Below the pieces are notes generated by a model. The model was not told where the DNA came from, did no database searches, and was given only the letters and a program-made list of their open reading frames with translations. From positions 128,001 through 192,000 of IMG/VR virus record IMGVR_UViG_3300010346_000241: a stretch of DNA of 64,000 nucleotides; one strand, given 5' to 3'. A program made the position numbers and the translations under genes. Origin of the DNA: a virus. Its lineage: Duplodnaviria > Caudoviricetes. Below, in pieces: positions 1 through 64,000 of the stretch (the first letter of the stretch is position 1; the number at the start of each line of letters is the position of its first letter).

Positions 1-1774
1 TACTCTTGCTATTCTCGTCCTTGATATTAGTCGAAGATGCAGAAGTAGCAGAGTGCTTTTCCTCAGCTTCCTGCTTAAGGATGTATATGAACTGTTCACC
101 TACCGTAGATGGTTTACTAGACCATACAGTACGATAAGTTCCATCTGAGTTAGGGATAGAAACAAGGAGATGCTCCTGCTTAATGTAAGTGAACTTCTCA
201 TAGAGCTTTCTGACCTTATCGAAGTCAACATATTCACTTATAGGAAGAAGAGAAGTATAGATTCCTTTAGGTCCTTCATTAGGATGAAGCATTGACTCTA
301 TGAACAAGATAGCTTCCTGATCAGTATCAAAGTTATCGATTGCGGTCTTAAGGAAGTCTGCGAGATCTGGTGAAAGCTCTCTGTAGTACTGTTCAAGAAT
401 ATCGAAGATCTCAACAGCATTGAGACAATTTGAATCAATGAAGTTAAGAATTCCTCTGCCGATACGATTGAGAGATAACTCTGAGAGCTGAGCTATATTA
501 AGTCTGTTTACACAAGTACTCTCATCCCATATAATGTCGAGAGGAGTACCATCTGGAAGTTTTGGCATCTTCCAATCAGGCCATATGTCTGCGATAACGC
601 CCTTACCACCGTTACGATTGGCAAGCTTATCACCTATAGATATAACATGATCACAGTACACAAGGAACTGTATTACCATATTACTAGAGATCTTACCATC
701 TTCGATGAACTGTTTACCTTCAAGTCTACCCTTACAGGTATAGTACATCTCTTCAAGTTCGTACGATAACTTGTAGTCTTTGTTGTTGATGTAGTTAGCC
801 ATCGCATCGACAAACTGTCTAGCGAAACGGTTCTCTTCATCATTATATGCTTTAAGCTGTCCCTCGAAGACGTTATAGAGTTCTCCCTCTTCACATCCTG
901 GGGCTATCTGTTTGTTAGAATACACCTTAATATCTACGACTTTGCCTTCCTTAGGAACTATAGTCTCATCAGAGATCGTTATGTTTCTAAGAGACTCTCT
1001 AGATAAGGTGAATGCTGAGTTGTCTGAGTTGGCCTTTCTTATGGAGCAGAGTATACCATTCTTTGTCTCCTCTCCAAGATCAGGGAAGGCTTTATAAACA
1101 GTATCATCTCCATACAAGTTAAGAAGCACATCGTTATCATTCAACTTAACGGTTATGAGCTTTAACTCTGGAGAACTAAGCTTCTTACGGAAACCTTCTC
1201 TGATGACTACAGGGTCTTCAGTAGTTTGTGGAAGACTTGCATAAGTAGCAAGCGCATTTACACCAGCCTTATAGTTATCAAACTCATCAAAGCTGGTGCT
1301 CTTCTTATATACTTTTCCCTTAGGAATGACATCTCCTTCATTGAGAGAATCAAGATATTCATTGTTCCAAAGGAAACCGAATGTTTCGGTGTTGTGCTGA
1401 CAAACAGTACGAGTCACCATATTGAGCTCGTTACGTTCGTTTCTGATGATAAGATAGTACTCATGATCTGGATACATAGAGTATCTACTTATCTTAGCTA
1501 TTACTTCTTGTGAGTCTTCTGATCTTATAAACGCAGAAGACATGTGTCCATATCTGTTTTCTACTCCAGTACCAACAAGAGGAACTTCTGATTCCTTAGG
1601 ACACTTAGCTTGCTTCTTTTGGTTGGAGTGCATTATCTTTCGTGATGATGAATTCAGAGACTCACATGGCTGGAGTCCTGAACGACCAAGCATGAGATCT
1701 ATCTGATCCTGGCTGAATGTGGCATGTACCTCTGCAAATGCTCGGTCAAATTTTGGGTTCTGTTCCATTTTCAT
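1..1774 (-). CDS. rpoB: RNA polymerase beta subunit, C-terminal half (split RNAP, probably non-virion); 3'-truncated by window edge
   Basis: Not in ORF track; read by hand. AAAGGAGG RBS then ATG at 1774 (MKMEQNPK...). Motifs NSSSRKIMHSNQKKQA, PLVGTGVE and GDKLANRNGGKGVIADIWPDWKMPKLPDGTPLDII match the beta regions GDK..RHGNKG and MP.LPDGTP.D. Confidence 0.93.
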   Translation of the reverse strand, partial: MKMEQNPKFDRAFAEVHATFSQDQIDLMLGRSGLQPCESLNSSSRKIMHSNQKKQAKCPKESEVPLVGTGVENRYGHMSSAFIRSEDSQEVIAKISRYSMYPDHEYYLIIRNERNELNMVTRTVCQHNTETFGFLWNNEYLDSLNEGDVIPKGKVYKKSTSFDEFDNYKAGVNALATYASLPQTTEDPVVIREGFRKKLSSPELKLITVKLNDNDVLLNLYGDDTVYKAFPDLGEETKNGILCSIRKANSDNSAFTLSRESLRNITISDETIVPKEGKVVDIKVYSNKQIAPGCEEGELYNVFEGQLKAYNDEENRFARQFVDAMANYINNKDYKLSYELEEMYYTCKGRLEGKQFIEDGKISSNMVIQFLVYCDHVISIGDKLANRNGGKGVIADIWPDWKMPKLPDGTPLDIIWDESTCVNRLNIAQLSELSLNRIGRGILNFIDSNCLNAVEIFDILEQYYRELSPDLADFLKTAIDNFDTDQEAILFIESMLHPNEGPKGIYTSLLPISEYVDFDKVRKLYEKFTYIKQEHLLVSIPNSDGTYRTVWSSKPSTVGEQFIYILKQEAEEKHSATSASSTNIKDENSKS

Positions 1775-1830
1775 GGTGTGATCCTCCTTTGAAGATACAG
1801 ATTAGAGAGAGTGTGGGCTCTCTCCAATCC

Positions 1831-1841
1831 ATAGTATATAA
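1831..1841 (-). promoter_or_regulatory. early-type phage promoter TTATATACTAT
   Basis: Recurrent motif upstream of the beta-fragment gene, followed by hairpin 1802-1827. Confidence 0.6.
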
Positions 1842-1853
1842 CAACTCTCTGGT

Positions 1854-3113
1854 TTATGCTACGATATCTTCTTCTCTACTATTGAGTTTCATGTAGAGCT
1901 CCTGAGTGATGCCAGTAGCCTTAATGAACTCCTCGTCAGTAGCATTATCCATTCTATGGAGCATATTGTGGAGAACCTTGGTACAAGTGTCTAGGAAGAC
2001 ATTCTTGAACTCCTCGTTCTCAAAGAGTTTCTTCTTGAAGTTCTTCTGAGCGAACTTAACGTCCTGATAGCCGTCGATGTAAAGGTAAGCACCTGCACCC
2101 TTAATGAAACCATTGTCATTGAGCATATTGTAGAGTGTGAGGATTACATCAAAGCCGATGTCCTGATTGAAGATCATATCTGTACTTGCACCTGCACGGT
2201 TAGTGCGAGACTTAACCATAGTGATCAGTACGTGATTACCAGAAATACCAAGACCCTTATCTTCAGTAAGCTTGGTGTTATCATCAAGTCTGAAGATATT
2301 GTTTGCGATATAGAACGGAGTTACACCGCCAGGACAAGTCTCATCCTGCTTAAGATAGATATTCTGACCCTTAGAATGAGTGAATGCATTGATCTCAATC
2401 TTCTGGGTGATATGGTTAACGATGAAGACGATGATATTAGCTGCCTTACAGAGAGGAACTATTCTTCTCATTGTAGTAGCTATCATCTTAGCAGCTGCTG
2501 TAGTAGACATCTGACCACTAAGCTCTTCTTCCTGAGTCATTTTCTCAGGCATCAGCATAGCCAGTGAGTCAAGGATATACACTGTTGGCTGCATCTTGTA
2601 GATACGGTTACCTCTACTGTCAAACTTGCCAGTATCATAGGTAAATTCATCTGCATGCTCTGTCTTCTTGTCATAGATGATCTTGATAGACTTATAGAAA
2701 GTCTCAGTGCTGATACCTGCATTACGAACGATCATCTTTGTGTTAAGCTCATCAGGTGTCATGCCTGTAAGGATCTCATCACGACGACGTGTGATACCGC
2801 CCTCGATACTATCCTCGAAGATAGCTCCCTTATCGAAGCCTCTGATTATATTGCCTGCGGCCTGCTTGATGAATGTGGACTTACCACATCCTGAACGACC
2901 GATTACCATATTGATTGAGCCGTCTACGATGCCTACGCTATCGTACTCGAACTCTATACCTCTATTATTGTCAGTCACTCTGATGATCTGACCATTGAGG
3001 TAGTCAACGTTTGGGAAGCCAGTGCTGTACTGAACGTCAAACACTGCCTCAGTTTTCATGCCATAGTCCTTGGAATCCTTAACTGCATTCCTGAACATTT
3101 CTGTTAGTAACAT
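1854..3113 (-). CDS. recA: RecA/UvsX-like recombinase
   Basis: Walker A GRSGCGKST, Walker B YILDSLA, RecA-like IVFIVNHI...TCPGG and KSR motifs; AGGAGG RBS. Confidence 0.9.
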   Translation of the reverse strand: MLLTEMFRNAVKDSKDYGMKTEAVFDVQYSTGFPNVDYLNGQIIRVTDNNRGIEFEYDSVGIVDGSINMVIGRSGCGKSTFIKQAAGNIIRGFDKGAIFEDSIEGGITRRRDEILTGMTPDELNTKMIVRNAGISTETFYKSIKIIYDKKTEHADEFTYDTGKFDSRGNRIYKMQPTVYILDSLAMLMPEKMTQEEELSGQMSTTAAAKMIATTMRRIVPLCKAANIIVFIVNHITQKIEINAFTHSKGQNIYLKQDETCPGGVTPFYIANNIFRLDDNTKLTEDKGLGISGNHVLITMVKSRTNRAGASTDMIFNQDIGFDVILTLYNMLNDNGFIKGAGAYLYIDGYQDVKFAQKNFKKKLFENEEFKNVFLDTCTKVLHNMLHRMDNATDEEFIKATGITQELYMKLNSREEDIVA

Positions 3114-3210
3114 AACTATTCCTCCTTGATTGGATCGATTATGAACACTCTTAGGTGTTCCTGTATTGAATAGTTTTGAGAACTATAAAGTCTTACAACG
3201 GGTAGAATTA

Positions 3211-3232
3211 GAGGGTGGAGTTAACCACCCTC
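3211..3232 (-). terminator. GC hairpin after tubulin gene
   Basis: gagggtgg-agttaa-ccaccctc inverted repeat. Confidence 0.6.
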
Positions 3233-3241
3233 ACATTCTTT

Positions 3242-4579
3242 TTACTTGATTCCCTCTTCAGTGAACTCTGTAAGGTGCTTGCTAGTACCCATAGAGTGCT
3301 TAGGGTTTGAACGTGTCTTTCCGTCAGAAGTAAGAGGATTAGTCTTTACTTCTTCATCTGCCACCTTGCTAGTTGTGTCCTGAACATTCTCAGGCGCTGA
3401 GTGCTTCGACGTTCCGAGTCTGACACCCGACTTCCTCTTGTTGCGAGATAAGACTGCGCTAGCTTCATCGCTAGAAGCTGTTGCGAAGGAGTCAAGAAAT
3501 GAATCATCCCTTTCAACCTTCTTCTCCAGCTGAGCATTAGTCTCAAGCTTACCAAGAGTATCGAAGAAGTCATCCTCTGCAGCGTTCATCTGGTTGGTAG
3601 ACTTCTCGAACTTATCGTACATACTCATCAGCTCAGCCTTAGGCATGTTGATACCTGAAGCGATGACTCTGATGAAACTCTTCTGCTTAGGATTGTACTG
3701 TCTGTGGATGAAGAACTCCTGGAAGCCATTCCAACAGAGCTTCTTCTTGATGATAGAGAACGAAGTGTCGAGTACTTCTATAGTCTCCTCAGGTATGTTC
3801 ATGTAGATACCTACCTTAGTAGCAGAAGGCTCGAAGTCGAGTGAAGTAGTATTGTCGATCATATCGCCAACAAGCTTGTTGAACTGGTCAGCATTCTTGA
3901 TACGGTCTGACACTTCAACTTCACCAGCGAAGACTACACCAGGATTGGTGATAATCTTATAGTGATCAGTATCATCAATGTTCTGCTCGCAGTCTATAAG
4001 ACCCTGAGCTCCGATGATAGAGAGTGTCTTAGAGATATCCTCATTAGCAAGCTTCTCTGCAACGAAGATATTGCCGTTAGCTTCATTGAGGAAACGTCTG
4101 TTTGATACAGTGATGATTCCACAGTTAGCACCCTTAAGGTCTCTGAAGTAGTTGATTGTGTTCTGAAGACCTCTTACATCAGACTCGAAGCCTGTGATCA
4201 GTGTAATGATAACAGGAAGCTGCATAGAGTTACTGATGTACTGAGCAAGTACTACAGAAGAGCCGCTACCAGAAGCACCCTCTGAAGTAGTGATGATATT
4301 TACATAGTCTGTATATTCGGGGATAAGTTCCTCGAGATAGTTTGGGTTAACCTTGATAAAGTCGTTCATCAACGCACGCGCTGCGTCTCTTACTTTACCG
4401 CAACCTGCGTCAGGATCGTCTGAGATGATGATAGCAGTAGGTCTGTACTCTGAAGGGACATCTTTGATCGTAGAGTTAACTACGACACATCTGTTCTTAT
4501 CAAGTACACCATTGTCAATGGCTGCAATCATTGCCTTTGTAGCACCCTGACCACAACCGAATGTGAATGATCTAAGCAT
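3242..4579 (-). CDS. phuZ: tubulin/FtsZ-family GTPase (PhuZ/TubZ-like)
   Basis: N-terminal FGCGQGA, GCGK loop, signature variant TSEGASGSGS, T7-like NIDDTD, long disordered C-tail. Confidence 0.85.
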   Translation of the reverse strand: MLRSFTFGCGQGATKAMIAAIDNGVLDKNRCVVVNSTIKDVPSEYRPTAIIISDDPDAGCGKVRDAARALMNDFIKVNPNYLEELIPEYTDYVNIITTSEGASGSGSSVVLAQYISNSMQLPVIITLITGFESDVRGLQNTINYFRDLKGANCGIITVSNRRFLNEANGNIFVAEKLANEDISKTLSIIGAQGLIDCEQNIDDTDHYKIITNPGVVFAGEVEVSDRIKNADQFNKLVGDMIDNTTSLDFEPSATKVGIYMNIPEETIEVLDTSFSIIKKKLCWNGFQEFFIHRQYNPKQKSFIRVIASGINMPKAELMSMYDKFEKSTNQMNAAEDDFFDTLGKLETNAQLEKKVERDDSFLDSFATASSDEASAVLSRNKRKSGVRLGTSKHSAPENVQDTTSKVADEEVKTNPLTSDGKTRSNPKHSMGTSKHLTEFTEEGIK

Positions 4580-4603
4580 GGGGTCGATCCTCCTTTAGGA
4601 TTA

Positions 4604-4741
4604 TTATTCGTTGTCCTTCTTCTTGGACTCTTTATCAGCTTCAGTAGCCTTAGAGTCCTGTTCGTTGAGCGGGGTGAAACCAAGCTGAGCTCCTACATAG
4701 CCCTGCTCATTGATTACTCCGTAGTTGTTCTTATCGTCCAT
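4604..4741 (-). CDS. 45-aa micro-protein upstream of the tubulin gene
   Basis: AAGGAGG RBS; MDDKNNYGVINEQGYVGAQLGFTPLNEQDSKATEADKESKKKDNE*; lies between the promoter at 4771-4782 and the tubulin RBS. Confidence 0.75.
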   Translation of the reverse strand: MDDKNNYGVINEQGYVGAQLGFTPLNEQDSKATEADKESKKKDNE

Positions 4742-4770
4742 AATAGCACCTCCTTCGGCACAATAGTGAT

Positions 4771-4782
4771 TACTGTATGGTT
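4771..4782 (-). promoter_or_regulatory. AACC-N6-TA middle/late promoter
   Basis: AACC-atacag-TA on the minus strand upstream of the micro-ORF and tubulin. Confidence 0.6.
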
Positions 4783-4812
4783 TGCAGATTGTTTCGATAA
4801 AATATAGATGGG

Positions 4813-4823
4813 TTACATACTAT
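4813..4823 (+). promoter_or_regulatory. early-type promoter TTACATACTAT
   Basis: Motif match followed by long hairpin 4824-4882. Confidence 0.6.
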
Positions 4824-4901
4824 TAAGATGTATATACAACGGCCACTTATAACCACTTCTTGGCTGATGTGTATAAATCTTATATGAAAGGAGGAGCATA
4901 T

Positions 4902-5654
4902 ATGCTTATAAACATGATGAATGATCTCATCTTTTATGACGATGACAACCTCGTCAGACAGGAATTCTCTAAGGAAGTTTGGGAACTTACCGAAGAGATA
5001 CAGAATGAAAAGAATCGTCTGACAGATTCTTTAGAACCAAGTATGATTCCAAAGGATATTCAGTCGATGCTTTCGTCCGTAAACTGGACGAGAACCCAGG
5101 CAATCAAGAACCTTATCTGGAACCCTTATCAGTATGAACCACTAACTGCAATAAGTAGCGGTAACCTGCTTTATAAGGGTAAGTACAGGATAAGAATATC
5201 CTTCATCCCACTCCCAAACAGAGCGGAAAGGATAAAACAGTTCAAGGATGGAGACCTATTTGGTGATATCCTTGTAACAGATATGGTGCGTATAGAGTTC
5301 TATACAGCAAAAGCACCAAAGAATACAAAGAGAGACCTTCCTATATGGAAGTGCATTACACCTCTTTGTATAAGTCATATAGACAGCACAACCAACGGTA
5401 CATGGAGCTGTTTTATGTATGACGAAACTGGAGCGAAAGCTTACGAGTCGCTCCGAAGCAGTACAAAGGCAATATTGGAATCGCCAGATGTGATAGATTT
5501 TAGTATCATGTCGATGATTCTGAATATTACAGATGCTTATAAAGTAAAATGCATAAACGCAGGTGTCGAATATGGTGAATGTGAACTGATCGTCAATGAA
5601 GACGGCACAATCGAATGTAAAAGAAAGAATGACTCTAATGTAGAGTCTGAATAA
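4902..5654 (+). CDS. hypothetical protein
   Basis: ORF; AAAGGAGG RBS favours ATG 4902 over the track start 4860. Confidence 0.75.
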   Translation: MLINMMNDLIFYDDDNLVRQEFSKEVWELTEEIQNEKNRLTDSLEPSMIPKDIQSMLSSVNWTRTQAIKNLIWNPYQYEPLTAISSGNLLYKGKYRIRISFIPLPNRAERIKQFKDGDLFGDILVTDMVRIEFYTAKAPKNTKRDLPIWKCITPLCISHIDSTTNGTWSCFMYDETGAKAYESLRSSTKAILESPDVIDFSIMSMILNITDAYKVKCINAGVEYGECELIVNEDGTIECKRKNDSNVESE

Positions 5655-5673
5655 TGAAAGGACGTATAATATC

Positions 5674-5814
5674 ATGAACAAGGACTATATGAGTGAAACC
5701 ATTGAATCTTCTAAAGCGTTCGATGAAAAGTTTGGTATCTGGAACTTCAATGAATATGATAGTACTGAGCTATTTGTGATGCAAGTAATTCGTAATGCAT
5801 ATCAAATAGACTAG
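5674..5814 (+). CDS. 46-aa hypothetical protein
   Basis: AAAGGA RBS, ATG 5674 to TAG 5814 (MNKDYMSETIES...). Confidence 0.5.
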   Translation: MNKDYMSETIESSKAFDEKFGIWNFNEYDSTELFVMQVIRNAYQID

Positions 5815-5833
5815 GATATCGAAGCTGTAATAA

Positions 5834-5856
5834 CCCCACCCCGCGAAGGGGTGGGG
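5834..5856. terminator. bidirectional terminator hairpin
   Basis: ccccacccc-gcgaa-ggggtgggg between convergent genes. Confidence 0.7.
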
Positions 5857-5863
5857 CATTCTC

Positions 5864-6583
5864 TTACTTCTCGATTCTTTTCTTTTTCATTGACAGAGTG
5901 TATGGAGTCATATAGTCCTCTTCCAACAGGTTTGTCATTATAAAACTTCCTATCAAGAAGACATCTGTTGTAGTTCTAGCTACCTGTGCAGTCTTAGGAC
6001 TCTCTAAGTCCTTCAATGATACTTGACCAGTAGTATTGATCATTGTATACATCTTGTTCTTAGCTTCCATATCATCTGCCTTAGCTCTGGTAACTTCTTT
6101 GATAGTATCATCGAGTCCTTGAAGTACCAAACTCTCAAGCTCTCTGTCACTCTCGATACCCTTACTGTTACCTACGATCTGTCCAGTCTTAGGGTTACGA
6201 GTATCGATGTTTGTGTTATAACCACTCTTCTTAGTGGCGAACTGTTTGAGCTTAGGAATGTTAAGATAGCATATGAAGGCTTCATACTCTCCTCCTACAG
6301 CAACACCATCTTTGTTCTCGTAGAGTTGAGGATTCTTTACCTTCTCCATCAGTGGTACGTTTATAGCCTTGAGTCCATTAAGACACTTCTCTGGGGTAAG
6401 TTCCCTTTCGAAGGCAGAAGTTTGTAATCTAAGGGGAAGTCTTCTCTTACAGAAGTTAAGGAACTGCTCATCTGTCATTCCAGCGAACAGTTGTTTATAG
6501 AAGTCTGAGTTAGCATGAGTAGGATCTATAGCATCAAATGCCTTATAGATCAAAAGTTCAGCTTTCTTACGGTTAGCATTCAT
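5864..6583 (-). CDS. rpoB: RNA polymerase beta extreme C-terminal fragment (probably virion RNAP)
   Basis: YLNIPKLKQ...RNPKTGQ...ESDRELESL...G...TIKEVTRAKADD aligns with the beta C-terminus YMLKL.H...TQQP...GEMEVWAL..YG...LQE.LTVKSDD. Confidence 0.8.
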   Translation of the reverse strand: MNANRKKAELLIYKAFDAIDPTHANSDFYKQLFAGMTDEQFLNFCKRRLPLRLQTSAFERELTPEKCLNGLKAINVPLMEKVKNPQLYENKDGVAVGGEYEAFICYLNIPKLKQFATKKSGYNTNIDTRNPKTGQIVGNSKGIESDRELESLVLQGLDDTIKEVTRAKADDMEAKNKMYTMINTTGQVSLKDLESPKTAQVARTTTDVFLIGSFIMTNLLEEDYMTPYTLSMKKKRIEK

Positions 6584-6613
6584 AGTCTATGTTCCTCCTT
6601 ATAGAGTGTGTAT

Positions 6614-6625
6614 TATAGGATTGTT
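6614..6625 (-). promoter_or_regulatory. AACA-N6-TA late promoter
   Basis: AACA-atccta-TA upstream of 6583. Confidence 0.65.
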
Positions 6626-7020
6626 AAAGTAAGACGATTCGACTATATATTCTAATAGTGTAAGTGGTTAAGGGCATAAGCCCAAGTGATTTTTAAGCCA
6701 TTTACACTGGATGTAAAATCTATATGACTCTATAGGAGAATGAGTCTTCATGCATTCAGGAAGAAAGGGTGTACCCTGATAGGGTGTCTCCAAATGGGAC
6801 CACATTGCTCAGCTCGTCCTTCGGTCAAAGGTGCAGCACCTACTGAGTATAGAATATGAACGCTAACATGAGGAAAAGAATGTGGACACAAGGATACAGA
6901 ACAAAAACAAACTGTTGTATTCTCGCAGCAGCATTCTTTCATTCGACACAACTTAGATGACCATACTATAAAAAAGAGTCTTCTGAGTATAGCTCTGAAG
7001 AATTAAAGACACTGATTCTC

Positions 7021-7281
7021 ATGTCCATCTACCATAGTGGTGAATTCATACCATTCAATATGGAATGCATGATTGACCACATATGTGATGACGACATCGA
7101 CATTGTTGCAAAAGGAACAAGCATACTGTATGAGCTCGAAGAGATCTGGGATGAAGAACTAGAGTGTGAGCCTACAAGACCAAACATGAACAGCAGCAGA
7201 GGTATGAGAAAACATTTGTCTTCACCTATCCTTCATCTGACGGTTACTGGTGCACCAGAGAGAAGCCTAGTAGATGCATGA
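7021..7281 (+). CDS. hypothetical protein, possibly 3' remnant of a decayed gene
   Basis: 86-aa ORF without a clear RBS; the same frame continues upstream to 6856 past one TGA. Confidence 0.4.
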   Translation: MSIYHSGEFIPFNMECMIDHICDDDIDIVAKGTSILYELEEIWDEELECEPTRPNMNSSRGMRKHLSSPILHLTVTGAPERSLVDA

Positions 7282-7754
7282 TAAAAGTCGACTCTGGAGA
7301 TATCTCTGTCATGAAGCTGTCTGGAGTGGATCCTACAATTGATCAGACTGCTGTAATGGTAAGAGCAGCTATGGCAAGATCTATCATGATCCACGGATAT
7401 GATAGAAAACGTCGAAAGTATCCATTTGACGTAAAGACAAGGGTTGGGTATTCTGGTTGTAGAGATGTATCGTTAGATCTTTACGAGAAAGTACACAAGC
7501 ATTATCACAGGAAGTATACAGCGGCCGAGCTTCATATTTCTATGTGTGACAAAGTGTCTGACTTTGGCATGTATAGTGGTGATGCTGTTGAGATACTTTG
7601 GAGTCTTAGCGGTAAACCTTTCAGGTTCAATGATAAGATCTACGAAGGGGTAAATGAAGAAATGAAATCATTAGGGATATGTTTCTCTAAACCTCCTCGT
7701 AGGAACGACCTCATACTTACTAATGTAAGTTATGATCCTAAACGAGAGTGGTAA
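7278..7754 (+). CDS. hypothetical protein
   Basis: 158-aa ORF with ATGA overlap, followed by terminator. Confidence 0.6.
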   Translation: MIKVDSGDISVMKLSGVDPTIDQTAVMVRAAMARSIMIHGYDRKRRKYPFDVKTRVGYSGCRDVSLDLYEKVHKHYHRKYTAAELHISMCDKVSDFGMYSGDAVEILWSLSGKPFRFNDKIYEGVNEEMKSLGICFSKPPRRNDLILTNVSYDPKREW

Positions 7755-7765
7755 TCTGACATCAC

Positions 7766-7803
7766 AAAAGAATGAGAGGGCTGGTTCCTCTCATTCTTTT
7801 TTT
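7766..7803 (+). terminator. Rho-independent terminator
   Basis: aagaatgagagg-gctggtt-cctctcattctt followed by a T tract. Confidence 0.8.
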
Positions 7804-7809
7804 GTCGGA

Positions 7810-7821
7810 AACATCACTATA
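7810..7821 (+). promoter_or_regulatory. AACA-N6-TA late promoter
   Basis: AACA-tcacta-TA. Confidence 0.7.
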
Positions 7822-7844
7822 ATCTATACATAAGGAGGTGCAAC

Positions 7845-9032
7845 ATGGCCAATTCTAACCAGATGACTAAGGTGATAGACACTAAGATCTACCCTCTGGT
7901 CAAGAACACACTATCCAAATCGCTTACTAAGTTTAAGTCTCTGATGTCGAACTTTATGTCTACTCGATCTAAGGGACTATATGATACTTTCCCTGCTACT
8001 CGTATGCTCTATGGACAACAAGATGCTGATATGCTATGTTCTGCTCTTGGAGTTAAGGCTAACGAGATACAAGGATTCATCAACGAAACCTACTACGGTA
8101 AGATAGCCAACTTTAACCCTAGAGCTGCTAAGGATCCTGTTACAGTGCTTTGCATGTGCATGATCAAGTACTTCTACTCTAAGAGAGATCAGAAGAACCT
8201 TGAGCTTGCTATGATCTATACTTGCTTCACAGGTAAGTTCTATCCCTCTATACACTATGCTCAGTACCCTAAGGCTGTTCCTGCAGACTACAGATTCGTG
8301 TGTGACTATGTGGTAAACAATGAACTTTCTGACAAGTTCCTTCTGAAGACAGAAGGAAACGTTATTGGTGTTATGCGAAACACCACTCAGACATGGATCG
8401 ATACCTATAAGGATAGATTCACTGGAGTGACTGATGATGAAGATTATGTTTATATCATACAACAGCTCCATGTACGTATCAAGTCCTTCATTAAGAACAC
8501 TGCTGAGGTCTACTACAAGTGTTACAATGACAAGGACTATCTCACATATGAGTCTGATGACATGAGCCAGGATAACTTCCGTCTTACTCGGAATGACTCT
8601 ACTAAGATAGACACCGCCGTCAACAGAACACTTACTTACATCACTTCCCATGATGTAGACTATCGTCTATGTAAGATGTGTAGTGATGAGAATGTTAAGA
8701 CTGATGAGATACGTTCTATCATCGAGAGTATCGTAAAGAACACTGATAATCTCGATCTGATGAGGGAGCTTCTCTACCTCATGGTATCTACATACTTCCA
8801 GAGTAGTAGTACTAAGGATGTAAGAGATATCGACTTCATCACATTCTCTATTAAGGCTAAACCTAACACGAAGAACAAAGACATTCTTCGTCAAGGTGAA
8901 GTCGTAGAGGAGTTGCTTATGGGTAACTCTACAGCATACTCTAGACGTAAGAGTCGTAAAGCTACACAACTCTCGTACAACAGAGCAATCCTTACATACT
9001 TCGCTCTGATTATAAACTCTGCAAACAAGTGA
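7845..9032 (+). CDS. hypothetical protein, likely virion-associated
   Basis: 395-aa ORF, AAGGAGG RBS, late promoter, lies in the head gene cluster. Confidence 0.75.
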   Translation: MANSNQMTKVIDTKIYPLVKNTLSKSLTKFKSLMSNFMSTRSKGLYDTFPATRMLYGQQDADMLCSALGVKANEIQGFINETYYGKIANFNPRAAKDPVTVLCMCMIKYFYSKRDQKNLELAMIYTCFTGKFYPSIHYAQYPKAVPADYRFVCDYVVNNELSDKFLLKTEGNVIGVMRNTTQTWIDTYKDRFTGVTDDEDYVYIIQQLHVRIKSFIKNTAEVYYKCYNDKDYLTYESDDMSQDNFRLTRNDSTKIDTAVNRTLTYITSHDVDYRLCKMCSDENVKTDEIRSIIESIVKNTDNLDLMRELLYLMVSTYFQSSSTKDVRDIDFITFSIKAKPNTKNKDILRQGEVVEELLMGNSTAYSRRKSRKATQLSYNRAILTYFALIINSANK

Positions 9033-9043
9033 GGTGAACTCTA

Positions 9044-10360
9044 GTGGGAATATATTCAATACAACCGAGAGACGAAGTACTTAACGAAGTATACTTCGGA
9101 GAGACTCCTGGCATCATGAGATGCTTCAATGCCTTCTCTACATGGAGAAGTAAGTATCTTATGGACAGAAAGCTCTATATGATGAACAGTGCTGCTGAAC
9201 GTGACCCTCTGTTGGGTAAGTTCGTAGCAGAGATTGAGAGGGAGTTTGGTCTTTACTCTTACTCATTCATCATCATCAACAAAGACCAGATCAATGCATT
9301 CACATTCCCATGCTTCTTCAACTTCAATAGTAACCTTAAGGGACCTAAGAGAGTTGAGTTTGGTAAGGACGGTTACAAGTTCAAGAAAGAATGTCAAGTA
9401 TCTATGCTGACTTGTATGTATGCTGGTCTTTTCTTCAACTCAGACTTCACCAATAGAGAAGTTTTCGCTATTATTCTTCATGAGATAGGCCATAACTTCC
9501 AAGACGTTATCTCTGATAAGATGCATACGTTAGGACAGTGTTCTACTATGAATAGAATTCTTCTTGCTGGTATCATGCTTGCTACTGGAGAGATGGAGCC
9601 TCTCATCTATCCATTCATGAATGATAAGACTTTTGGCGCTGTATCTAAGTCTTATAATGAGATGAACATCGGACAAAAGAATAGTATCATATCGTTTGCT
9701 AATACTATATACGGAGCTACAATGAATACTATCAATCTAGGAGTAGATCTTATGACACTATTCCTTCCTCCAATACTTATTCTTAATGCTGCTGTAAGGA
9801 CTATCAGAGATGCAGCTATAGGAGTGTTGTTAGCTCCATTAGTAAGGAGACATTCTTACTATGGCGAGATTATGGCTGACAAGTTCGCTGCTTATTACGG
9901 ATTTGGTAAGGATCTTGTTACTGGTCTAGACAAGCTGTCAGATTTCCGAAAAGGTGCAGGTATCAAAGCTAGGTTTATGGAGATTCCTATCTACTCTCAC
10001 ATTCAGGAACTCATTCTTCTTCCTCTCAAGTTCATATTCGACATTACAGACGAACATCCAGCTTCTCAAGCTAGATATAAGACTGTAATAGATGGTCTTA
10101 AGGATGATCTTAATCAACCTGGTATATCACCTAAGCTTAAGAAACAGCTTCAGTCTGATATAAAGGAGACTGAAGATACAATAGAAGAAGTTCTTGAGAA
10201 AGGTAAGGAAGTAGATGATCCTCGTTTCATTGAGAACTATATGAGGTCATTCCTCTATCATGCCTGTGGAGGAGACCTTAAGTATCTTCTCAAGAAGAAG
10301 ACTTTCGACACAGAAGCAGATGTTCAGCAGACCTACATTAAGAACACTAAGATCAAGTGA
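9044..10360 (+). CDS. zincin (M48-like) metallopeptidase, putative head protein
   Basis: ILHEIGH, downstream EIMADKFA...G...L...L.KL and HP motifs typical of M48; GTG start with GAGG RBS. Confidence 0.75.
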   Translation: MGIYSIQPRDEVLNEVYFGETPGIMRCFNAFSTWRSKYLMDRKLYMMNSAAERDPLLGKFVAEIEREFGLYSYSFIIINKDQINAFTFPCFFNFNSNLKGPKRVEFGKDGYKFKKECQVSMLTCMYAGLFFNSDFTNREVFAIILHEIGHNFQDVISDKMHTLGQCSTMNRILLAGIMLATGEMEPLIYPFMNDKTFGAVSKSYNEMNIGQKNSIISFANTIYGATMNTINLGVDLMTLFLPPILILNAAVRTIRDAAIGVLLAPLVRRHSYYGEIMADKFAAYYGFGKDLVTGLDKLSDFRKGAGIKARFMEIPIYSHIQELILLPLKFIFDITDEHPASQARYKTVIDGLKDDLNQPGISPKLKKQLQSDIKETEDTIEEVLEKGKEVDDPRFIENYMRSFLYHACGGDLKYLLKKKTFDTEADVQQTYIKNTKIK

Positions 10361-10395
10361 ACCTTATAATAAATTACTGAAAGGAGGAACACGTT

Positions 10396-11205
10396 ATGCC
10401 TAACGTATTCTTAGAAGATGACGACGAGCTCAAGAAGAAGAAAGACGACGAAGACGAAGAGCTCGACGACAAAAAAGACAAAGACAAGAAGGATGATGAC
10501 GACGATGATTCTTCTAGCGACGGAAATGACTATCTCGATGATATGGAGTCAGATGAAGATGACGATGATTCTTCTTCTGATGATGATTCTGATTCATCGG
10601 GTAACGATTACCTTGGTGACGAAGAAGATTCAGATTCGTCGGAGGATGACTCCGATTGGGGCGATTCCGATGGTGATTATAGTTCTAATGATTATCTCGG
10701 AGACGATGACTCTACATCAGATTCAGGAGAGTGTTGTCAGGAGACAGGACTCCTTGCCAAGCTCGCATATGCAATCGTCGTTGCAACCAATAACTTCGAA
10801 CACGTACACCTTATGTGTGCTGGTAAGAAGTTCGATACTATACACAACATGACAGACAATCTTGTCGGCAAGTGTTGGTATCTCATCGACATTGCAGCAG
10901 AGCTTGCTCTTGAGGATGAAGCTTGTGAGCTTGACAACTTCTGTAATGCTGCTAAGTACGTTCCTGAGATGGGTGTAGAGACTGAGAAGACTTATGACTA
11001 TGAGACAGCTTGTACAGCAGTCAGTGAGACTCTCAGAAAGCTCATCGATGTAACCAAGGAAGCAAGAGAGGCTTCAGACAAGTCTCACGTTCAGAGCAAA
11101 CTCGATGAGTGGCTCGCTACCTTCAACAAGGAATACAACTTCCTGATGAAGAGACGTATGAAGAATGTAGATGAATCTGCAGTGGTATCAAACGATTACA
11201 TCTAA
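10396..11205 (+). CDS. Asp/Ser-rich N-terminus fused to a ferritin/Dps-like domain
   Basis: About 110 aa of acidic low complexity with 3x NDYL(G/D)D; HVHLMCAGKKFDTIH...IDIAAE resembles Dps HW...G..F..LH...D..AE. Confidence 0.6.
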   Translation: MPNVFLEDDDELKKKKDDEDEELDDKKDKDKKDDDDDDSSSDGNDYLDDMESDEDDDDSSSDDDSDSSGNDYLGDEEDSDSSEDDSDWGDSDGDYSSNDYLGDDDSTSDSGECCQETGLLAKLAYAIVVATNNFEHVHLMCAGKKFDTIHNMTDNLVGKCWYLIDIAAELALEDEACELDNFCNAAKYVPEMGVETEKTYDYETACTAVSETLRKLIDVTKEAREASDKSHVQSKLDEWLATFNKEYNFLMKRRMKNVDESAVVSNDYI

Positions 11206-11219
11206 GAGACAAAAAAGAT

Positions 11220-11244
11220 GCCCACTGGGGAACACCCAGTGGGC
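11220..11244 (-). terminator. terminator (U tract on the minus strand)
   Basis: gcccactggg-gaaca-cccagtgggc preceded by aaaaaa on the plus strand. Confidence 0.75.
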
Positions 11245-11570
11245 TAAATCATTGGGTTTAGATTCTTTGAATTGATTGCATACACAGTGGCTAGAAAATA
11301 TAGTGAATGAAGGGATGAATACGATTGGGAAACGTATTCTGATGTCCTACTTAACCCAATAGGTGGGAGCTAGTATGTTATATAGGTAGATTGACATTGT
11401 GTGAAATGAAACGGCATAGTTACTATGATAGGCTAGTCAATGTAAGATGGGGCTGACGCGCGTACTGCTCTCATATTTAAATCTCCCAATAGTATATCCA
11501 CTTCCTGGACGGGGTACAGTGTTGCTTGTCAGCTGATTCATCATTGCACTTGGTTATAAGAGGTATTATA
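11245..11570 (-). ncRNA. putative structured non-coding RNA
   Basis: About 330-bp gap without a credible ORF, with several inverted repeats, bounded by hairpins. Confidence 0.4.
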
Positions 11571-11592
11571 TGAAGAGTAATCTCAGATGAGA

Positions 11593-12159
11593 TTACTTCT
11601 TCTTGTCTGATACCCAATCAGGGCAAGGTGACTTGACCTTGAGTCCTTCATGAGCAGGTACGATAGATTCAGCGTTCTCGTAGCGGATAGAACCATCCTG
11701 GTTAACGCCGACCTTCTTAGGATATCTCTTAGTTGTCATCTCAACGTCCTTGAGCTGAATAGAGATATTGCTCTTCTCTGTACCACCGAGATTTACACTT
11801 CTGCCTGTTCTGAGAGCTGTGTTTACGAAGTCCTTAGAGAGCTTTACCATTGTTTCAGCATCGCTCTTCTTAGCTTCGTATGTGTCAACGAGTGTCTCAG
11901 CCTCAGCCTTAGGCATCTTTGTTGTTGCAGACACAATGCCTGCTACCATTCCTCTGAACTCAGTTGCAGGACAGTGCTGTGTAACACCGCTGTTTGAGTA
12001 CTCAGAGTACTGGAAGTTTCTGTCGTTAAGCATTGCTTTCATTACTCTTACTTCATCTCTTGTAGAAGCACTCTTCTGAGTGAGATGAGTCTTGATGTCA
12101 TTGACGAGAGCGTTAACTCCCATCTCTTCTGTGTTGGCTGTAGCATTCTTGTTTGCCAT
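11593..12159 (-). CDS. HU/IHF-like DNA-binding protein
   Basis: VSATTKMPKAEAETLVD, LRTGRSVNLG and IVPAHEGLKVK resemble HU helices and arms; AGGAGG RBS before MANKN at 12159. Confidence 0.55.
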   Translation of the reverse strand: MANKNATANTEEMGVNALVNDIKTHLTQKSASTRDEVRVMKAMLNDRNFQYSEYSNSGVTQHCPATEFRGMVAGIVSATTKMPKAEAETLVDTYEAKKSDAETMVKLSKDFVNTALRTGRSVNLGGTEKSNISIQLKDVEMTTKRYPKKVGVNQDGSIRYENAESIVPAHEGLKVKSPCPDWVSDKKK

Positions 12160-12163
12160 AGTT

Positions 12164-12346
12164 TTAGTCCTCCTGTTTAGTTGTAGTTTCATCGAACCTA
12201 TCTCTAGGATCGATCCTTATAAATGGGTTGACTGGTTTACTTTTACCATTAGTCCTAAGGAAGTCGTTGATCTCGTTTGGTGTCATTGAAGCGAGATGCT
12301 CTATGAAACTTCCCTTTTCGTAATGACTTTTAGTTGACTTTCCCAA
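12164..12346 (-). CDS. 60-aa hypothetical protein
   Basis: AAGGAG RBS with TTG start; abuts the downstream gene. Confidence 0.55.
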   Translation of the reverse strand: MGKSTKSHYEKGSFIEHLASMTPNEINDFLRTNGKSKPVNPFIRIDPRDRFDETTTKQED

Positions 12347-12513
12347 GCCACCAACTCCTTTCTCGAGGAGATTACTATTATGTTCTGCTTGTGTAAAAGT
12401 GTATTCTGAAATCCTCCCAAATGGGTTCGTTTATAGATGTTGCTATAAAAACCCATCTTAGTGGTTATTCTTAAACATCTTAGTAACAATATCACTCAAA
12501 GGAGGTAAACCCT

Positions 12514-13392
12514 ATGAACAAAGATGTATGCGTTGGTATGATTATCAACGAGTCAGTCACTGAATCAGATTCTGTAGTTATCTCACAGGAAGGTGGCAGA
12601 GTCTATGCTACTGGTATACTGCAGGACCTTGAGATAGAGAACAGAAATGGTCGTATCTACGAGACTAAGGAAATGGATCCTGAGCTTAATGGTGAGCGTC
12701 TTCAGGAGCTTATTAAGGCAGGATACCTTAGAGGCCATGCAGGACATCCTTCCAGCAATGAACTCTCTATACAGAGTGTAATTGATCCTAAGCTTGTATG
12801 CGTACAGTTCGATAAGGTATGGAGAGATGGTAAGTATATCCATGGTAACTTCCATGGAACTAACAATGAACTTGGTGCTATGTTTAACCAGGATCTTATT
12901 GATGGATGTAAACCTGCATTCTCACTCAGAGCATTGGGCAGCGTAGATCGCTCTAAGGATGGTAGATGTCATGTAAGAAACATCAGAATCATCACTTGGG
13001 ACCATGTTATCTTCCCATCTCATAAGAGAGCTTACACAAGTCATCTCATCGATCCTAAGGATAAGAACAAAACTTTCAACGAATCTGCTATAATCGGCAT
13101 AAACGGAAAACCTCTCGTAGACAATGAACTTCACAGAAAGGCTATGATTACAGAAGCTGCTGCTACTGATGGTATACTCACTCCTATCATGAACCAGCAG
13201 GTATGTAACTTCATTAAGGAAGAGTCTGCTAACGTTAAGTTCATCGTTGATACATTCGAGACTTTGTATGAATCTGCTATCATCGTTGACGGTGGTAAGA
13301 GAGTTGCTCTGACTACTACAGACGGCATGAAGGTTATTGTTAACCTTGAGCAGTATGTACAGAACGCTATCATGGACTGGTGCAGTAAGTAA
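12514..13392 (+). CDS. prohead (capsid maturation) protease, T4 gp21-like
   Basis: NRNGRIY, GHAGHP, FSLRALGS and TWDHVIFPSH motifs; AACA-tcttag-TA promoter at 12474-12485. Confidence 0.88.
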   Translation: MNKDVCVGMIINESVTESDSVVISQEGGRVYATGILQDLEIENRNGRIYETKEMDPELNGERLQELIKAGYLRGHAGHPSSNELSIQSVIDPKLVCVQFDKVWRDGKYIHGNFHGTNNELGAMFNQDLIDGCKPAFSLRALGSVDRSKDGRCHVRNIRIITWDHVIFPSHKRAYTSHLIDPKDKNKTFNESAIIGINGKPLVDNELHRKAMITEAAATDGILTPIMNQQVCNFIKEESANVKFIVDTFETLYESAIIVDGGKRVALTTTDGMKVIVNLEQYVQNAIMDWCSK

Positions 13393-13399
13393 AAGATAC

Positions 13400-13434
13400 T
13401 CCGAGATCCCTAGTGGATCTCGGAATCTTTCTTT
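13400..13434 (+). terminator. Rho-independent terminator
   Basis: tccgagatcc-ctagt-ggatctcgga plus T-rich tail. Confidence 0.75.
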
Positions 13435-13515
13435 GTCTCCGTTATATATTATAGAGGTGTATAGAGTCGCTCAACTCTGTACAACACAATCTATTATATG
13501 AAAGGAGACAAAACT

Positions 13516-13980
13516 ATGAGTATATTTGCTCAAGTATCATCCACACCAGAATCAGTATGCGAAGAGATCTATCAGGAGAAGTTCACGGAGGATTATTATG
13601 TGAACTTGTACCTAGATAAGTTAGTAGAAACAGCTAAAAGATATATTATACAATCTTCAAGTACAATGAGTATCGATACATATATAAGAGTATTGATACG
13701 TGGTATGATCTACAAAGAATCAAAGAGGGCTATATCATTATCAGAAAAAGTTTCATACCCAGCCGTCTTGTATACTTTCGAGAGAATACGTGTACGTAGA
13801 TTTATAGGATGGGGTAGGAGATATTCTTTTGATGATGTACCTGTTGAATCATTCCTTTGCTATGCGATACTAGAGAATGAAATCATACAAGCATTCAAGA
13901 ACAAATTTGGAGAGGAGTTTAACTATGCAGAAATCTGTAAAAATCACAGAATACAAGAAGCCCTTAAACTTCACGTTTAA
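13516..13980 (+). CDS. hypothetical early protein
   Basis: AAAGGAG RBS before ATG 13516; early promoter TTATATATTAT at 13442-13452. Confidence 0.7.
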   Translation: MSIFAQVSSTPESVCEEIYQEKFTEDYYVNLYLDKLVETAKRYIIQSSSTMSIDTYIRVLIRGMIYKESKRAISLSEKVSYPAVLYTFERIRVRRFIGWGRRYSFDDVPVESFLCYAILENEIIQAFKNKFGEEFNYAEICKNHRIQEALKLHV

Positions 13981-14260
13981 GCTATCAGACTATAAGACGA
14001 TAGAAGATATCAAGAACACATTCGGCAAGAGGATAGTCACTACAGCTCCACGTTTGAAGAGTGGAGACGATTATGCATACTTCCCTGGATGGACCATCAG
14101 AGAAATGGTACAGAAGTTCGATGGTTGCCTACTGGTAGCCATCGATGGTGAATACCGATTCCTTACACCATCATGGGGTGGCTATACTATGTTCGAAAAC
14201 TGGCCCGACTACCCATCTGTAAGGGTTATTATCTTTGACGGCTACTGGAACGTTCTGTAA
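13925..14260 (+). CDS. hypothetical protein
   Basis: GGAG RBS before ATG 13925; terminator at 14274-14303. Confidence 0.6.
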   Translation: MQKSVKITEYKKPLNFTFKLSDYKTIEDIKNTFGKRIVTTAPRLKSGDDYAYFPGWTIREMVQKFDGCLLVAIDGEYRFLTPSWGGYTMFENWPDYPSVRVIIFDGYWNVL

Positions 14261-14343
14261 TCAACACTAAGGGACCTGAGCAATACGCTCAGGTTTCTTT
14301 TTTGTTGAAACATCATGGTAAATACCTGAAAGGAGGCATTTGT

Positions 14344-15162
14344 ATGGATTACAACAACAAGCACCAAGAAGTTGAGGATACTAATCCTCTTGACACCTTC
14401 ACTCCGAATGATATTGATATAGTCACTATTCCAAATGACATACCAGAGTACGGTGTCCAGGACTATGATATGTTTGATGAGAAGGATATGGTTAGGTATA
14501 TGAAAGACCTTGAGAGATTTGTTAGGCAGTCTCTCGAATACAAGAGCATGGTACAGTATCTCAGGGAGTATATGGACATGAGAAACTGTGCATTTCTGCC
14601 TAACGTATCGAATGAGTTCACTCCTAAGATAAGGATAGAGATTCATCACTCTCCTATAACACTCTATGAGATCTGCAGTATCATCATAAGGAAGAGAATG
14701 GCTCTTGGAGAACTCCTTACTATAGAAGCAGTAGCATATGAGGTACTCTATGTACACTACTGTCTGATGGTAGGTCTTATACCTCTGTCAGAGACTGTAC
14801 ATGAGCTTGTACACAATCAGTATATCTATGTTCCTGCGAACAGAGTATATGGTTACTACAATGCATTTGTGGAACAGTATCATGACTATATAGACGTTGA
14901 ACTTCTCGATAAGTTAAAGATGATTGAGAAGCTTGCACAGGATCAAGTCTATAACGACTATATGCAGATACTTGAAAAGAAATATATTGCGATTGACATG
15001 GGAGACAACTCTCAAGTAGACCAGCTTGGGGCTACTCGTGAACTGCTTAAACAGCGTCTGTCGATTTTAAGAGATGGTGACGCTAGTTATACTGCTCCTC
15101 CTCCACAAGCTCCTGTAGAGCAACCTGTATATGTTCCATTGTTCCGTTCTCCGTGGGATTAA
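14344..15162 (+). CDS. His-Me/HNH-like domain protein (paralogue A)
   Basis: C...IEIHH...LIPLSETVHELVH; AAAGGAGG RBS; AACA-tcatgg-TA promoter at 14309-14320. Confidence 0.6.
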   Translation: MDYNNKHQEVEDTNPLDTFTPNDIDIVTIPNDIPEYGVQDYDMFDEKDMVRYMKDLERFVRQSLEYKSMVQYLREYMDMRNCAFLPNVSNEFTPKIRIEIHHSPITLYEICSIIIRKRMALGELLTIEAVAYEVLYVHYCLMVGLIPLSETVHELVHNQYIYVPANRVYGYYNAFVEQYHDYIDVELLDKLKMIEKLAQDQVYNDYMQILEKKYIAIDMGDNSQVDQLGATRELLKQRLSILRDGDASYTAPPPQAPVEQPVYVPLFRSPWD

Positions 15163-15217
15163 CAAAAAAGAAACGGTGGGAATCATCCCCACCGTTCCTC
15201 TTGTCGCTTTGATAAGA

Positions 15218-16591
15218 TTAACCGCCAAAGTTCATACCAGGAAAGTTTCCTGCAGGTTTCTCAAGTATCTCGTCATGATAATCGTACAGCTCTTCACAGC
15301 ACTGATTACTAAACAGTCTTCCAAGCATACTGATAAGCTGGTTACCTGCTATACCGTTCTTTATGTCGATATCGACTGTAAGCTCTCTAGTATCCTCATA
15401 GATACCCATATTATCAGGCTCAGGGAAACGAGTGATTCCGATGTTACCTTCATTATAATCACCCATGATGCTGAACTCTGACATGTACTGATTATACATA
15501 TCGTCAAGTTTAACACACTCAGGACACTTGAGAGTGATAGTGAAGGTCTTATCTGATTTCTCATTGAGTACTACATGCTGTGTACACTCTATAGCATGTT
15601 CGTATGTATCTACTACAGCAAGGAATCCTGTCTTATGACAGAACTTCACCCACTCTGGTGCATTCTCTTTTTCAGCCCATTCAGCAGGGAAACGAACAGG
15701 AGTAGAGTAAGAGCTTCTATCTGGGCGAACACAGATAACGTGATAGCAGTTAGGGTTACGATCATCGTTCTCTGGAAGTTTCCATGCTACGAGTTCGCAT
15801 CCTTTCTCTGCTGCGTATACTTCTCCAGCAGGGAAGAACTGTCTGAGCATACAGATCTTAAGTTCCTTACCAGACTCCTTCTTTACTGTCTTTATCTCAG
15901 CATTTATAGCAGCTTCCTTCTCTGCGATACGGTTGATATGAGAGTTAACAAGCATACGTCTGAAGAGATGAGTAAATGTCTGTACAGACTCCTCAAAGAG
16001 TGACTCATCGTTATCGCTGTATCCAGTTGTCTCGTTGAATGCATTGAAGTTACGGAACAGATCGCATACGGGAGACTTCTTAACTCCCATATCATGATCA
16101 TCCATCTGATGTACGAAACGATCAAACTCCTTGTAGTATGCTCTCATCTCTGGAGTCGTGTAGTACTCCCAGAGAAGTCCGAAAGCAGCATAGTTCTTGT
16201 GAGCTTCATCGAGTTCCTGATGATGATCGAAGTAGCCGTTCTCAGGATCATAACGACGACCGATATCACAGATGATAGAGTATCTAGTCCGTCTCTCTAC
16301 TGCGACTTTAGACATATAATCTGCGTTTTCAGTAATAGTAACCTCATGCTCCCATGCAGGTTCATTACCTTCGACAGGTTCAATTGTGTTTCTCACATAG
16401 CTTATAGGCTGTCCAGACATCATGATTCTGAACAGTGCAACACAAGCTCTATCGTCGAAGTGATTTACTCCTCCATGTACGAGGATAGAGTATCCTTCTT
16501 CTGTTTTCTTGATCTTATTGATCTTCTCTTCGTCGAACGGGAAGGGTTTCTTAGTGTCCTTTACGATAATTCCCATTGTGATTGTACCCAT
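15218..16591 (-). CDS. MYG1 (UPF0160) family metal-dependent nuclease
   Basis: VHGGVNHFDD, DIGRRYD...FDHHQ, AAFGLLW and FCHKTGFLA are MYG1 hallmarks. Confidence 0.85.
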   Translation of the reverse strand: MGTITMGIIVKDTKKPFPFDEEKINKIKKTEEGYSILVHGGVNHFDDRACVALFRIMMSGQPISYVRNTIEPVEGNEPAWEHEVTITENADYMSKVAVERRTRYSIICDIGRRYDPENGYFDHHQELDEAHKNYAAFGLLWEYYTTPEMRAYYKEFDRFVHQMDDHDMGVKKSPVCDLFRNFNAFNETTGYSDNDESLFEESVQTFTHLFRRMLVNSHINRIAEKEAAINAEIKTVKKESGKELKICMLRQFFPAGEVYAAEKGCELVAWKLPENDDRNPNCYHVICVRPDRSSYSTPVRFPAEWAEKENAPEWVKFCHKTGFLAVVDTYEHAIECTQHVVLNEKSDKTFTITLKCPECVKLDDMYNQYMSEFSIMGDYNEGNIGITRFPEPDNMGIYEDTRELTVDIDIKNGIAGNQLISMLGRLFSNQCCEELYDYHDEILEKPAGNFPGMNFGG

Positions 16592-16608
16592 GTGTATTTC
16601 CTCCTTGG

Positions 16609-16998
16609 TTAGATTGTGATGCTACCTAGATAAAGTCCTGTTATAGACTCCACATTGATAGTCTTGTTTTCGACATCTCTATAGCCAGTACAAGCTATAG
16701 AGATCTCTGGCTTTGGTAAAGCATCATACCATTCATTTCTGAAGAGCTCTATAGTAAATTGCTCATCATCATAGTTGATAACTTTACCTACGATGCTTAG
16801 TGCGTCTGGAACAATGTTGTTCTGGTCTTTAGGATCTCTCTGCATATAGACCCAACAGCATTGATCTGCAAATCTTGGGTGGGTGTATTTACGAAGAGCC
16901 TCTTCCATGCCCACATAGTGGTATCCATCAAGTTTACGCTCTTCATTCTTTTTAGTTACTCGCCTAGGGACTGTTACTATACGTACTCCACTAGCCAT
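16609..16998 (-). CDS. hypothetical protein
   Basis: AAAGGAGG RBS before MASG at 16998; early-type motif at 17021-17031. Confidence 0.7.
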   Translation of the reverse strand: MASGVRIVTVPRRVTKKNEERKLDGYHYVGMEEALRKYTHPRFADQCCWVYMQRDPKDQNNIVPDALSIVGKVINYDDEQFTIELFRNEWYDALPKPEISIACTGYRDVENKTINVESITGLYLGSITI

Positions 16999-17031
16999 AA
17001 CTAGTCCTCCTTTCATCCTAATAGTATACAA

Positions 17032-17628
17032 CTACAGGACTGTATTGACTCTCTTAAATATGAACTGAACCTGACTCTCTTTACATGAAGACTTATAGTA
17101 CCATCTCCATACCCATCTGTCGTCCATGAACTGTTTGATAGTACAACCATAGATTCCAGTAGGTAAGTATTTGAAGACTATCCAATCTGGATTACACGTT
17201 CTGTAGCTACTGATGACGTTAACTACAAACTGTACACACTCATCTTCAGTACCCTTATCTATAACTCCATATACTGGGAGATAGCCATCTGGGATAACGA
17301 GATGATATCCATACTGATCCTGATAGATGAGAAAAGTATAGTTATATCCATCATCGAATTCTATGTAGTAGAGTTCGAAGAATGTTGAGTTGAAGTATGT
17401 AGTGAAGTACCATGCAAGATATTCTGTGTAATCGTAGTTAAGACCACACTTGAAAGACTCGAACTGTTGTGGAGAGAGTGTTCTGTAGAGGGAGTACATG
17501 TTGAATGCTCCTCTAGGGGTAAACACTTCTTCCTTAGGATCCCAGTGTCCTATTTTGAATTCGTCTTTTAACTTCTCGAGAAGTTCCTCTATCTTCATCT
17601 TCGGTATCTTAGGTATTCGGTTATTCAT
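17032..17628 (-). CDS. hypothetical protein
   Basis: 198-aa ORF with AAAGGAGG RBS. Confidence 0.7.
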   Translation of the reverse strand: MNNRIPKIPKMKIEELLEKLKDEFKIGHWDPKEEVFTPRGAFNMYSLYRTLSPQQFESFKCGLNYDYTEYLAWYFTTYFNSTFFELYYIEFDDGYNYTFLIYQDQYGYHLVIPDGYLPVYGVIDKGTEDECVQFVVNVISSYRTCNPDWIVFKYLPTGIYGCTIKQFMDDRWVWRWYYKSSCKESQVQFIFKRVNTVL

Positions 17629-17683
17629 ACTCTAACCTCCTTTCACAAAAAATAAGGGGTTGTTGTTAGCAACCCCCTATAGA

Positions 17684-18409
17684 TTACTTCTTAAGTTCCT
17701 TGTAGTAAGCTTTGGTATCCTTAAGAAGTTGTGCGTTATGCTTCTTAGCCTTCATGTCTGTGGTAGTAAATGGCACTGTATCATTTGGAACTCCGTTAAT
17801 ACAGAGTCCATTGATAACACCGCTCATCAGATCAATCGGATATCTTTCGTTGTTGAACACATTGATATGCTGACTGGTTTTCTCTACTCTATATTGAGGC
17901 CAATAATGAGCAGTATGCTTGAGATCTGGATCTCCGATATGCAGATGTCCGTGTATGTTGTACTTAGCATCTTTACACTTGAATGGCATGTGACTAATCA
18001 CTATGTCGCCTCTAAAGAGAATACACGGAACTACTTCATCGAACCCGAGATCTTTGTAGAGCTGTATGACATCGCTGTCATTGTTACCGATAACAAAGTA
18101 CTTCTTCTTGGCCTTCTTAAAGATACTGCAGATAGTGGCTAACTTTCTGTAGAGTGCTACTACTGGATAGTCCGAATAGCACTCTGAATCTACAAGGTCG
18201 CCCATGAAGATAATGATATCTGTATCCTTAATAACCCTCACTGCAGCGCCAAGGATATCAGCAGCGTTCTCTCTTTCATAGAACTCGCTAGTCTTCTTAT
18301 TGTATCTTATCAGATGCCAATCTGTCATCAGCCAGATATTACCGCCATTAGCTATAGTGAATTCCATCTGTGCGTTTATCTTTGCGTTGATTTTGATTGC
18401 TTCACTCAT
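17684..18409 (-). CDS. calcineurin-like metallophosphoesterase
   Basis: TDWH, MGDL, GNND, SHMP and IHGHLH motifs. Confidence 0.85.
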   Translation of the reverse strand: MSEAIKINAKINAQMEFTIANGGNIWLMTDWHLIRYNKKTSEFYERENAADILGAAVRVIKDTDIIIFMGDLVDSECYSDYPVVALYRKLATICSIFKKAKKKYFVIGNNDSDVIQLYKDLGFDEVVPCILFRGDIVISHMPFKCKDAKYNIHGHLHIGDPDLKHTAHYWPQYRVEKTSQHINVFNNERYPIDLMSGVINGLCINGVPNDTVPFTTTDMKAKKHNAQLLKDTKAYYKELKK

Positions 18410-18462
18410 ATTATCCCTCCTATGAAAAGAAGGGTAGAGGTGTTATCCTCTACCCAAGTCTC

Positions 18463-20853
18463 TTACATATTCCAAGCTCCGAGTATACCAGAGTTGGCTT
18501 TGTATCCTACAGATACTGAGCTACCCATAGGAATTGTGTTCACCGCAATGTCTGAATGCTGACCATTAGTCGCAAGCACTCTGACAGTTGAAGCTTCGTT
18601 TACACCAAGTATAGCAACTATGCGGTCCCCCTTGACCAACCTTGTTACTGACTTTCCAGCCTTTGCTCTTCCAGAAGGAAGTGAGTCTGGTGTTATCTTA
18701 TTGATGTATCCGTTAGCGGTACATATGAGATACTCTGTACTATCGTGTCTGAGTACGCTCATGCCGTTTACTTCTTTGTTCGTACCTCCCATAGAGATAT
18801 TACCCTTAGCATTACGTTTGAAGAGAGGAATCTCTGCGATGTTGAGCTTTAATGCTTTACTCTGATTGTAGATGACTATATCTGCATTGTCACTATAGAA
18901 GAAGTTGACGCTGACTACATAGTCATCTCCATCAATCTTTGTATACACAAGACCGCTAGGTGGAACTGCTAAGAAGTCACCTATAGTCATCTTCTTAATG
19001 AGACCGCTCTTAGTCACTACAACAAGATGACCATCTTTATACTGCTCGAACAAAGGCTCATAGATAACAGCCGTTATAGGAGCATTGATGTTCTTGTTGA
19101 CTATTCTGATGTCTGTTCCTGGAGAAGACTTATCTGCGAATGGTATCTTAGATATCGGGATATTGTATATCTTACCCTTGATATCAAAGAGAAGCACATT
19201 CTTAGCGTTGTCTCCCTTGATAAGGAACTTCACATTGTCACCAGTTCTAGTGCCAGTGATATTCTCTTCTGGTCCGAACTTCTTGAGCATATTCTGCTCT
19301 GACAGAGATATCTTAAAGATACCCTGAGGAATACCAGATGCTTCTGCAGCGGAGATGACTCTACACTTTCTCTTATCACCATACTTTCTCTTGATCTCCT
19401 CAAGTTCGTCTATGATGATCTGGTCAAGTGCATCGTCATTAGCGATGATGTTTGCACATATCTTAGCCTCTGCTTCAAGCTGGTCTCTCTCTTCTTTGAA
19501 TCTAAGATACCATCCCTGTGAAAGCTTCTTAACTTCCATATCAATGATAAACTTAGCCTGAAGATCAGTGAAACCGAACTTCTTAATCAGATCCTCTATG
19601 AGCTCTGCATCGTTGACAACTTTCTTCTTACGAATAAGTCCAAGTACTTCATCAGTAACCTTCTTCGACTCAAATGCCCAAATGTAGTTGTTTACTACAT
19701 GTAGACGAGTCTGAAGTTTCTGATGCTTATGGCAGTAGTATCTCTGCTTAGTGATACGTCTGATATCAATGAAGTGAGTGAGATACTCTGTGTAGTTCAT
19801 TCTCTTTGTAGATACATACATTCCATCATCTACGAATACCTTCAGATAAAGACGGAATGTGTTCTGAAGTCTGGTGTTGTTATAGATACTCTCCTTAACG
19901 AAGTTAGGATCTACACCAGGTCTGAGAACGAGGATGTAATTCATATCATCGATATCTGACTCATCCTCGATGTCCTCTATACCGATGAGCTTATTATCCT
20001 TAACAAGCTTTTCGATGGAAGCTATGATGTTTCCAAGATAAGTGAGATTAGGACAACTGCGTATAGCAAGGACAGTACGTCCCTTATACTTCTTAGTCTT
20101 GCCGAAGTACTCCTTAATCTCTATCACACCTCTTACTTTGTATAAACCATAACCAGTTCTAGACATTTCCTTCCAGTCTGTGTCTATGATCTCACAAGCC
20201 TGAGTGTGATCAGGTATAAGGACTACCTGGTGATTAGGATCCTTGATAAGTCTGATAGTTTCATCAATTACCTCACAGATGTTATGTGAAGGCACATCAA
20301 CCTTATCACCAACGCTCATATGCATTGAGCCGTTTAACAGAAGAAGCGGAACCTTAGTAGGTAAGTACAATGGTTCAAAACTCTTCTTATCGTAGTTATG
20401 AGTCCAGTCTATGACATCCTTAAACTGCATAACTTCATCGAGTACTACGTCTCTACAGAATTCAGAGATAGCAGCCTCAGTATATCGTGGCGAAGCGCCA
20501 GTACTGGTATAAGTGTTACCAAAGTTACCCTGTCCAAGAAACAGAGGATACTTCGTCTGATACCAGTTTATCATTGTATAGAGTGCTGTTTGTATACCAG
20601 CATCTCCATGCGGATGGTCGTGAGCCATTGTCTCACCAATGATATTGGCACATTTGGTAAGACTAGGTCTTTCATTTTCCTTAAAGTATGCATGGCAATA
20701 CTCCCATGCACAATGTACAGTTCTTCTATGAACTGGGATAAGTCCATCGTTCATATTGGGAACACTTCTCTGCATCTCACAGTACAGAGCATAAGCTCTA
20801 TAGTCTCCGTGATACTCTCCCAACATGTTCTTTTCAACTATTGTTTCTGACAT
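18463..20853 (-). CDS. gyrA: DNA gyrase/topoisomerase IV subunit A
   Basis: DGLIPVHRR, HPHGD, QGNFG, catalytic PRYTE, C-terminal beta-pinwheel repeats; AAGGAGG RBS before MSETIV at 20853. Confidence 0.93.
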   Translation of the reverse strand: MSETIVEKNMLGEYHGDYRAYALYCEMQRSVPNMNDGLIPVHRRTVHCAWEYCHAYFKENERPSLTKCANIIGETMAHDHPHGDAGIQTALYTMINWYQTKYPLFLGQGNFGNTYTSTGASPRYTEAAISEFCRDVVLDEVMQFKDVIDWTHNYDKKSFEPLYLPTKVPLLLLNGSMHMSVGDKVDVPSHNICEVIDETIRLIKDPNHQVVLIPDHTQACEIIDTDWKEMSRTGYGLYKVRGVIEIKEYFGKTKKYKGRTVLAIRSCPNLTYLGNIIASIEKLVKDNKLIGIEDIEDESDIDDMNYILVLRPGVDPNFVKESIYNNTRLQNTFRLYLKVFVDDGMYVSTKRMNYTEYLTHFIDIRRITKQRYYCHKHQKLQTRLHVVNNYIWAFESKKVTDEVLGLIRKKKVVNDAELIEDLIKKFGFTDLQAKFIIDMEVKKLSQGWYLRFKEERDQLEAEAKICANIIANDDALDQIIIDELEEIKRKYGDKRKCRVISAAEASGIPQGIFKISLSEQNMLKKFGPEENITGTRTGDNVKFLIKGDNAKNVLLFDIKGKIYNIPISKIPFADKSSPGTDIRIVNKNINAPITAVIYEPLFEQYKDGHLVVVTKSGLIKKMTIGDFLAVPPSGLVYTKIDGDDYVVSVNFFYSDNADIVIYNQSKALKLNIAEIPLFKRNAKGNISMGGTNKEVNGMSVLRHDSTEYLICTANGYINKITPDSLPSGRAKAGKSVTRLVKGDRIVAILGVNEASTVRVLATNGQHSDIAVNTIPMGSSVSVGYKANSGILGAWNM

Positions 20854-21029
20854 GTGATATGACCTCCTTGTGTGATTATTGTAGAGTTCTGACCAAACTC
20901 CTTTATTACACCTATCTATAGTATACAATGGACACAAGAATTGGTGGAGGCTTGTGGCCTCCACCTTTTCTTGATTAAAGGAAGTTTCTCGAAACAGCGC
21001 AATCAACAGCGCTAGTAGGAGGGGATGTC

Positions 21030-21473
21030 TTATTCGTTTGCAGTGGAAGGAAGAACAGCCTCGAAGCAAGAGATGAACTTAACTTCACCTGTGTCTTTGT
21101 TGAGTCTCACTGCTGGCACGATCTTAAGGCTGCCGTTGTTGATAACGTCCTTAAGCTTTGTATAAGTTGCTGTAGGCATAGATACAGTGAACTTCTTGGT
21201 TTCGTTGTTGAACTCTCTGATCTCGCCGAGATCGATCATTCCCTTGGACTCGGAGCTATCAAAGAAAGTAGACTTTCTCATCTTAGCAGTGATAGCGCAG
21301 CAGTCGAAGCTACATGAATCGATAATAGCGATGAGCGTATCGATTATAGAATCGTACTTGTCTGAAGAACCGAGTTCAAACTCAGCGGTTGTGTACTTAG
21401 CTACTCTCGTAGTGTTCGGGTTAGGCTTTGTGTAGCCTTTCTTGTTGTTGTTGTACTTAGGGTTCTTGTTCAT
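21030..21473 (-). CDS. hypothetical protein between gyrB and gyrA
   Basis: 147-aa ORF with AAAGGAG RBS. Confidence 0.7.
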   Translation of the reverse strand: MNKNPKYNNNKKGYTKPNPNTTRVAKYTTAEFELGSSDKYDSIIDTLIAIIDSCSFDCCAITAKMRKSTFFDSSESKGMIDLGEIREFNNETKKFTVSMPTATYTKLKDVINNGSLKIVPAVRLNKDTGEVKFISCFEAVLPSTANE

Positions 21474-21599
21474 GATGATACTCTCCTTTAGATGTAGATT
21501 TTAATATCGCCCAATCGGGTTCGATTATATATATGTAGGATGAACAGTAAATGATTACGACAAAAAAGAAGGTGTGGATTGCTCCACACCTCCCTTTGA

Positions 21600-23963
21600 T
21601 CATCCTAAGATATCTTGTCTAGGCAGCTTTCCAATGCCCTTGAGAAGAAGATCCTTACTGTCGTTGAGCTTTCTCATCTCATTGATCTCACGATTGATAT
21701 CTTCAAACGTGTATCTTACGAGTAATCTCTCACCGTCAGGTCTCAGTGTACTTACACCAAGCATCTTCGGATTCATCTCACCAAGTCCCTTGAATCGCTG
21801 CAGATGAGGTGGTTCATGCTTACTGAATGCAAGTCTAAGTCCATACAGTGATACTACCTCTCCATTGAGCTTGAAATATGGTTCATTGGCGTTTAAGTAA
21901 CTCAGAACCATACCACATGCTGCAAGGAGTCTAGGTGTAAGATATATGTAGTGTGCCTTGTTTCCAGCTAAACCATCGAGAACAGTGATACCATTCTCAG
22001 TACGTACTTTCATGAATCTGTACTGCTTCTCTATGATCGACTTGAACTTCTTCGCCGTAAGGTCCTTATTGATAAGGATTGTCTCAAGCAGGAAAGGATC
22101 AATCGCATAGTTGGAAGCTGTACTCTCAAGTATGCTGATATAGTTGTCTGTTCTATCAAGAAGATCTGTGATGCTCTTTGTAGTCATAGGCTTACCATTG
22201 AGATCAGTAAGAACGTTGTCTACGGAGAACTTCTTCTGTATATACTGATAGTAGTCCTTCTTGTCGACAAAGTACTTATACTTATCTCTACCTATAGGAA
22301 CTCCAAATAACGGTGGTATTGCCGCGTAAACCATACCTGCCTCCAAAAGCGGTCTCGCATACAGTGCGATCAGCCTGAGGAGAAGTGTCAAGATATGTTT
22401 ACCATCAGGGTCAGCATCAGCCATGAATATAATCCTGGATATGTTAACCTTTGATATATCGAAGTTCTTACCATAGCCTCCACCTATGATTTGGAAGATA
22501 GAAGCTACTTCTTCGTTTTGGAATATTACGCTCGCTGGCTTCTCAAAAGCATTAGGTAACTTACCTCTTATGGGGTAGATTCCCTGAATGTTATTGTCTC
22601 TCGAGTTCTCTGCAGATCCGAAAGCTGAATCTCCTTCAACTATAATGAGCTCGAAGCCCTTCTTCATGTTAGGCTTCTTGAACTTATCAGGATAGCCCGA
22701 AAGGATAGATGACTTAAAAGAATTTGCCAGTTTCACCTTATCTTTATCCTGCTTCATTCTAAGCTCGATCACAGTTCTGAAGTACTTACAGAGATTCTGG
22801 AGATCAGTTGTATTGTTCTGACTCCACTTCTGAAGACCTTCATAAGTAGTCTGCGAAACGAATGGGAAGATATCCTCATTACTGAGTATCTCCTTGCTTT
22901 GGCCAGTGTACATAGCATAGAGATGGAATGTACTAATGACCAGTTTGAGTCCTTGCTTAATGTCGTTTATACCGCACACCAGCTTTACCTTGCTCTTTAC
23001 ATTAGCAAGATAAATCTTGTTCATGTACTCTTTGAAGAATCGTACAACTCCATCGAGTGCACCCTCAAGGTGTTTACCACCTTCAGTTGGACAAGTGTTG
23101 TTGAAGCTCAGATATTCCTCAAAGTTGTTCTCAACACTAGTGTCATAGGTAAAACATAAATCCATCTTCATCGTTCCATTGTCATTTTGTACAATGATCG
23201 GCGCAATGTATGGATTCTGGGTCATGTTGATCAAATGGGTTATCACCCCATCCTGATTGACTATATCCTCGCGGTGGATAACTCCATTCATGTCTATTCC
23301 TTCGAATGAACATGTTGTTCCTATTGGTGCCAACGGAACTATGGAAGCAACCAAGTCATATACATTCTCCCAAGTCAGACTAAACTTGTCAACGTTTAAA
23401 CATGCCTCAGAAGGGATGAATGTTATCACTGATCCCTGTTTCCCTTTGCAATCCTTCTTCGGGATTACTGTCTCGCCTTTCTTCGTGAGATGTCCCTCTA
23501 CGAATTCGGCGTGTCTTCCTTCGCCTAATACGAAGCTATCTATAATCATACTATGAGAAAGCATGTTAGTGACAGCACCGCCACATCCATTCTTACCAGC
23601 AGAGTATACACCCAGCTGTTTTTCATAGTTGGAACTTGTATGAGTCTGTCCGAAGATCTTGCCGATCATACCATGAGGTATTCCACGACCATGATCTGTG
23701 ACTGTAACTGCATTTGTTCGCTCATCAAATGTAAGCGATATATTAGCATCAAGAGCAACACCCTTCAGTATCTCATCAAGAGCGTTCTGAAGGATCTCTC
23801 TTATCATCGTTAAGAATCCCTTGTTACCTAAGGGTCCGATAAACACATCAGGAGTCTGACGGACTCGTTCTACAATGTCTTTGATCTCCTTGATCTGTGA
23901 CCCATAATTCTTAATCTGTTCTTCAAGAGATTCGGTGGTCTTCTTTTTTCTAGTGGTTGCCAT
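21600..23963 (-). CDS. gyrB: DNA gyrase/topoisomerase IV subunit B
   Basis: EILQNALDE, DHGRGIP, GKNGCG, VEGDSA, PIRGK, MADADPDGKHI and RFKGLGEM; start 23963 is tentative. Confidence 0.95.
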   Translation of the reverse strand: MATTRKKKTTESLEEQIKNYGSQIKEIKDIVERVRQTPDVFIGPLGNKGFLTMIREILQNALDEILKGVALDANISLTFDERTNAVTVTDHGRGIPHGMIGKIFGQTHTSSNYEKQLGVYSAGKNGCGGAVTNMLSHSMIIDSFVLGEGRHAEFVEGHLTKKGETVIPKKDCKGKQGSVITFIPSEACLNVDKFSLTWENVYDLVASIVPLAPIGTTCSFEGIDMNGVIHREDIVNQDGVITHLINMTQNPYIAPIIVQNDNGTMKMDLCFTYDTSVENNFEEYLSFNNTCPTEGGKHLEGALDGVVRFFKEYMNKIYLANVKSKVKLVCGINDIKQGLKLVISTFHLYAMYTGQSKEILSNEDIFPFVSQTTYEGLQKWSQNNTTDLQNLCKYFRTVIELRMKQDKDKVKLANSFKSSILSGYPDKFKKPNMKKGFELIIVEGDSAFGSAENSRDNNIQGIYPIRGKLPNAFEKPASVIFQNEEVASIFQIIGGGYGKNFDISKVNISRIIFMADADPDGKHILTLLLRLIALYARPLLEAGMVYAAIPPLFGVPIGRDKYKYFVDKKDYYQYIQKKFSVDNVLTDLNGKPMTTKSITDLLDRTDNYISILESTASNYAIDPFLLETILINKDLTAKKFKSIIEKQYRFMKVRTENGITVLDGLAGNKAHYIYLTPRLLAACGMVLSYLNANEPYFKLNGEVVSLYGLRLAFSKHEPPHLQRFKGLGEMNPKMLGVSTLRPDGERLLVRYTFEDINREINEMRKLNDSKDLLLKGIGKLPRQDILG

Positions 23964-24073
23964 AAGCAGCATCAATCCTTTCCAATTTGATTTATTGCAT
24001 TGTTATGGGATGTGTAGGATCGATAAAAATAAGGAGGTGAGAGATTCTCTCACCTCCCTATGGGATGTTGCGC

Positions 24074-25189
24074 TTAAAGGCTGATGGTGCTAAATGAACC
24101 TACAGGTGCGGCAGGAGCTGCATTAGGAGCAGCTGTTGCTGTTGTAGTTGTAGGGTTAGCCATCGGAGGAACTGCAGGTGCAGCTCCAACTGTAGGGATG
24201 TTCATCATCTGAGGTGTAGCAGGTGCAGATGTTCCTGTCATAGGAGCTGCGGGAGCTGCTGTAACCTGTGCAGGCTGTACACTGTTGAACATCATTCCTG
24301 TGCCGCCGTTAGGTGCAGGAACTGTGAATGCGCCTGTACCTGCAGGTGCTGTTGATCCGTTAGCAGGCTGTGAAGCTACAAGCGGATTTGCGTCTGCAGT
24401 CATAAGACCTCCTGTGGGCATAGGTGCGAAACCTGCAGCCTGAGGAGCATAGGGATTAGCCATCTGAGGAGCATAAGGGTTCTGTGCAGGCATTGCTCCC
24501 GCCATAGGCTGACCGTACTGAGCGTACTGATTCATAGGCATTCCGTTGCCGTTGAACATAGGATAAGCAGCCTGTGCATACTGTGAGTACTGATACTGAG
24601 CTGCAGGGCTGTTCAGACCGTTAGCAAATGCTGTCTGATATGGATTTGCCTGGCCGAAGAATGCACCAGGATTTGCATACTGGAACTGCTGATTGTAAGC
24701 AGCTACATTATTTTCGATGCTCTTCTTAGCCTGACCATACAGACGAGGAAGCTTCGGGAAAGCTGCCTGGATGCTGAATACATCTCTTGCGAACTCAGGT
24801 GAGATCTCAGAGCCGAGATATGTCTTGATCATGTTGAGGATGTTGTGCATAAGCTCGCATACCTTAGATACGTCCTGCTCAGTGATTCTTCTGTCAACCT
24901 CGAAGCGAGTATGGCAACGTGTGCAGTAGAACTTAGCTACTGTGTTGTCATCAGACTCAACCTGGAGTACGTTCTGTCCGTTTGATGAAGGAGAGTGATT
25001 GCAGTGAGCTACTGCCATCTCTTCCTCAGTGAATACGAACTCGTTTCCGCCTGTTGAAGCCAGGAGTTTCTCTTCCTTAGCGGTAAGAGTAGAAACCTGA
25101 GGCTTCTCCTGGATAGGATTGATTACTGTTGAAGGATAAGGAAATCCTCCTGTAGGTGCTCCGAATGTGGGTGTTGAATTGTACATCAT
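24074..25189 (-). CDS. Zn-finger-like protein with P/A/Q/M-rich low-complexity tail
   Basis: CNH...CTRC motif, then more than 200 aa of low complexity with NPYAPQ repeats. Confidence 0.7.
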   Translation of the reverse strand: MMYNSTPTFGAPTGGFPYPSTVINPIQEKPQVSTLTAKEEKLLASTGGNEFVFTEEEMAVAHCNHSPSSNGQNVLQVESDDNTVAKFYCTRCHTRFEVDRRITEQDVSKVCELMHNILNMIKTYLGSEISPEFARDVFSIQAAFPKLPRLYGQAKKSIENNVAAYNQQFQYANPGAFFGQANPYQTAFANGLNSPAAQYQYSQYAQAAYPMFNGNGMPMNQYAQYGQPMAGAMPAQNPYAPQMANPYAPQAAGFAPMPTGGLMTADANPLVASQPANGSTAPAGTGAFTVPAPNGGTGMMFNSVQPAQVTAAPAAPMTGTSAPATPQMMNIPTVGAAPAVPPMANPTTTTATAAPNAAPAAPVGSFSTISL

Positions 25190-25276
25190 TGCGATGTCCT
25201 CCTTTAATTAAAATTTTGTGTATATACAAGAGGGGAACCTCTCGTACCCCTCTATTGTATACAATTGTTGATTGTT

Positions 25277-25819
25277 TTACTCCTTGATTTTCGGATTCGA
25301 ATTCTCAAGGTTTGCCATGATTGCCGATGGGTTCATGAGCGGGAAGTCTTCGTTGAATCTCTCTACCTGATTTAAAGGAAGATCCTTTGAAGTAGAGGGA
25401 CTAGGATGTCCTGCAGCGAAGGTCTTCGGGTTTCTCATGTCCATGTATGCCTTTCTGTACTTCTCCTTAGTGCTGTCGTTTGTGATACCATCTGATATCT
25501 TGGCATCGAAGAAGTCCATAAGCATATTGAGATCTGCTCTTGCAGTGATTGATATGATAGCACTGTACTGGAATGCTCTGATCCTCATCGGACAGATATC
25601 GTACAGTTTATCATTGACATCGTTATTGAACTCTATTGAGTACATAACTTCGTTTGAGTCATCCCACATAATGCAGCTATTTATCTCGTCGACTACAGTG
25701 CTTCCATGATCTATCGTTACGATCAGGGGTACATCTATCTTCTTATCAGGATTAGCTCTAGCTGCATTAGTGAGCTGATGTAACTCTTTTCTGAGAGCTA
25801 CTACAGTTGCTTTATCCAT
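25277..25819 (-). CDS. hypothetical protein
   Basis: AAAGGAGG RBS; AACT-N6-TA motif at 25845-25856. Confidence 0.7.
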   Translation of the reverse strand: MDKATVVALRKELHQLTNAARANPDKKIDVPLIVTIDHGSTVVDEINSCIMWDDSNEVMYSIEFNNDVNDKLYDICPMRIRAFQYSAIISITARADLNMLMDFFDAKISDGITNDSTKEKYRKAYMDMRNPKTFAAGHPSPSTSKDLPLNQVERFNEDFPLMNPSAIMANLENSNPKIKE

Positions 25820-25865
25820 AATTGTAACCTCCTTTGGTTAGTATTATAGATAAGTTGACTGGTCG

Positions 25866-26627
25866 TTAAAGCGTGAAGTCGTAACCAGTCAAAACGTTGA
25901 AGTCAAGCGGTATGCTCATTCTGTTCTGCAGATTGTTGTTTCTGATTACATTGAGCATAGATGACTGAACTTCCATGATGGAAGTTATGTCATTAGGCTG
26001 AAGTGTGTTGTTGCATACGCCGATATAGATTCTTGAGAATACTATTTCGATCTCGTTATACATCTTCACAAAGATATCAGCTATCCGTTTCTGAGACTGA
26101 TAAGCAGGATGATTACATGCTTCTGCCAGCTCTCTTGCATACGGAATGCCGCCTACGTATTTATTCGCATTAGGATTATAAGTACCATCAAGTGATGGTG
26201 CATATGCGAGCCACTGATAGTTATGATCGATCTTCCTAACAAACACCTGTTTGGACTGTGCATCCATTCCTTCTGTCTGTTCATTGATCTGACGCTGAAC
26301 CTGTACACAATAGCTTACATTGTTAAGCATTGCGAATGCATTGCTCATACGTCTGAAGAATTCGAGTCTGCTGTGGCATACCTGGATAATGGACTGAAGA
26401 AGATCTCTGTTAAGAAGTCTTGTTTCGACCATATCCTTGTTGATGTCGATAAGACCATCTTTGATATCCCTCAGGATATTATCGATAGCTCTTATCTTTC
26501 TGTCGGGTGAACTGAAGTCTCTGTCCTGGCCATTGGCCCATCCGTCCAGAAACTTCTGACCTTTTCTCTCAGCCTGATTATCGAACCAGGACTTACGAGG
26601 CTGTCTGGGTTTGTTGTTTTGTGCCAT
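25866..26627 (-). CDS. hypothetical protein
   Basis: 253-aa ORF with AAGGAGG RBS. Confidence 0.7.
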   Translation of the reverse strand: MAQNNKPRQPRKSWFDNQAERKGQKFLDGWANGQDRDFSSPDRKIRAIDNILRDIKDGLIDINKDMVETRLLNRDLLQSIIQVCHSRLEFFRRMSNAFAMLNNVSYCVQVQRQINEQTEGMDAQSKQVFVRKIDHNYQWLAYAPSLDGTYNPNANKYVGGIPYARELAEACNHPAYQSQKRIADIFVKMYNEIEIVFSRIYIGVCNNTLQPNDITSIMEVQSSMLNVIRNNNLQNRMSIPLDFNVLTGYDFTL

Positions 26628-26651
26628 TATAGTGTCCTCCTTGTGGCTAGA

Positions 26652-27368
26652 TTAGTTGATGTCCTCTCCCTCAAGTGATGTATACATGGTCTGCTGAACC
26701 TGTGGAGTACAAGGAGTATCGTTGTTAGCCTTGATCCATTCATCAATAGGCTCAAACGAACCAGATTCATACGACTTAAGGACAGCCCGCATATAGGCAA
26801 GCATATACTTGTCTATAGCCTTGGCATCTTTTTCGATACAGAGTCTGATGAACTGAAGGAGTGGTACCTTCTCTTCATACTTGACTCCTGTGCAGAGTAC
26901 GAATGACTCCTCATAATCTATAGGATCATAGAAGTCTTCCATATCTTCAGAGGTCAAATCGTGTATCATGCTCACTATCTTAGCAAAGCAAAGACCTCTG
27001 CCTTCTGCTGTTATCCATCTGGAGCGAGTCCAGTCTGGGGCCGTCATATCCTGTTCCTCTAATGTAAAGCATACGAGATACTCTTTGTTAGAATGTATCT
27101 GCTGTGGCTTCTGAGGAGCAGACTGTGGTGATGTACCTACTACTGGAGCCTGTGGGGTTCTCTTATTCTTAGTAGGTCTCTTAGTTGTTGTGGTTGCACC
27201 ATCTGCAACCTTGACTGTCTTGAGGTTCTTCTTAGCCTCATCTGCCAGTCTTGCTTCTTTTTCTCTGATAAGTCTGAGATCCTCTTCGGTAGGGTTAGCT
27301 TCCTGTGGTGTTACCTCACCAGAAACTGGATTCACTATACCGAAGGGATTGATAATCTCATCGCTCAT
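26652..27368 (-). CDS. hypothetical protein
   Basis: 238-aa ORF; early-like motif at 27416-27426. Confidence 0.7.
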   Translation of the reverse strand: MSDEIINPFGIVNPVSGEVTPQEANPTEEDLRLIREKEARLADEAKKNLKTVKVADGATTTTKRPTKNKRTPQAPVVGTSPQSAPQKPQQIHSNKEYLVCFTLEEQDMTAPDWTRSRWITAEGRGLCFAKIVSMIHDLTSEDMEDFYDPIDYEESFVLCTGVKYEEKVPLLQFIRLCIEKDAKAIDKYMLAYMRAVLKSYESGSFEPIDEWIKANNDTPCTPQVQQTMYTSLEGEDIN

Positions 27369-27451
27369 AGTTTCAATTCCTTTCTGAGTCTTAGTATAGG
27401 TCTTGACTCAAAGGTATGATATGTAGTCAAAAGATGTTTTAAGACAACTTA

Positions 27452-27477
27452 TCCGTAGTGGACATTTCCACTACGGA
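27452..27477 (-). terminator. terminator after putative ncRNA
   Basis: tccgtagtgga-catt-tccactacgga. Confidence 0.75.
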
Positions 27478-27481
27478 AAGG

Positions 27482-27614
27482 TGGTGGCGGTTCTGTCAGC
27501 TTAGAGCCCCTAGTCTTTGATGGGACCCGCTTAGTAACTAGGCTCATTACTGTTATACTAATTTAACAAGAAGTACTGCTGTTAGAGCCTATCAGTGCAT
27601 AGCTGCACCGCCAT
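27482..27614 (-). ncRNA. putative ~133-nt ncRNA with tRNA-like acceptor stem and 3' ACCA
   Basis: AACA-atatag-TA promoter (27614-27625); 5' GGCGGU pairs with 3' ACCGCC followed by ACCA; internal stems; terminator directly after. Confidence 0.65.
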
Positions 27615-27647
27615 ACTATATTGTTGTGAGTTTGTTAGATGATTACA

Positions 27648-28859
27648 TCACTCTTTTACATAAATACAAAACTTTCTAAAGCGAGTAGCTCCAACGTAGT
27701 TAAGTTTGTGATTTATGCTTTTGTTGAGTGACTCCTCTATGTATATGCCATTGTCATACTCAGAGCCTTGAGACATATGAGTAGTTATGGCATATCCAAA
27801 CTCAAATCTTTCATACTTTAGCATTGGGTCATTTCTTAAAGCTTCACGCTCTTTGGCATTAGCAGTGAAGTATGGATATGAACACTCCAGATTGTGAAAC
27901 ACATTACTTGCCAAATCATTAGAACCCATATCTGGAGCGAAGTCTAATATGAACTTCTTACTTTTGTTGTCATAGGAGTACTTAGGATCGTTTATACACA
28001 TTCCTAAGAGTCCATTGGTGAGACTGATACCATCTGGAGTTTCTATATTCCAGTTATTCTTGCGACATACTACTCTCTCACCATACATAGGTAGTTGTCC
28101 TCTGAAGCCATATGTAGCTCTCATAAGATCATTATAGTAGTCTCTTGTAACGTTTCTGCCACAGAGTATGATCTTTGACTTCAGAAGCATATCCATAGTG
28201 AGTTGGTTTCGATCAATAACGAGTGCATCTTTCCAAAGACCACAATGCGGTCGTAAACCGTTCTTTACCATCTGAGATATATAGACTATACCACTGTCTT
28301 GAGCCTGTCTCATGATCTCCGTGAGGAAGTGTATCTTTCGGGGATCATTCAGATATGCAGGCTTATCATGTACAGGTGGTAATTGATCTATATCTCCTGC
28401 TACTATGACAGGTATATGATGTTTCTCTATAGTACCTCTCATCTTAGGTGGTATAGTACTTCCTTCATCCACCAGTATGAGGTCTATATCTGGTAAAGAT
28501 TCTCTTTCAACGTACACTATCTTCATTTTAGGTTTGTTAGTCTTCGGGTCAATGACCTGATTACCTTTTTCATCTAAGACTGGTTCTATTACTGGCATAT
28601 ATAACCATGAATGTGCAGTCTTAGCATTCTCCATACCATGAACTCTCATATTGATTGCGGCCGCCCCAGTGTACGCAAGTGGGGCGACTCTGTGTCTCAT
28701 TATACCGAGATATTCGATTATAGTGTTTATCAGGTATGTTTTGCCTGAACCTGGTGGGCCAGAGATCTCAAATGGTTCTGATCTATCTCCTTTCCACCAT
28801 TCCATAGCTGCGTCGAACACTATACGTTGGTTAGTGTTCAGTGATGCATAATCATTCAT
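27648..28859 (-). CDS. dda: Dda/RecD-like SF1B helicase
   Basis: GPPGSGKT, AYTGAAA, LVDEGS, GDIDQLPPV, IMRQ, YAITTHMSQGSEY and YVGATR motifs. Confidence 0.9.
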   Translation of the reverse strand: MNDYASLNTNQRIVFDAAMEWWKGDRSEPFEISGPPGSGKTYLINTIIEYLGIMRHRVAPLAYTGAAAINMRVHGMENAKTAHSWLYMPVIEPVLDEKGNQVIDPKTNKPKMKIVYVERESLPDIDLILVDEGSTIPPKMRGTIEKHHIPVIVAGDIDQLPPVHDKPAYLNDPRKIHFLTEIMRQAQDSGIVYISQMVKNGLRPHCGLWKDALVIDRNQLTMDMLLKSKIILCGRNVTRDYYNDLMRATYGFRGQLPMYGERVVCRKNNWNIETPDGISLTNGLLGMCINDPKYSYDNKSKKFILDFAPDMGSNDLASNVFHNLECSYPYFTANAKEREALRNDPMLKYERFEFGYAITTHMSQGSEYDNGIYIEESLNKSINHKLNYVGATRFRKFCIYVKE

Positions 28860-29499
28860 AATGACGTCCTTTCATCTTCTTAGAGTAAACGATATAGTTG
28901 TCCAGAGCCGCACACTGATTGTATGCAGTTTCTCTATCTATTCCTTCTATCTGCATCATAAGATTGATGTAGCATACAGTATCTGTCATGAACTGATCTG
29001 AAGTAAGTCTAGTTCCATTATAGTCATCAAAGCACAGCTCAGCAGATTTGAGTTGGTTCTGACGACCATATATGTAGAATGACTTCACACTCAGATTTCT
29101 CTCTGCAGAAATCTTTGTGATGTATACAGTGAAGACTATCTCCATCATCTTGAGATTGAAGATAGGATCAAAGTTGACTATGTTTATGTCTCTGTTGTTG
29201 CCGATAACGGCAGGATATCTCATGAACTTGTTTCCGTTGTAAGGTAATGGTCTCATAGTATCATTATCTATGATGATGCCGTTACTTGTACCGATACCTG
29301 CATAGTACATGATATCCATAAATATGACTGATGGATCATATGTGAGAACTGTTCTGATAGCCTCACGATCTTTAGGCCTTACTGACTGTAACAGACCCTC
29401 TATACCAGTATAGGTGTCAAGATCAGGTATGCCTTTCTTATATTGACTTGCTGTAAGCTTCTTAAACGGAGAATAGTCAAGTGTATAAAGCATAGCCAT
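28852..29499 (-). CDS. hypothetical protein
   Basis: 215-aa ORF with AAGGAGG RBS, overlapping the helicase start. Confidence 0.7.
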   Translation of the reverse strand: MAMLYTLDYSPFKKLTASQYKKGIPDLDTYTGIEGLLQSVRPKDREAIRTVLTYDPSVIFMDIMYYAGIGTSNGIIIDNDTMRPLPYNGNKFMRYPAVIGNNRDINIVNFDPIFNLKMMEIVFTVYITKISAERNLSVKSFYIYGRQNQLKSAELCFDDYNGTRLTSDQFMTDTVCYINLMMQIEGIDRETAYNQCAALDNYIVYSKKMKGRHYE

Positions 29500-29558
29500 A
29501 TAGGTTCCTCCTTATTGTACTCCAGAACCATCTAATAAGTTATTCTGGAGGTGATTGA

Positions 29559-29906
29559 ATGGAATACTCGAAGTACAACTACGTACAGGAAGCTATCTTG
29601 TACGAAGAAGTAAACAAGTATGAAAATCCTACGGTCAAACATCCATTCTATATCAAGGCATTAGTACCTTTTGAAACAGAAGTTGGTAGGACTGTAGTGG
29701 TTAATAGATCTTACATCATGAACAAAGACCTTACTTGGTTGTCCACTAATAAGATGACTAGTGAAATCACGCTAGATCTTAAGATACCTAGAGAGATCAT
29801 GCTTGCCTATGAGGATAAGTTCATCCCTAAAGGTACTAAGTTCTTAGTCGCGTTCGTAGGCGGTAATATAAACAATGTACAGATCATCGGGAGGTGTTAC
29901 GAATGA
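29559..29906 (+). CDS. putative baseplate/tail-associated protein
   Basis: Late promoter at 29526-29537; coupled to the gp53-like gene. Confidence 0.5.
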   Translation: MEYSKYNYVQEAILYEEVNKYENPTVKHPFYIKALVPFETEVGRTVVVNRSYIMNKDLTWLSTNKMTSEITLDLKIPREIMLAYEDKFIPKGTKFLVAFVGGNINNVQIIGRCYE

Positions 29907-30367
29907 AGTATAATAACTCATCTACCTACGTCAACTCTGCACAACAGGTTCCTTCAAGGACCTGTACTTTGGATGACTTTGTTAATGCTAAGCCATCTGG
30001 TCAGTTGTCATACTACTATCTTTCTCTGTTAGAGCCTGATACAGCGCATCACATCGAGTACGATGTATACAATGTCCTGTCAGACTACATACAGGATCTG
30101 AAAGATATGTCTACTAAGGTCAAGTTATCTGAGCAAGAGTATCTCAGATATCGTTTTAGACCTAAGCTCTTAGCCGACTTCCTCTATGGAAACGGAGAGC
30201 TCTATTACATTATACTGTGGCTCAATGACATTTGGTCTGTTAAAGACTTCAACTTCAGAGAAGTTCGTCTTATCTCAAAGTCTCAAATGTCTCAAGCACT
30301 CAGTAGTATCAATGGCTCCGAGAAGTCATTTATTGACTCCTACAACCAGTCCGCCTCTGCTACGTGA
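29903..30367 (+). CDS. baseplate wedge protein (T4 gp53/LysM-like)
   Basis: YRFRPKLLADFLYGNGELYYIILWLN matches the RPD.LA..LYG...YW.I...N pattern. Confidence 0.7.
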   Translation: MKYNNSSTYVNSAQQVPSRTCTLDDFVNAKPSGQLSYYYLSLLEPDTAHHIEYDVYNVLSDYIQDLKDMSTKVKLSEQEYLRYRFRPKLLADFLYGNGELYYIILWLNDIWSVKDFNFREVRLISKSQMSQALSSINGSEKSFIDSYNQSASAT

Positions 30368-32446
30368 GGCTTCATACTCTTGTGGAGTCATAACTTCGAA
30401 CAGGTTTCTCTGTTCTATTATTCTGAAGAGAGGTGTATATAGTTCACCCTTCTTGCACTTCATATCTTCGTACTGAGAGCCTTCTATCTTGCTAAGACGG
30501 TTGATCTCTCTAGTACTAGCTATGTATGGATACATATCTATTCCATAGTTTGTCTTAAACTCCTTATTGAAGTCATCGACAAACCTCTGTTTGATAGAAC
30601 CCAAAGGATCAAGCATTAACGTATACAAGAATGAATATCGATCAGGTGTAAGAGTGCACTTAGTTGCACTCTTGCTCTTTGATGTCTTACCCTTCTTATA
30701 CTTATTCTTCTCATCTTCAGTCATCTTATCGAGATTTGGCATGACAGTACCACCTATAACAGTAGTCTTGCTCTTATCCTCGATACCTGCTTCTTTGAGA
30801 AGGTTCTTCTTGGTTGTCTCAGTAACTGCTGAGTTGAACCTATTAGAATTGTCTGGTATCATAGCTTCATCATCCACCATAATACCTTCATCATCACGCA
30901 TCTGCATCTCTACGAGTGTCTTCTTATGAACAGGCTCAGGTAAGCCTACATCTTCCATAAGACGCATAGAGAAATTGTTTGTGTAAGGATGATGAATGCA
31001 TCTCTTCTTAGTATTGATAAGAGGAGACTCTAAGTCTGCCTGGTATCTATTCTTAGCAAGTTTGATACCAAGGTACTTACGATGATTAACATCGAACTCT
31101 GGCACTATCATGAATGCCGCGTCGAGGTTATCAAGTATCTTCATAGACTCAGCTATGTTGTCTCTTCCGAGAAGATCTACAAGATCATCTGTTCCACTTT
31201 CTCTAGCTTCATCTATGTTTTTGTTTGCGCTTCTGTTGAACTGAGCTGCTGTAAGAACTGGAATGTGAAGCTCAGTTGCTATAGTCTTGAGCTCATTTGT
31301 TACAGCGCCAAGTCTAAGTCTCTCTTCAGATGCAGTAAATCTGTTAACTGAACGAATTCTGTTAAGATAGTCCAGAATGACACAGATAACTTCATATCCT
31401 GCTTCTTCAAGATCGTCTACTAAGTCGTAGATATATGAAGTATCCACAGACTCATTAGGCTTATATTTGACTACGATGTCTATCGGGTTGTCTGGTGTTA
31501 CTGCAAGACCGCCCTGTCTCATAAGCTGAATAGACTCGTTTACATCGTGATCTATAAGACTACCCTGTTCTGTTACCATCGAGAACTGACGTGACAGAGT
31601 TTCCTTAGGATGGTCTTCCATAGTCAGATATACTACACAAGGTGTCTTCGTAGGATCTTTACACTTGTAAGATCTATTGTACATCTTGATCTGATATGCT
31701 AAATTAACTAGGGTTGATGACTTACCTTCACCTTGGAGACCAAAGATACAGTAAGTTCTATCGGACTGGAAACCCCCTGCAAGAAGAATATTAAGTCCGA
31801 CCATTCCTGTAGCAAGTTTGTTGCCTGGGCTAGATAAGTCTGCATGGGTGTACATTACATAGTCTTCGAATATTCCCTCTTGCAGACAATACATTTGTTC
31901 ATCCGTCTTCTCTATACGATGACGACGGATAGCATTCTTGCTGTCATTTACAAGTCCCTTCCATTCTTCTACTATAGCAGGTTTCTGGTTAGGACTAGCT
32001 TCTTTAAACCTCTGAGCAACTGTCTCAAAGGACATGATATTACGTGCGAAGACTACATTGTCAAGCATGTTCGAAACGGTGTTGTTGATGTAGTCTATCT
32101 CTTTATTATTGAGCTCTCTGAGATTGATATCTTTATAGAGATCACCAAGGTTGTTCTCTATAAAGTCCATTACGAGAGCCTGATCATTCAATCCATTTTC
32201 GACTCTAGCAGTAAGTGCTGTCTTGATGAAGTCGAAACGTCTTAAGTAAGCATCGTCTGTATAGATGCTAAGGTCTAATGTGTTCATCGCCATGAGGATA
32301 TTTGTGTAGCCTTTGCGACGAATGTTCTTGTTGTCTGTTACCATGTAGGAACAGATTGTGTCTAAAAGAGTTATTGAAAGTCTCTGAGGTATCTGCACCT
32401 CAGAGACCACTGGTTTTACTTCTTTGCCTGCGGTTCTAACTCGCAT
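30326..32446 (-). CDS. dnaB: DnaB-like replicative helicase
   Basis: GLQGEGKSS, YLTME, VILDYL, AAQFNR and AKNRY motifs. Confidence 0.9.
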   Translation of the reverse strand: MRVRTAGKEVKPVVSEVQIPQRLSITLLDTICSYMVTDNKNIRRKGYTNILMAMNTLDLSIYTDDAYLRRFDFIKTALTARVENGLNDQALVMDFIENNLGDLYKDINLRELNNKEIDYINNTVSNMLDNVVFARNIMSFETVAQRFKEASPNQKPAIVEEWKGLVNDSKNAIRRHRIEKTDEQMYCLQEGIFEDYVMYTHADLSSPGNKLATGMVGLNILLAGGFQSDRTYCIFGLQGEGKSSTLVNLAYQIKMYNRSYKCKDPTKTPCVVYLTMEDHPKETLSRQFSMVTEQGSLIDHDVNESIQLMRQGGLAVTPDNPIDIVVKYKPNESVDTSYIYDLVDDLEEAGYEVICVILDYLNRIRSVNRFTASEERLRLGAVTNELKTIATELHIPVLTAAQFNRSANKNIDEARESGTDDLVDLLGRDNIAESMKILDNLDAAFMIVPEFDVNHRKYLGIKLAKNRYQADLESPLINTKKRCIHHPYTNNFSMRLMEDVGLPEPVHKKTLVEMQMRDDEGIMVDDEAMIPDNSNRFNSAVTETTKKNLLKEAGIEDKSKTTVIGGTVMPNLDKMTEDEKNKYKKGKTSKSKSATKCTLTPDRYSFLYTLMLDPLGSIKQRFVDDFNKEFKTNYGIDMYPYIASTREINRLSKIEGSQYEDMKCKKGELYTPLFRIIEQRNLFEVMTPQEYEASRSRGGLVVGVNK

Positions 32447-32552
32447 AGTGTAATGCCTCCTCTATCATAGGATTCATATGATTACTTGTATGTTTCTGAT
32501 ATGATAGTTTTGTACTTAAGGATAGTATATACTTGAGAAGCGTTATACTATA

Positions 32553-33686
32553 TCAATCGACGGTGAGTAACTTGATGAGTTCGTCTACAGTGATGAATGT
32601 ACAACCCTTCTCATCGTTGATGTATCTGACTATGATATCATTAGGAGTAAGATTACTATCAGTGATGTATGAATACTTAGCGTACTCTTCACTAACTTTC
32701 TGGTTTTCTTTTATAGTCTCTTGGAACTGTACGTCCGAAGCATCTATAGTGATTTCGTTGTTCATCTTATAGTATACTTTCAGAGCATCTACTGCTGAAC
32801 CGCCCTTGGTGAACTTAACCTTTATGAAGTCTATTCCACTTGCCTTCAAGTCAGTGAGATACTTGATTACATCCTTAGGATCATAGTTAACCATCTCATC
32901 TAGGTTGATAGTATTGTACTTGAATGACACTACTTCTTCCATCTGTACAGTGTAGTATGTAGAGTCAAGGTCGTGTACCACTATTAAGAATCCCTTAGTT
33001 TCTTCTTCTCCGAATTGCCATCTAAGAGGACTTCCTGAATAGTACATATGGCCTTGATAGCATCCAGAAATATGTACATGACCTGCAATGATAGGACCCT
33101 TGCAGAACTGGAATGAATTGATATCGAATGTCGGGTTCTTTACAGTATCAAGGTCTTCCTTATCACATCCGAAGATAGCTCCCTTGAGGTTACCGTGCAT
33201 ACATACGCTATCATATGAACCACTCCACTCTAAGAGGTTTAGATAGTAGTCTCTACCCTTATTGTACTCCTCTGGGAGACAGAGTATCTTCTTACCGTGT
33301 GTAGTAACAAATGTAGCAGTTTCTATGATGTACATTTCGAGTGTAGTATCTGCTAAGTAATGATAGAAGAGCTTCAATTGGTTAGCGTCATGTGATGCTG
33401 TACCGTGAAGTATTATAAGAGCAGCTCTGTTTCTCTTACAAAGCTGTATGATATTATCTACGAACATGGATGCATAGAGTACAGCATCCGAGTTGCTCAT
33501 AAACTTATGATGAAACAAGTCTCCATTGATGCAGAACAGGTCAAACTGTACGTTCTGAACCTTATCAAGTATTCCTTTAGTTAAGAGATCATATTGAATC
33601 TTTGGATCCATAGCTCCAAAGTGAATATCTGCAGTGTGTATCTCTACCAGAGTAGGTCTAGTAGCGTTTGGATTAGTGTAAAACAT
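32553..33686 (-). CDS. sbcD: SbcD/Mre11-like nuclease
   Basis: ADIHFG, NGDLFH, GTASHD, MHG, GHVH, YSGS and E..KGF motifs. Confidence 0.85.
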   Translation of the reverse strand: MFYTNPNATRPTLVEIHTADIHFGAMDPKIQYDLLTKGILDKVQNVQFDLFCINGDLFHHKFMSNSDAVLYASMFVDNIIQLCKRNRAALIILHGTASHDANQLKLFYHYLADTTLEMYIIETATFVTTHGKKILCLPEEYNKGRDYYLNLLEWSGSYDSVCMHGNLKGAIFGCDKEDLDTVKNPTFDINSFQFCKGPIIAGHVHISGCYQGHMYYSGSPLRWQFGEEETKGFLIVVHDLDSTYYTVQMEEVVSFKYNTINLDEMVNYDPKDVIKYLTDLKASGIDFIKVKFTKGGSAVDALKVYYKMNNEITIDASDVQFQETIKENQKVSEEYAKYSYITDSNLTPNDIIVRYINDEKGCTFITVDELIKLLTVD

Positions 33687-33809
33687 GTAACTCCTCCTTT
33701 TCTGATTACTTAGAAGTTCTGGGTATAGTAAGTATCTATAGAGTTATATACTATTATAGTAAGCATAGAGACGTCTATGCTAATATTATATGAAAGGAGA
33801 TTGTATGAG

Positions 33810-35192
33810 ATGCAATCTAGAAAGAAGAAAAGACAGAAGAAGAGCAACACTTCCTACATAGGAAGTAAAAAGATCCAGGAAGTTTCACCTCTTCCTCTGG
33901 TATCAACGACGACAGAAGAACCAACAGAGAAGATTGCGACAGACAATAAAGAAGCTCCTGTAGAGGCTAAGAAGATTATTGAAGCTACTGAGTCAAAGCT
34001 CCCAATTACAGAAACAGTAGTTATAGAGCCTCCAGCAAAGACAGAAGCTATCACACTTTTGGATACTGTCGAAACTCCTAAGTCTGTTAAGATCCCTACA
34101 TGTGATCCTGCTAAGAAGAACAGACCCAACCTTGTACTTAACAAGAATATGGTAAGGCAGTATAACAGACCACTTATACAGCCTGGTGATGTAGTTATCA
34201 CTAATGGTGTATTTGATGAGAAAGATGAAATCGAAAACGAGCTTATAGTAGGAGCTCATCGTCCCATTCTCGTACTCTGGTGCGATAGCCATTTGGCTAG
34301 GGGACTTCCTCTGTGCTCTAAGCCTGGTATGGTCGGATCAATCACAGGACATCGTCGTAGCGCGATTCCCAGCACACCAGATATACTATCTAAGAACGTT
34401 AATGCTGTATCATATCTTGATCATGGTCAGATAATAACGTTCCCAATATCCTCGGTAGAATCTGTTCCTATAACGATGAATCAGACGGCAGTAGAACAGG
34501 TTTTACTTGAGGATTTCAAAATGACATACGTAGAGAAAGGATACAACATCAATCGTGTCCTTAACTATCTCTTCGAACAGAACCCAAAAGCTTTCAAGCT
34601 CTATCAGGATAATACAGAGCTTTATAAGCTTCAAGACAAGTACATGGAGCTTGAAAATGAAAGGAACGAGTTCCGTAGAGAAAGGAATGAACTCATTGAA
34701 GAGAACCAGAAGCTCTCAGAACAGGCTTGTGGAGAAGCAATGGCTCGTGAACAGCTTGAGCAAGTTCTCGAGAAGCAGAAGAATATTCCTAAAGACTACG
34801 ACAAGAAAGTCAAGGAACTTGAGAATACTATTGCTAAACTTGAGAGCATTGTTAAGACACAGAATGAAGCTCTTGAAAAGGGTAGGCAGGTAGTCGAAAA
34901 CTTCAAATCGGCTGAAGCTAGGCATATAGCCACAATCGATGCTTTGAAGAAGGAGATAACCAATCTCAAGAATAGTAGCGAGAAAGTGATATACAACTGT
35001 AATATTGCTGCTGCAGCATATAACGCATATCAGGACGCTGATAGAAACGGCTCAGACAGATATCAGGCAATGTGCTGCGCTATAGGAATTGACTATGATC
35101 CTAACAAGACAAGATCTTATGGTCAGATCAAGCGACAGCTCAAAAAGCTTCTCGTAGACAACGAGATGATATCACCTGCAGAGTGGACGTAA
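33810..35192 (+). CDS. PemK/MazF-like domain plus coiled-coil protein
   Basis: PGDVV...HRPILVL...LPLCSK...SYLDHGQIIT followed by a heptad-rich region; early promoter at 33744-33754. Confidence 0.55.
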   Translation: MQSRKKKRQKKSNTSYIGSKKIQEVSPLPLVSTTTEEPTEKIATDNKEAPVEAKKIIEATESKLPITETVVIEPPAKTEAITLLDTVETPKSVKIPTCDPAKKNRPNLVLNKNMVRQYNRPLIQPGDVVITNGVFDEKDEIENELIVGAHRPILVLWCDSHLARGLPLCSKPGMVGSITGHRRSAIPSTPDILSKNVNAVSYLDHGQIITFPISSVESVPITMNQTAVEQVLLEDFKMTYVEKGYNINRVLNYLFEQNPKAFKLYQDNTELYKLQDKYMELENERNEFRRERNELIEENQKLSEQACGEAMAREQLEQVLEKQKNIPKDYDKKVKELENTIAKLESIVKTQNEALEKGRQVVENFKSAEARHIATIDALKKEITNLKNSSEKVIYNCNIAAAAYNAYQDADRNGSDRYQAMCCAIGIDYDPNKTRSYGQIKRQLKKLLVDNEMISPAEWT

Positions 35193-35196
35193 GAAT

Positions 35197-35221
35197 GTGG
35201 GGAGTCAATTGACTCCCCACT
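35197..35221. terminator. bidirectional terminator
   Basis: gtggggagtcaattgactccccac palindrome between convergent genes. Confidence 0.7.
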
Positions 35222-35222
35222 C

Positions 35223-35939
35223 TTATTTTTTGTTTAGCTCATAGAATACATCTTTGAACTGATCCTTCAGAGGCTCTGCACTATGATATGTATAGAGAGC
35301 TCCTACGAATGCGTTCATACAATTCTCTATAAAGTTGTAATGCTCTGGGATGTTGAAGTCCAGAGGGAACTCGGTGAACCCTGCATTAGGACCTTTACCC
35401 AGTTGAAGAATGATTACTCCATCAATGCTGATACCCTTGAGTCTGTATATCAGATATCTGTAAGCAGCCAGCTGCATGAAGTATTTGTAGTTAACGTGAT
35501 TACTTGTCTTGAAGTCGATCATATATATCTTTCCATCTATAGAGACAAGCAGATCATATGTGCCAGCAAAGAGCTCAGTTACTAGAGCTTCTTCCTGTCC
35601 TAATACTACCACTTTATGACAGCTATTGAGTCCTTTCCACCACTTGAGGAAAGCTTTGAATGAGGAGTTATCAAGGAATCCTGTATCGTAACCTTCTTTG
35701 AGGTAGTTCTCTATAGCTGAGTGAGTAGCGGTTCCATATCTAGCAGCCTTCGCTGCTACATCTTTATTATTCTGACCTCTTCGGCCAATGGCATTCGCCC
35801 AATCAATCAGACCCTGGTTATCTATATAACCAAGGATCTCTGTTACCGATGGAATACCTCTTCCACCTTTCTCGTAACGAGACCGCTTCTTATGAAACGG
35901 GGTGAGAGAGTCCATCATCATATCTCTTAATTTTTCCAT
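35223..35939 (-). CDS. PD-(D/E)XK (Cas4/RecB-like) exonuclease
   Basis: PSVTEIL, GTATH..IE, AGTYDL, IDFKTS and QLAAY motifs. Confidence 0.85.
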   Translation of the reverse strand: MEKLRDMMMDSLTPFHKKRSRYEKGGRGIPSVTEILGYIDNQGLIDWANAIGRRGQNNKDVAAKAARYGTATHSAIENYLKEGYDTGFLDNSSFKAFLKWWKGLNSCHKVVVLGQEEALVTELFAGTYDLLVSIDGKIYMIDFKTSNHVNYKYFMQLAAYRYLIYRLKGISIDGVIILQLGKGPNAGFTEFPLDFNIPEHYNFIENCMNAFVGALYTYHSAEPLKDQFKDVFYELNKK

Positions 35940-36111
35940 TGTGCATTCACACTCACTTTCTTATCATGCCCATCCAGGCTTCATTACTAAGTAGTTATCG
36001 CAAACAAAGTGTAAGTTATATATTATAAGAGCGAGTATAGGGTTATGACAAATGGCCAATGGCATAACCTTACTATACTCTCGACATCCAATTACGGAAA
36101 GGAATGATCAA

Positions 36112-37665
36112 ATGGCTTCACTAAACAAATTGAAACGTGGCACAACGCCAACTCCGCCACCAGACGCATCGTCTATGCTAGAAGAGCATAAGAGAAGAAG
36201 AGCGGAGAGAAAGGAGAGATTATTAAACAACAGTCAGGCATATGTGAATAATGAAAAGTCTGGCTTTGCACCGCTTCCTACAGCACAGGAAGCAGTCGAC
36301 TTCTCATTCGATGGATTGAATGAGTTGGAAGAAGGAATGACTCAGGTATCTGGAGACAGCAATGAGTCAGCAAACTCTACTGCATGGCAGAAGATAGCAA
36401 GGCAGCAGAGTAATATGGCTAGTCAGACTCAGACGATGCCAGTTGTAAATAGAAACCCAATCATCAATGCTGCAGCTACAACTTATAACCCGCTAGGAGG
36501 CTCTTGTTATTCTCAGCCTCAGCAGGGGTATTATGGAGCAGCAATGTTTGGAATGGGAGGAGGCATTTATGGACCTCCATTGATGAGCCAAGAACAAGCT
36601 GAAGAAGTCAGAAAGGCTCAAGAAGCTCGTATAGAGACAGAAAAGAACTATTGGAGAGGTACACTCATGTGGGGTAGACCTGAGAATGTGTCTGTTGACG
36701 AATGGACTAAACAGGTAGACGAAATGATGAGACAGATGTATCCTTCTCCAGAAGATCTTCAGAAGAGAAGATATGAGCAAGATCATACTTTCATGGGCTA
36801 TACATACGATGAAAACTTCCAGAGAGTTGAAGAGTCTGGAGTTAGTGTGATAGCCGTTATGGAAGATGGTGAAGAAAGGCTCATGACTCAGCCGAATGAT
36901 CCTGAGACTGGTAAGCACAAGATAGTGTATAGTAAGTCTTATGACGTAGCAGAGTATCAGTCTAGACTTCACTTCTATGACAACTGCTATAGGTCGGCAT
37001 ATGACCAGCAGAGAGCCAAGTATATCTTTGATGTAGTTTGCGCTCCACCTGCAGAAGCATTGGCTTCAACTTATGAGAGTAAGCTGAAGTTAGGTGTTGA
37101 TGATCCGTATATGAAATGGGTCTATAACACCTATTATCTTAAGGACTATAAGCGCCACATGACTCGTTGGAAGGCTGGTTGCTATATGAGTCCTAAAGAA
37201 TACACTCAGTCGTTCTATATGAGTGGTATTGATCCGAACATTCGGTTCGATATGAACACGCTTCCGACTCATCTCGGAGATAGAAGAGACGTAAAGCTTG
37301 CCTATGACTATCAGCAGCATCCAGAGCTGTTCAATGGTCCTCAGGTAGAGCAGTATCTCACTAATAAGCTTAAAGTCAACTACGAGATGAGAAAGAGAGC
37401 ATTCTTGGAGAAGCTTAGAACTGGCGATATGAGGGTAGATTATAATCCGCCTGAAAGAGATACAGATCCATGCCCTCCAATTGTCGGTACAGCTCCTATC
37501 GCTCCTGACGCCAATGGAGTGATTAGAGATATGTATGGTAAGCCTCTATTTGATCCTACAAAGGATTTAGCGAGTCAGCTTACAACAGAACAGCAGGATG
37601 CATTGACTGAGTACAATATCAATGCTAGACTCGCTCAGTATAAAGCAATGGGGGAGGAAGTATAG
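36112..37665 (+). CDS. hypothetical early protein
   Basis: Long ORF; GAAAGGA RBS before MASL at 36112; early promoter at 36016-36026. Confidence 0.75.
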   Translation: MASLNKLKRGTTPTPPPDASSMLEEHKRRRAERKERLLNNSQAYVNNEKSGFAPLPTAQEAVDFSFDGLNELEEGMTQVSGDSNESANSTAWQKIARQQSNMASQTQTMPVVNRNPIINAAATTYNPLGGSCYSQPQQGYYGAAMFGMGGGIYGPPLMSQEQAEEVRKAQEARIETEKNYWRGTLMWGRPENVSVDEWTKQVDEMMRQMYPSPEDLQKRRYEQDHTFMGYTYDENFQRVEESGVSVIAVMEDGEERLMTQPNDPETGKHKIVYSKSYDVAEYQSRLHFYDNCYRSAYDQQRAKYIFDVVCAPPAEALASTYESKLKLGVDDPYMKWVYNTYYLKDYKRHMTRWKAGCYMSPKEYTQSFYMSGIDPNIRFDMNTLPTHLGDRRDVKLAYDYQQHPELFNGPQVEQYLTNKLKVNYEMRKRAFLEKLRTGDMRVDYNPPERDTDPCPPIVGTAPIAPDANGVIRDMYGKPLFDPTKDLASQLTTEQQDALTEYNINARLAQYKAMGEEV

Positions 37666-40091
37666 TGAAAGTTAATAGCGAACTTGACAAGATATACTTC
37701 GATCCTATAGCGAAGTACAAAGAAGTCCATGGACTCGACCCAGAGATAAACATCGACGATCAGATGATACGTTGGTATGATTCTTGGCAGAGTCCACCAT
37801 TAGCGAGATGGTTCACACCTCAGGACGTTAAGTTTATTGAGGATGTAGCTGTCTCACCAACGCTTACAACACATCCAATAGAGAAGTATCATCTTCTGGA
37901 TGAGTTTATGGCGAGCAGAGGGTTCAAGACTGAGATAGGTGGAACCAATCGTAGGTTCTATTCATCTGTAGAATTCCCTCAGTTTGGTGCTAAGATAAGC
38001 ACCTCATTAGAAGGGTTTAAGAACAATAAGGACGAGTTCAACGTTCAGCATGTTCTGAAGCCATACTGTACTAAAGTCTATGACGTTACCCAGTCTGGGG
38101 CAATAGCTTTGGATGAAGTTGGTATCAGAGTAGATAAGGACAGTATAGTCGATTATGGTGATCAGATCTTCGATATACTTGATATAGTATTCAGAAGAAG
38201 AAAGATCGCCATGACTGATGTAGGAATCGCTACTCCTAAGCAGTGGGTCATCAGAAGAAACTTCGGTCCAATCTTATGCGACTTCCCATCAGTAGTTATA
38301 CTTGATCCTAAGAAGTGCTATTGTACTAAGAGGATCAAAAGACATGGTATAGAAATGCCATGCAATGGTCTTATTGACTTCGATCTCGGGTTCAATAAGA
38401 TGGAGTGTACTGTCTGCGGACAGAAGTACGAGATCAAGAGCCTTATGGCCACAAACACAACCGCAATAAACAATAATACCACCTATGTAAAGGGTGGCTC
38501 AAACAGAAAAGGAGAGTTAAGTAATATGAGTATTGAAATTATCTTTGAGAAGGACGATGTTATCATCGATGGAGTAAGCCAGAAGACAAAGCAGGTTGTT
38601 ACACCTAGCAGAGCATCAAGCTTTATAGACATGGAGCATGCTCCTAAGGCAGCATCATCTACACCTATAACACCTGTCCCTGTAGCAGGCTCAATAGACA
38701 CAAAGGATGATATTAACTCATTCGTTAAGACTATGACAGAGCGTACAGAATTTATGGCAGACGAAACCTTCTCTTCAGCCCTTAATGTAATGGCAGAAGA
38801 CGATGAAGCAGAAGACAAGAAGGAAGAAGAGGTTATCGACGTCAAAGAAAATGAGACAACTCCTGTGGAGCATGTTGAAGCAGAAATCGTTGATGTTCCT
38901 GACGATACTGCAATCCTGAATTCCTATTCAGCCACTGCAGAAGTATTGGCTGACAAGTACAAAGGAAATCTCGAAGGATTAGCAGAGGACGAGGACAATA
39001 ATGAAGACACTGATGAAGACTACATCACTCGTAGTGAATTCGATATGTTCGCAACCTCAATCTACAACAAGATCAATGAGATCGAAGGAACTGTAAGCAT
39101 TCTTAGTGAGAAGGTTGATAATCTCACTACTGGTCTGAAAGACATCAACGATGAGTATACCAAAGATGCGGCTAAGATCAATGAGAACTTTGGTATAATC
39201 GAAGTAGATTCGAAAAGCTTGAAAGATAAGATCGGAGGAATCGTGTACGATTTCGGTGTAAAGTTCGGTAGCCTTGAAGACAAGATCGTAAGACTTAGCA
39301 ATGCTTTGGCAACTACAGATATCAATAAGAAAGATATCATCGAGGAAGCAGTTGAGAAGATCATACCTGCAATCTTCAAGCACCTTCCTGAACTTATAAG
39401 AGATCAGCTTCAGGAGTCGGAAGGAGAATCAGAGCCTAATGTTCCTGATGACGAGATTCCTAAGTCATGGCGATTGGAAGATCCTGTAGTGATTTCTGAA
39501 AGCGATGCTGCTGCTTATGCATCATCAGAAGAAGATACTGTTGAAGTAGAACCTTCAGATAACGACGTTCTTCTGAATAAGTATGATGACGATGGATCAT
39601 ATATAGATGACGAAGGTGCAGATGTAGCTCCCTCCAATGGTCCTATAGCAGCAAGCATAGAGTTTACATACATAGCGCCATTGAATGAGTTCATCATGGA
39701 AAAGGTAAAGATCATCAAAGATGCAGCTGAGAAAGGTCAACTGTTCCCTTGGACGATGAAGCCTGGTGATACAACTCCTCATCCTGAGAAGCAGGTATAC
39801 GAAGGATCCACTTTTGCTCCTCAGCCTAAGAAAGAAGATTCTGACTTGGGCGAAGAGGAACAGTCATTTAGAGACTATGTATACGACAGATATGCTGAAG
39901 AAGACGAAGACGATTCAATGACAATCAAGACTTCTTCAGTTATCACAAACAACACCCCTGCTGGTTACTATGATCCTGCCAAGGCAGCAAGAGCTAAGAA
40001 GTTCGCTAACAAGCAGAACAAGAAGAACAACAGGGACAACGACTATAACGGCGGCGGTAAGCACAATAAGAAGAACAAGAAGCATCACTAA
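37665..40091 (+). CDS. protein kinase-like domain plus Zn ribbon plus long acidic region
   Basis: IGGTNRR, GAKI, N..EF, MTDVG and ILCDF resemble kinase subdomains; C..C pairs; acidic and coiled-coil C-terminal part. Confidence 0.55.
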   Translation: MKVNSELDKIYFDPIAKYKEVHGLDPEINIDDQMIRWYDSWQSPPLARWFTPQDVKFIEDVAVSPTLTTHPIEKYHLLDEFMASRGFKTEIGGTNRRFYSSVEFPQFGAKISTSLEGFKNNKDEFNVQHVLKPYCTKVYDVTQSGAIALDEVGIRVDKDSIVDYGDQIFDILDIVFRRRKIAMTDVGIATPKQWVIRRNFGPILCDFPSVVILDPKKCYCTKRIKRHGIEMPCNGLIDFDLGFNKMECTVCGQKYEIKSLMATNTTAINNNTTYVKGGSNRKGELSNMSIEIIFEKDDVIIDGVSQKTKQVVTPSRASSFIDMEHAPKAASSTPITPVPVAGSIDTKDDINSFVKTMTERTEFMADETFSSALNVMAEDDEAEDKKEEEVIDVKENETTPVEHVEAEIVDVPDDTAILNSYSATAEVLADKYKGNLEGLAEDEDNNEDTDEDYITRSEFDMFATSIYNKINEIEGTVSILSEKVDNLTTGLKDINDEYTKDAAKINENFGIIEVDSKSLKDKIGGIVYDFGVKFGSLEDKIVRLSNALATTDINKKDIIEEAVEKIIPAIFKHLPELIRDQLQESEGESEPNVPDDEIPKSWRLEDPVVISESDAAAYASSEEDTVEVEPSDNDVLLNKYDDDGSYIDDEGADVAPSNGPIAASIEFTYIAPLNEFIMEKVKIIKDAAEKGQLFPWTMKPGDTTPHPEKQVYEGSTFAPQPKKEDSDLGEEEQSFRDYVYDRYAEEDEDDSMTIKTSSVITNNTPAGYYDPAKAARAKKFANKQNKKNNRDNDYNGGGKHNKKNKKHH

Positions 40092-40146
40092 GCATTATGG
40101 GGGTGATCTTACTCACCCCCTAACACTATAAAAAGGAGGTAATAGT

Positions 40147-40731
40147 ATGGCACTTGCGTACTACATCAACAACGGCAACGAACTCGCTGCAGTAAGACAG
40201 GCTCTTGCTAATAGCGGTCGTAAACATTTTGTGATTCTGCTTGATGATCCTATGATCGATCAGGCACAAGTTCAGGCATTAGGAGCTCAGAATATATTGA
40301 TCGGAAGTATTCTGCTTCCTGATCTGAACTGTTTTGAAATGCTTCAGAATGGAGACAGATATAAGTTTGAGATAAACTACATCAACTATCTTGTCAACTC
40401 CGATATGACTCCAGGGATAGATGAGTTCATCTCAATAATAGCAGCAAAGATGGTCTTTGAGGATATTGACTTTATCTTCTATCAGGAAGGTGGAGATAAG
40501 ATAGTCAATAATCTTGATCCTAAGGCATTTACAAATGTACTTTTTGACGTGTTCAGAAAGTACTATGGCATAATGGTATGCACTTTCCCACAGATGCCTA
40601 ATACATCTAGTATCGATCCTGCATATGTAGGTCAGATACAGAACAAGGCTTATGCTTACGGTGTATATGCAGTACCTCAGCAGCAGCCACAGCAGCAGAT
40701 GCTGTTCACACCTATGTGGGGTGGTCAGTAA
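40147..40731 (+). CDS. hypothetical protein
   Basis: AAAGGAGG RBS. Confidence 0.75.
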   Translation: MALAYYINNGNELAAVRQALANSGRKHFVILLDDPMIDQAQVQALGAQNILIGSILLPDLNCFEMLQNGDRYKFEINYINYLVNSDMTPGIDEFISIIAAKMVFEDIDFIFYQEGGDKIVNNLDPKAFTNVLFDVFRKYYGIMVCTFPQMPNTSSIDPAYVGQIQNKAYAYGVYAVPQQQPQQQMLFTPMWGGQ

Positions 40732-41213
40732 TGATAGCCTTCTCACAATTCCCGTTTACCAGAGGCAATACGGATACAATGATAGTCTCATTGTGTTCGT
40801 ATAGAGAGGGATTCACGAACATATCTTTCTTAGACCCCTTCAACTATAGTAGCAACTATGCCATGTATAATGATGATGCTCAGTTCAATCGTTTCTGTTA
40901 TGACTTGTGGACAGCTAATCCAGAAGCTCATAAAGTGATTGTAGATATCATGCGTTATGTTCATTATGGTAATGACGTTGTTATCTTAGTTGACTTCAGC
41001 ATTCCATATGCAGAGTATCTTGCTGAGACAATGGCAGGTTATCTGTTAATGATGTATGGATGCCCAAGCAATATAATCAAAGAACCCGAAGACGTTGAGA
41101 CAATCAAAGAAGCTACATTCTCTGATAGAGGATTAGAGCAAGTAGAGCTTGATCTCGGATGGGTTCGACAAAACTTTGCCTGGAGTGATCTTCCTAACGA
41201 TCCTCCAGACTAA
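40731..41213 (+). CDS. hypothetical protein
   Basis: TAATG stop/start coupling with the previous gene. Confidence 0.7.
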   Translation: MIAFSQFPFTRGNTDTMIVSLCSYREGFTNISFLDPFNYSSNYAMYNDDAQFNRFCYDLWTANPEAHKVIVDIMRYVHYGNDVVILVDFSIPYAEYLAETMAGYLLMMYGCPSNIIKEPEDVETIKEATFSDRGLEQVELDLGWVRQNFAWSDLPNDPPD

Positions 41214-41225
41214 GGAGGAAACCGT

Positions 41226-42032
41226 ATGAGCATATGGAAGAAGACCAATTATACTACTCCACTATGTTACATTCAGACTAGTATATATGAGTATGACATA
41301 CGAAAGGCAAACATCTCCATCTTGTTAAAGTATGGAGCTATCTCAAAAGATACCTATAATGAGTTCCTTGTAATGGATAAACAGGAACGTCAGATCAAGA
41401 TAGGTCTCATGCAAAGGAAAAACCCAAAGCTCAAGCAAGTTCTTGAGACTGGGTTTGAGGAAGCTAGAAAACTTCTCATAGAATCCAACTCTATAGAATT
41501 GGATGAGATCGTTTCGATAAAGAAAGATGCACTCTTTATCACTCGTCCACTACAACATACCTCGTTCTCTCCTATAGAGTTTGTCTTGAAGAATCGATAC
41601 GACTTGTTTCTCAAGACAGAGTGTCCTAAGTTAGAATTCTTCTTCGGAGTAGCTACAGATGAAGATTCTATCATAGACGTGAAGGGTGTTAAGGACGAAG
41701 CACTTCAGATTCACTATGACACTTGGATTACATTTCTATGTACTCTCTTCGGTCACCTGATGAACGGAGATATTAAATCTGCGATCAACTACCTAAGTGA
41801 CATATCGAAGAAGTATATCAATAGATCACTCCCTGTAGAATGGTATAGGGAGTTCAATAGTCAGTCTCACTTTAGAATCATGCCTGGATTCGTAAGTGAG
41901 TTTACTATAGATAGGGCACCAGACCCACCATACATGGGAGCGTTAAACATTGAGTATAACTACAACCTGTTGATGAGTCTGAATACAGTAGTCTCTGAAC
42001 TGTATCTTATGACAAGGAGGGGAGGGCGCTAG
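41226..42032 (+). CDS. small family-B DNA polymerase palm-like protein
   Basis: IYEYDIRKANIS (motif A-like) and VSIKKDALF (motif C-like). Confidence 0.5.
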   Translation: MSIWKKTNYTTPLCYIQTSIYEYDIRKANISILLKYGAISKDTYNEFLVMDKQERQIKIGLMQRKNPKLKQVLETGFEEARKLLIESNSIELDEIVSIKKDALFITRPLQHTSFSPIEFVLKNRYDLFLKTECPKLEFFFGVATDEDSIIDVKGVKDEALQIHYDTWITFLCTLFGHLMNGDIKSAINYLSDISKKYINRSLPVEWYREFNSQSHFRIMPGFVSEFTIDRAPDPPYMGALNIEYNYNLLMSLNTVVSELYLMTRRGGR

Positions 42033-42104
42033 GCTCTCCCCTAGCCCTTATTTTTTCTTGTTCCGAAACATCTAAGTAACAATCAACACAAAGGAGGAAA
42101 CGTA

Positions 42105-45100
42105 ATGAGTACAGAACTTCTCACTAGACGTATGGACCTTATCCATACGCTTACACAAGAGACTGGATCGTCAGGTCCAGCTGTCAATCACCTCACTATG
42201 GATACATCTTATCCTGTTAAAGTGAAAGGTATAATCCTTAAAGAATACTTAGCAACTGCTACTCTTCCTAACTATCCATATAGCTCTTGGCATAAGGTGT
42301 TCGATGTCAAGAACCAGAATAACGATGTAGTTGCTCAGTTTACAGCAGACCAATGTTTCGATTTCGATGGTGGCCCATTAGATTCTCTTCCAGATGTAGG
42401 AGAGTATGTAATGGCTCTTATAGATCTTGATGCTAACAAGATCTTCATAGCTCCTACTAATGAGATAGGTGGAGGATCGTTCAAAGAGTTTCGTAGACAG
42501 ATAGTCGAAGATGAAAGCGCTACTCTTGTAAGTGATGCTGACCCTATCATAGATATGAAGTCTATAAACCCATTGACATTCTACAGCTATAGTACAACTG
42601 AAGGAGCAAGCAATACTAAGAGACAGTATCCTGAAGATTACTACGATAAGTCTGTTTCAGAGCGTATGGTTAGTAGCACTATGCAGATAGTTGCAAATAA
42701 GCTTAAGACTAAGAAGGGTAAAGCATCTGCTTTGTTCCTTGTGCAGAAGAAGACTAACAAAACGTATGGAGTAGTCTCCAGAGATGTCGATAAAGCACAT
42801 ATGTACTTTGTAGACATCAACCCTTCTGAGATGTATATATCAGACAAAATAGATCCTCAGCCTACATTGTACTGTGGTACATTCAATGACACCGATAGTA
42901 ATGCATATAACTATATCTTCCCTGTAGACACCAATGCTCCTGGTACTCTTAAGATGTACTCTGTAGATCTCGACAGAGAAATAGAAGAAGTTGTTAATTC
43001 TGCTGCTGGTACGTCATATAATCTGCTCTCGAGAGCTGCTGCAGCTCAACAGAATAACTGTATGAACTACTCTTTCATTCGAAACAATGAAGATCTTGTA
43101 GTATATCAGTTCTATCCCTACCAGCCAGAGCACGGTAGTAACGGTCTTGCAATGGCTCCTATAGCAAACGTCGAGATAGACGACCTCAATCGTCTTCAGT
43201 CTAACGTAGCTGTATGTGCATTCATGACTCCTAATGGAGATTCTGGAGAATATGGATCAGTCTACGGTAAACTTGCTGGAGGATATGCTACTATATTAGC
43301 AACTCAGGCTATTGTTCAGACTATAGGTAACCTCTCAGAACCATTCAGAACAAAATATGCTATACCTTACTCTTCTGACCCTATGTCTGCTTACCAGAGT
43401 ATCATGGATAGAGAGAATGGTTCTAATCCACTTAGACTTACTCCATATCCTGGTGGATATTTTGAGTATATCGAAAAACTGAATGAACTTTCTAAGTATT
43501 ATCTGACTATAGCCTTTACAGGCAGTGGTGCTAGTGTAGACTATATGAACCAACGTATTAAGTTCGTTCCCGTAAGAGATGTAGATAACTATATATCTCT
43601 TACGTCTCAGAGACTAATAGATTTCAGAATCAATGGTGTAGGTACCGAGATCAATATAGAGAACTCTGATTATGCTCCGTATATCACTACTCATTGGTGG
43701 AGTACTGGAGCTAATGGTAGTAAGAACTTCGGAATAGATATGTTTACCAACCCTTCAAACAACCATCTTGTGCTTGCTGGTAACGGTAATGGTCTGTTTG
43801 GTGCCAACGACGATCAGTTCGTAGAACTCTCTTCTACAATCGATCCTTTCACTAAGACATCTGTTACACCTGCTACGGATGATCGTTATTGCACGGCAAC
43901 TTACTTGATGTCTGACAGTATCATTGAAGAGATCAAGACAGCTACAAGCATACCTGATGCTGAATGTAGCGAGGTTATGTTTAACTTCAAAGTTGTTCAT
44001 ATCGATAAGGATATTGAAGACATTGTATACAAGCTTGATGACAGTGCTCATGGTACAACTTTCACTTCCAAGATACAGCTTGATTACTCACAAGGTAACG
44101 CTAAGTTCCTCATAGGAACCAATCTTTCTACTCCGAAGTATACATTCGAGTATGAGATATCCAACTTCGATGTGATACCTCACTACATTAACAACTACGG
44201 CGATGCAGGTAGAAACTTCTTCTCAGTACGTAAGCTTCATATAGACTATCCTCATATGGTCAACTTTGATACCAAGGAAATACTCTATGAGCGTCTTACA
44301 GTATTTATACTTCAAGAGTTTACTCGTGCTGAGTTTGCTGAAAATGGCAACCCTGCACAGATATTACGTCCTATCAGTGTAGTACAGAATCTTGGTGTAG
44401 ATGAAATGCACATAGATTCATTCCAGCTCTTTGAGGACAGAGAGTTCACTACAGTAGTAACTAAGGCTATGTATGAGGCTTATAAAACCACCGCAGTCGA
44501 CAAGACTCTCTATTACTACACTGGCCAGAACGACGATGCACATAAGACTAGTGGTTGGCAAGAGAGATCTATCACAATTCACTTTACTCCTGCACCTTCT
44601 GGTTCTACTGATATACAGCAGAATGATGTATTCTATCAAGAGAATCTCGTTCAGCATTCATGGAACGCTTCAACAAGTTCTTGGGAGAGTGCTACTTGTG
44701 CTAGAAACAAGTATATCATAAGACCTAGAGGTGTAAGACTGTTCCCATACTCTGTAGCTCAGGTAGTTCCTTCATCTATAGCATTCTATCAGCCTAGCTG
44801 TCCTTATCCAAGAGTGCCTAGGATGAATGAGTTCCCTCCTCGTCCAGATACTCAGTACGGAATCGACTTCCAGAAGTGGTTTAAGACTATAGACTGTTGG
44901 AAACTCTTCGACAGAAATGAGACTACTGCTCTTGAGAAGATGGCTATGTACAACAGAGGTATCGACGAGAAGTTTATCTATACTGATGCAAGTAAGACTA
45001 AGTATAGAAGTCTGTATGACTTCATGTATGATCTCTTTACTAAGGACATCGGTAACGGAAAGGGTAAAGCCAAAGTCACAGATAAAAGTAGGAATTTTGA

Positions 45101-46478
45101 GGCAATCAATACTACGATGAGCTTCTTCGATGCGAATACCGCTATCACTTGGCAAGAAGGTAACTCATATTCTACAACGGCAAGGTATGAGTTCAATGTA
45201 ACATCAGACCATCCTCATGGTGGTATAGATACATACCTCAGAGACAAGACTGATCCTACTATAGATTACTCAGTAAACGAGGCTAACAGAATCAATGTAG
45301 CTAAGGTTACTACTGGTCTAAAGAAGGTAACTGCTCTTTCGCTGACCGATGAGAACGGCGATAAGCTTATTCTTACAGGTACTGGTGTAGATCTTATAGA
45401 GGCCGACACTATCAACTGGAAGGATCTTCTGTTAGGACTTAGTTCTAATAGAAGTATAGATATAGCTGGTCCTCTTTCAGGAATGAAGCGTTATGCTAAG
45501 TCAAACCATAAGCTGGAAGAGCATAATAGGCAGTCTACAACTGGTTATGCTATGATCTACAACTCAGACGGTACAAGTACTGGTATGGCTATCGAAGGTT
45601 ATGATAGATATAACTGGGCTAAGGCATTCTGGTCAGACTCGATGATAATAGATCTTCCTAATCTTCCAGCATATTGGTATATCGACGCCAATACTGGAAT
45701 TGTTGGTAGTGAGATAGATACAGTACTTCCTGTAATCTGTCCTATCTTAGGAGCATCATTCAAGGGTCTTTCGAATATCGCTAATGCTTATCTTGCTGGA
45801 GATTCTGATCCTGTAAGATATGAAGCATTCATGTTTAAGGTAGTTAAACAGTCTCATGAAGCCACAAGACTGGCATTCGTTGAGGTTAATACTGAAGACG
45901 GACTTATAGAAAGACTAGCTGACATGTCTGTTACTGCTCCTATAGTATTCATAGCAGGATATCCAGCTCGTATAGAAATCGATACTGTAAATCACAGATT
46001 CTTCATCAAGTCTGGCTTCCAGGAGATACTCAACAGAAAGGTCTTCTATCACCACATTGCAGAAAGAGAAGAAACTACTGGTACTATAGAAGGAAGAAAG
46101 GCTCCTCTTGCACTGGGATTCTTCAAGATTTCTGGTCACCATACATCTTCTTCAGCTTCTAAGGTCAGCTCAGTATTCAACACATCGGATACAAAGTTCT
46201 CAAACGATTACGTTGATGGACTCTACTATGCAACAGCAGAGGAAGGAATCCTTAGATCTACCACAAGAGTCCTCACATTTAGATGGGATGATACTCTCAC
46301 TATAACTGGTACTAACGATAATAAGGTTCCGATATACAATCCTTCTGCTTCTGGATATGCAGCACTCTATACTGACACTACTATCGATAGTAATGACGGT
46401 AAGGAGTTCGTTTGTGTATTTGATGCTAAGGGAAGAATCACTTCTATGACTGTTGTGGGAGACGATCCTTCATTCTAA
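42105..46478 (+). CDS. large virion structural protein (tail/baseplate-associated)
   Basis: 1457 aa, beta-rich composition; AACA-tctaag-TA late promoter at 42067-42078. Confidence 0.65.
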   Translation: MSTELLTRRMDLIHTLTQETGSSGPAVNHLTMDTSYPVKVKGIILKEYLATATLPNYPYSSWHKVFDVKNQNNDVVAQFTADQCFDFDGGPLDSLPDVGEYVMALIDLDANKIFIAPTNEIGGGSFKEFRRQIVEDESATLVSDADPIIDMKSINPLTFYSYSTTEGASNTKRQYPEDYYDKSVSERMVSSTMQIVANKLKTKKGKASALFLVQKKTNKTYGVVSRDVDKAHMYFVDINPSEMYISDKIDPQPTLYCGTFNDTDSNAYNYIFPVDTNAPGTLKMYSVDLDREIEEVVNSAAGTSYNLLSRAAAAQQNNCMNYSFIRNNEDLVVYQFYPYQPEHGSNGLAMAPIANVEIDDLNRLQSNVAVCAFMTPNGDSGEYGSVYGKLAGGYATILATQAIVQTIGNLSEPFRTKYAIPYSSDPMSAYQSIMDRENGSNPLRLTPYPGGYFEYIEKLNELSKYYLTIAFTGSGASVDYMNQRIKFVPVRDVDNYISLTSQRLIDFRINGVGTEINIENSDYAPYITTHWWSTGANGSKNFGIDMFTNPSNNHLVLAGNGNGLFGANDDQFVELSSTIDPFTKTSVTPATDDRYCTATYLMSDSIIEEIKTATSIPDAECSEVMFNFKVVHIDKDIEDIVYKLDDSAHGTTFTSKIQLDYSQGNAKFLIGTNLSTPKYTFEYEISNFDVIPHYINNYGDAGRNFFSVRKLHIDYPHMVNFDTKEILYERLTVFILQEFTRAEFAENGNPAQILRPISVVQNLGVDEMHIDSFQLFEDREFTTVVTKAMYEAYKTTAVDKTLYYYTGQNDDAHKTSGWQERSITIHFTPAPSGSTDIQQNDVFYQENLVQHSWNASTSSWESATCARNKYIIRPRGVRLFPYSVAQVVPSSIAFYQPSCPYPRVPRMNEFPPRPDTQYGIDFQKWFKTIDCWKLFDRNETTALEKMAMYNRGIDEKFIYTDASKTKYRSLYDFMYDLFTKDIGNGKGKAKVTDKSRNFEAINTTMSFFDANTAITWQEGNSYSTTARYEFNVTSDHPHGGIDTYLRDKTDPTIDYSVNEANRINVAKVTTGLKKVTALSLTDENGDKLILTGTGVDLIEADTINWKDLLLGLSSNRSIDIAGPLSGMKRYAKSNHKLEEHNRQSTTGYAMIYNSDGTSTGMAIEGYDRYNWAKAFWSDSMIIDLPNLPAYWYIDANTGIVGSEIDTVLPVICPILGASFKGLSNIANAYLAGDSDPVRYEAFMFKVVKQSHEATRLAFVEVNTEDGLIERLADMSVTAPIVFIAGYPARIEIDTVNHRFFIKSGFQEILNRKVFYHHIAEREETTGTIEGRKAPLALGFFKISGHHTSSSASKVSSVFNTSDTKFSNDYVDGLYYATAEEGILRSTTRVLTFRWDDTLTITGTNDNKVPIYNPSASGYAALYTDTTIDSNDGKEFVCVFDAKGRITSMTVVGDDPSF

Positions 46479-46550
46479 TCGACATTTAGGGGTCTACCTA
46501 TGTAGGCCCCTAAACATTTATATAATAATAACCGTAAAGGAGGTTACACT

Positions 46551-47687
46551 ATGTACAGAGGTATAGACGTCTCATACTTCCAGGGCAATATAAACTGGAA
46601 TGCTGTAAAGCAGTCTGGTATTGACTTTGTCATTATTCGTGCTGGATATGGTAGACTTATCTCACAAAAGGACGTAAAGTTTGAAGAGTACTATGCTGGT
46701 GCTAAAGCTGCTGGCCTTATGGTTGGTACTTACTGGTATTCTTATGCTATGTCTGCTGCAGAGGCTCGCATAGAAGCTGACTGTTTCCTTCAGGCTATCA
46801 AGGGTAAGACATTCGACTACCCTCTCTTCTACGATGTAGAGGAAGGAAAACAGAGAGGCATTGTAAACGAGATCATTCCCGCATTCCTTGAGAAGGTTAA
46901 AGCTGCAGGATACTACGTAGGACTTTACACATTCTACGATATGTCCAAGGCGGTATCAACCCAGATCAAGAACACATACGATGTCTGGATAGCTCATACA
47001 GGAGTAAACAAGACTCCTTATACTGGCCATACTATGTGGCAGTATAGCTGGACTCTTAAGATTCCTGGAATTCCTAATAGCTATATCGACGGCGTAGATG
47101 GAGACTACTGCTATGTAGATTACCCTGCAAAGATCAAGGGTGCTAAGTCTGTAGTGGAGCAGCCTAAGGAAGAGCCTAAGCCTGTTCAGCAGCCTACTCA
47201 GGCACCTACAACAAACCCGAATCTTCTCCATCTCAACAATACTCCTCTCTATACATCGTCTACTGCTAAGAATGCTTCTGGTACTAAGACTGGTACATTC
47301 TACAAGTATGACGACAAGGTCGTTAACGGACGTATTCGTATCACCAATTCGGCAGCTAATGTAGGAAAGACTCCTATTGGTAACTATGTTACTGGTTGGA
47401 TAGATGCCCCTACATCAACAGCAGCTCCCGTTCAGGAAGCTAAGAAGGAAGAGACTGCATCTGCTCCCGCTATATCGGCAGGACAGAAGGTTAATCTTTC
47501 CAGTGTTGATCTCTTCACATCGTCTACTGCCAAGAATCCTTCTGGTAAGAAGTCTGGTACTTTCTATCTCTACGATAATAAAGTGCTCAACGGACGTATC
47601 AGAATCACCAATACTCCTGGCAACGTAGGCAGAACACCTATCGGCAATTATGTAACTGGCTGGATTTCAGTGTCCAATGTCAAGTGA
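46551..47687 (+). CDS. GH25 endolysin with two tandem cell-wall-binding repeats
   Basis: GIDVSYFQG, IRAGYG, GTYWYSYA, YDVE, WIA, MWQYS and VDGD; two ~60-aa repeats ending GNYVTGWI; late promoter at 46513-46524. Confidence 0.92.
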   Translation: MYRGIDVSYFQGNINWNAVKQSGIDFVIIRAGYGRLISQKDVKFEEYYAGAKAAGLMVGTYWYSYAMSAAEARIEADCFLQAIKGKTFDYPLFYDVEEGKQRGIVNEIIPAFLEKVKAAGYYVGLYTFYDMSKAVSTQIKNTYDVWIAHTGVNKTPYTGHTMWQYSWTLKIPGIPNSYIDGVDGDYCYVDYPAKIKGAKSVVEQPKEEPKPVQQPTQAPTTNPNLLHLNNTPLYTSSTAKNASGTKTGTFYKYDDKVVNGRIRITNSAANVGKTPIGNYVTGWIDAPTSTAAPVQEAKKEETASAPAISAGQKVNLSSVDLFTSSTAKNPSGKKSGTFYLYDNKVLNGRIRITNTPGNVGRTPIGNYVTGWISVSNVK

Positions 47688-47783
47688 CATATATACGGAG
47701 GGGGGCAATAGCCTCCCTCTGTCATTGCTGTTCATTACACCCTCCGTAACCATTCTATAATCATTTTAAAGGAGGGACAGTTT

Positions 47784-48227
47784 ATGTCTATCAAGAAAAC
47801 TCATAGCTTCATCGATAAGAACGGTAAAGATTCATTTTTACGTTTTTGTGTGAAGCGAATGGGATACACACCAACACACAGTTTTGACACATATGAAGAG
47901 CAATATGACATCTGCATCACAATACTGGAACGATATCTCAAAGTTAAATCTATTCCTCAACTCCAAACGGCCATCATTGATAAGCAAGTAAGTCTGTCAT
48001 TCTTTAGGGATGATTTGTGGGGAATAGTGAGATTGTTCATGTTCATTAAGGGGTATAACATCGGACTCCATTGTGAGTTTGATAAGGACGTGTTCAGAGC
48101 ACTACAAGACTTCAGAAAGATTCATTCTATCTACGTCAGACCTCTCAATAGCGATATTGCTGTGTCACCAGTAGAGTTGCTAGCTATTATTGACGAGAAG
48201 AAAACTAGTGTTAAAGAGACCGAATAA
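47784..48227 (+). CDS. hypothetical protein with degenerate peptidoglycan-binding-like C-terminus
   Basis: GYNIGLHCEFDKDVFRALQDFRKIHSI weakly resembles PG_binding_1; late promoter at 47748-47759. Confidence 0.55.
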   Translation: MSIKKTHSFIDKNGKDSFLRFCVKRMGYTPTHSFDTYEEQYDICITILERYLKVKSIPQLQTAIIDKQVSLSFFRDDLWGIVRLFMFIKGYNIGLHCEFDKDVFRALQDFRKIHSIYVRPLNSDIAVSPVELLAIIDEKKTSVKETE

Positions 48228-48255
48228 CACTTTACTATAGACATAACACTATAGT

Positions 48256-48430
48256 GAGCGGGATGTTGACGGATTCGTTCCGCTGCGGATTGTTTAACAC
48301 TATGTATGTATTATTCTAGCTATCGGTTCAGTCATGTATTGCCTATTGAGCCCTCGGTTGTCGTTTGGCGTAGCGACATCCAATCTTCAAGTGGTGCTCG
48401 ATTTGGCTCTACAGAACCAATTCTCACCCC
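48256..48430 (+). ncRNA. putative ~175-nt structured ncRNA
   Basis: AACA-ctatag-TG promoter (48245-48256), several hairpins, terminator at 48436-48465; the next gene has its own promoter. Confidence 0.55.
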
Positions 48431-58123: not shown

Positions 58124-58891
58124 TTAGTATGCTGAATTGGCATAGCCCATTACAGTTTCTGCATACCAGCTGTATGTACCTGCAGCGTGACCGTAGTAAC
58201 CTGTATTGTACCCTGCCAGGGCGTCGTAAGTAGAGCCGTTGCCGTAATAATTATAGGCTCCGCTAAGACAATATAAAGATATCTCTACATTTTGGTATGG
58301 ATCTGATGACCAATTATAGTATCCGTTACCTGTAGAGTTGTTGTAGCTTTGAGCAGCTACATCAGTGATACCGCAAAGATTTGCACATGCAGTACCCATA
58401 GTCGACTCAGCCATCATTACACCGTACATGATGGAAGGGTCTATTCCATATGCTGCACATCTATCATTCAGATACTGTGCATCGATAGGACTATTGAAAG
58501 TCCAACCGTTAACTGTTACAGTTCCATTACCTCCGATAATCTGTCCATTACTCTGAGGCTCTGGCTGTGTTGGATCTGGAGCTACTGGTTCAGTCTCTAC
58601 AATCTGTTCGGTTGTTGTAGCTACTGTAGTAGTCTCTGTGGTTGTAGTGGATGTAGTCGAAGTAGACGTACTTGTAGTCTTCTTCGTTGTAGTAGAAGTA
58701 GAAGTTGTCGTAGTTGCTGTTGTTCTACACTCTTCTGTGGAAGTAGTGACAAGATACTCCCCCTCTGCAGTTACTCTATCATTCTTAGCACTACTACTGA
58801 AATTTACCAGCAGTACTATGACTGATACGAGTGCTGCTACAAAGATAGTAGCTTTCACCCTTCTGTTTTTCTTTGCATCCATATTGTTCAT
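58124..58891 (-). CDS. membrane-anchored SLT-like lytic transglycosylase
   Basis: N-terminal TM/signal, Thr-rich linker, YGIDPSIMYGVMMAES and ALAGYNTG; early promoter at 58942-58952. Confidence 0.75.
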   Translation of the reverse strand: MNNMDAKKNRRVKATIFVAALVSVIVLLVNFSSSAKNDRVTAEGEYLVTTSTEECRTTATTTTSTSTTTKKTTSTSTSTTSTTTTETTTVATTTEQIVETEPVAPDPTQPEPQSNGQIIGGNGTVTVNGWTFNSPIDAQYLNDRCAAYGIDPSIMYGVMMAESTMGTACANLCGITDVAAQSYNNSTGNGYYNWSSDPYQNVEISLYCLSGAYNYYGNGSTYDALAGYNTGYYGHAAGTYSWYAETVMGYANSAY

Positions 58892-59014
58892 TGTCAATCT
58901 CTCCTTTCAAGATTGCGAGTGGTTCTCAAGGATACATGACAATAATATATAGTTGTAGGGCCAGTTAGAGATGAAAGAAAGTCCCTACCCGTTAAGGTAG
59001 GGGACTCTGTCGCT

Positions 59015-59806
59015 TCATTCTTCGTTTTTCTTTTCCTGATAGTCTGCATAATCAAGTACAGGGATGATCTTGAGACTTTCCTCTTTCATCACTTCGATGA
59101 TAGATTCCATCTCTTCCTCTGTCTTCACTTCTGTGAATTCAGAGACGATGATACCAAGCATATTGTTATCATCATCATATAGGGCAAGGAAACCTGCTGA
59201 CAATACTCCAGACGAGCTGAGCATGTTCTTAATAGCTGGGAAGCAGTCATCTTCCTCGTTGTTAAGTATATACCCAACTTGATTGGATACAAGATAGCTT
59301 ATGCTCTTGTCGAATGTGCTCAAAGGTAATCCTTGATGAAGTAGGACTTTTCTTGTGACTAATGTTCCCCGTTTCATGACTTCTGTTAGACATGATATCT
59401 TGATGAATGGCAGACCGTGACTAGTGTTTATGCCATTATGAAATACATACACTGAGGTTCTATCTGCATTCAACTTGTTTGCTAGGACTTCTAAAGTTGA
59501 TCTGATAGGGACAGACATTTTGATAAAGATATCAACGAGCTCTTTGTGCTCTTCTTTATCTTTTATCTTCTCTTCTTTGGAGCTTGCTAGATTGTCAAGG
59601 ATTGCTTCGAACATTGTTTGGTTCTGAGTTTGAATCAGATTCTGAGTCTTCTGATAGGACTTCAACATGATCACCATAACAGCAAGTATTACAACCAAGA
59701 ATACTGCAGCAATAACAATCAATGCACCGTACCTATTTATCAACTCAGCGTACCTCTCGACAGTATCTGGAGAGGCTGCTTCATTAGCAATTTCAGTAGT
59801 AGTCAT
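59015..59806 (-). CDS. single-TM protein with GAF-like domain (holin candidate)
   Basis: TM GALIVIAAVFLVVILAVMVIML; LNADRTSVYVFHNG...NMLGIIVSEF is GAF-like; late promoter at 59834-59845. Confidence 0.55.
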   Translation of the reverse strand: MTTTEIANEAASPDTVERYAELINRYGALIVIAAVFLVVILAVMVIMLKSYQKTQNLIQTQNQTMFEAILDNLASSKEEKIKDKEEHKELVDIFIKMSVPIRSTLEVLANKLNADRTSVYVFHNGINTSHGLPFIKISCLTEVMKRGTLVTRKVLLHQGLPLSTFDKSISYLVSNQVGYILNNEEDDCFPAIKNMLSSSGVLSAGFLALYDDDNNMLGIIVSEFTEVKTEEEMESIIEVMKEESLKIIPVLDYADYQEKKNEE

Positions 59807-59886
59807 TTGACACTTTCATCTCCTTTCGTAGATTATTGTATAGTTCTGAGGTAAGAATGTGGGTGGACTACTCCACCCACATCAAC

Positions 59887-61500
59887 TTATACTTTAAGTA
59901 ATCTCCACCAATCGTCATCTCCAGCTTCTTTGTTGATATTGTAGAGTCTCTGAAGTATGACATCGTTTCTAGGATATTTAACTCCTATGAAGTCATCTTC
60001 ATTCATATCACTTGTAGATACTGGGAAGAGAGTCTCTAGTTTGTCTATAGGAAGATTGTAGAGCATCCTGTCAAGTATAGACAACTTGTTGTAAGACTCG
60101 AGACACTCGAACGGAACAATGTTTACTTGATCTGGTGAGTGAGAGAGTCCATCCTTTGAGAATACGAAAGAGTTCACCTTGTGGTTATCCTCAAAGTTGA
60201 GAAGCTGTATAGGATAGTGCTTGGTCTCTTCATCGTTAAGGATGTCGATAGGCTGTAAGAACTCAGTGATTCTCATAGTAGATGTAGAGACATCATAGAT
60301 ATGATCTATGTCTACCTTCTTACCATTAACAAAGATGAACATCGAATTCTTGTTACTGAAGTTGTAGAGAGGAGTATTGAGTTTGATGAAACCTTTCTGA
60401 TCTGCAGGGAGATACTTATAGGGTTCGAGGTATGTATAGTCTTCTATAATACCTTCTATCTCATCCTCTGGTGGTTTGTACTGTCCAAAGTTCTCCGCAT
60501 AGTCATTGATATTGGTAAGTATCTCTGGTATGTAGAAGATGTCAAGAGAATCACCTTCTTGGGCATTGGGAGTATCTATGTAGATCTCGTACTTGTAGAG
60601 AGGTGTTCCATCTACAGGTCTAGACATTACACTTCCATGAGGTATGAGACGTCCATTCTTGAAGATCATAAACTGATCATCATTTACACATGTGACAAAC
60701 TCATCTGGAAGTTGTATCCTGTTAACTTCATGATTTACGTCGACATGAAAGTATCTGAACTGGCGCTTTGAGCACAGTGTAATATCCGCAGGAGTGTCCA
60801 ATTCTGCATGCGCAGGTAAAGTATCTGTCCTCTTGTTTAAACCTTCTTGTAGCCAGAATCCACCGATACCAGACCACGCAAATGCGTAGGCTCCTATAGT
60901 CTCGAGAGTAGTTGGTGCATAGAAGATTATAGTCAATGCACTACATCTAGCGAATGCATATGCATCTATAACCTTAAGTCCTTCTGGGAAGTAACCTTCT
61001 GCTTCTCCATCGTATCGACCTATCTGTTCGAGACTAGTACAGTCTTGGAAAGCAGACATGCCGATATACTCAAGAGCAGAGACATTATCCTCATGTTTGA
61101 ATCTAACTCTACGAAGTCTTTGACAATCAAAGAACGCACAGTTCTCTATTTTCTTAATAGACTTCGGCAAGTCAATAGATCTCAGTATATTGGTCTGAGC
61201 GAATGCATAAGGCTCTATCACTTCAAGTGTATCATCTGCATTGATGTTTATAGACAGTCCAGTAGGAGCCGAACTCTTTATATACTTAACGTATCTGAAA
61301 GCTTCCTTTCCGATATTATGAATCTCTTCAAGATTGAATGTAGTAATCGTGGCTTTGAGCGATAAGACTACATCGATGAACTCTTTACTCAGTGTAAAGT
61401 TTGAACCAGCGCCATAGACGGTAAGAGTATCAACGTTATCAGGGATAGTCGCTCTGATTGCTTCTTCAGAAGCACCACAATATACTCTTGCAGTTGCCAT
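59887..61500 (-). CDS. BspA-type LRR protein fused to a virion-protein-like domain
   Basis: Repeated I...AF..C..L motifs (LPKSIKKIENCAFFDCQRL); C-terminal FKNG/FVNG segments. Confidence 0.75.
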   Translation of the reverse strand: MATARVYCGASEEAIRATIPDNVDTLTVYGAGSNFTLSKEFIDVVLSLKATITTFNLEEIHNIGKEAFRYVKYIKSSAPTGLSININADDTLEVIEPYAFAQTNILRSIDLPKSIKKIENCAFFDCQRLRRVRFKHEDNVSALEYIGMSAFQDCTSLEQIGRYDGEAEGYFPEGLKVIDAYAFARCSALTIIFYAPTTLETIGAYAFAWSGIGGFWLQEGLNKRTDTLPAHAELDTPADITLCSKRQFRYFHVDVNHEVNRIQLPDEFVTCVNDDQFMIFKNGRLIPHGSVMSRPVDGTPLYKYEIYIDTPNAQEGDSLDIFYIPEILTNINDYAENFGQYKPPEDEIEGIIEDYTYLEPYKYLPADQKGFIKLNTPLYNFSNKNSMFIFVNGKKVDIDHIYDVSTSTMRITEFLQPIDILNDEETKHYPIQLLNFEDNHKVNSFVFSKDGLSHSPDQVNIVPFECLESYNKLSILDRMLYNLPIDKLETLFPVSTSDMNEDDFIGVKYPRNDVILQRLYNINKEAGDDDWWRLLKV

Positions 61501-61515
61501 ATGTATTCACCTCCT

Positions 61516-64000
61516 TTATTCTTCTTCTTTGCGTACAACATAGGATGCAGGAGGATCTTCTCCAGCACAAAGAATGAGTGTGACATTAGTACCATAGAAC
61601 CAGCTGTTGTCTTTAGCTACCTGTATGATACCATGTACATCTCCTTCGAATGTAGCATGTTCATTGCTAATATTAGGACAGAATGCGAAGCAGTGAGAAC
61701 CAAGACCTGGTCTAGCCTTATACTCAGCCATTCTGTCTGGATCTGGATTGTTGCTTGTATAACGTACACTTCTACTATTGAGGAAGTTACTTATCAGAGG
61801 TTGAATGAAGTATTCTCCACCACCTTGACGAGATATCCTATGAAGACCATTAAGTTTATAGTCTTCCATGTACTTGAACACACCGTAGTGTTGCTCATTA
61901 TGATGAGCTTCATATGAGTACAGCTGATAATAAAGAGGATACTTAGTTATAGTAAACTGAGCATCTGTATTCTGTTTGATTCTCTCCTTATACGGGTTAG
62001 TATCTATGATATTCGTCATTACCATGAGGTCTTCTGGATCGAATACAGAAGTATCGCATCCTATTACCTTTCCCCAAGTAGTTTGACTCAGTATATTTCC
62101 AGTACTACTATACGTGGTAGCACGTTTATCATCGGTGTTATTGCGATAGGTGGTCTTGAATACATCGTTGTTTACATTACGGAACCATACGAATTCCCAT
62201 ATGTCGTTAGCATTGTTAGGACAGTCATCTATCCTATTCATCTCGAAGAAGATGTCAAGGCCATCTTCACGAATAGTATTATACTTGGAATAGAGAAGAC
62301 CATTCTTAAAGAGCATAAGCTTAGACTCTCTGCTACCACTATTCACCATAGGTATTCTGATACTTGATCCATAGTCTGGATCCATGTAGATCATAGACTG
62401 CATTTCAGCTCCAGTCTTAGTATAACTGAATGTAGGATGAATGATAGACTTCTCAAGCTTATCAGGATCATATCCAAGGATGTAATCTGTAGCTTCATAG
62501 AGGTCTCTGAAGTAGTCATTATAGTCTCTATACTTGAAGTCGAATATCTCTTCCAAAAGACCGATGTTGTTGATGATGAAATCCATGTTATCACCATAGA
62601 CAAACATCTCTGGAAGATTCTTACGGAGACACCATTCATCAAGAGCATCAGGATTGAAATCTGCTACAAAGGCATCGTCTATGATAGAAGAGATAGTCTT
62701 CTTTATTATCTCAGTATCAGTAGCGAACATTTCATCTGCTATCTCATGGAGTTTAAGTTTAGTCTCATAGTTGCTATACCAGATGAACTCGTCTGTAGGA
62801 GTAGATCCCTCTTCCATATTGTCGAAGTGCATGATGACTGTATTGATCTGCCATACTGGGTCTTGAGCAAGGTCATAGATACGATCTATGAAGAGTTTGA
62901 TATTGGACTCGAGAGTCTCTACATAACGTTCATAGTCTCGATTAACGGCAGTCTTATTCCAGAGTCTCATAACGTTATCCTGATCGTACACGACTTTCTT
63001 GTTATAGAAAGCTCTGAAGTACATACCGTTGATATCGATATTATTGGCATTGTAGTATCTCTCTACATAGTCTATAGTGTCAGGATTCACCTTAACGTTG
63101 ACATGATTGAATGGATGCCATATAAGGTCTATGATATCTGTATTGTCGAACTGAGCGATGACACCTCTAGCATTAGTATTATCTTTACAATCTTTAGTGA
63201 AGAAGAATGAGAAGACATTAGACCTCTTGATCTTGTTTTCATAAGGAAGATTGCTTGTGGAGAACTTGTAGTTGTAGTATAGAGGATTCATGGTTGTGTT
63301 AGACTTACGAAGAGTATTAAAGTTGATATCAAAGTCTTCTACGTATATATCGTCATGTACTGGATATATAGCGTAAAGAAGATAGTTGTAAGCTGACTGT
63401 CTCTGATTGCTTGTATGATAGATGTGATCACTCCAAGTATCGTCAAATCCTTTCCAACAGAACAGATCGTACTTGCCTTCTATCATACTATCATTCCAGT
63501 TATTAGGAGTGAGATAGTATACAGGGAACGGGAATCCAACGCATCTAATGTAAGGATCATTAGACACTATATTCTTGAGATTGGTAGTTCTAACTACAAG
63601 AGTTACATAAGTATCTCTTTTATCGGAAGTGAATACTACGTTATGCCAAGCAAGTGGATGACCGTCTATGAAGAACAGGAAGGGGGCAATAATATCTCTT
63701 CTCCAAAGTTCCTCTTGTGTGCAAGGTATACCAGTATCGATGATAGTACCGAGATCGAGTGGTGTATCACCATCCATCTTAAGTGCTGCTTCATCGTCTA
63801 ATGTTGGAGCTATATCGATAAGGAAGTTGTCATTAAGCTTAGAAAGCTTGATAGCCTTATTGACATCAAAGTCGAACACATTAGCTTTAAGACTGTTGAG
63901 AGTATCAAGAGTACCCTCATCATTCTCATCTACTGGAGGTACTGCGTAGCTAGAGACTATATGAATAGTACCATGGATGAACTTCAGAGCATGACCCTCG
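61516..64000 (-). CDS. large virion structural protein, 5'-truncated by window edge
   Basis: Frame appears open from the window end to 61516; FFIDG and LFKNG motifs shared with the neighbouring gene. Confidence 0.65.
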   Translation of the reverse strand, partial: EGHALKFIHGTIHIVSSYAVPPVDENDEGTLDTLNSLKANVFDFDVNKAIKLSKLNDNFLIDIAPTLDDEAALKMDGDTPLDLGTIIDTGIPCTQEELWRRDIIAPFLFFIDGHPLAWHNVVFTSDKRDTYVTLVVRTTNLKNIVSNDPYIRCVGFPFPVYYLTPNNWNDSMIEGKYDLFCWKGFDDTWSDHIYHTSNQRQSAYNYLLYAIYPVHDDIYVEDFDINFNTLRKSNTTMNPLYYNYKFSTSNLPYENKIKRSNVFSFFFTKDCKDNTNARGVIAQFDNTDIIDLIWHPFNHVNVKVNPDTIDYVERYYNANNIDINGMYFRAFYNKKVVYDQDNVMRLWNKTAVNRDYERYVETLESNIKLFIDRIYDLAQDPVWQINTVIMHFDNMEEGSTPTDEFIWYSNYETKLKLHEIADEMFATDTEIIKKTISSIIDDAFVADFNPDALDEWCLRKNLPEMFVYGDNMDFIINNIGLLEEIFDFKYRDYNDYFRDLYEATDYILGYDPDKLEKSIIHPTFSYTKTGAEMQSMIYMDPDYGSSIRIPMVNSGSRESKLMLFKNGLLYSKYNTIREDGLDIFFEMNRIDDCPNNANDIWEFVWFRNVNNDVFKTTYRNNTDDKRATTYSSTGNILSQTTWGKVIGCDTSVFDPEDLMVMTNIIDTNPYKERIKQNTDAQFTITKYPLYYQLYSYEAHHNEQHYGVFKYMEDYKLNGLHRISRQGGGEYFIQPLISNFLNSRSVRYTSNNPDPDRMAEYKARPGLGSHCFAFCPNISNEHATFEGDVHGIIQVAKDNSWFYGTNVTLILCAGEDPPASYVVRKEEE

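Follow-up and report, generated by a model that had tools for sequence, protein, structure and literature searches.

A micro-protein gene and a tubulin-family gene in one apparent transcription unit

We analyzed a window of 64,000 nt, positions 128,001 to 192,000 of the virus record IMGVR_UViG_3300010346_000241, in which a gene for a tubulin/FtsZ-superfamily GTPase is preceded on the same strand by a gene for a very small acidic protein. The features at this locus, in coordinates of the window, are the following.

4771..4782, minus strand: late-type promoter-like motif AACCATACAGTA (AAC[AC]-N6-TA), 29 nt upstream of the micro-ORF ATG; a motif match
4747..4756, minus strand: strong ribosome-binding site of the micro-ORF, GAAGGAGGTG, read from the sequence
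4604..4741, minus strand: gene for a 45-aa acidic micro-protein, from the ORF and its family conservation
4588..4596, minus strand: ribosome-binding site of the tubulin gene, AAAGGAGGA, read from the sequence
3242..4579 (stop codon included), minus strand: tubulin/FtsZ-superfamily GTPase gene, 445 aa, from ORF, fold and profiles
4262..4282, minus strand: T4 signature loop EGASGSG, tubulin residues 100–106, from family column counts
3965..3985, minus strand: T7 catalytic loop Q-N-I-D-D-T-D, tubulin residues 199–205, from conserved columns
3245..3574, minus strand: C-terminal tail of the tubulin, residues 336–445 (∼110 aa), from an alignment of 15 relatives
3211..3232, no strand assigned: 8-bp GC-rich hairpin, 10 nt past the tubulin stop, from a terminator scan

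The two ORFs lie 24 nt apart and share a common reading frame. The motif ahead of them, AACCATACAGTA, is the AACC-N6-TA variant of the promoter type used by the non-virion RNA polymerase of phage AR9. In intergenic DNA, AAC[AC]-N6-TA was ∼3.5-fold enriched (AACA, 38 seen and 10.5 expected; AACC, 17 seen and 4.9 expected), and in the source genome it is usually found 20–30 nt ahead of start codons. Similarly, of 42 distinct regions upstream of micro-ORF homologues, 18 carried AAC[ACT]-N6-TA at a distance of 15–45 nt, compared with 4.3% of random positions (∼10-fold). The motif class enriched before genes of the source genome is that of the AR9 late units, which belong to the non-virion RNA polymerase (AACA-N6-TW), although the variant present here is AACC rather than AACA. 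A search for sigma-70 promoters upstream returned two weak matches (3.6 expected), neither of them rightly placed. Ribosome-binding sites of the AAAGGAGG type were the most enriched 8-mers upstream of ORFs in the source genome. The micro-ORF and the tubulin gene are apparently co-transcribed from an AR9-type late promoter, and the single promoter that a preliminary description had proposed for both genes finds support at the motif level. The hairpin, whose T-run sits on the plus-strand side and for which we infer minus-strand termination, probably marks the end of the two-gene unit.

The source record comprises 229,448 bp with an estimated completeness of 100% (CheckV). Its RNA polymerase beta subunit is nearest to that of PBS1/AR9 (30% identity), and the orthologues of UvsX and of the non-virion RNA polymerase beta-C lie near one another, in the gene order of AR9. 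The source is an uncultured giant phage akin to Bacillus phage AR9, and the hosts of the tubulin-bearing phages are probably Bacillota. The earlier assignment to a Firmicute jumbo phage stands as a probable one.

The tubulin retains its GTPase loops and carries a long tail

The AlphaFold2 model of the tubulin (pLDDT 85.7, pTM 0.81) shows the two-domain tubulin/FtsZ fold. A Foldseek search of the PDB with this model gave 500 or more matches at E ≤ 0.001, of which CetZ2, TubZ and FtsZ were the top ones (∼1e-15). Sequence identity to the matched FtsZ and CetZ structures was 13–18%, and the match to c-st TubZ had a TM score of 0.83 with the length of the TubZ chain as reference. The Pfam Tubulin model (PF00091) scored 20.6 bits (E 6e-4), below its gathering cut-off of 33, because of sequence divergence and not because the fold is missing; some relatives have a precomputed PF00091 match.

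Across 60 family members, the T1, T4 and T7 loops are conserved, and T1 reads G8-x-G10-x-G12. Along the T4 columns (n = 60) we counted E in 44 members, G in 60, G in 50 and A in 10, T in 44 and S in 16, G in 59, S in 46 and G in 59, and the family norm is EGGTGSG. The reading EGASGSG had been reported before as a deviation from the tubulin signature. The sequence itself is as reported, but with Glu in 44 of 60 members it is a variant of the family norm, and PhuZ of phiKZ likewise reads GASGS. At T7, N200 is shared by 56, D202 by all and D205 by 58 of the 60 members. In filaments of the FtsZ type, the GTPase site of one subunit becomes complete through this N-x-D-x-x-D loop of the next. All three loops are intact in the sequence, from which catalytic competence is predicted.

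The tail begins with DDFF at residue 336, followed by DDSF-L (DDSF at 358), a basic patch RNKRK, a variable linker, two copies of GTSKH (389 and 431) and the terminal peptide F-T-E-E-G-I-K, for which the family pattern is [FY]-[ST]-E-[ED]-x-I-K. The DDFF/DDSF motifs and the duplicated GTSKH in a tail of ∼110 aa had all been described before, and all are in place. F361 is nearly invariant family-wide. In the AlphaFold2 model the tail is mostly disordered, with short helices at 361–365 and 371–385.

Such a tail could mean that the protein is an FtsZ mimic, which would disturb host division or borrow host FtsZ partners through the tail. We regard this as very unlikely. The arrangement of core, disordered linker, short motifs and conserved terminal peptide is FtsZ-like, FtsZ and CetZ score highest against the family profile, and the segment ...V-L-S-R-N-K-R-K-S-G may resemble the basic end of the C-terminus of Bacillus FtsZ. 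However, the basic motif lacks a P-x-F-L core and is not C-terminal, FtsZ_C (PF12327) and NCBIfam ftsZ did not match the tubulin, and the gene is an accessory one that is often lost. The N-x-D-x-x-D loop is shared with FtsZ and CetZ; the first glycine of the signature is Glu here. In FtsZ, a conserved C-terminal peptide binds FtsA, ZipA or SepF. The terminal peptide of the tubulin appears to differ from it, and neither this peptide nor the short motifs fit the pattern D-I-P-x-F-L.

A virus-only tubulin family outside canonical PhuZ

A total of 217 clusters (50% identity) matched the tubulin family at E ≤ 0.001. The family is large, distinct and so far virus-only, and is found on 120–310-kb contigs of uncultured phages akin to AR9. 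We placed it relative to CetZ, FtsZ, TubZ and PhuZ by profile E-values: against PDB sequences, the family profile gave 5e-19 for CetZ, 2e-18 for FtsZ, 3e-17 for c-st TubZ and 3e-4 for PhuZ, the top scores (5e-19 to 1e-15) belonging to FtsZ and CetZ entries. BLASTP of the tubulin against phiKZ gp39 reached E 0.012 over 95 residues. PHROG and NCBIfam held no match to the tubulin, and neither did 50,697 GenBank phage records searched by tblastn. No match to phrog_4733 or to Pfam TubZ_C_2 (PF22334) was found anywhere in the genome. These two null results and the remote PhuZ profile score agree with the earlier view of a tubulin distinct from canonical PhuZ.

PhuZ is the spindle tubulin of the nucleus-forming Chimalliviridae; its dynamic filaments, with three or five strands, bring the phage DNA to the centre. 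The protein studied here resembles PhuZ (201phi2-1 gp59, phiKZ gp39) in being a tubulin-fold GTPase of a jumbo phage with split multisubunit RNA polymerases; the signature variant of phiKZ PhuZ recurs, and the PhuZ tail also has acidic motifs. In contrast, the tail here is far longer (∼110 aa) and bears other motifs, the sequences are remote from one another, and no chimallin is detectable. Loss of the tubulin in some relatives is common to both, PhuZ being non-essential and sometimes lost within its phage family (PMC11724907).

Searches for chimallin, TubR and centromere repeats

Chimallin was sought in all frames of the complete genome with PF25677, phrog_4795, phiKZ gp54 and a custom HMM built from 54 chimallins. 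None of them gave a match, the best E-value with filters off being 3.5, at the level of sequence HMMs, which a highly divergent chimallin-like shell protein could escape. This whole-genome check bears out the earlier statement that no chimallin is recognisable. A canonical PhuZ with its chimallin was therefore rejected as the identity of the system, given unmatched PhuZ families, a remote profile and empty chimallin searches.

Beside the tubulin, no TubR-like gene was found: the sole co-oriented gene upstream encodes the 45-aa acidic peptide, and neither this peptide nor the flanking 264-aa ORF matched Pfam, PHROG or NCBIfam. Positions 2900–7100 contained no repeat family, tandem or dispersed, beyond pairs of chance size, and in positions 1–12,000 no array of tandem repeats lay close to the locus, the only signals being two short low-scoring rows at ∼10.1 and 10.6 kb. 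The absence of TubR and iterons described before thus holds for the surroundings of the tubulin gene, and a TubZRC partition system was rejected with neither adaptor gene nor repeats at the locus.

These results bear on the reading of the protein as a TubZ-type DNA-partition motor for a plasmid-like prophage or pseudolysogen. TubZ of c-st (CST189; PDB 3V3T, 4XCQ) and of Bacillus plasmids is indeed similar: c-st TubZ is among the best matches by fold and by profile, and the setting of a Firmicute phage and a flexible tail are shared. The Firmicute phage c-st uses TubZ for such partition (PMC7950403), and TubZ depends on its flexible C-terminal tail for its dynamics and for the binding of partners (PMC5322520). 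However, the tubulin studied here has no TubR gene and no tubC/tubS repeats at its locus, an iteron or centromere array is absent within 4 kb, the promoter motif is of a late lytic type, and the gene lies in the replication/transcription block of an AR9-like genome of virulent type. A role in partition is most improbable.

The tubulin is an accessory gene in a conserved late block

The usual gene order in this region is RNA-polymerase beta fragment, micro-protein, (glucosaminidase), (tubulin), (∼300-aa gene), UvsX and non-virion RNA polymerase beta-C. In this window, an inserted gene parts the RNA-polymerase fragment from the micro-protein, which stays with the tubulin. Certain relatives have a homologue of the head maturation protease within 3 kb of the micro-protein; in this genome the distance is 8 kb.

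Seven relatives with genomes 94–100% complete lack a tubulin. In AR9, LPJP1 and PALS_2, a profile search that detected the phiKZ positive control found none either; AR9 also differs from the source phage in lacking the micro-protein, with no match in six frames. In the UvsX tree, two tubulin-less phages lie inside tubulin-bearing clades. This makes the tubulin an accessory gene, optionally inserted into a late gene block that is itself conserved, and its family has been gained or lost repeatedly.

The micro-protein belongs to a widespread family, and a dedicated partnership with the tubulin is improbable

The unannotated 45-aa ORF with two [IL]NEQ motifs, noted in the preliminary description, is present (VINEQ and LNEQ). 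Its product has an N-terminal core G-V-I-x-E-x-G ... G-x-G-F .. L-N-E-x-D followed by a tail rich in Lys, Glu and Asp, and 37 diverse members all share E12 and G14. In 68 of 70 tubulin loci, an HMM of the micro-ORF matched a frame upstream on the same strand (E 1e-24 to 0.15) and gave only two weak stray matches elsewhere in the six-frame translations. Among protein clusters (90% identity), 475 matched the micro-protein at E ≤ 0.001, none of them named, while the ESM Atlas held no look-alikes. Judged by this conservation, the micro-protein is a genuine, widely conserved family, far beyond chance.

The micro-protein had been proposed to regulate the tubulin or to act as its adaptor in a distinct cytoskeletal module. 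In such a module of two components it could be, for instance, a nucleator, a capper or a cargo link. Several observations speak for such a link. In this window the genes are 24 nt apart and share one late promoter motif; the micro-ORF precedes the tubulin in 68 of 70 loci, including those whose tubulins are only 27% identical; and it adjoins the tubulin while other neighbours vary (loci L063–65 and L073, and this window). Folding the natural in-frame read-through fusion of both proteins, with the three TAA codons read as Gly, yielded a beta-hairpin and a helix for the peptide at pLDDT 61–82, the output consisting of pLDDT and secondary structure. On the other hand, the confidence of the peptide in this model is limited to those values, one to five other genes separate micro-protein and tubulin in most loci, and no fused forms occurred among 267 tubulin homologues. 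Crucially, the seven tubulin-less jumbo-phage relatives keep a micro-protein with an intact core, and the two tubulin-less phages nested among tubulin-bearing ones also speak against the proposal. Since the micro-protein is kept in relatives without a tubulin, and the tubulin is accessory, the regulator/adaptor claim is unsupported, and the micro-protein is probably no partner dedicated to the tubulin; a dedicated two-component module seems unlikely to us. Because of the 68 of 70 loci and the adjacency retained in this window, some functional link between the two may nonetheless exist.

We also considered that the micro-protein is tied to some other fixed neighbour. This was rejected, as the glucosaminidase, the ∼300-aa gene and the RNA-polymerase fragment are each missing beside it in some loci.

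Alternatively, the micro-protein might target host FtsZ, and the phage tubulin, where present, would then be a replacement cytoskeleton under phage control. MciZ of Bacillus, Kil of lambda and gp0.4 of T7 are precedents for the blocking of FtsZ or division, and MciZ of Bacillus subtilis is a 40-aa capper of FtsZ filaments. A host target would explain why the micro-protein occurs with or without a tubulin and why it lies beside a tubulin-family gene, and a small, acidic protein with a predicted hairpin and helix would suit such a role. However, its sequence resembles that of no named family, and the likeness to MciZ is a functional analogy limited to very small size, the predicted hairpin and helix, and the place beside a tubulin-family gene; the micro-protein is dissimilar to MciZ in sequence and persists without a phage tubulin. 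We consider an FtsZ target quite unlikely. A broader and rather unlikely proposal is that the micro-protein is a new small modulator that would cap or nucleate host FtsZ and also, where there is one, the phage tubulin by beta-strand addition, both genes then forming a cytoskeleton-takeover module of chimallin-less giant phages with Gram-positive hosts.

Finally, the micro-protein could be a small prohead or internal protein, unrelated to the tubulin, that the head maturation protease cuts at [VIL]-x-E. The Glu within I-x-E never varies among its members, L-x-E is often found as a second site, the protein is acidic and has a late promoter motif and a strong ribosome-binding site, and the protease homologue is not far away in the genomes mentioned above. 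However, the second site is not conserved in several members, the residue following Glu is Q, I or V, and the neighbours are chiefly replication and transcription genes. At cleavage sites of the T4 type, a small residue usually follows Glu. A prohead role is highly improbable.

A proposed filament-forming GTPase without a detectable phage-nucleus shell

The reading that we favour, with a probability of roughly 0.6, is that of a virus-only filament GTPase, accessory in a late gene block and operating without a shell, next to a micro-protein whose function does not depend on it. The tubulin would polymerise head to tail in a GTP-dependent manner, the T7 loop completing the active site of the neighbouring subunit, and would thereby form dynamic filaments. 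Contacts between subunits or with cargo may be made by the tail, through its DDFF motifs and its terminal peptide. Such filaments could serve to arrange phage DNA or to assemble virions, with neither a chimallin shell nor TubR and a centromere involved. The 45-aa product would be a well-translated, clade-wide small acidic protein with a function independent of the tubulin, and in this window its gene may simply head the late transcription unit of the tubulin.

The apparent independence of the micro-protein from the tubulin corrects its reading as a tubulin partner and points to a family of small late proteins, very widespread among phages, that annotation pipelines have left nameless. Work on phage tubulins has concerned two settings, PhuZ with the chimallin nucleus and TubZ with TubR and a centromere. 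As an abundant family with intact motifs and with no detectable chimallin and no adjacent TubR or centromere, the tubulins described here make it possible to ask what a phage cytoskeleton does without a nucleus, and to do so in probable Gram-positive hosts.

A divergent phage tubulin outside canonical PhuZ

The tubulin and the 45-aa acidic micro-protein encoded ahead of it occupy the following positions:

4604-4741 (-), micro-ORF, 45 aa, preceded by GAAGGAGGTG, with VINEQ and LNEQ motifs
3242-4579 (-), tubulin ORF, 445 aa, starting 24 nt after the micro-ORF and preceded by AAAGGAGGA
3211-3232, GC-rich 8-bp hairpin, 10 nt past the tubulin stop codon

The 445-aa protein scored 20.6 bits against Pfam Tubulin, under the cut-off of 33, and had no match in PHROGs or NCBIfam. 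Its best phmmer match among PDB sequences was Aquifex FtsZ at just E 0.45, and tblastn over 50,697 GenBank phage records returned zero matches. Metagenomic relatives formed 217 clusters (50% identity) at E≤0.001, 98 of them at E≤1e-30, and the contigs that carry them are viral and mostly 120–310 kb long. AlphaFold2, given a 60-sequence alignment, yielded a model (pLDDT 85.7, pTM 0.81) with a confident core at residues 1–343 and a mostly disordered tail. Foldseek matched this model in the PDB to CetZ2, B. thuringiensis TubZ, c-st TubZ and many FtsZ chains (E about 1e-15, 13–18% identity). The sole close match in BFVD was an uncultured 'Myoviridae sp.' protein (32% identity), with phage Noxifer PhuZ at rank nine, and the nearest ESM Atlas clusters were viral (Uroviricota) or Bacillota tubulin-like proteins.

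When PDB sequences were searched with a tubulin family profile, CetZ (E 5e-19), archaeal FtsZ (E 2e-18), c-st TubZ (E 3e-17), S. aureus FtsZ (E about 1e-15) and B. cereus TubZ (E 1e-10) all ranked ahead of PhuZ (E 3e-4). The tubulin is therefore not nested in canonical PhuZ. The profile found nothing in AR9, LPJP1 or PALS_2, with phiKZ PhuZ detected as a positive control (E 6.6e-6). We conclude that the protein is a genuine, divergent member of a distinct phage tubulin family.

All motifs listed in the preliminary description were found: VINEQ and LNEQ in the peptide, and EGASGSG (residues 100–106), DDFF (residue 336), DDSF (358) and two copies of GTSKH (389 and 431) in tubulin. EGASGSG had been presented as a departure from the usual signature; it is present, but not an anomaly. 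Because Glu is the first signature residue in 44 of 60 family members, and the phiKZ PhuZ loop likewise reads GASGS, we consider it a family variant and not a defect. The conserved glycines of the family are G8, G10, G101, G104 and G106, the T7 loop carries N200, D202 and D205, and the GTPase machinery is predicted from sequence to be intact.

Relatives with tail identity as low as about 25% show a constant order of tail elements: E-D-D-F-F-D-x-L, another D-x-F-F motif with a Phe almost invariant across the family, [ST]-[DE]-E....V-L-x-R-N-[KR]-R, a variable linker, K-x-F-x-T-K-K, and the terminal peptide [FY]-[ST]-E-[ED]-x-I-K. The GTSKH duplication is restricted to the closest relatives. This architecture is that of a filament protein with short linear motifs, which would engage either adjacent subunits (PhuZ, TubZ) or partners (FtsZ).

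A conserved micro-protein family

Conservation of the micro-ORF was established with an HMM of 12 upstream peptides: in 68 of 70 loci it matched a frame that lies upstream of tubulin on the same strand (E 7e-24 to 0.15). Elsewhere in six frames there were just two weak stray matches, and in one additional case the micro-ORF lay 8.6 kb upstream of tubulin. The core, compared across 37 diverse members, reads G-V-I-x-E-x-G-[DEY]-x-G-x-G-[FLV]..[LIV]-x-E-x-[DQ], with E12 and G14 invariant and a Lys/Glu/Asp-rich tail after it; an AGGAGG-type site lies upstream of nearly all members. Although 475 protein clusters (37–90 aa) match at E≤0.001, none is named. The micro-ORF is in single copy in the source genome and absent from AR9. 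The micro-protein thus represents a real family, named in no source.

MAFFT placed 27 of 34 truncated micro-protein cores (V-I-T-E-Q-G-D-L-G-L-G; 4690-4720 (-)) onto the tubulin T4 loop (T-S-E-G-A-S-G-S-G; 4262-4282 (-)). Since the glycine registers differ, the resemblance between these Gly-rich stretches is probably superficial.

Promoter motifs

No sigma-70-type promoter fitted the micro-ORF/tubulin unit. Intergenic DNA contained 38 copies of AACA-N6-TA (10.5 expected) and 17 of AACC-N6-TA (4.9 expected). This AR9-type late motif lies mostly 20–30 nt ahead of start codons, and AACCATACAGTA is found 29 nt ahead of the micro-ORF start. Homologues carry the motif 15–45 nt upstream in 18 of 42 distinct upstream regions, as opposed to 4.3% of random positions. 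Given this placement, the enrichment and the lack of a sigma-70 fit, a single promoter for both genes, as proposed earlier, and one of the late class, is the best reading at the level of motifs. AACAGGACTCTA, within the micro-ORF and 71 nt ahead of the tubulin start, may have arisen by chance.

A second class, GTT[AG]TATA[CT]TAT(AGAG), had 10 occurrences, of which 9 were intergenic (0.7 expected), 50–95 nt before start codons; examples are at 13440-13460 and upstream of -454..1774. Its likeness to the annotated early promoter of AR9, ATATATTAT, marks it as the probable promoter class of the source phage's virion RNA polymerase. Upstream of the micro-ORF, this class has an imperfect match only.

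The micro-protein is retained without tubulin

Searching viral contigs by the peptide motif alone gave 42 loci, 30 with tubulin within 6 kb and 12 without; for one of the 12, tubulin lay 8.6 kb downstream, beyond the fetched locus. In one relative's genome (G010:C1:90833-91930, the contig of loci L045 and L096), the tubulin match runs through one in-frame TAA, with the micro-ORF 8.6 kb upstream; this copy may be rearranged or in decay.

Of the genomes behind these motif loci, seven are 94–100% complete (213–288 kb, several with terminal repeats). Neither the tubulin family profile nor Pfam Tubulin detected a match in any of the seven, while tubulin-bearing controls were detected, and their micro-proteins have the full core (e.g. 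V-I-T-E-Q-G-D-L-G-L-G-F..L-N-E-S-D-Q). In a quick UvsX tree, the two tubulin-less phages placed were among tubulin-bearing ones, one within a clade supported at 96% and the other next to a tubulin-bearing group (92% support). More than one loss or gain of tubulin is therefore probable, with the micro-protein being kept.

The micro-ORF and tubulin share a reading frame, with three TAA codons between them, which allowed the natural read-through to be folded with Gly in place of TAA (output: pLDDT, pTM and secondary structure). The peptide was predicted as a beta-hairpin (residues 8–11 and 21–24) and a helix (27–45) at pLDDT 61–82, and pTM was 0.78 versus 0.81 for tubulin alone. No fusion of the two was found among tubulin homologues.

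The absence of fusions and the retention in tubulin-less genomes argue against the proposed role as a tubulin regulator or adaptor. On the evidence, the micro-protein is better read as a small late protein of the whole clade that happens to share the tubulin transcription unit here than as a dedicated regulator. Three other roles have low probability: inhibiting host FtsZ, modulating the phage tubulin, or serving as a head peptide cut by a protease.

Gene order around the locus

The usual order in relatives is RNA polymerase beta fragment, micro-protein, glucosaminidase (PF01832), tubulin, a gene of ~300 aa, UvsX and non-virion RNA polymerase beta-C. Further features of the window are:

5864-6583, RNA polymerase beta fragment, 239 aa, first in the usual order
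4860-5654 (+), divergently transcribed gene, about 250 aa, between this fragment and the micro-ORF

The divergently transcribed gene likely starts at the ATG near 4902, after GAAAGGAGG. It has no family match and has homologues in the closest relatives only (76–82% identity); it appears to have been inserted recently, breaking the usual order.

The micro-ORF immediately adjoins tubulin in just 16 loci, the source genome among them. The two are separated in most relatives by a glucosaminidase whose N-terminal half is coiled-coil (about 3100-3990 in the fetched loci L013, L016, L020, L022, L040 and others; 3387-4241 in L081); no homologue was BLAST-detectable in the source genome. The ~300-aa gene, without Pfam or PHROG match, lies downstream of tubulin in most relatives (L013-L075, about 5200-6100; L080, 8213-9133; L081, 4256-5170), occurs also in tubulin-less ones, and is missing from the source genome. 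Downstream of the micro-ORF, tubulin-less phages carry the glucosaminidase and the ~300-aa gene, or Listeria-Bacteroides repeat proteins. One such subgroup has two of the latter (PF09479; L099 6293-8428, with equivalent positions in L104, L109, L113 and L119), a further hint of Gram-positive or gut hosts.

Genome and host

The window spans bases 128001-192000 of the source record (229,448 bp; 100% complete by CheckV); GC content is 40.8%. The RNA polymerase beta subunit adjoining the locus has its closest counterparts in Bacillus phages PBS1 and AR9 (30% identity), followed by Staphylococcus and Listeria jumbo phages and Yersinia phage phiR1-37. As in AR9, UvsX lies shortly upstream of the non-virion RNA polymerase beta-C subunit, and strong AAAGGAGG ribosome-binding sites predominate in upstream regions across the genome. 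The suggestion of a probable Firmicute jumbo phage is supported; from this RNA polymerase/UvsX kinship, the ribosome-binding sites and the Bacillota signal in ESM Atlas, the Firmicute host itself is plausible.

Structural and replication genes are intermixed in part of the window:

12514-13392 (+), head maturation protease homologue (phrog_3014, E 1e-19)
18463-21069 (-), topoisomerase II (phrog_551, E 2e-92)

In locus L051, the UvsX homologue is broken into two ORFs (6333-7130 and 7476-7940, gap ~350 nt), possibly by an intron, intein or mobile insertion.

Chimallin and partition genes

Chimallin was sought by four routes: Pfam PF25677, phrog_4795, phiKZ gp54 and a custom HMM from 54 chimallins, the last run with filters off on every genome frame of 25 aa or more. 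None detected it (best E 3.5, noise), extending to the whole genome what had been noted from the window. AR9-like phages are also placed outside the chimallin family in the literature (PMC13282480). The tubulin locus likewise bore out the reported lack of TubR and iterons, with no DNA-binding adaptor gene adjoining tubulin and no iterons or tandem arrays nearby. The tubulin family is of interest as one with neither a detectable chimallin nor an adjoining TubR/centromere.

Follow-up and report, generated by a model that had tools for sequence, protein, structure and literature searches.

A covariation-supported RNA with an AR9-type late promoter in a clade of uncultured jumbo phages

Virulent phages have yielded few small RNAs, and to hardly any of these has a function been assigned. 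The pRNA of the phi29 family is ~120–170 nt long, its 5' and 3' ends form a helix, and it includes a multi-helix junction and two hairpin loops. Jumbo myoviruses package DNA by terminase. In phage T4, RNAC and RNAD mature with tRNA-like ends. Both are small phage-encoded non-coding RNAs that are classed as late and have no known function (PMC9697503; PMC3014915), and they are transcribed from the tRNA gene region (PMC3014915). Published transcript maps of phiKZ-type giant phages contain essentially no small RNAs (PMC8244752). In phage AR9, the late promoter consensus is AACA-(6N)-TA/G, in which the last base is the transcription start site, and late promoters are found ahead of genes, internally and in antisense orientation (PMC5312081). 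The words 'noncoding' and 'small RNA' were not found in the main text of the latter paper.

The window analysed here is a stretch of 64,000 nucleotides, bases 128001–192000 of a 229,448-bp IMG/VR virus record that is rated complete. The DnaB-like and Dda-like helicases of this phage share ~30% identity with their counterparts in Listeria phage LPJP1, in Bacillus phages AR9/PBS1 and in Staphylococcus jumbo phages. Sequence comparison places the phage in a small clade of jumbo phages, uncultured and AR9/PBS1-like (Firmicute-type), with LPJP1, AR9/PBS1 and the Staphylococcus jumbo phages as its nearest cultured kin. The genes of the genome are preceded by strong ribosome-binding sites, AAAGGAGG, and 93% of the genome is coding as judged by a simple ORF caller. 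Of its gaps, 28 are 150 nt or longer. One of these, a gap of 279 nt (27369–27647) between replication-region genes, contains on the minus strand the RNA unit described below, with an RNA of roughly 140–170 bases.

The upstream neighbour (27648–28859, minus strand) encodes a 403-aa Dda/PIF1/RecD-like helicase, which matches Pfam AAA_19, AAA_30 and PIF1 and PHROG 325 (Dda-like helicase). The downstream neighbour (26652–27368, minus strand) encodes a 238-aa protein without a family, and leads a four-gene block preceding a GyrB-like topoisomerase gene. No Pfam or PHROG match was found for the 238-aa protein. Its homologues form just nine clusters in 5.8 billion proteins, all from this clade, and the most divergent of them used as a second query gave no additional relatives. 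The AlphaFold model is poor (pLDDT 54), and Foldseek against viral structures returned uncharacterised proteins at TM <0.3. An N-terminal PFG motif is invariant, extended to NPFG in all homologues but one, and is followed by a disordered K/Q/P-rich linker and a C-terminal domain of ~130 aa with an acidic EGEDIN tail that recalls the C-terminal tips of ssDNA-binding proteins.

The unit opens with an AR9-type late promoter, AACA-N6-TA (27614–27625, minus strand), with AACA at 27625–27622, six intervening nucleotides, T at 27615 and A at 27614 as the predicted +1. The promoter is kept in all 11 relatives. Across the genome, AACA-N6-T[A/G] sites are enriched threefold in non-coding DNA and are usually placed 15–30 nt ahead of a Shine-Dalgarno sequence (SD) and ATG, an enrichment and placement that agree with the AR9 late consensus (PMC5312081). 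The genome also holds at least 12 intergenic copies of a GTTATATATTATAGAG-type motif, e.g. at window positions 13445 (+) and 36019 (+), many of them directly after hairpins; this motif fits the AR9 early (virion RNA polymerase) consensus AAATATATATTAT-(6N)-G. The unit is like the AR9 late units in its promoter motif and +1 spacing, and the genome that carries it has an AR9-like early motif and AR9-like replication proteins.

The transcript is predicted to start with AU-GGCGGU on the minus strand. The body of the RNA (27477–27614) measures 138 nt when counted from +1 and 136 nt when the count begins at the first G of GGCGG. The absence of an ORF led by a ribosome-binding site after this promoter, which was part of the original prediction, was borne out, as the ~136 nt contain neither a conserved ORF nor an SD. 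The body ends in a variable C/A/U-rich 3' tail (27477–27485; ACCACCUUU in the window), which is of five types among the 11 sequences. A terminator-like hairpin of 11 bp follows (27452–27477; -18.7 kcal/mol) with a moderately U-rich tail after it (27441–27451), including six U in the next 12 nt. The stability and tail of this hairpin resemble those of hairpins ending convergent operons in the genome, and its stem is invariant across all relatives. It was not listed by a strict sigma-70-style terminator scan, and there is no clean U-tract. The order 3' of the RNA, a hairpin, then UUGUC, then AACAUC, is that of many terminator-plus-late-promoter junctions elsewhere in the genome.

A conserved spacer of about 84 nt (27369–27451) separates the hairpin from the 238-aa gene. 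It includes a sub-consensus AACA (27438–27435), a GAGUC...GACUC hairpin (27409–27386) and the SD (27385–27377), and is 87–93% identical among close relatives and 69% in L073. The AACA is not conserved and is replaced by AACG or AACT in some relatives. The GAGUC...GACUC hairpin, immediately ahead of the SD of the 238-aa gene, is conserved; before it comes a degenerate stretch that resembles an early promoter, ACATATCAT-N6-G, and whose L073 version is nearer to the early consensus.

Relatives were gathered with a helicase query, which gave three close IMG/VR relatives, and with the 238-aa protein, which gave nine clusters, 98% to 51% identical, with the same gene order in all. A scan of metagenomes with the hairpin pattern gave one further, near-identical version (L087). 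In total, 11 distinct versions of the RNA were obtained, always in the order Dda-like helicase, RNA, 238-aa ORF. Their sources are wastewater, sludge and cattle-gut assemblies; the stretch itself occurs in runs from metagenomes of activated sludge, wastewater, bovine gut and soil. A covariance model built on seven versions (R1) recovered the remaining four with E values of 1e-5 to 1e-19 (1e-5 to 1e-38 across the 11 relatives), and detected a single copy in the 229-kb genome.

Beyond this clade, R1 found nothing in ~40 distant Dda-helicase loci and the cultured phages LPJP1 and Machias, where the gap after the helicase gene is 69 nt and 13 nt, respectively. No match to the gap was found by blastn against 50,697 phage records, and an exact scan with the 5' 19-mer found the three close IMG/VR relatives only. 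Four hairpin-pattern matches in viral and metagenome contigs (L086, L089, L090 and L092) proved to be unrelated chance matches. Two matches in proteobacterial MAGs, obtained with a 20-mer against 596 Gb of genomes, were rejected by R1; about nine chance matches were estimated for the 19 fixed bases. Searches against Rfam, at the gathering threshold and, over 27300–27800, at E<=10, gave no family and chance matches only, such as CRISPR-DR56 (E 0.5). The RNA had originally been called undescribed, and this agrees with the absence of a family even at the relaxed threshold. It would represent a novel family within a familiar class, that of orphan phage small RNAs. As a clade-wide RNA supported by covariation, with a defined promoter type and fold and with natural deletion variants (P5 present or absent, five tail types), it is a tractable entry point to the role of late non-coding RNAs in AR9-like jumbo phages.

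As deduced from the aligned relatives, the RNA folds into a four-way junction made up of the closing helix P1, the hairpin P2, a long P3 arm and a dispensable hairpin, P5. P1 (27486–27612) pairs GGCGG at 27612–27608 with CCGCC at 27490–27486, and this core is invariant in 11 of 11 sequences. The end sequences of the original prediction, GGCGGU (27612–27607) and ACCGCC (27491–27486), are present as described; at the sixth pair, L073 has A-U where the window has U-A. P2 (27595–27608), a hairpin of 4–5 bp with a tetraloop, abuts P1 directly and is supported by both covariation and RNAalifold. All four of its inner pairs are changed on both sides in L073, and a G-C pair is replaced by G-U in L075.

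The P3/P4 arm (27539–27591) is long and irregular. Two pairs of its 7-bp base, P3a, have changes on both sides; A-U replaces G-C in at least two lineages, and L073 has A-U in place of U-A. Above P3a, the arm continues via a conserved CAG/CAG internal loop with an A.A mismatch up to a 5-bp upper stem, which pairs in 88% of cells, and ends in a variable apical loop that is deleted in L085. P5 (27506–27526) is a hairpin of 5 bp with a loop of 10–11 nt. Three of its pairs differ at both positions between the version of the window type and that of the L004/L075 type, and two separate branches, L003/L084 and L072, have no P5 at all.

Covariation in syntenic relatives had been proposed as a check on the RNA, and it was found. 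In the alignment fitted to the model, 96.3% of cells pair, 10 of 29 pairs have changes on both sides, and none of 500 column shuffles reached any of the measures; these figures are to be read with the facts that the alignment was fitted to the model, that L073 alone gives several of the double changes, and that P1 and the hairpin stem never vary. When the 3' partners were moved by 1–3 columns, only 1–2 pairs with changes on both sides remained. RNAalifold, as an independent prediction, recovered P1, P2, P3a and P5, with 9 of 21 pairs compensatory. The z-score of the single-sequence fold is only -1.77. The RNA body is 61–91% identical to the window version, and is less conserved than the promoter, the hairpin and, in most relatives, the flanking genes, which is the pattern expected for a structure-constrained RNA.

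The internal stems of the original prediction fared unequally. AGGCUC/GAGCCU was confirmed. CAGCU/AGCUG has an uncompensated A.A mismatch in five relatives and competes with the covarying P2 hairpin, UAACAG/UUGUUA loses its 3' strand in L085, and CCUAGU/ACUAGG is not kept and competes with the supported P3 and P5 helices.

Like phi29 pRNA, the molecule is a phage RNA closed by a helix between its 5' and 3' ends and organised around a multi-helix junction. Unlike pRNA, it has no Rfam match, the complementarity of its loops equals that of shuffles, and the unit does not lie near packaging genes. Kissing between the arm loop and the P5 loop, suspected from UCUU/AAGA, was discarded on duplex energies no better than those of shuffled sequences. 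The likeness to T4 RNAC and RNAD, compared by description, is that all are small, phage-encoded, non-coding and late; on the same footing, the RNA is set apart by its isolated position within a replication module, by an AR9-type promoter of its own and by a CCA end that is not conserved.

The preferred reading, to which a probability of about 0.5 is assigned, is a stand-alone late small RNA with partial read-through into the downstream genes. By analogy with AR9, the non-virion RNA polymerase of the phage would start at A27614 from the late promoter. The transcript would fold into the junction, with a GC-rich P1, P2 stacked on it, the P3/P4 arm with its CAG/CAG loop and the optional P5. Most transcripts would stop after the hairpin at 27452–27477 to give an RNA of ~165–175 nt, and this RNA would act in trans late in infection as a protein-binding or scaffold RNA. 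In favour of a discrete unit, ordinary late 5' UTRs in the genome are 15–30 nt long. The operon-end character of the hairpin, the junction-like sequence that follows it, the lack of anti-terminator pairing beyond chance and a second ORF-free unit with a late promoter and terminator (48245–48465) also count for it. The fallback of the original prediction, a structural RNA, fits a structured non-coding unit with a late promoter and a terminator-like hairpin.

The stretch is present in four metatranscriptome runs (X2, X3, X17 and X18), which come from three studies. In X17, a contig that extends from the downstream genes to 27568, and so covers the 3' two-thirds of the RNA, has a depth of 121.6 as compared with 4.7 for the helicase contig, a contrast that points to a promoter between 27568 and 27710. 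In all four runs, RNA contigs run through the hairpin into the downstream gene; hence termination is at best partial. The 11-bp stem that had been taken for a terminator is a possible one: it resembles the operon-end hairpins of this phage in stability (-18.7 kcal/mol) and tail, is crossed by these contigs and was missed by the strict scan. The contigs carry no ends, strand, local depth or single transcripts, and their breaks coincide with strain variants. The first 45–60 nt of the predicted RNA are without cover in X2 (27553–27688) and in X17 (27569–27709), which is no evidence of absence.

In X2, the contig ends at 27552, where it is joined to an Illumina adapter, and the high-depth contig of X17 ends at 27568; both positions are in unpaired parts of the P3/P4 arm. 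These ends might mark an RNA end or a processing site, or might be assembly artefacts.

Because the contigs are without ends, strand and local depth, the estimate for the stand-alone RNA is held at about even, and a second reading retains a substantial, if smaller, share. In that reading, the late promoter serves late expression of replication-region genes (the 238-aa gene and the next three), and the RNA forms a structured 5' leader of this operon. The junction and hairpin would then stabilise the 5' end, direct processing or act as an operator for a protein, and the small RNA would be a by-product of partial termination or processing. Bridging of the hairpin in four runs is as this reading would have it, as is the continuous depth of 121.6 from the downstream genes to 27568 in X17 beside 4.7 for the helicase. 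The only consensus promoter in the 279-nt gap is that ahead of the RNA, the AACA past the hairpin not being conserved, and the lack of a conserved consensus promoter between the hairpin and the downstream start codon favours read-through from the promoter of the RNA. The same downstream gene accompanies the unit in every case, and the contig ends at 27552 (X2, adapter) and 27568 (X17) in the single-stranded P3 arm could mark processing.

Against a leader, one of 244 nt with a hairpin of the operon-end type at -18.7 kcal/mol would be exceptional in comparison with the typical 15–30 nt. The gap region in X18 has a depth of 6.4 versus 34.6 for the ORF, and the contigs that bridge the hairpin show neither single transcripts nor local depth, with breaks that coincide with strain variants. 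The layout of promoter, structured domain of ~130 nt, hairpin, ~85 nt, SD and gene is also that of Firmicute terminator-type riboswitches and 5'-leader small RNAs. Unlike Firmicute riboswitches, the unit has no Rfam aptamer, and its structured domain varies in the 3' half, part of which is dispensable. Nor was any alternative pairing with the terminator found beyond chance: a riboswitch-style anti-terminator was rejected, as hairpins between the tail and the terminator reach -2.5 to -5.6 kcal/mol and are equalled by 21%–70% of shuffled tails. A leader is regarded as less likely than a stand-alone RNA, and as a serious alternative to it.

With respect to function of the stand-alone RNA, conservation is concentrated in the helix geometry, the P1/P2 domain and one internal loop, and for this reason the RNA is probably a protein-binding or scaffold RNA. 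No extended complementarity to antisense targets was found in the phage genome (best E 0.46). A more specific proposal, which must be considered unlikely, is that the RNA is a dedicated subunit of a late phage machine, bound via P1/P2 and the CAG/CAG loop by one of the family-less proteins whose genes adjoin it in the replication module; in the sublineage with ACCA tails it might also be CCA-trimmed and engage tRNA-directed host enzymes. If true, this would be a jumbo-phage ribonucleoprotein without a described counterpart.

The original prediction had interpreted the unit as a tRNA mimic or decoy. In this reading, the processed GGCGGU/ACCGCC-A-CCA molecule would be a decoy or substrate for anticodon nucleases, CCA-adding enzyme or aminoacyl-tRNA synthetases. 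The RNA shares with tRNA, the tRNA-like domain of tmRNA and viral tRNA-like structures a helix between its 5' and 3' ends, the four-way junction topology and, in some members, A-CCA; P1 stacked on P2 could, in addition, give a minihelix of ~10 bp. The A-CCA end is indeed encoded in the window (27485–27482), where it follows the closing stem, as it does in five other distinct sequences, so that ACCA is found in only 6 of the 11. The tails after P1 are ACCACC in six sequences, the window included, AUAUCC in two, and AUCACC, AUAAAC and UACCUA in one each. In a phylogeny of the neighbouring protein, ACCA is missing from both of the deepest branches (L073 and L072) and also from L084 and L085, which branch inside the ACCA-bearing clade.

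In L003, L084, L072 and L085, representing three lineages, the tail starts with AU, which can pair with the 5'-terminal AU of the predicted transcript. In these four, what appears from the pairing to be kept is a closing helix that reaches the 5' end and not a free NCCA. In the window, the 'discriminator' A can likewise pair with U27613. The lack of a T-arm, already remarked in the original prediction, was corroborated, since P5 has a loop of 10–11 nt, lies 10–15 nt from the 3' strand of P1, with which it is not contiguous, and is deleted in two lineages. It was also correct that the RNA is no canonical tRNA or tmRNA: ARAGORN listed no gene of either kind for the window, and neither the tRNA nor the tmRNA model of Rfam gave a match. 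The single tRNA gene of the whole genome, tRNA-Gln (ARAGORN), is ~49 kb from the unit. Furthermore, the closing stem is 5–6 bp and not the 7 bp of an acceptor stem, there is no T-loop, and formation of the 3' end would require removal of the 11-bp hairpin. In view of the distribution of ACCA, the AU pairing, the missing T-loop, the short stem and the remote, dispensable P5, tRNA mimicry was rejected as the conserved function, and only a slim chance is left to it. As the case illustrates, a conspicuous CCA end may be encoded by accident in a particular lineage.

Similarly slight is the probability of a DNA-level element, such as an origin of replication or a site within the replication module that is bound by a protein, with an incidental RNA structure. 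Its position between the helicase and topoisomerase genes would suit such an element, and a sequence-specific site would be expected to stay unchanged, without covariation, as the hairpin stem does. Invariance is, however, not special to this site, because other regulatory hairpins in these phages are equally invariant. Several helices keep pairing via G-U, which is possible on the minus-strand RNA only and ties the fold to that RNA. The cumulative GC skew tracks gene orientation and shows no inflection at the unit.

On present evidence from its reading frames, the RNA codes for no protein. The AUG-led 5' frame has 10 codons in the window, 7 in L003, 31 in L004 and 27 in L073, and the ATG of a 32-aa ORF at 27449–27547 is lost in L003. 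A leaderless micro-ORF with AUG at +1/+2 that gives a short peptide is scarcely credible, even though the predicted transcript opens with A-U-G in all relatives, as the frame varies from 7 to 31 codons and is shifted by indels, and the substitutions track base-pairing, not codons.

Other units with late promoters and hairpins were observed in the genome. A second ORF-free unit lies at window positions 48245–48465 (+), with an AACA-CTATAG-TG late promoter and ~175 nt of GC-richer sequence that ends in a GGAGGC/GCCUCC hairpin with a UCUUUUGUCUC tail; the SD of the following gene comes after it. Since R1 has no match there, this RNA is a different one. At about 25195–25270 of the window (-), a late promoter, AACA-ATTGTA-TA, is followed immediately by a 5' hairpin of the GAGGGG...CCCCUC type. 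This unit is invariant in all relatives, including the most divergent L073, and has a second copy at genome positions 120686–120731 (L100). Regulatory hairpins in the clade are more highly conserved than coding DNA. At genome positions 93555–93587 (-; L098:14355–14387), the +1 region of a late motif, AACA-ACAAAG-TG, forms the 5' strand of an 11-bp hairpin of the GGCGGGG type with a U-run after it, i.e. a terminator that overlaps a promoter.
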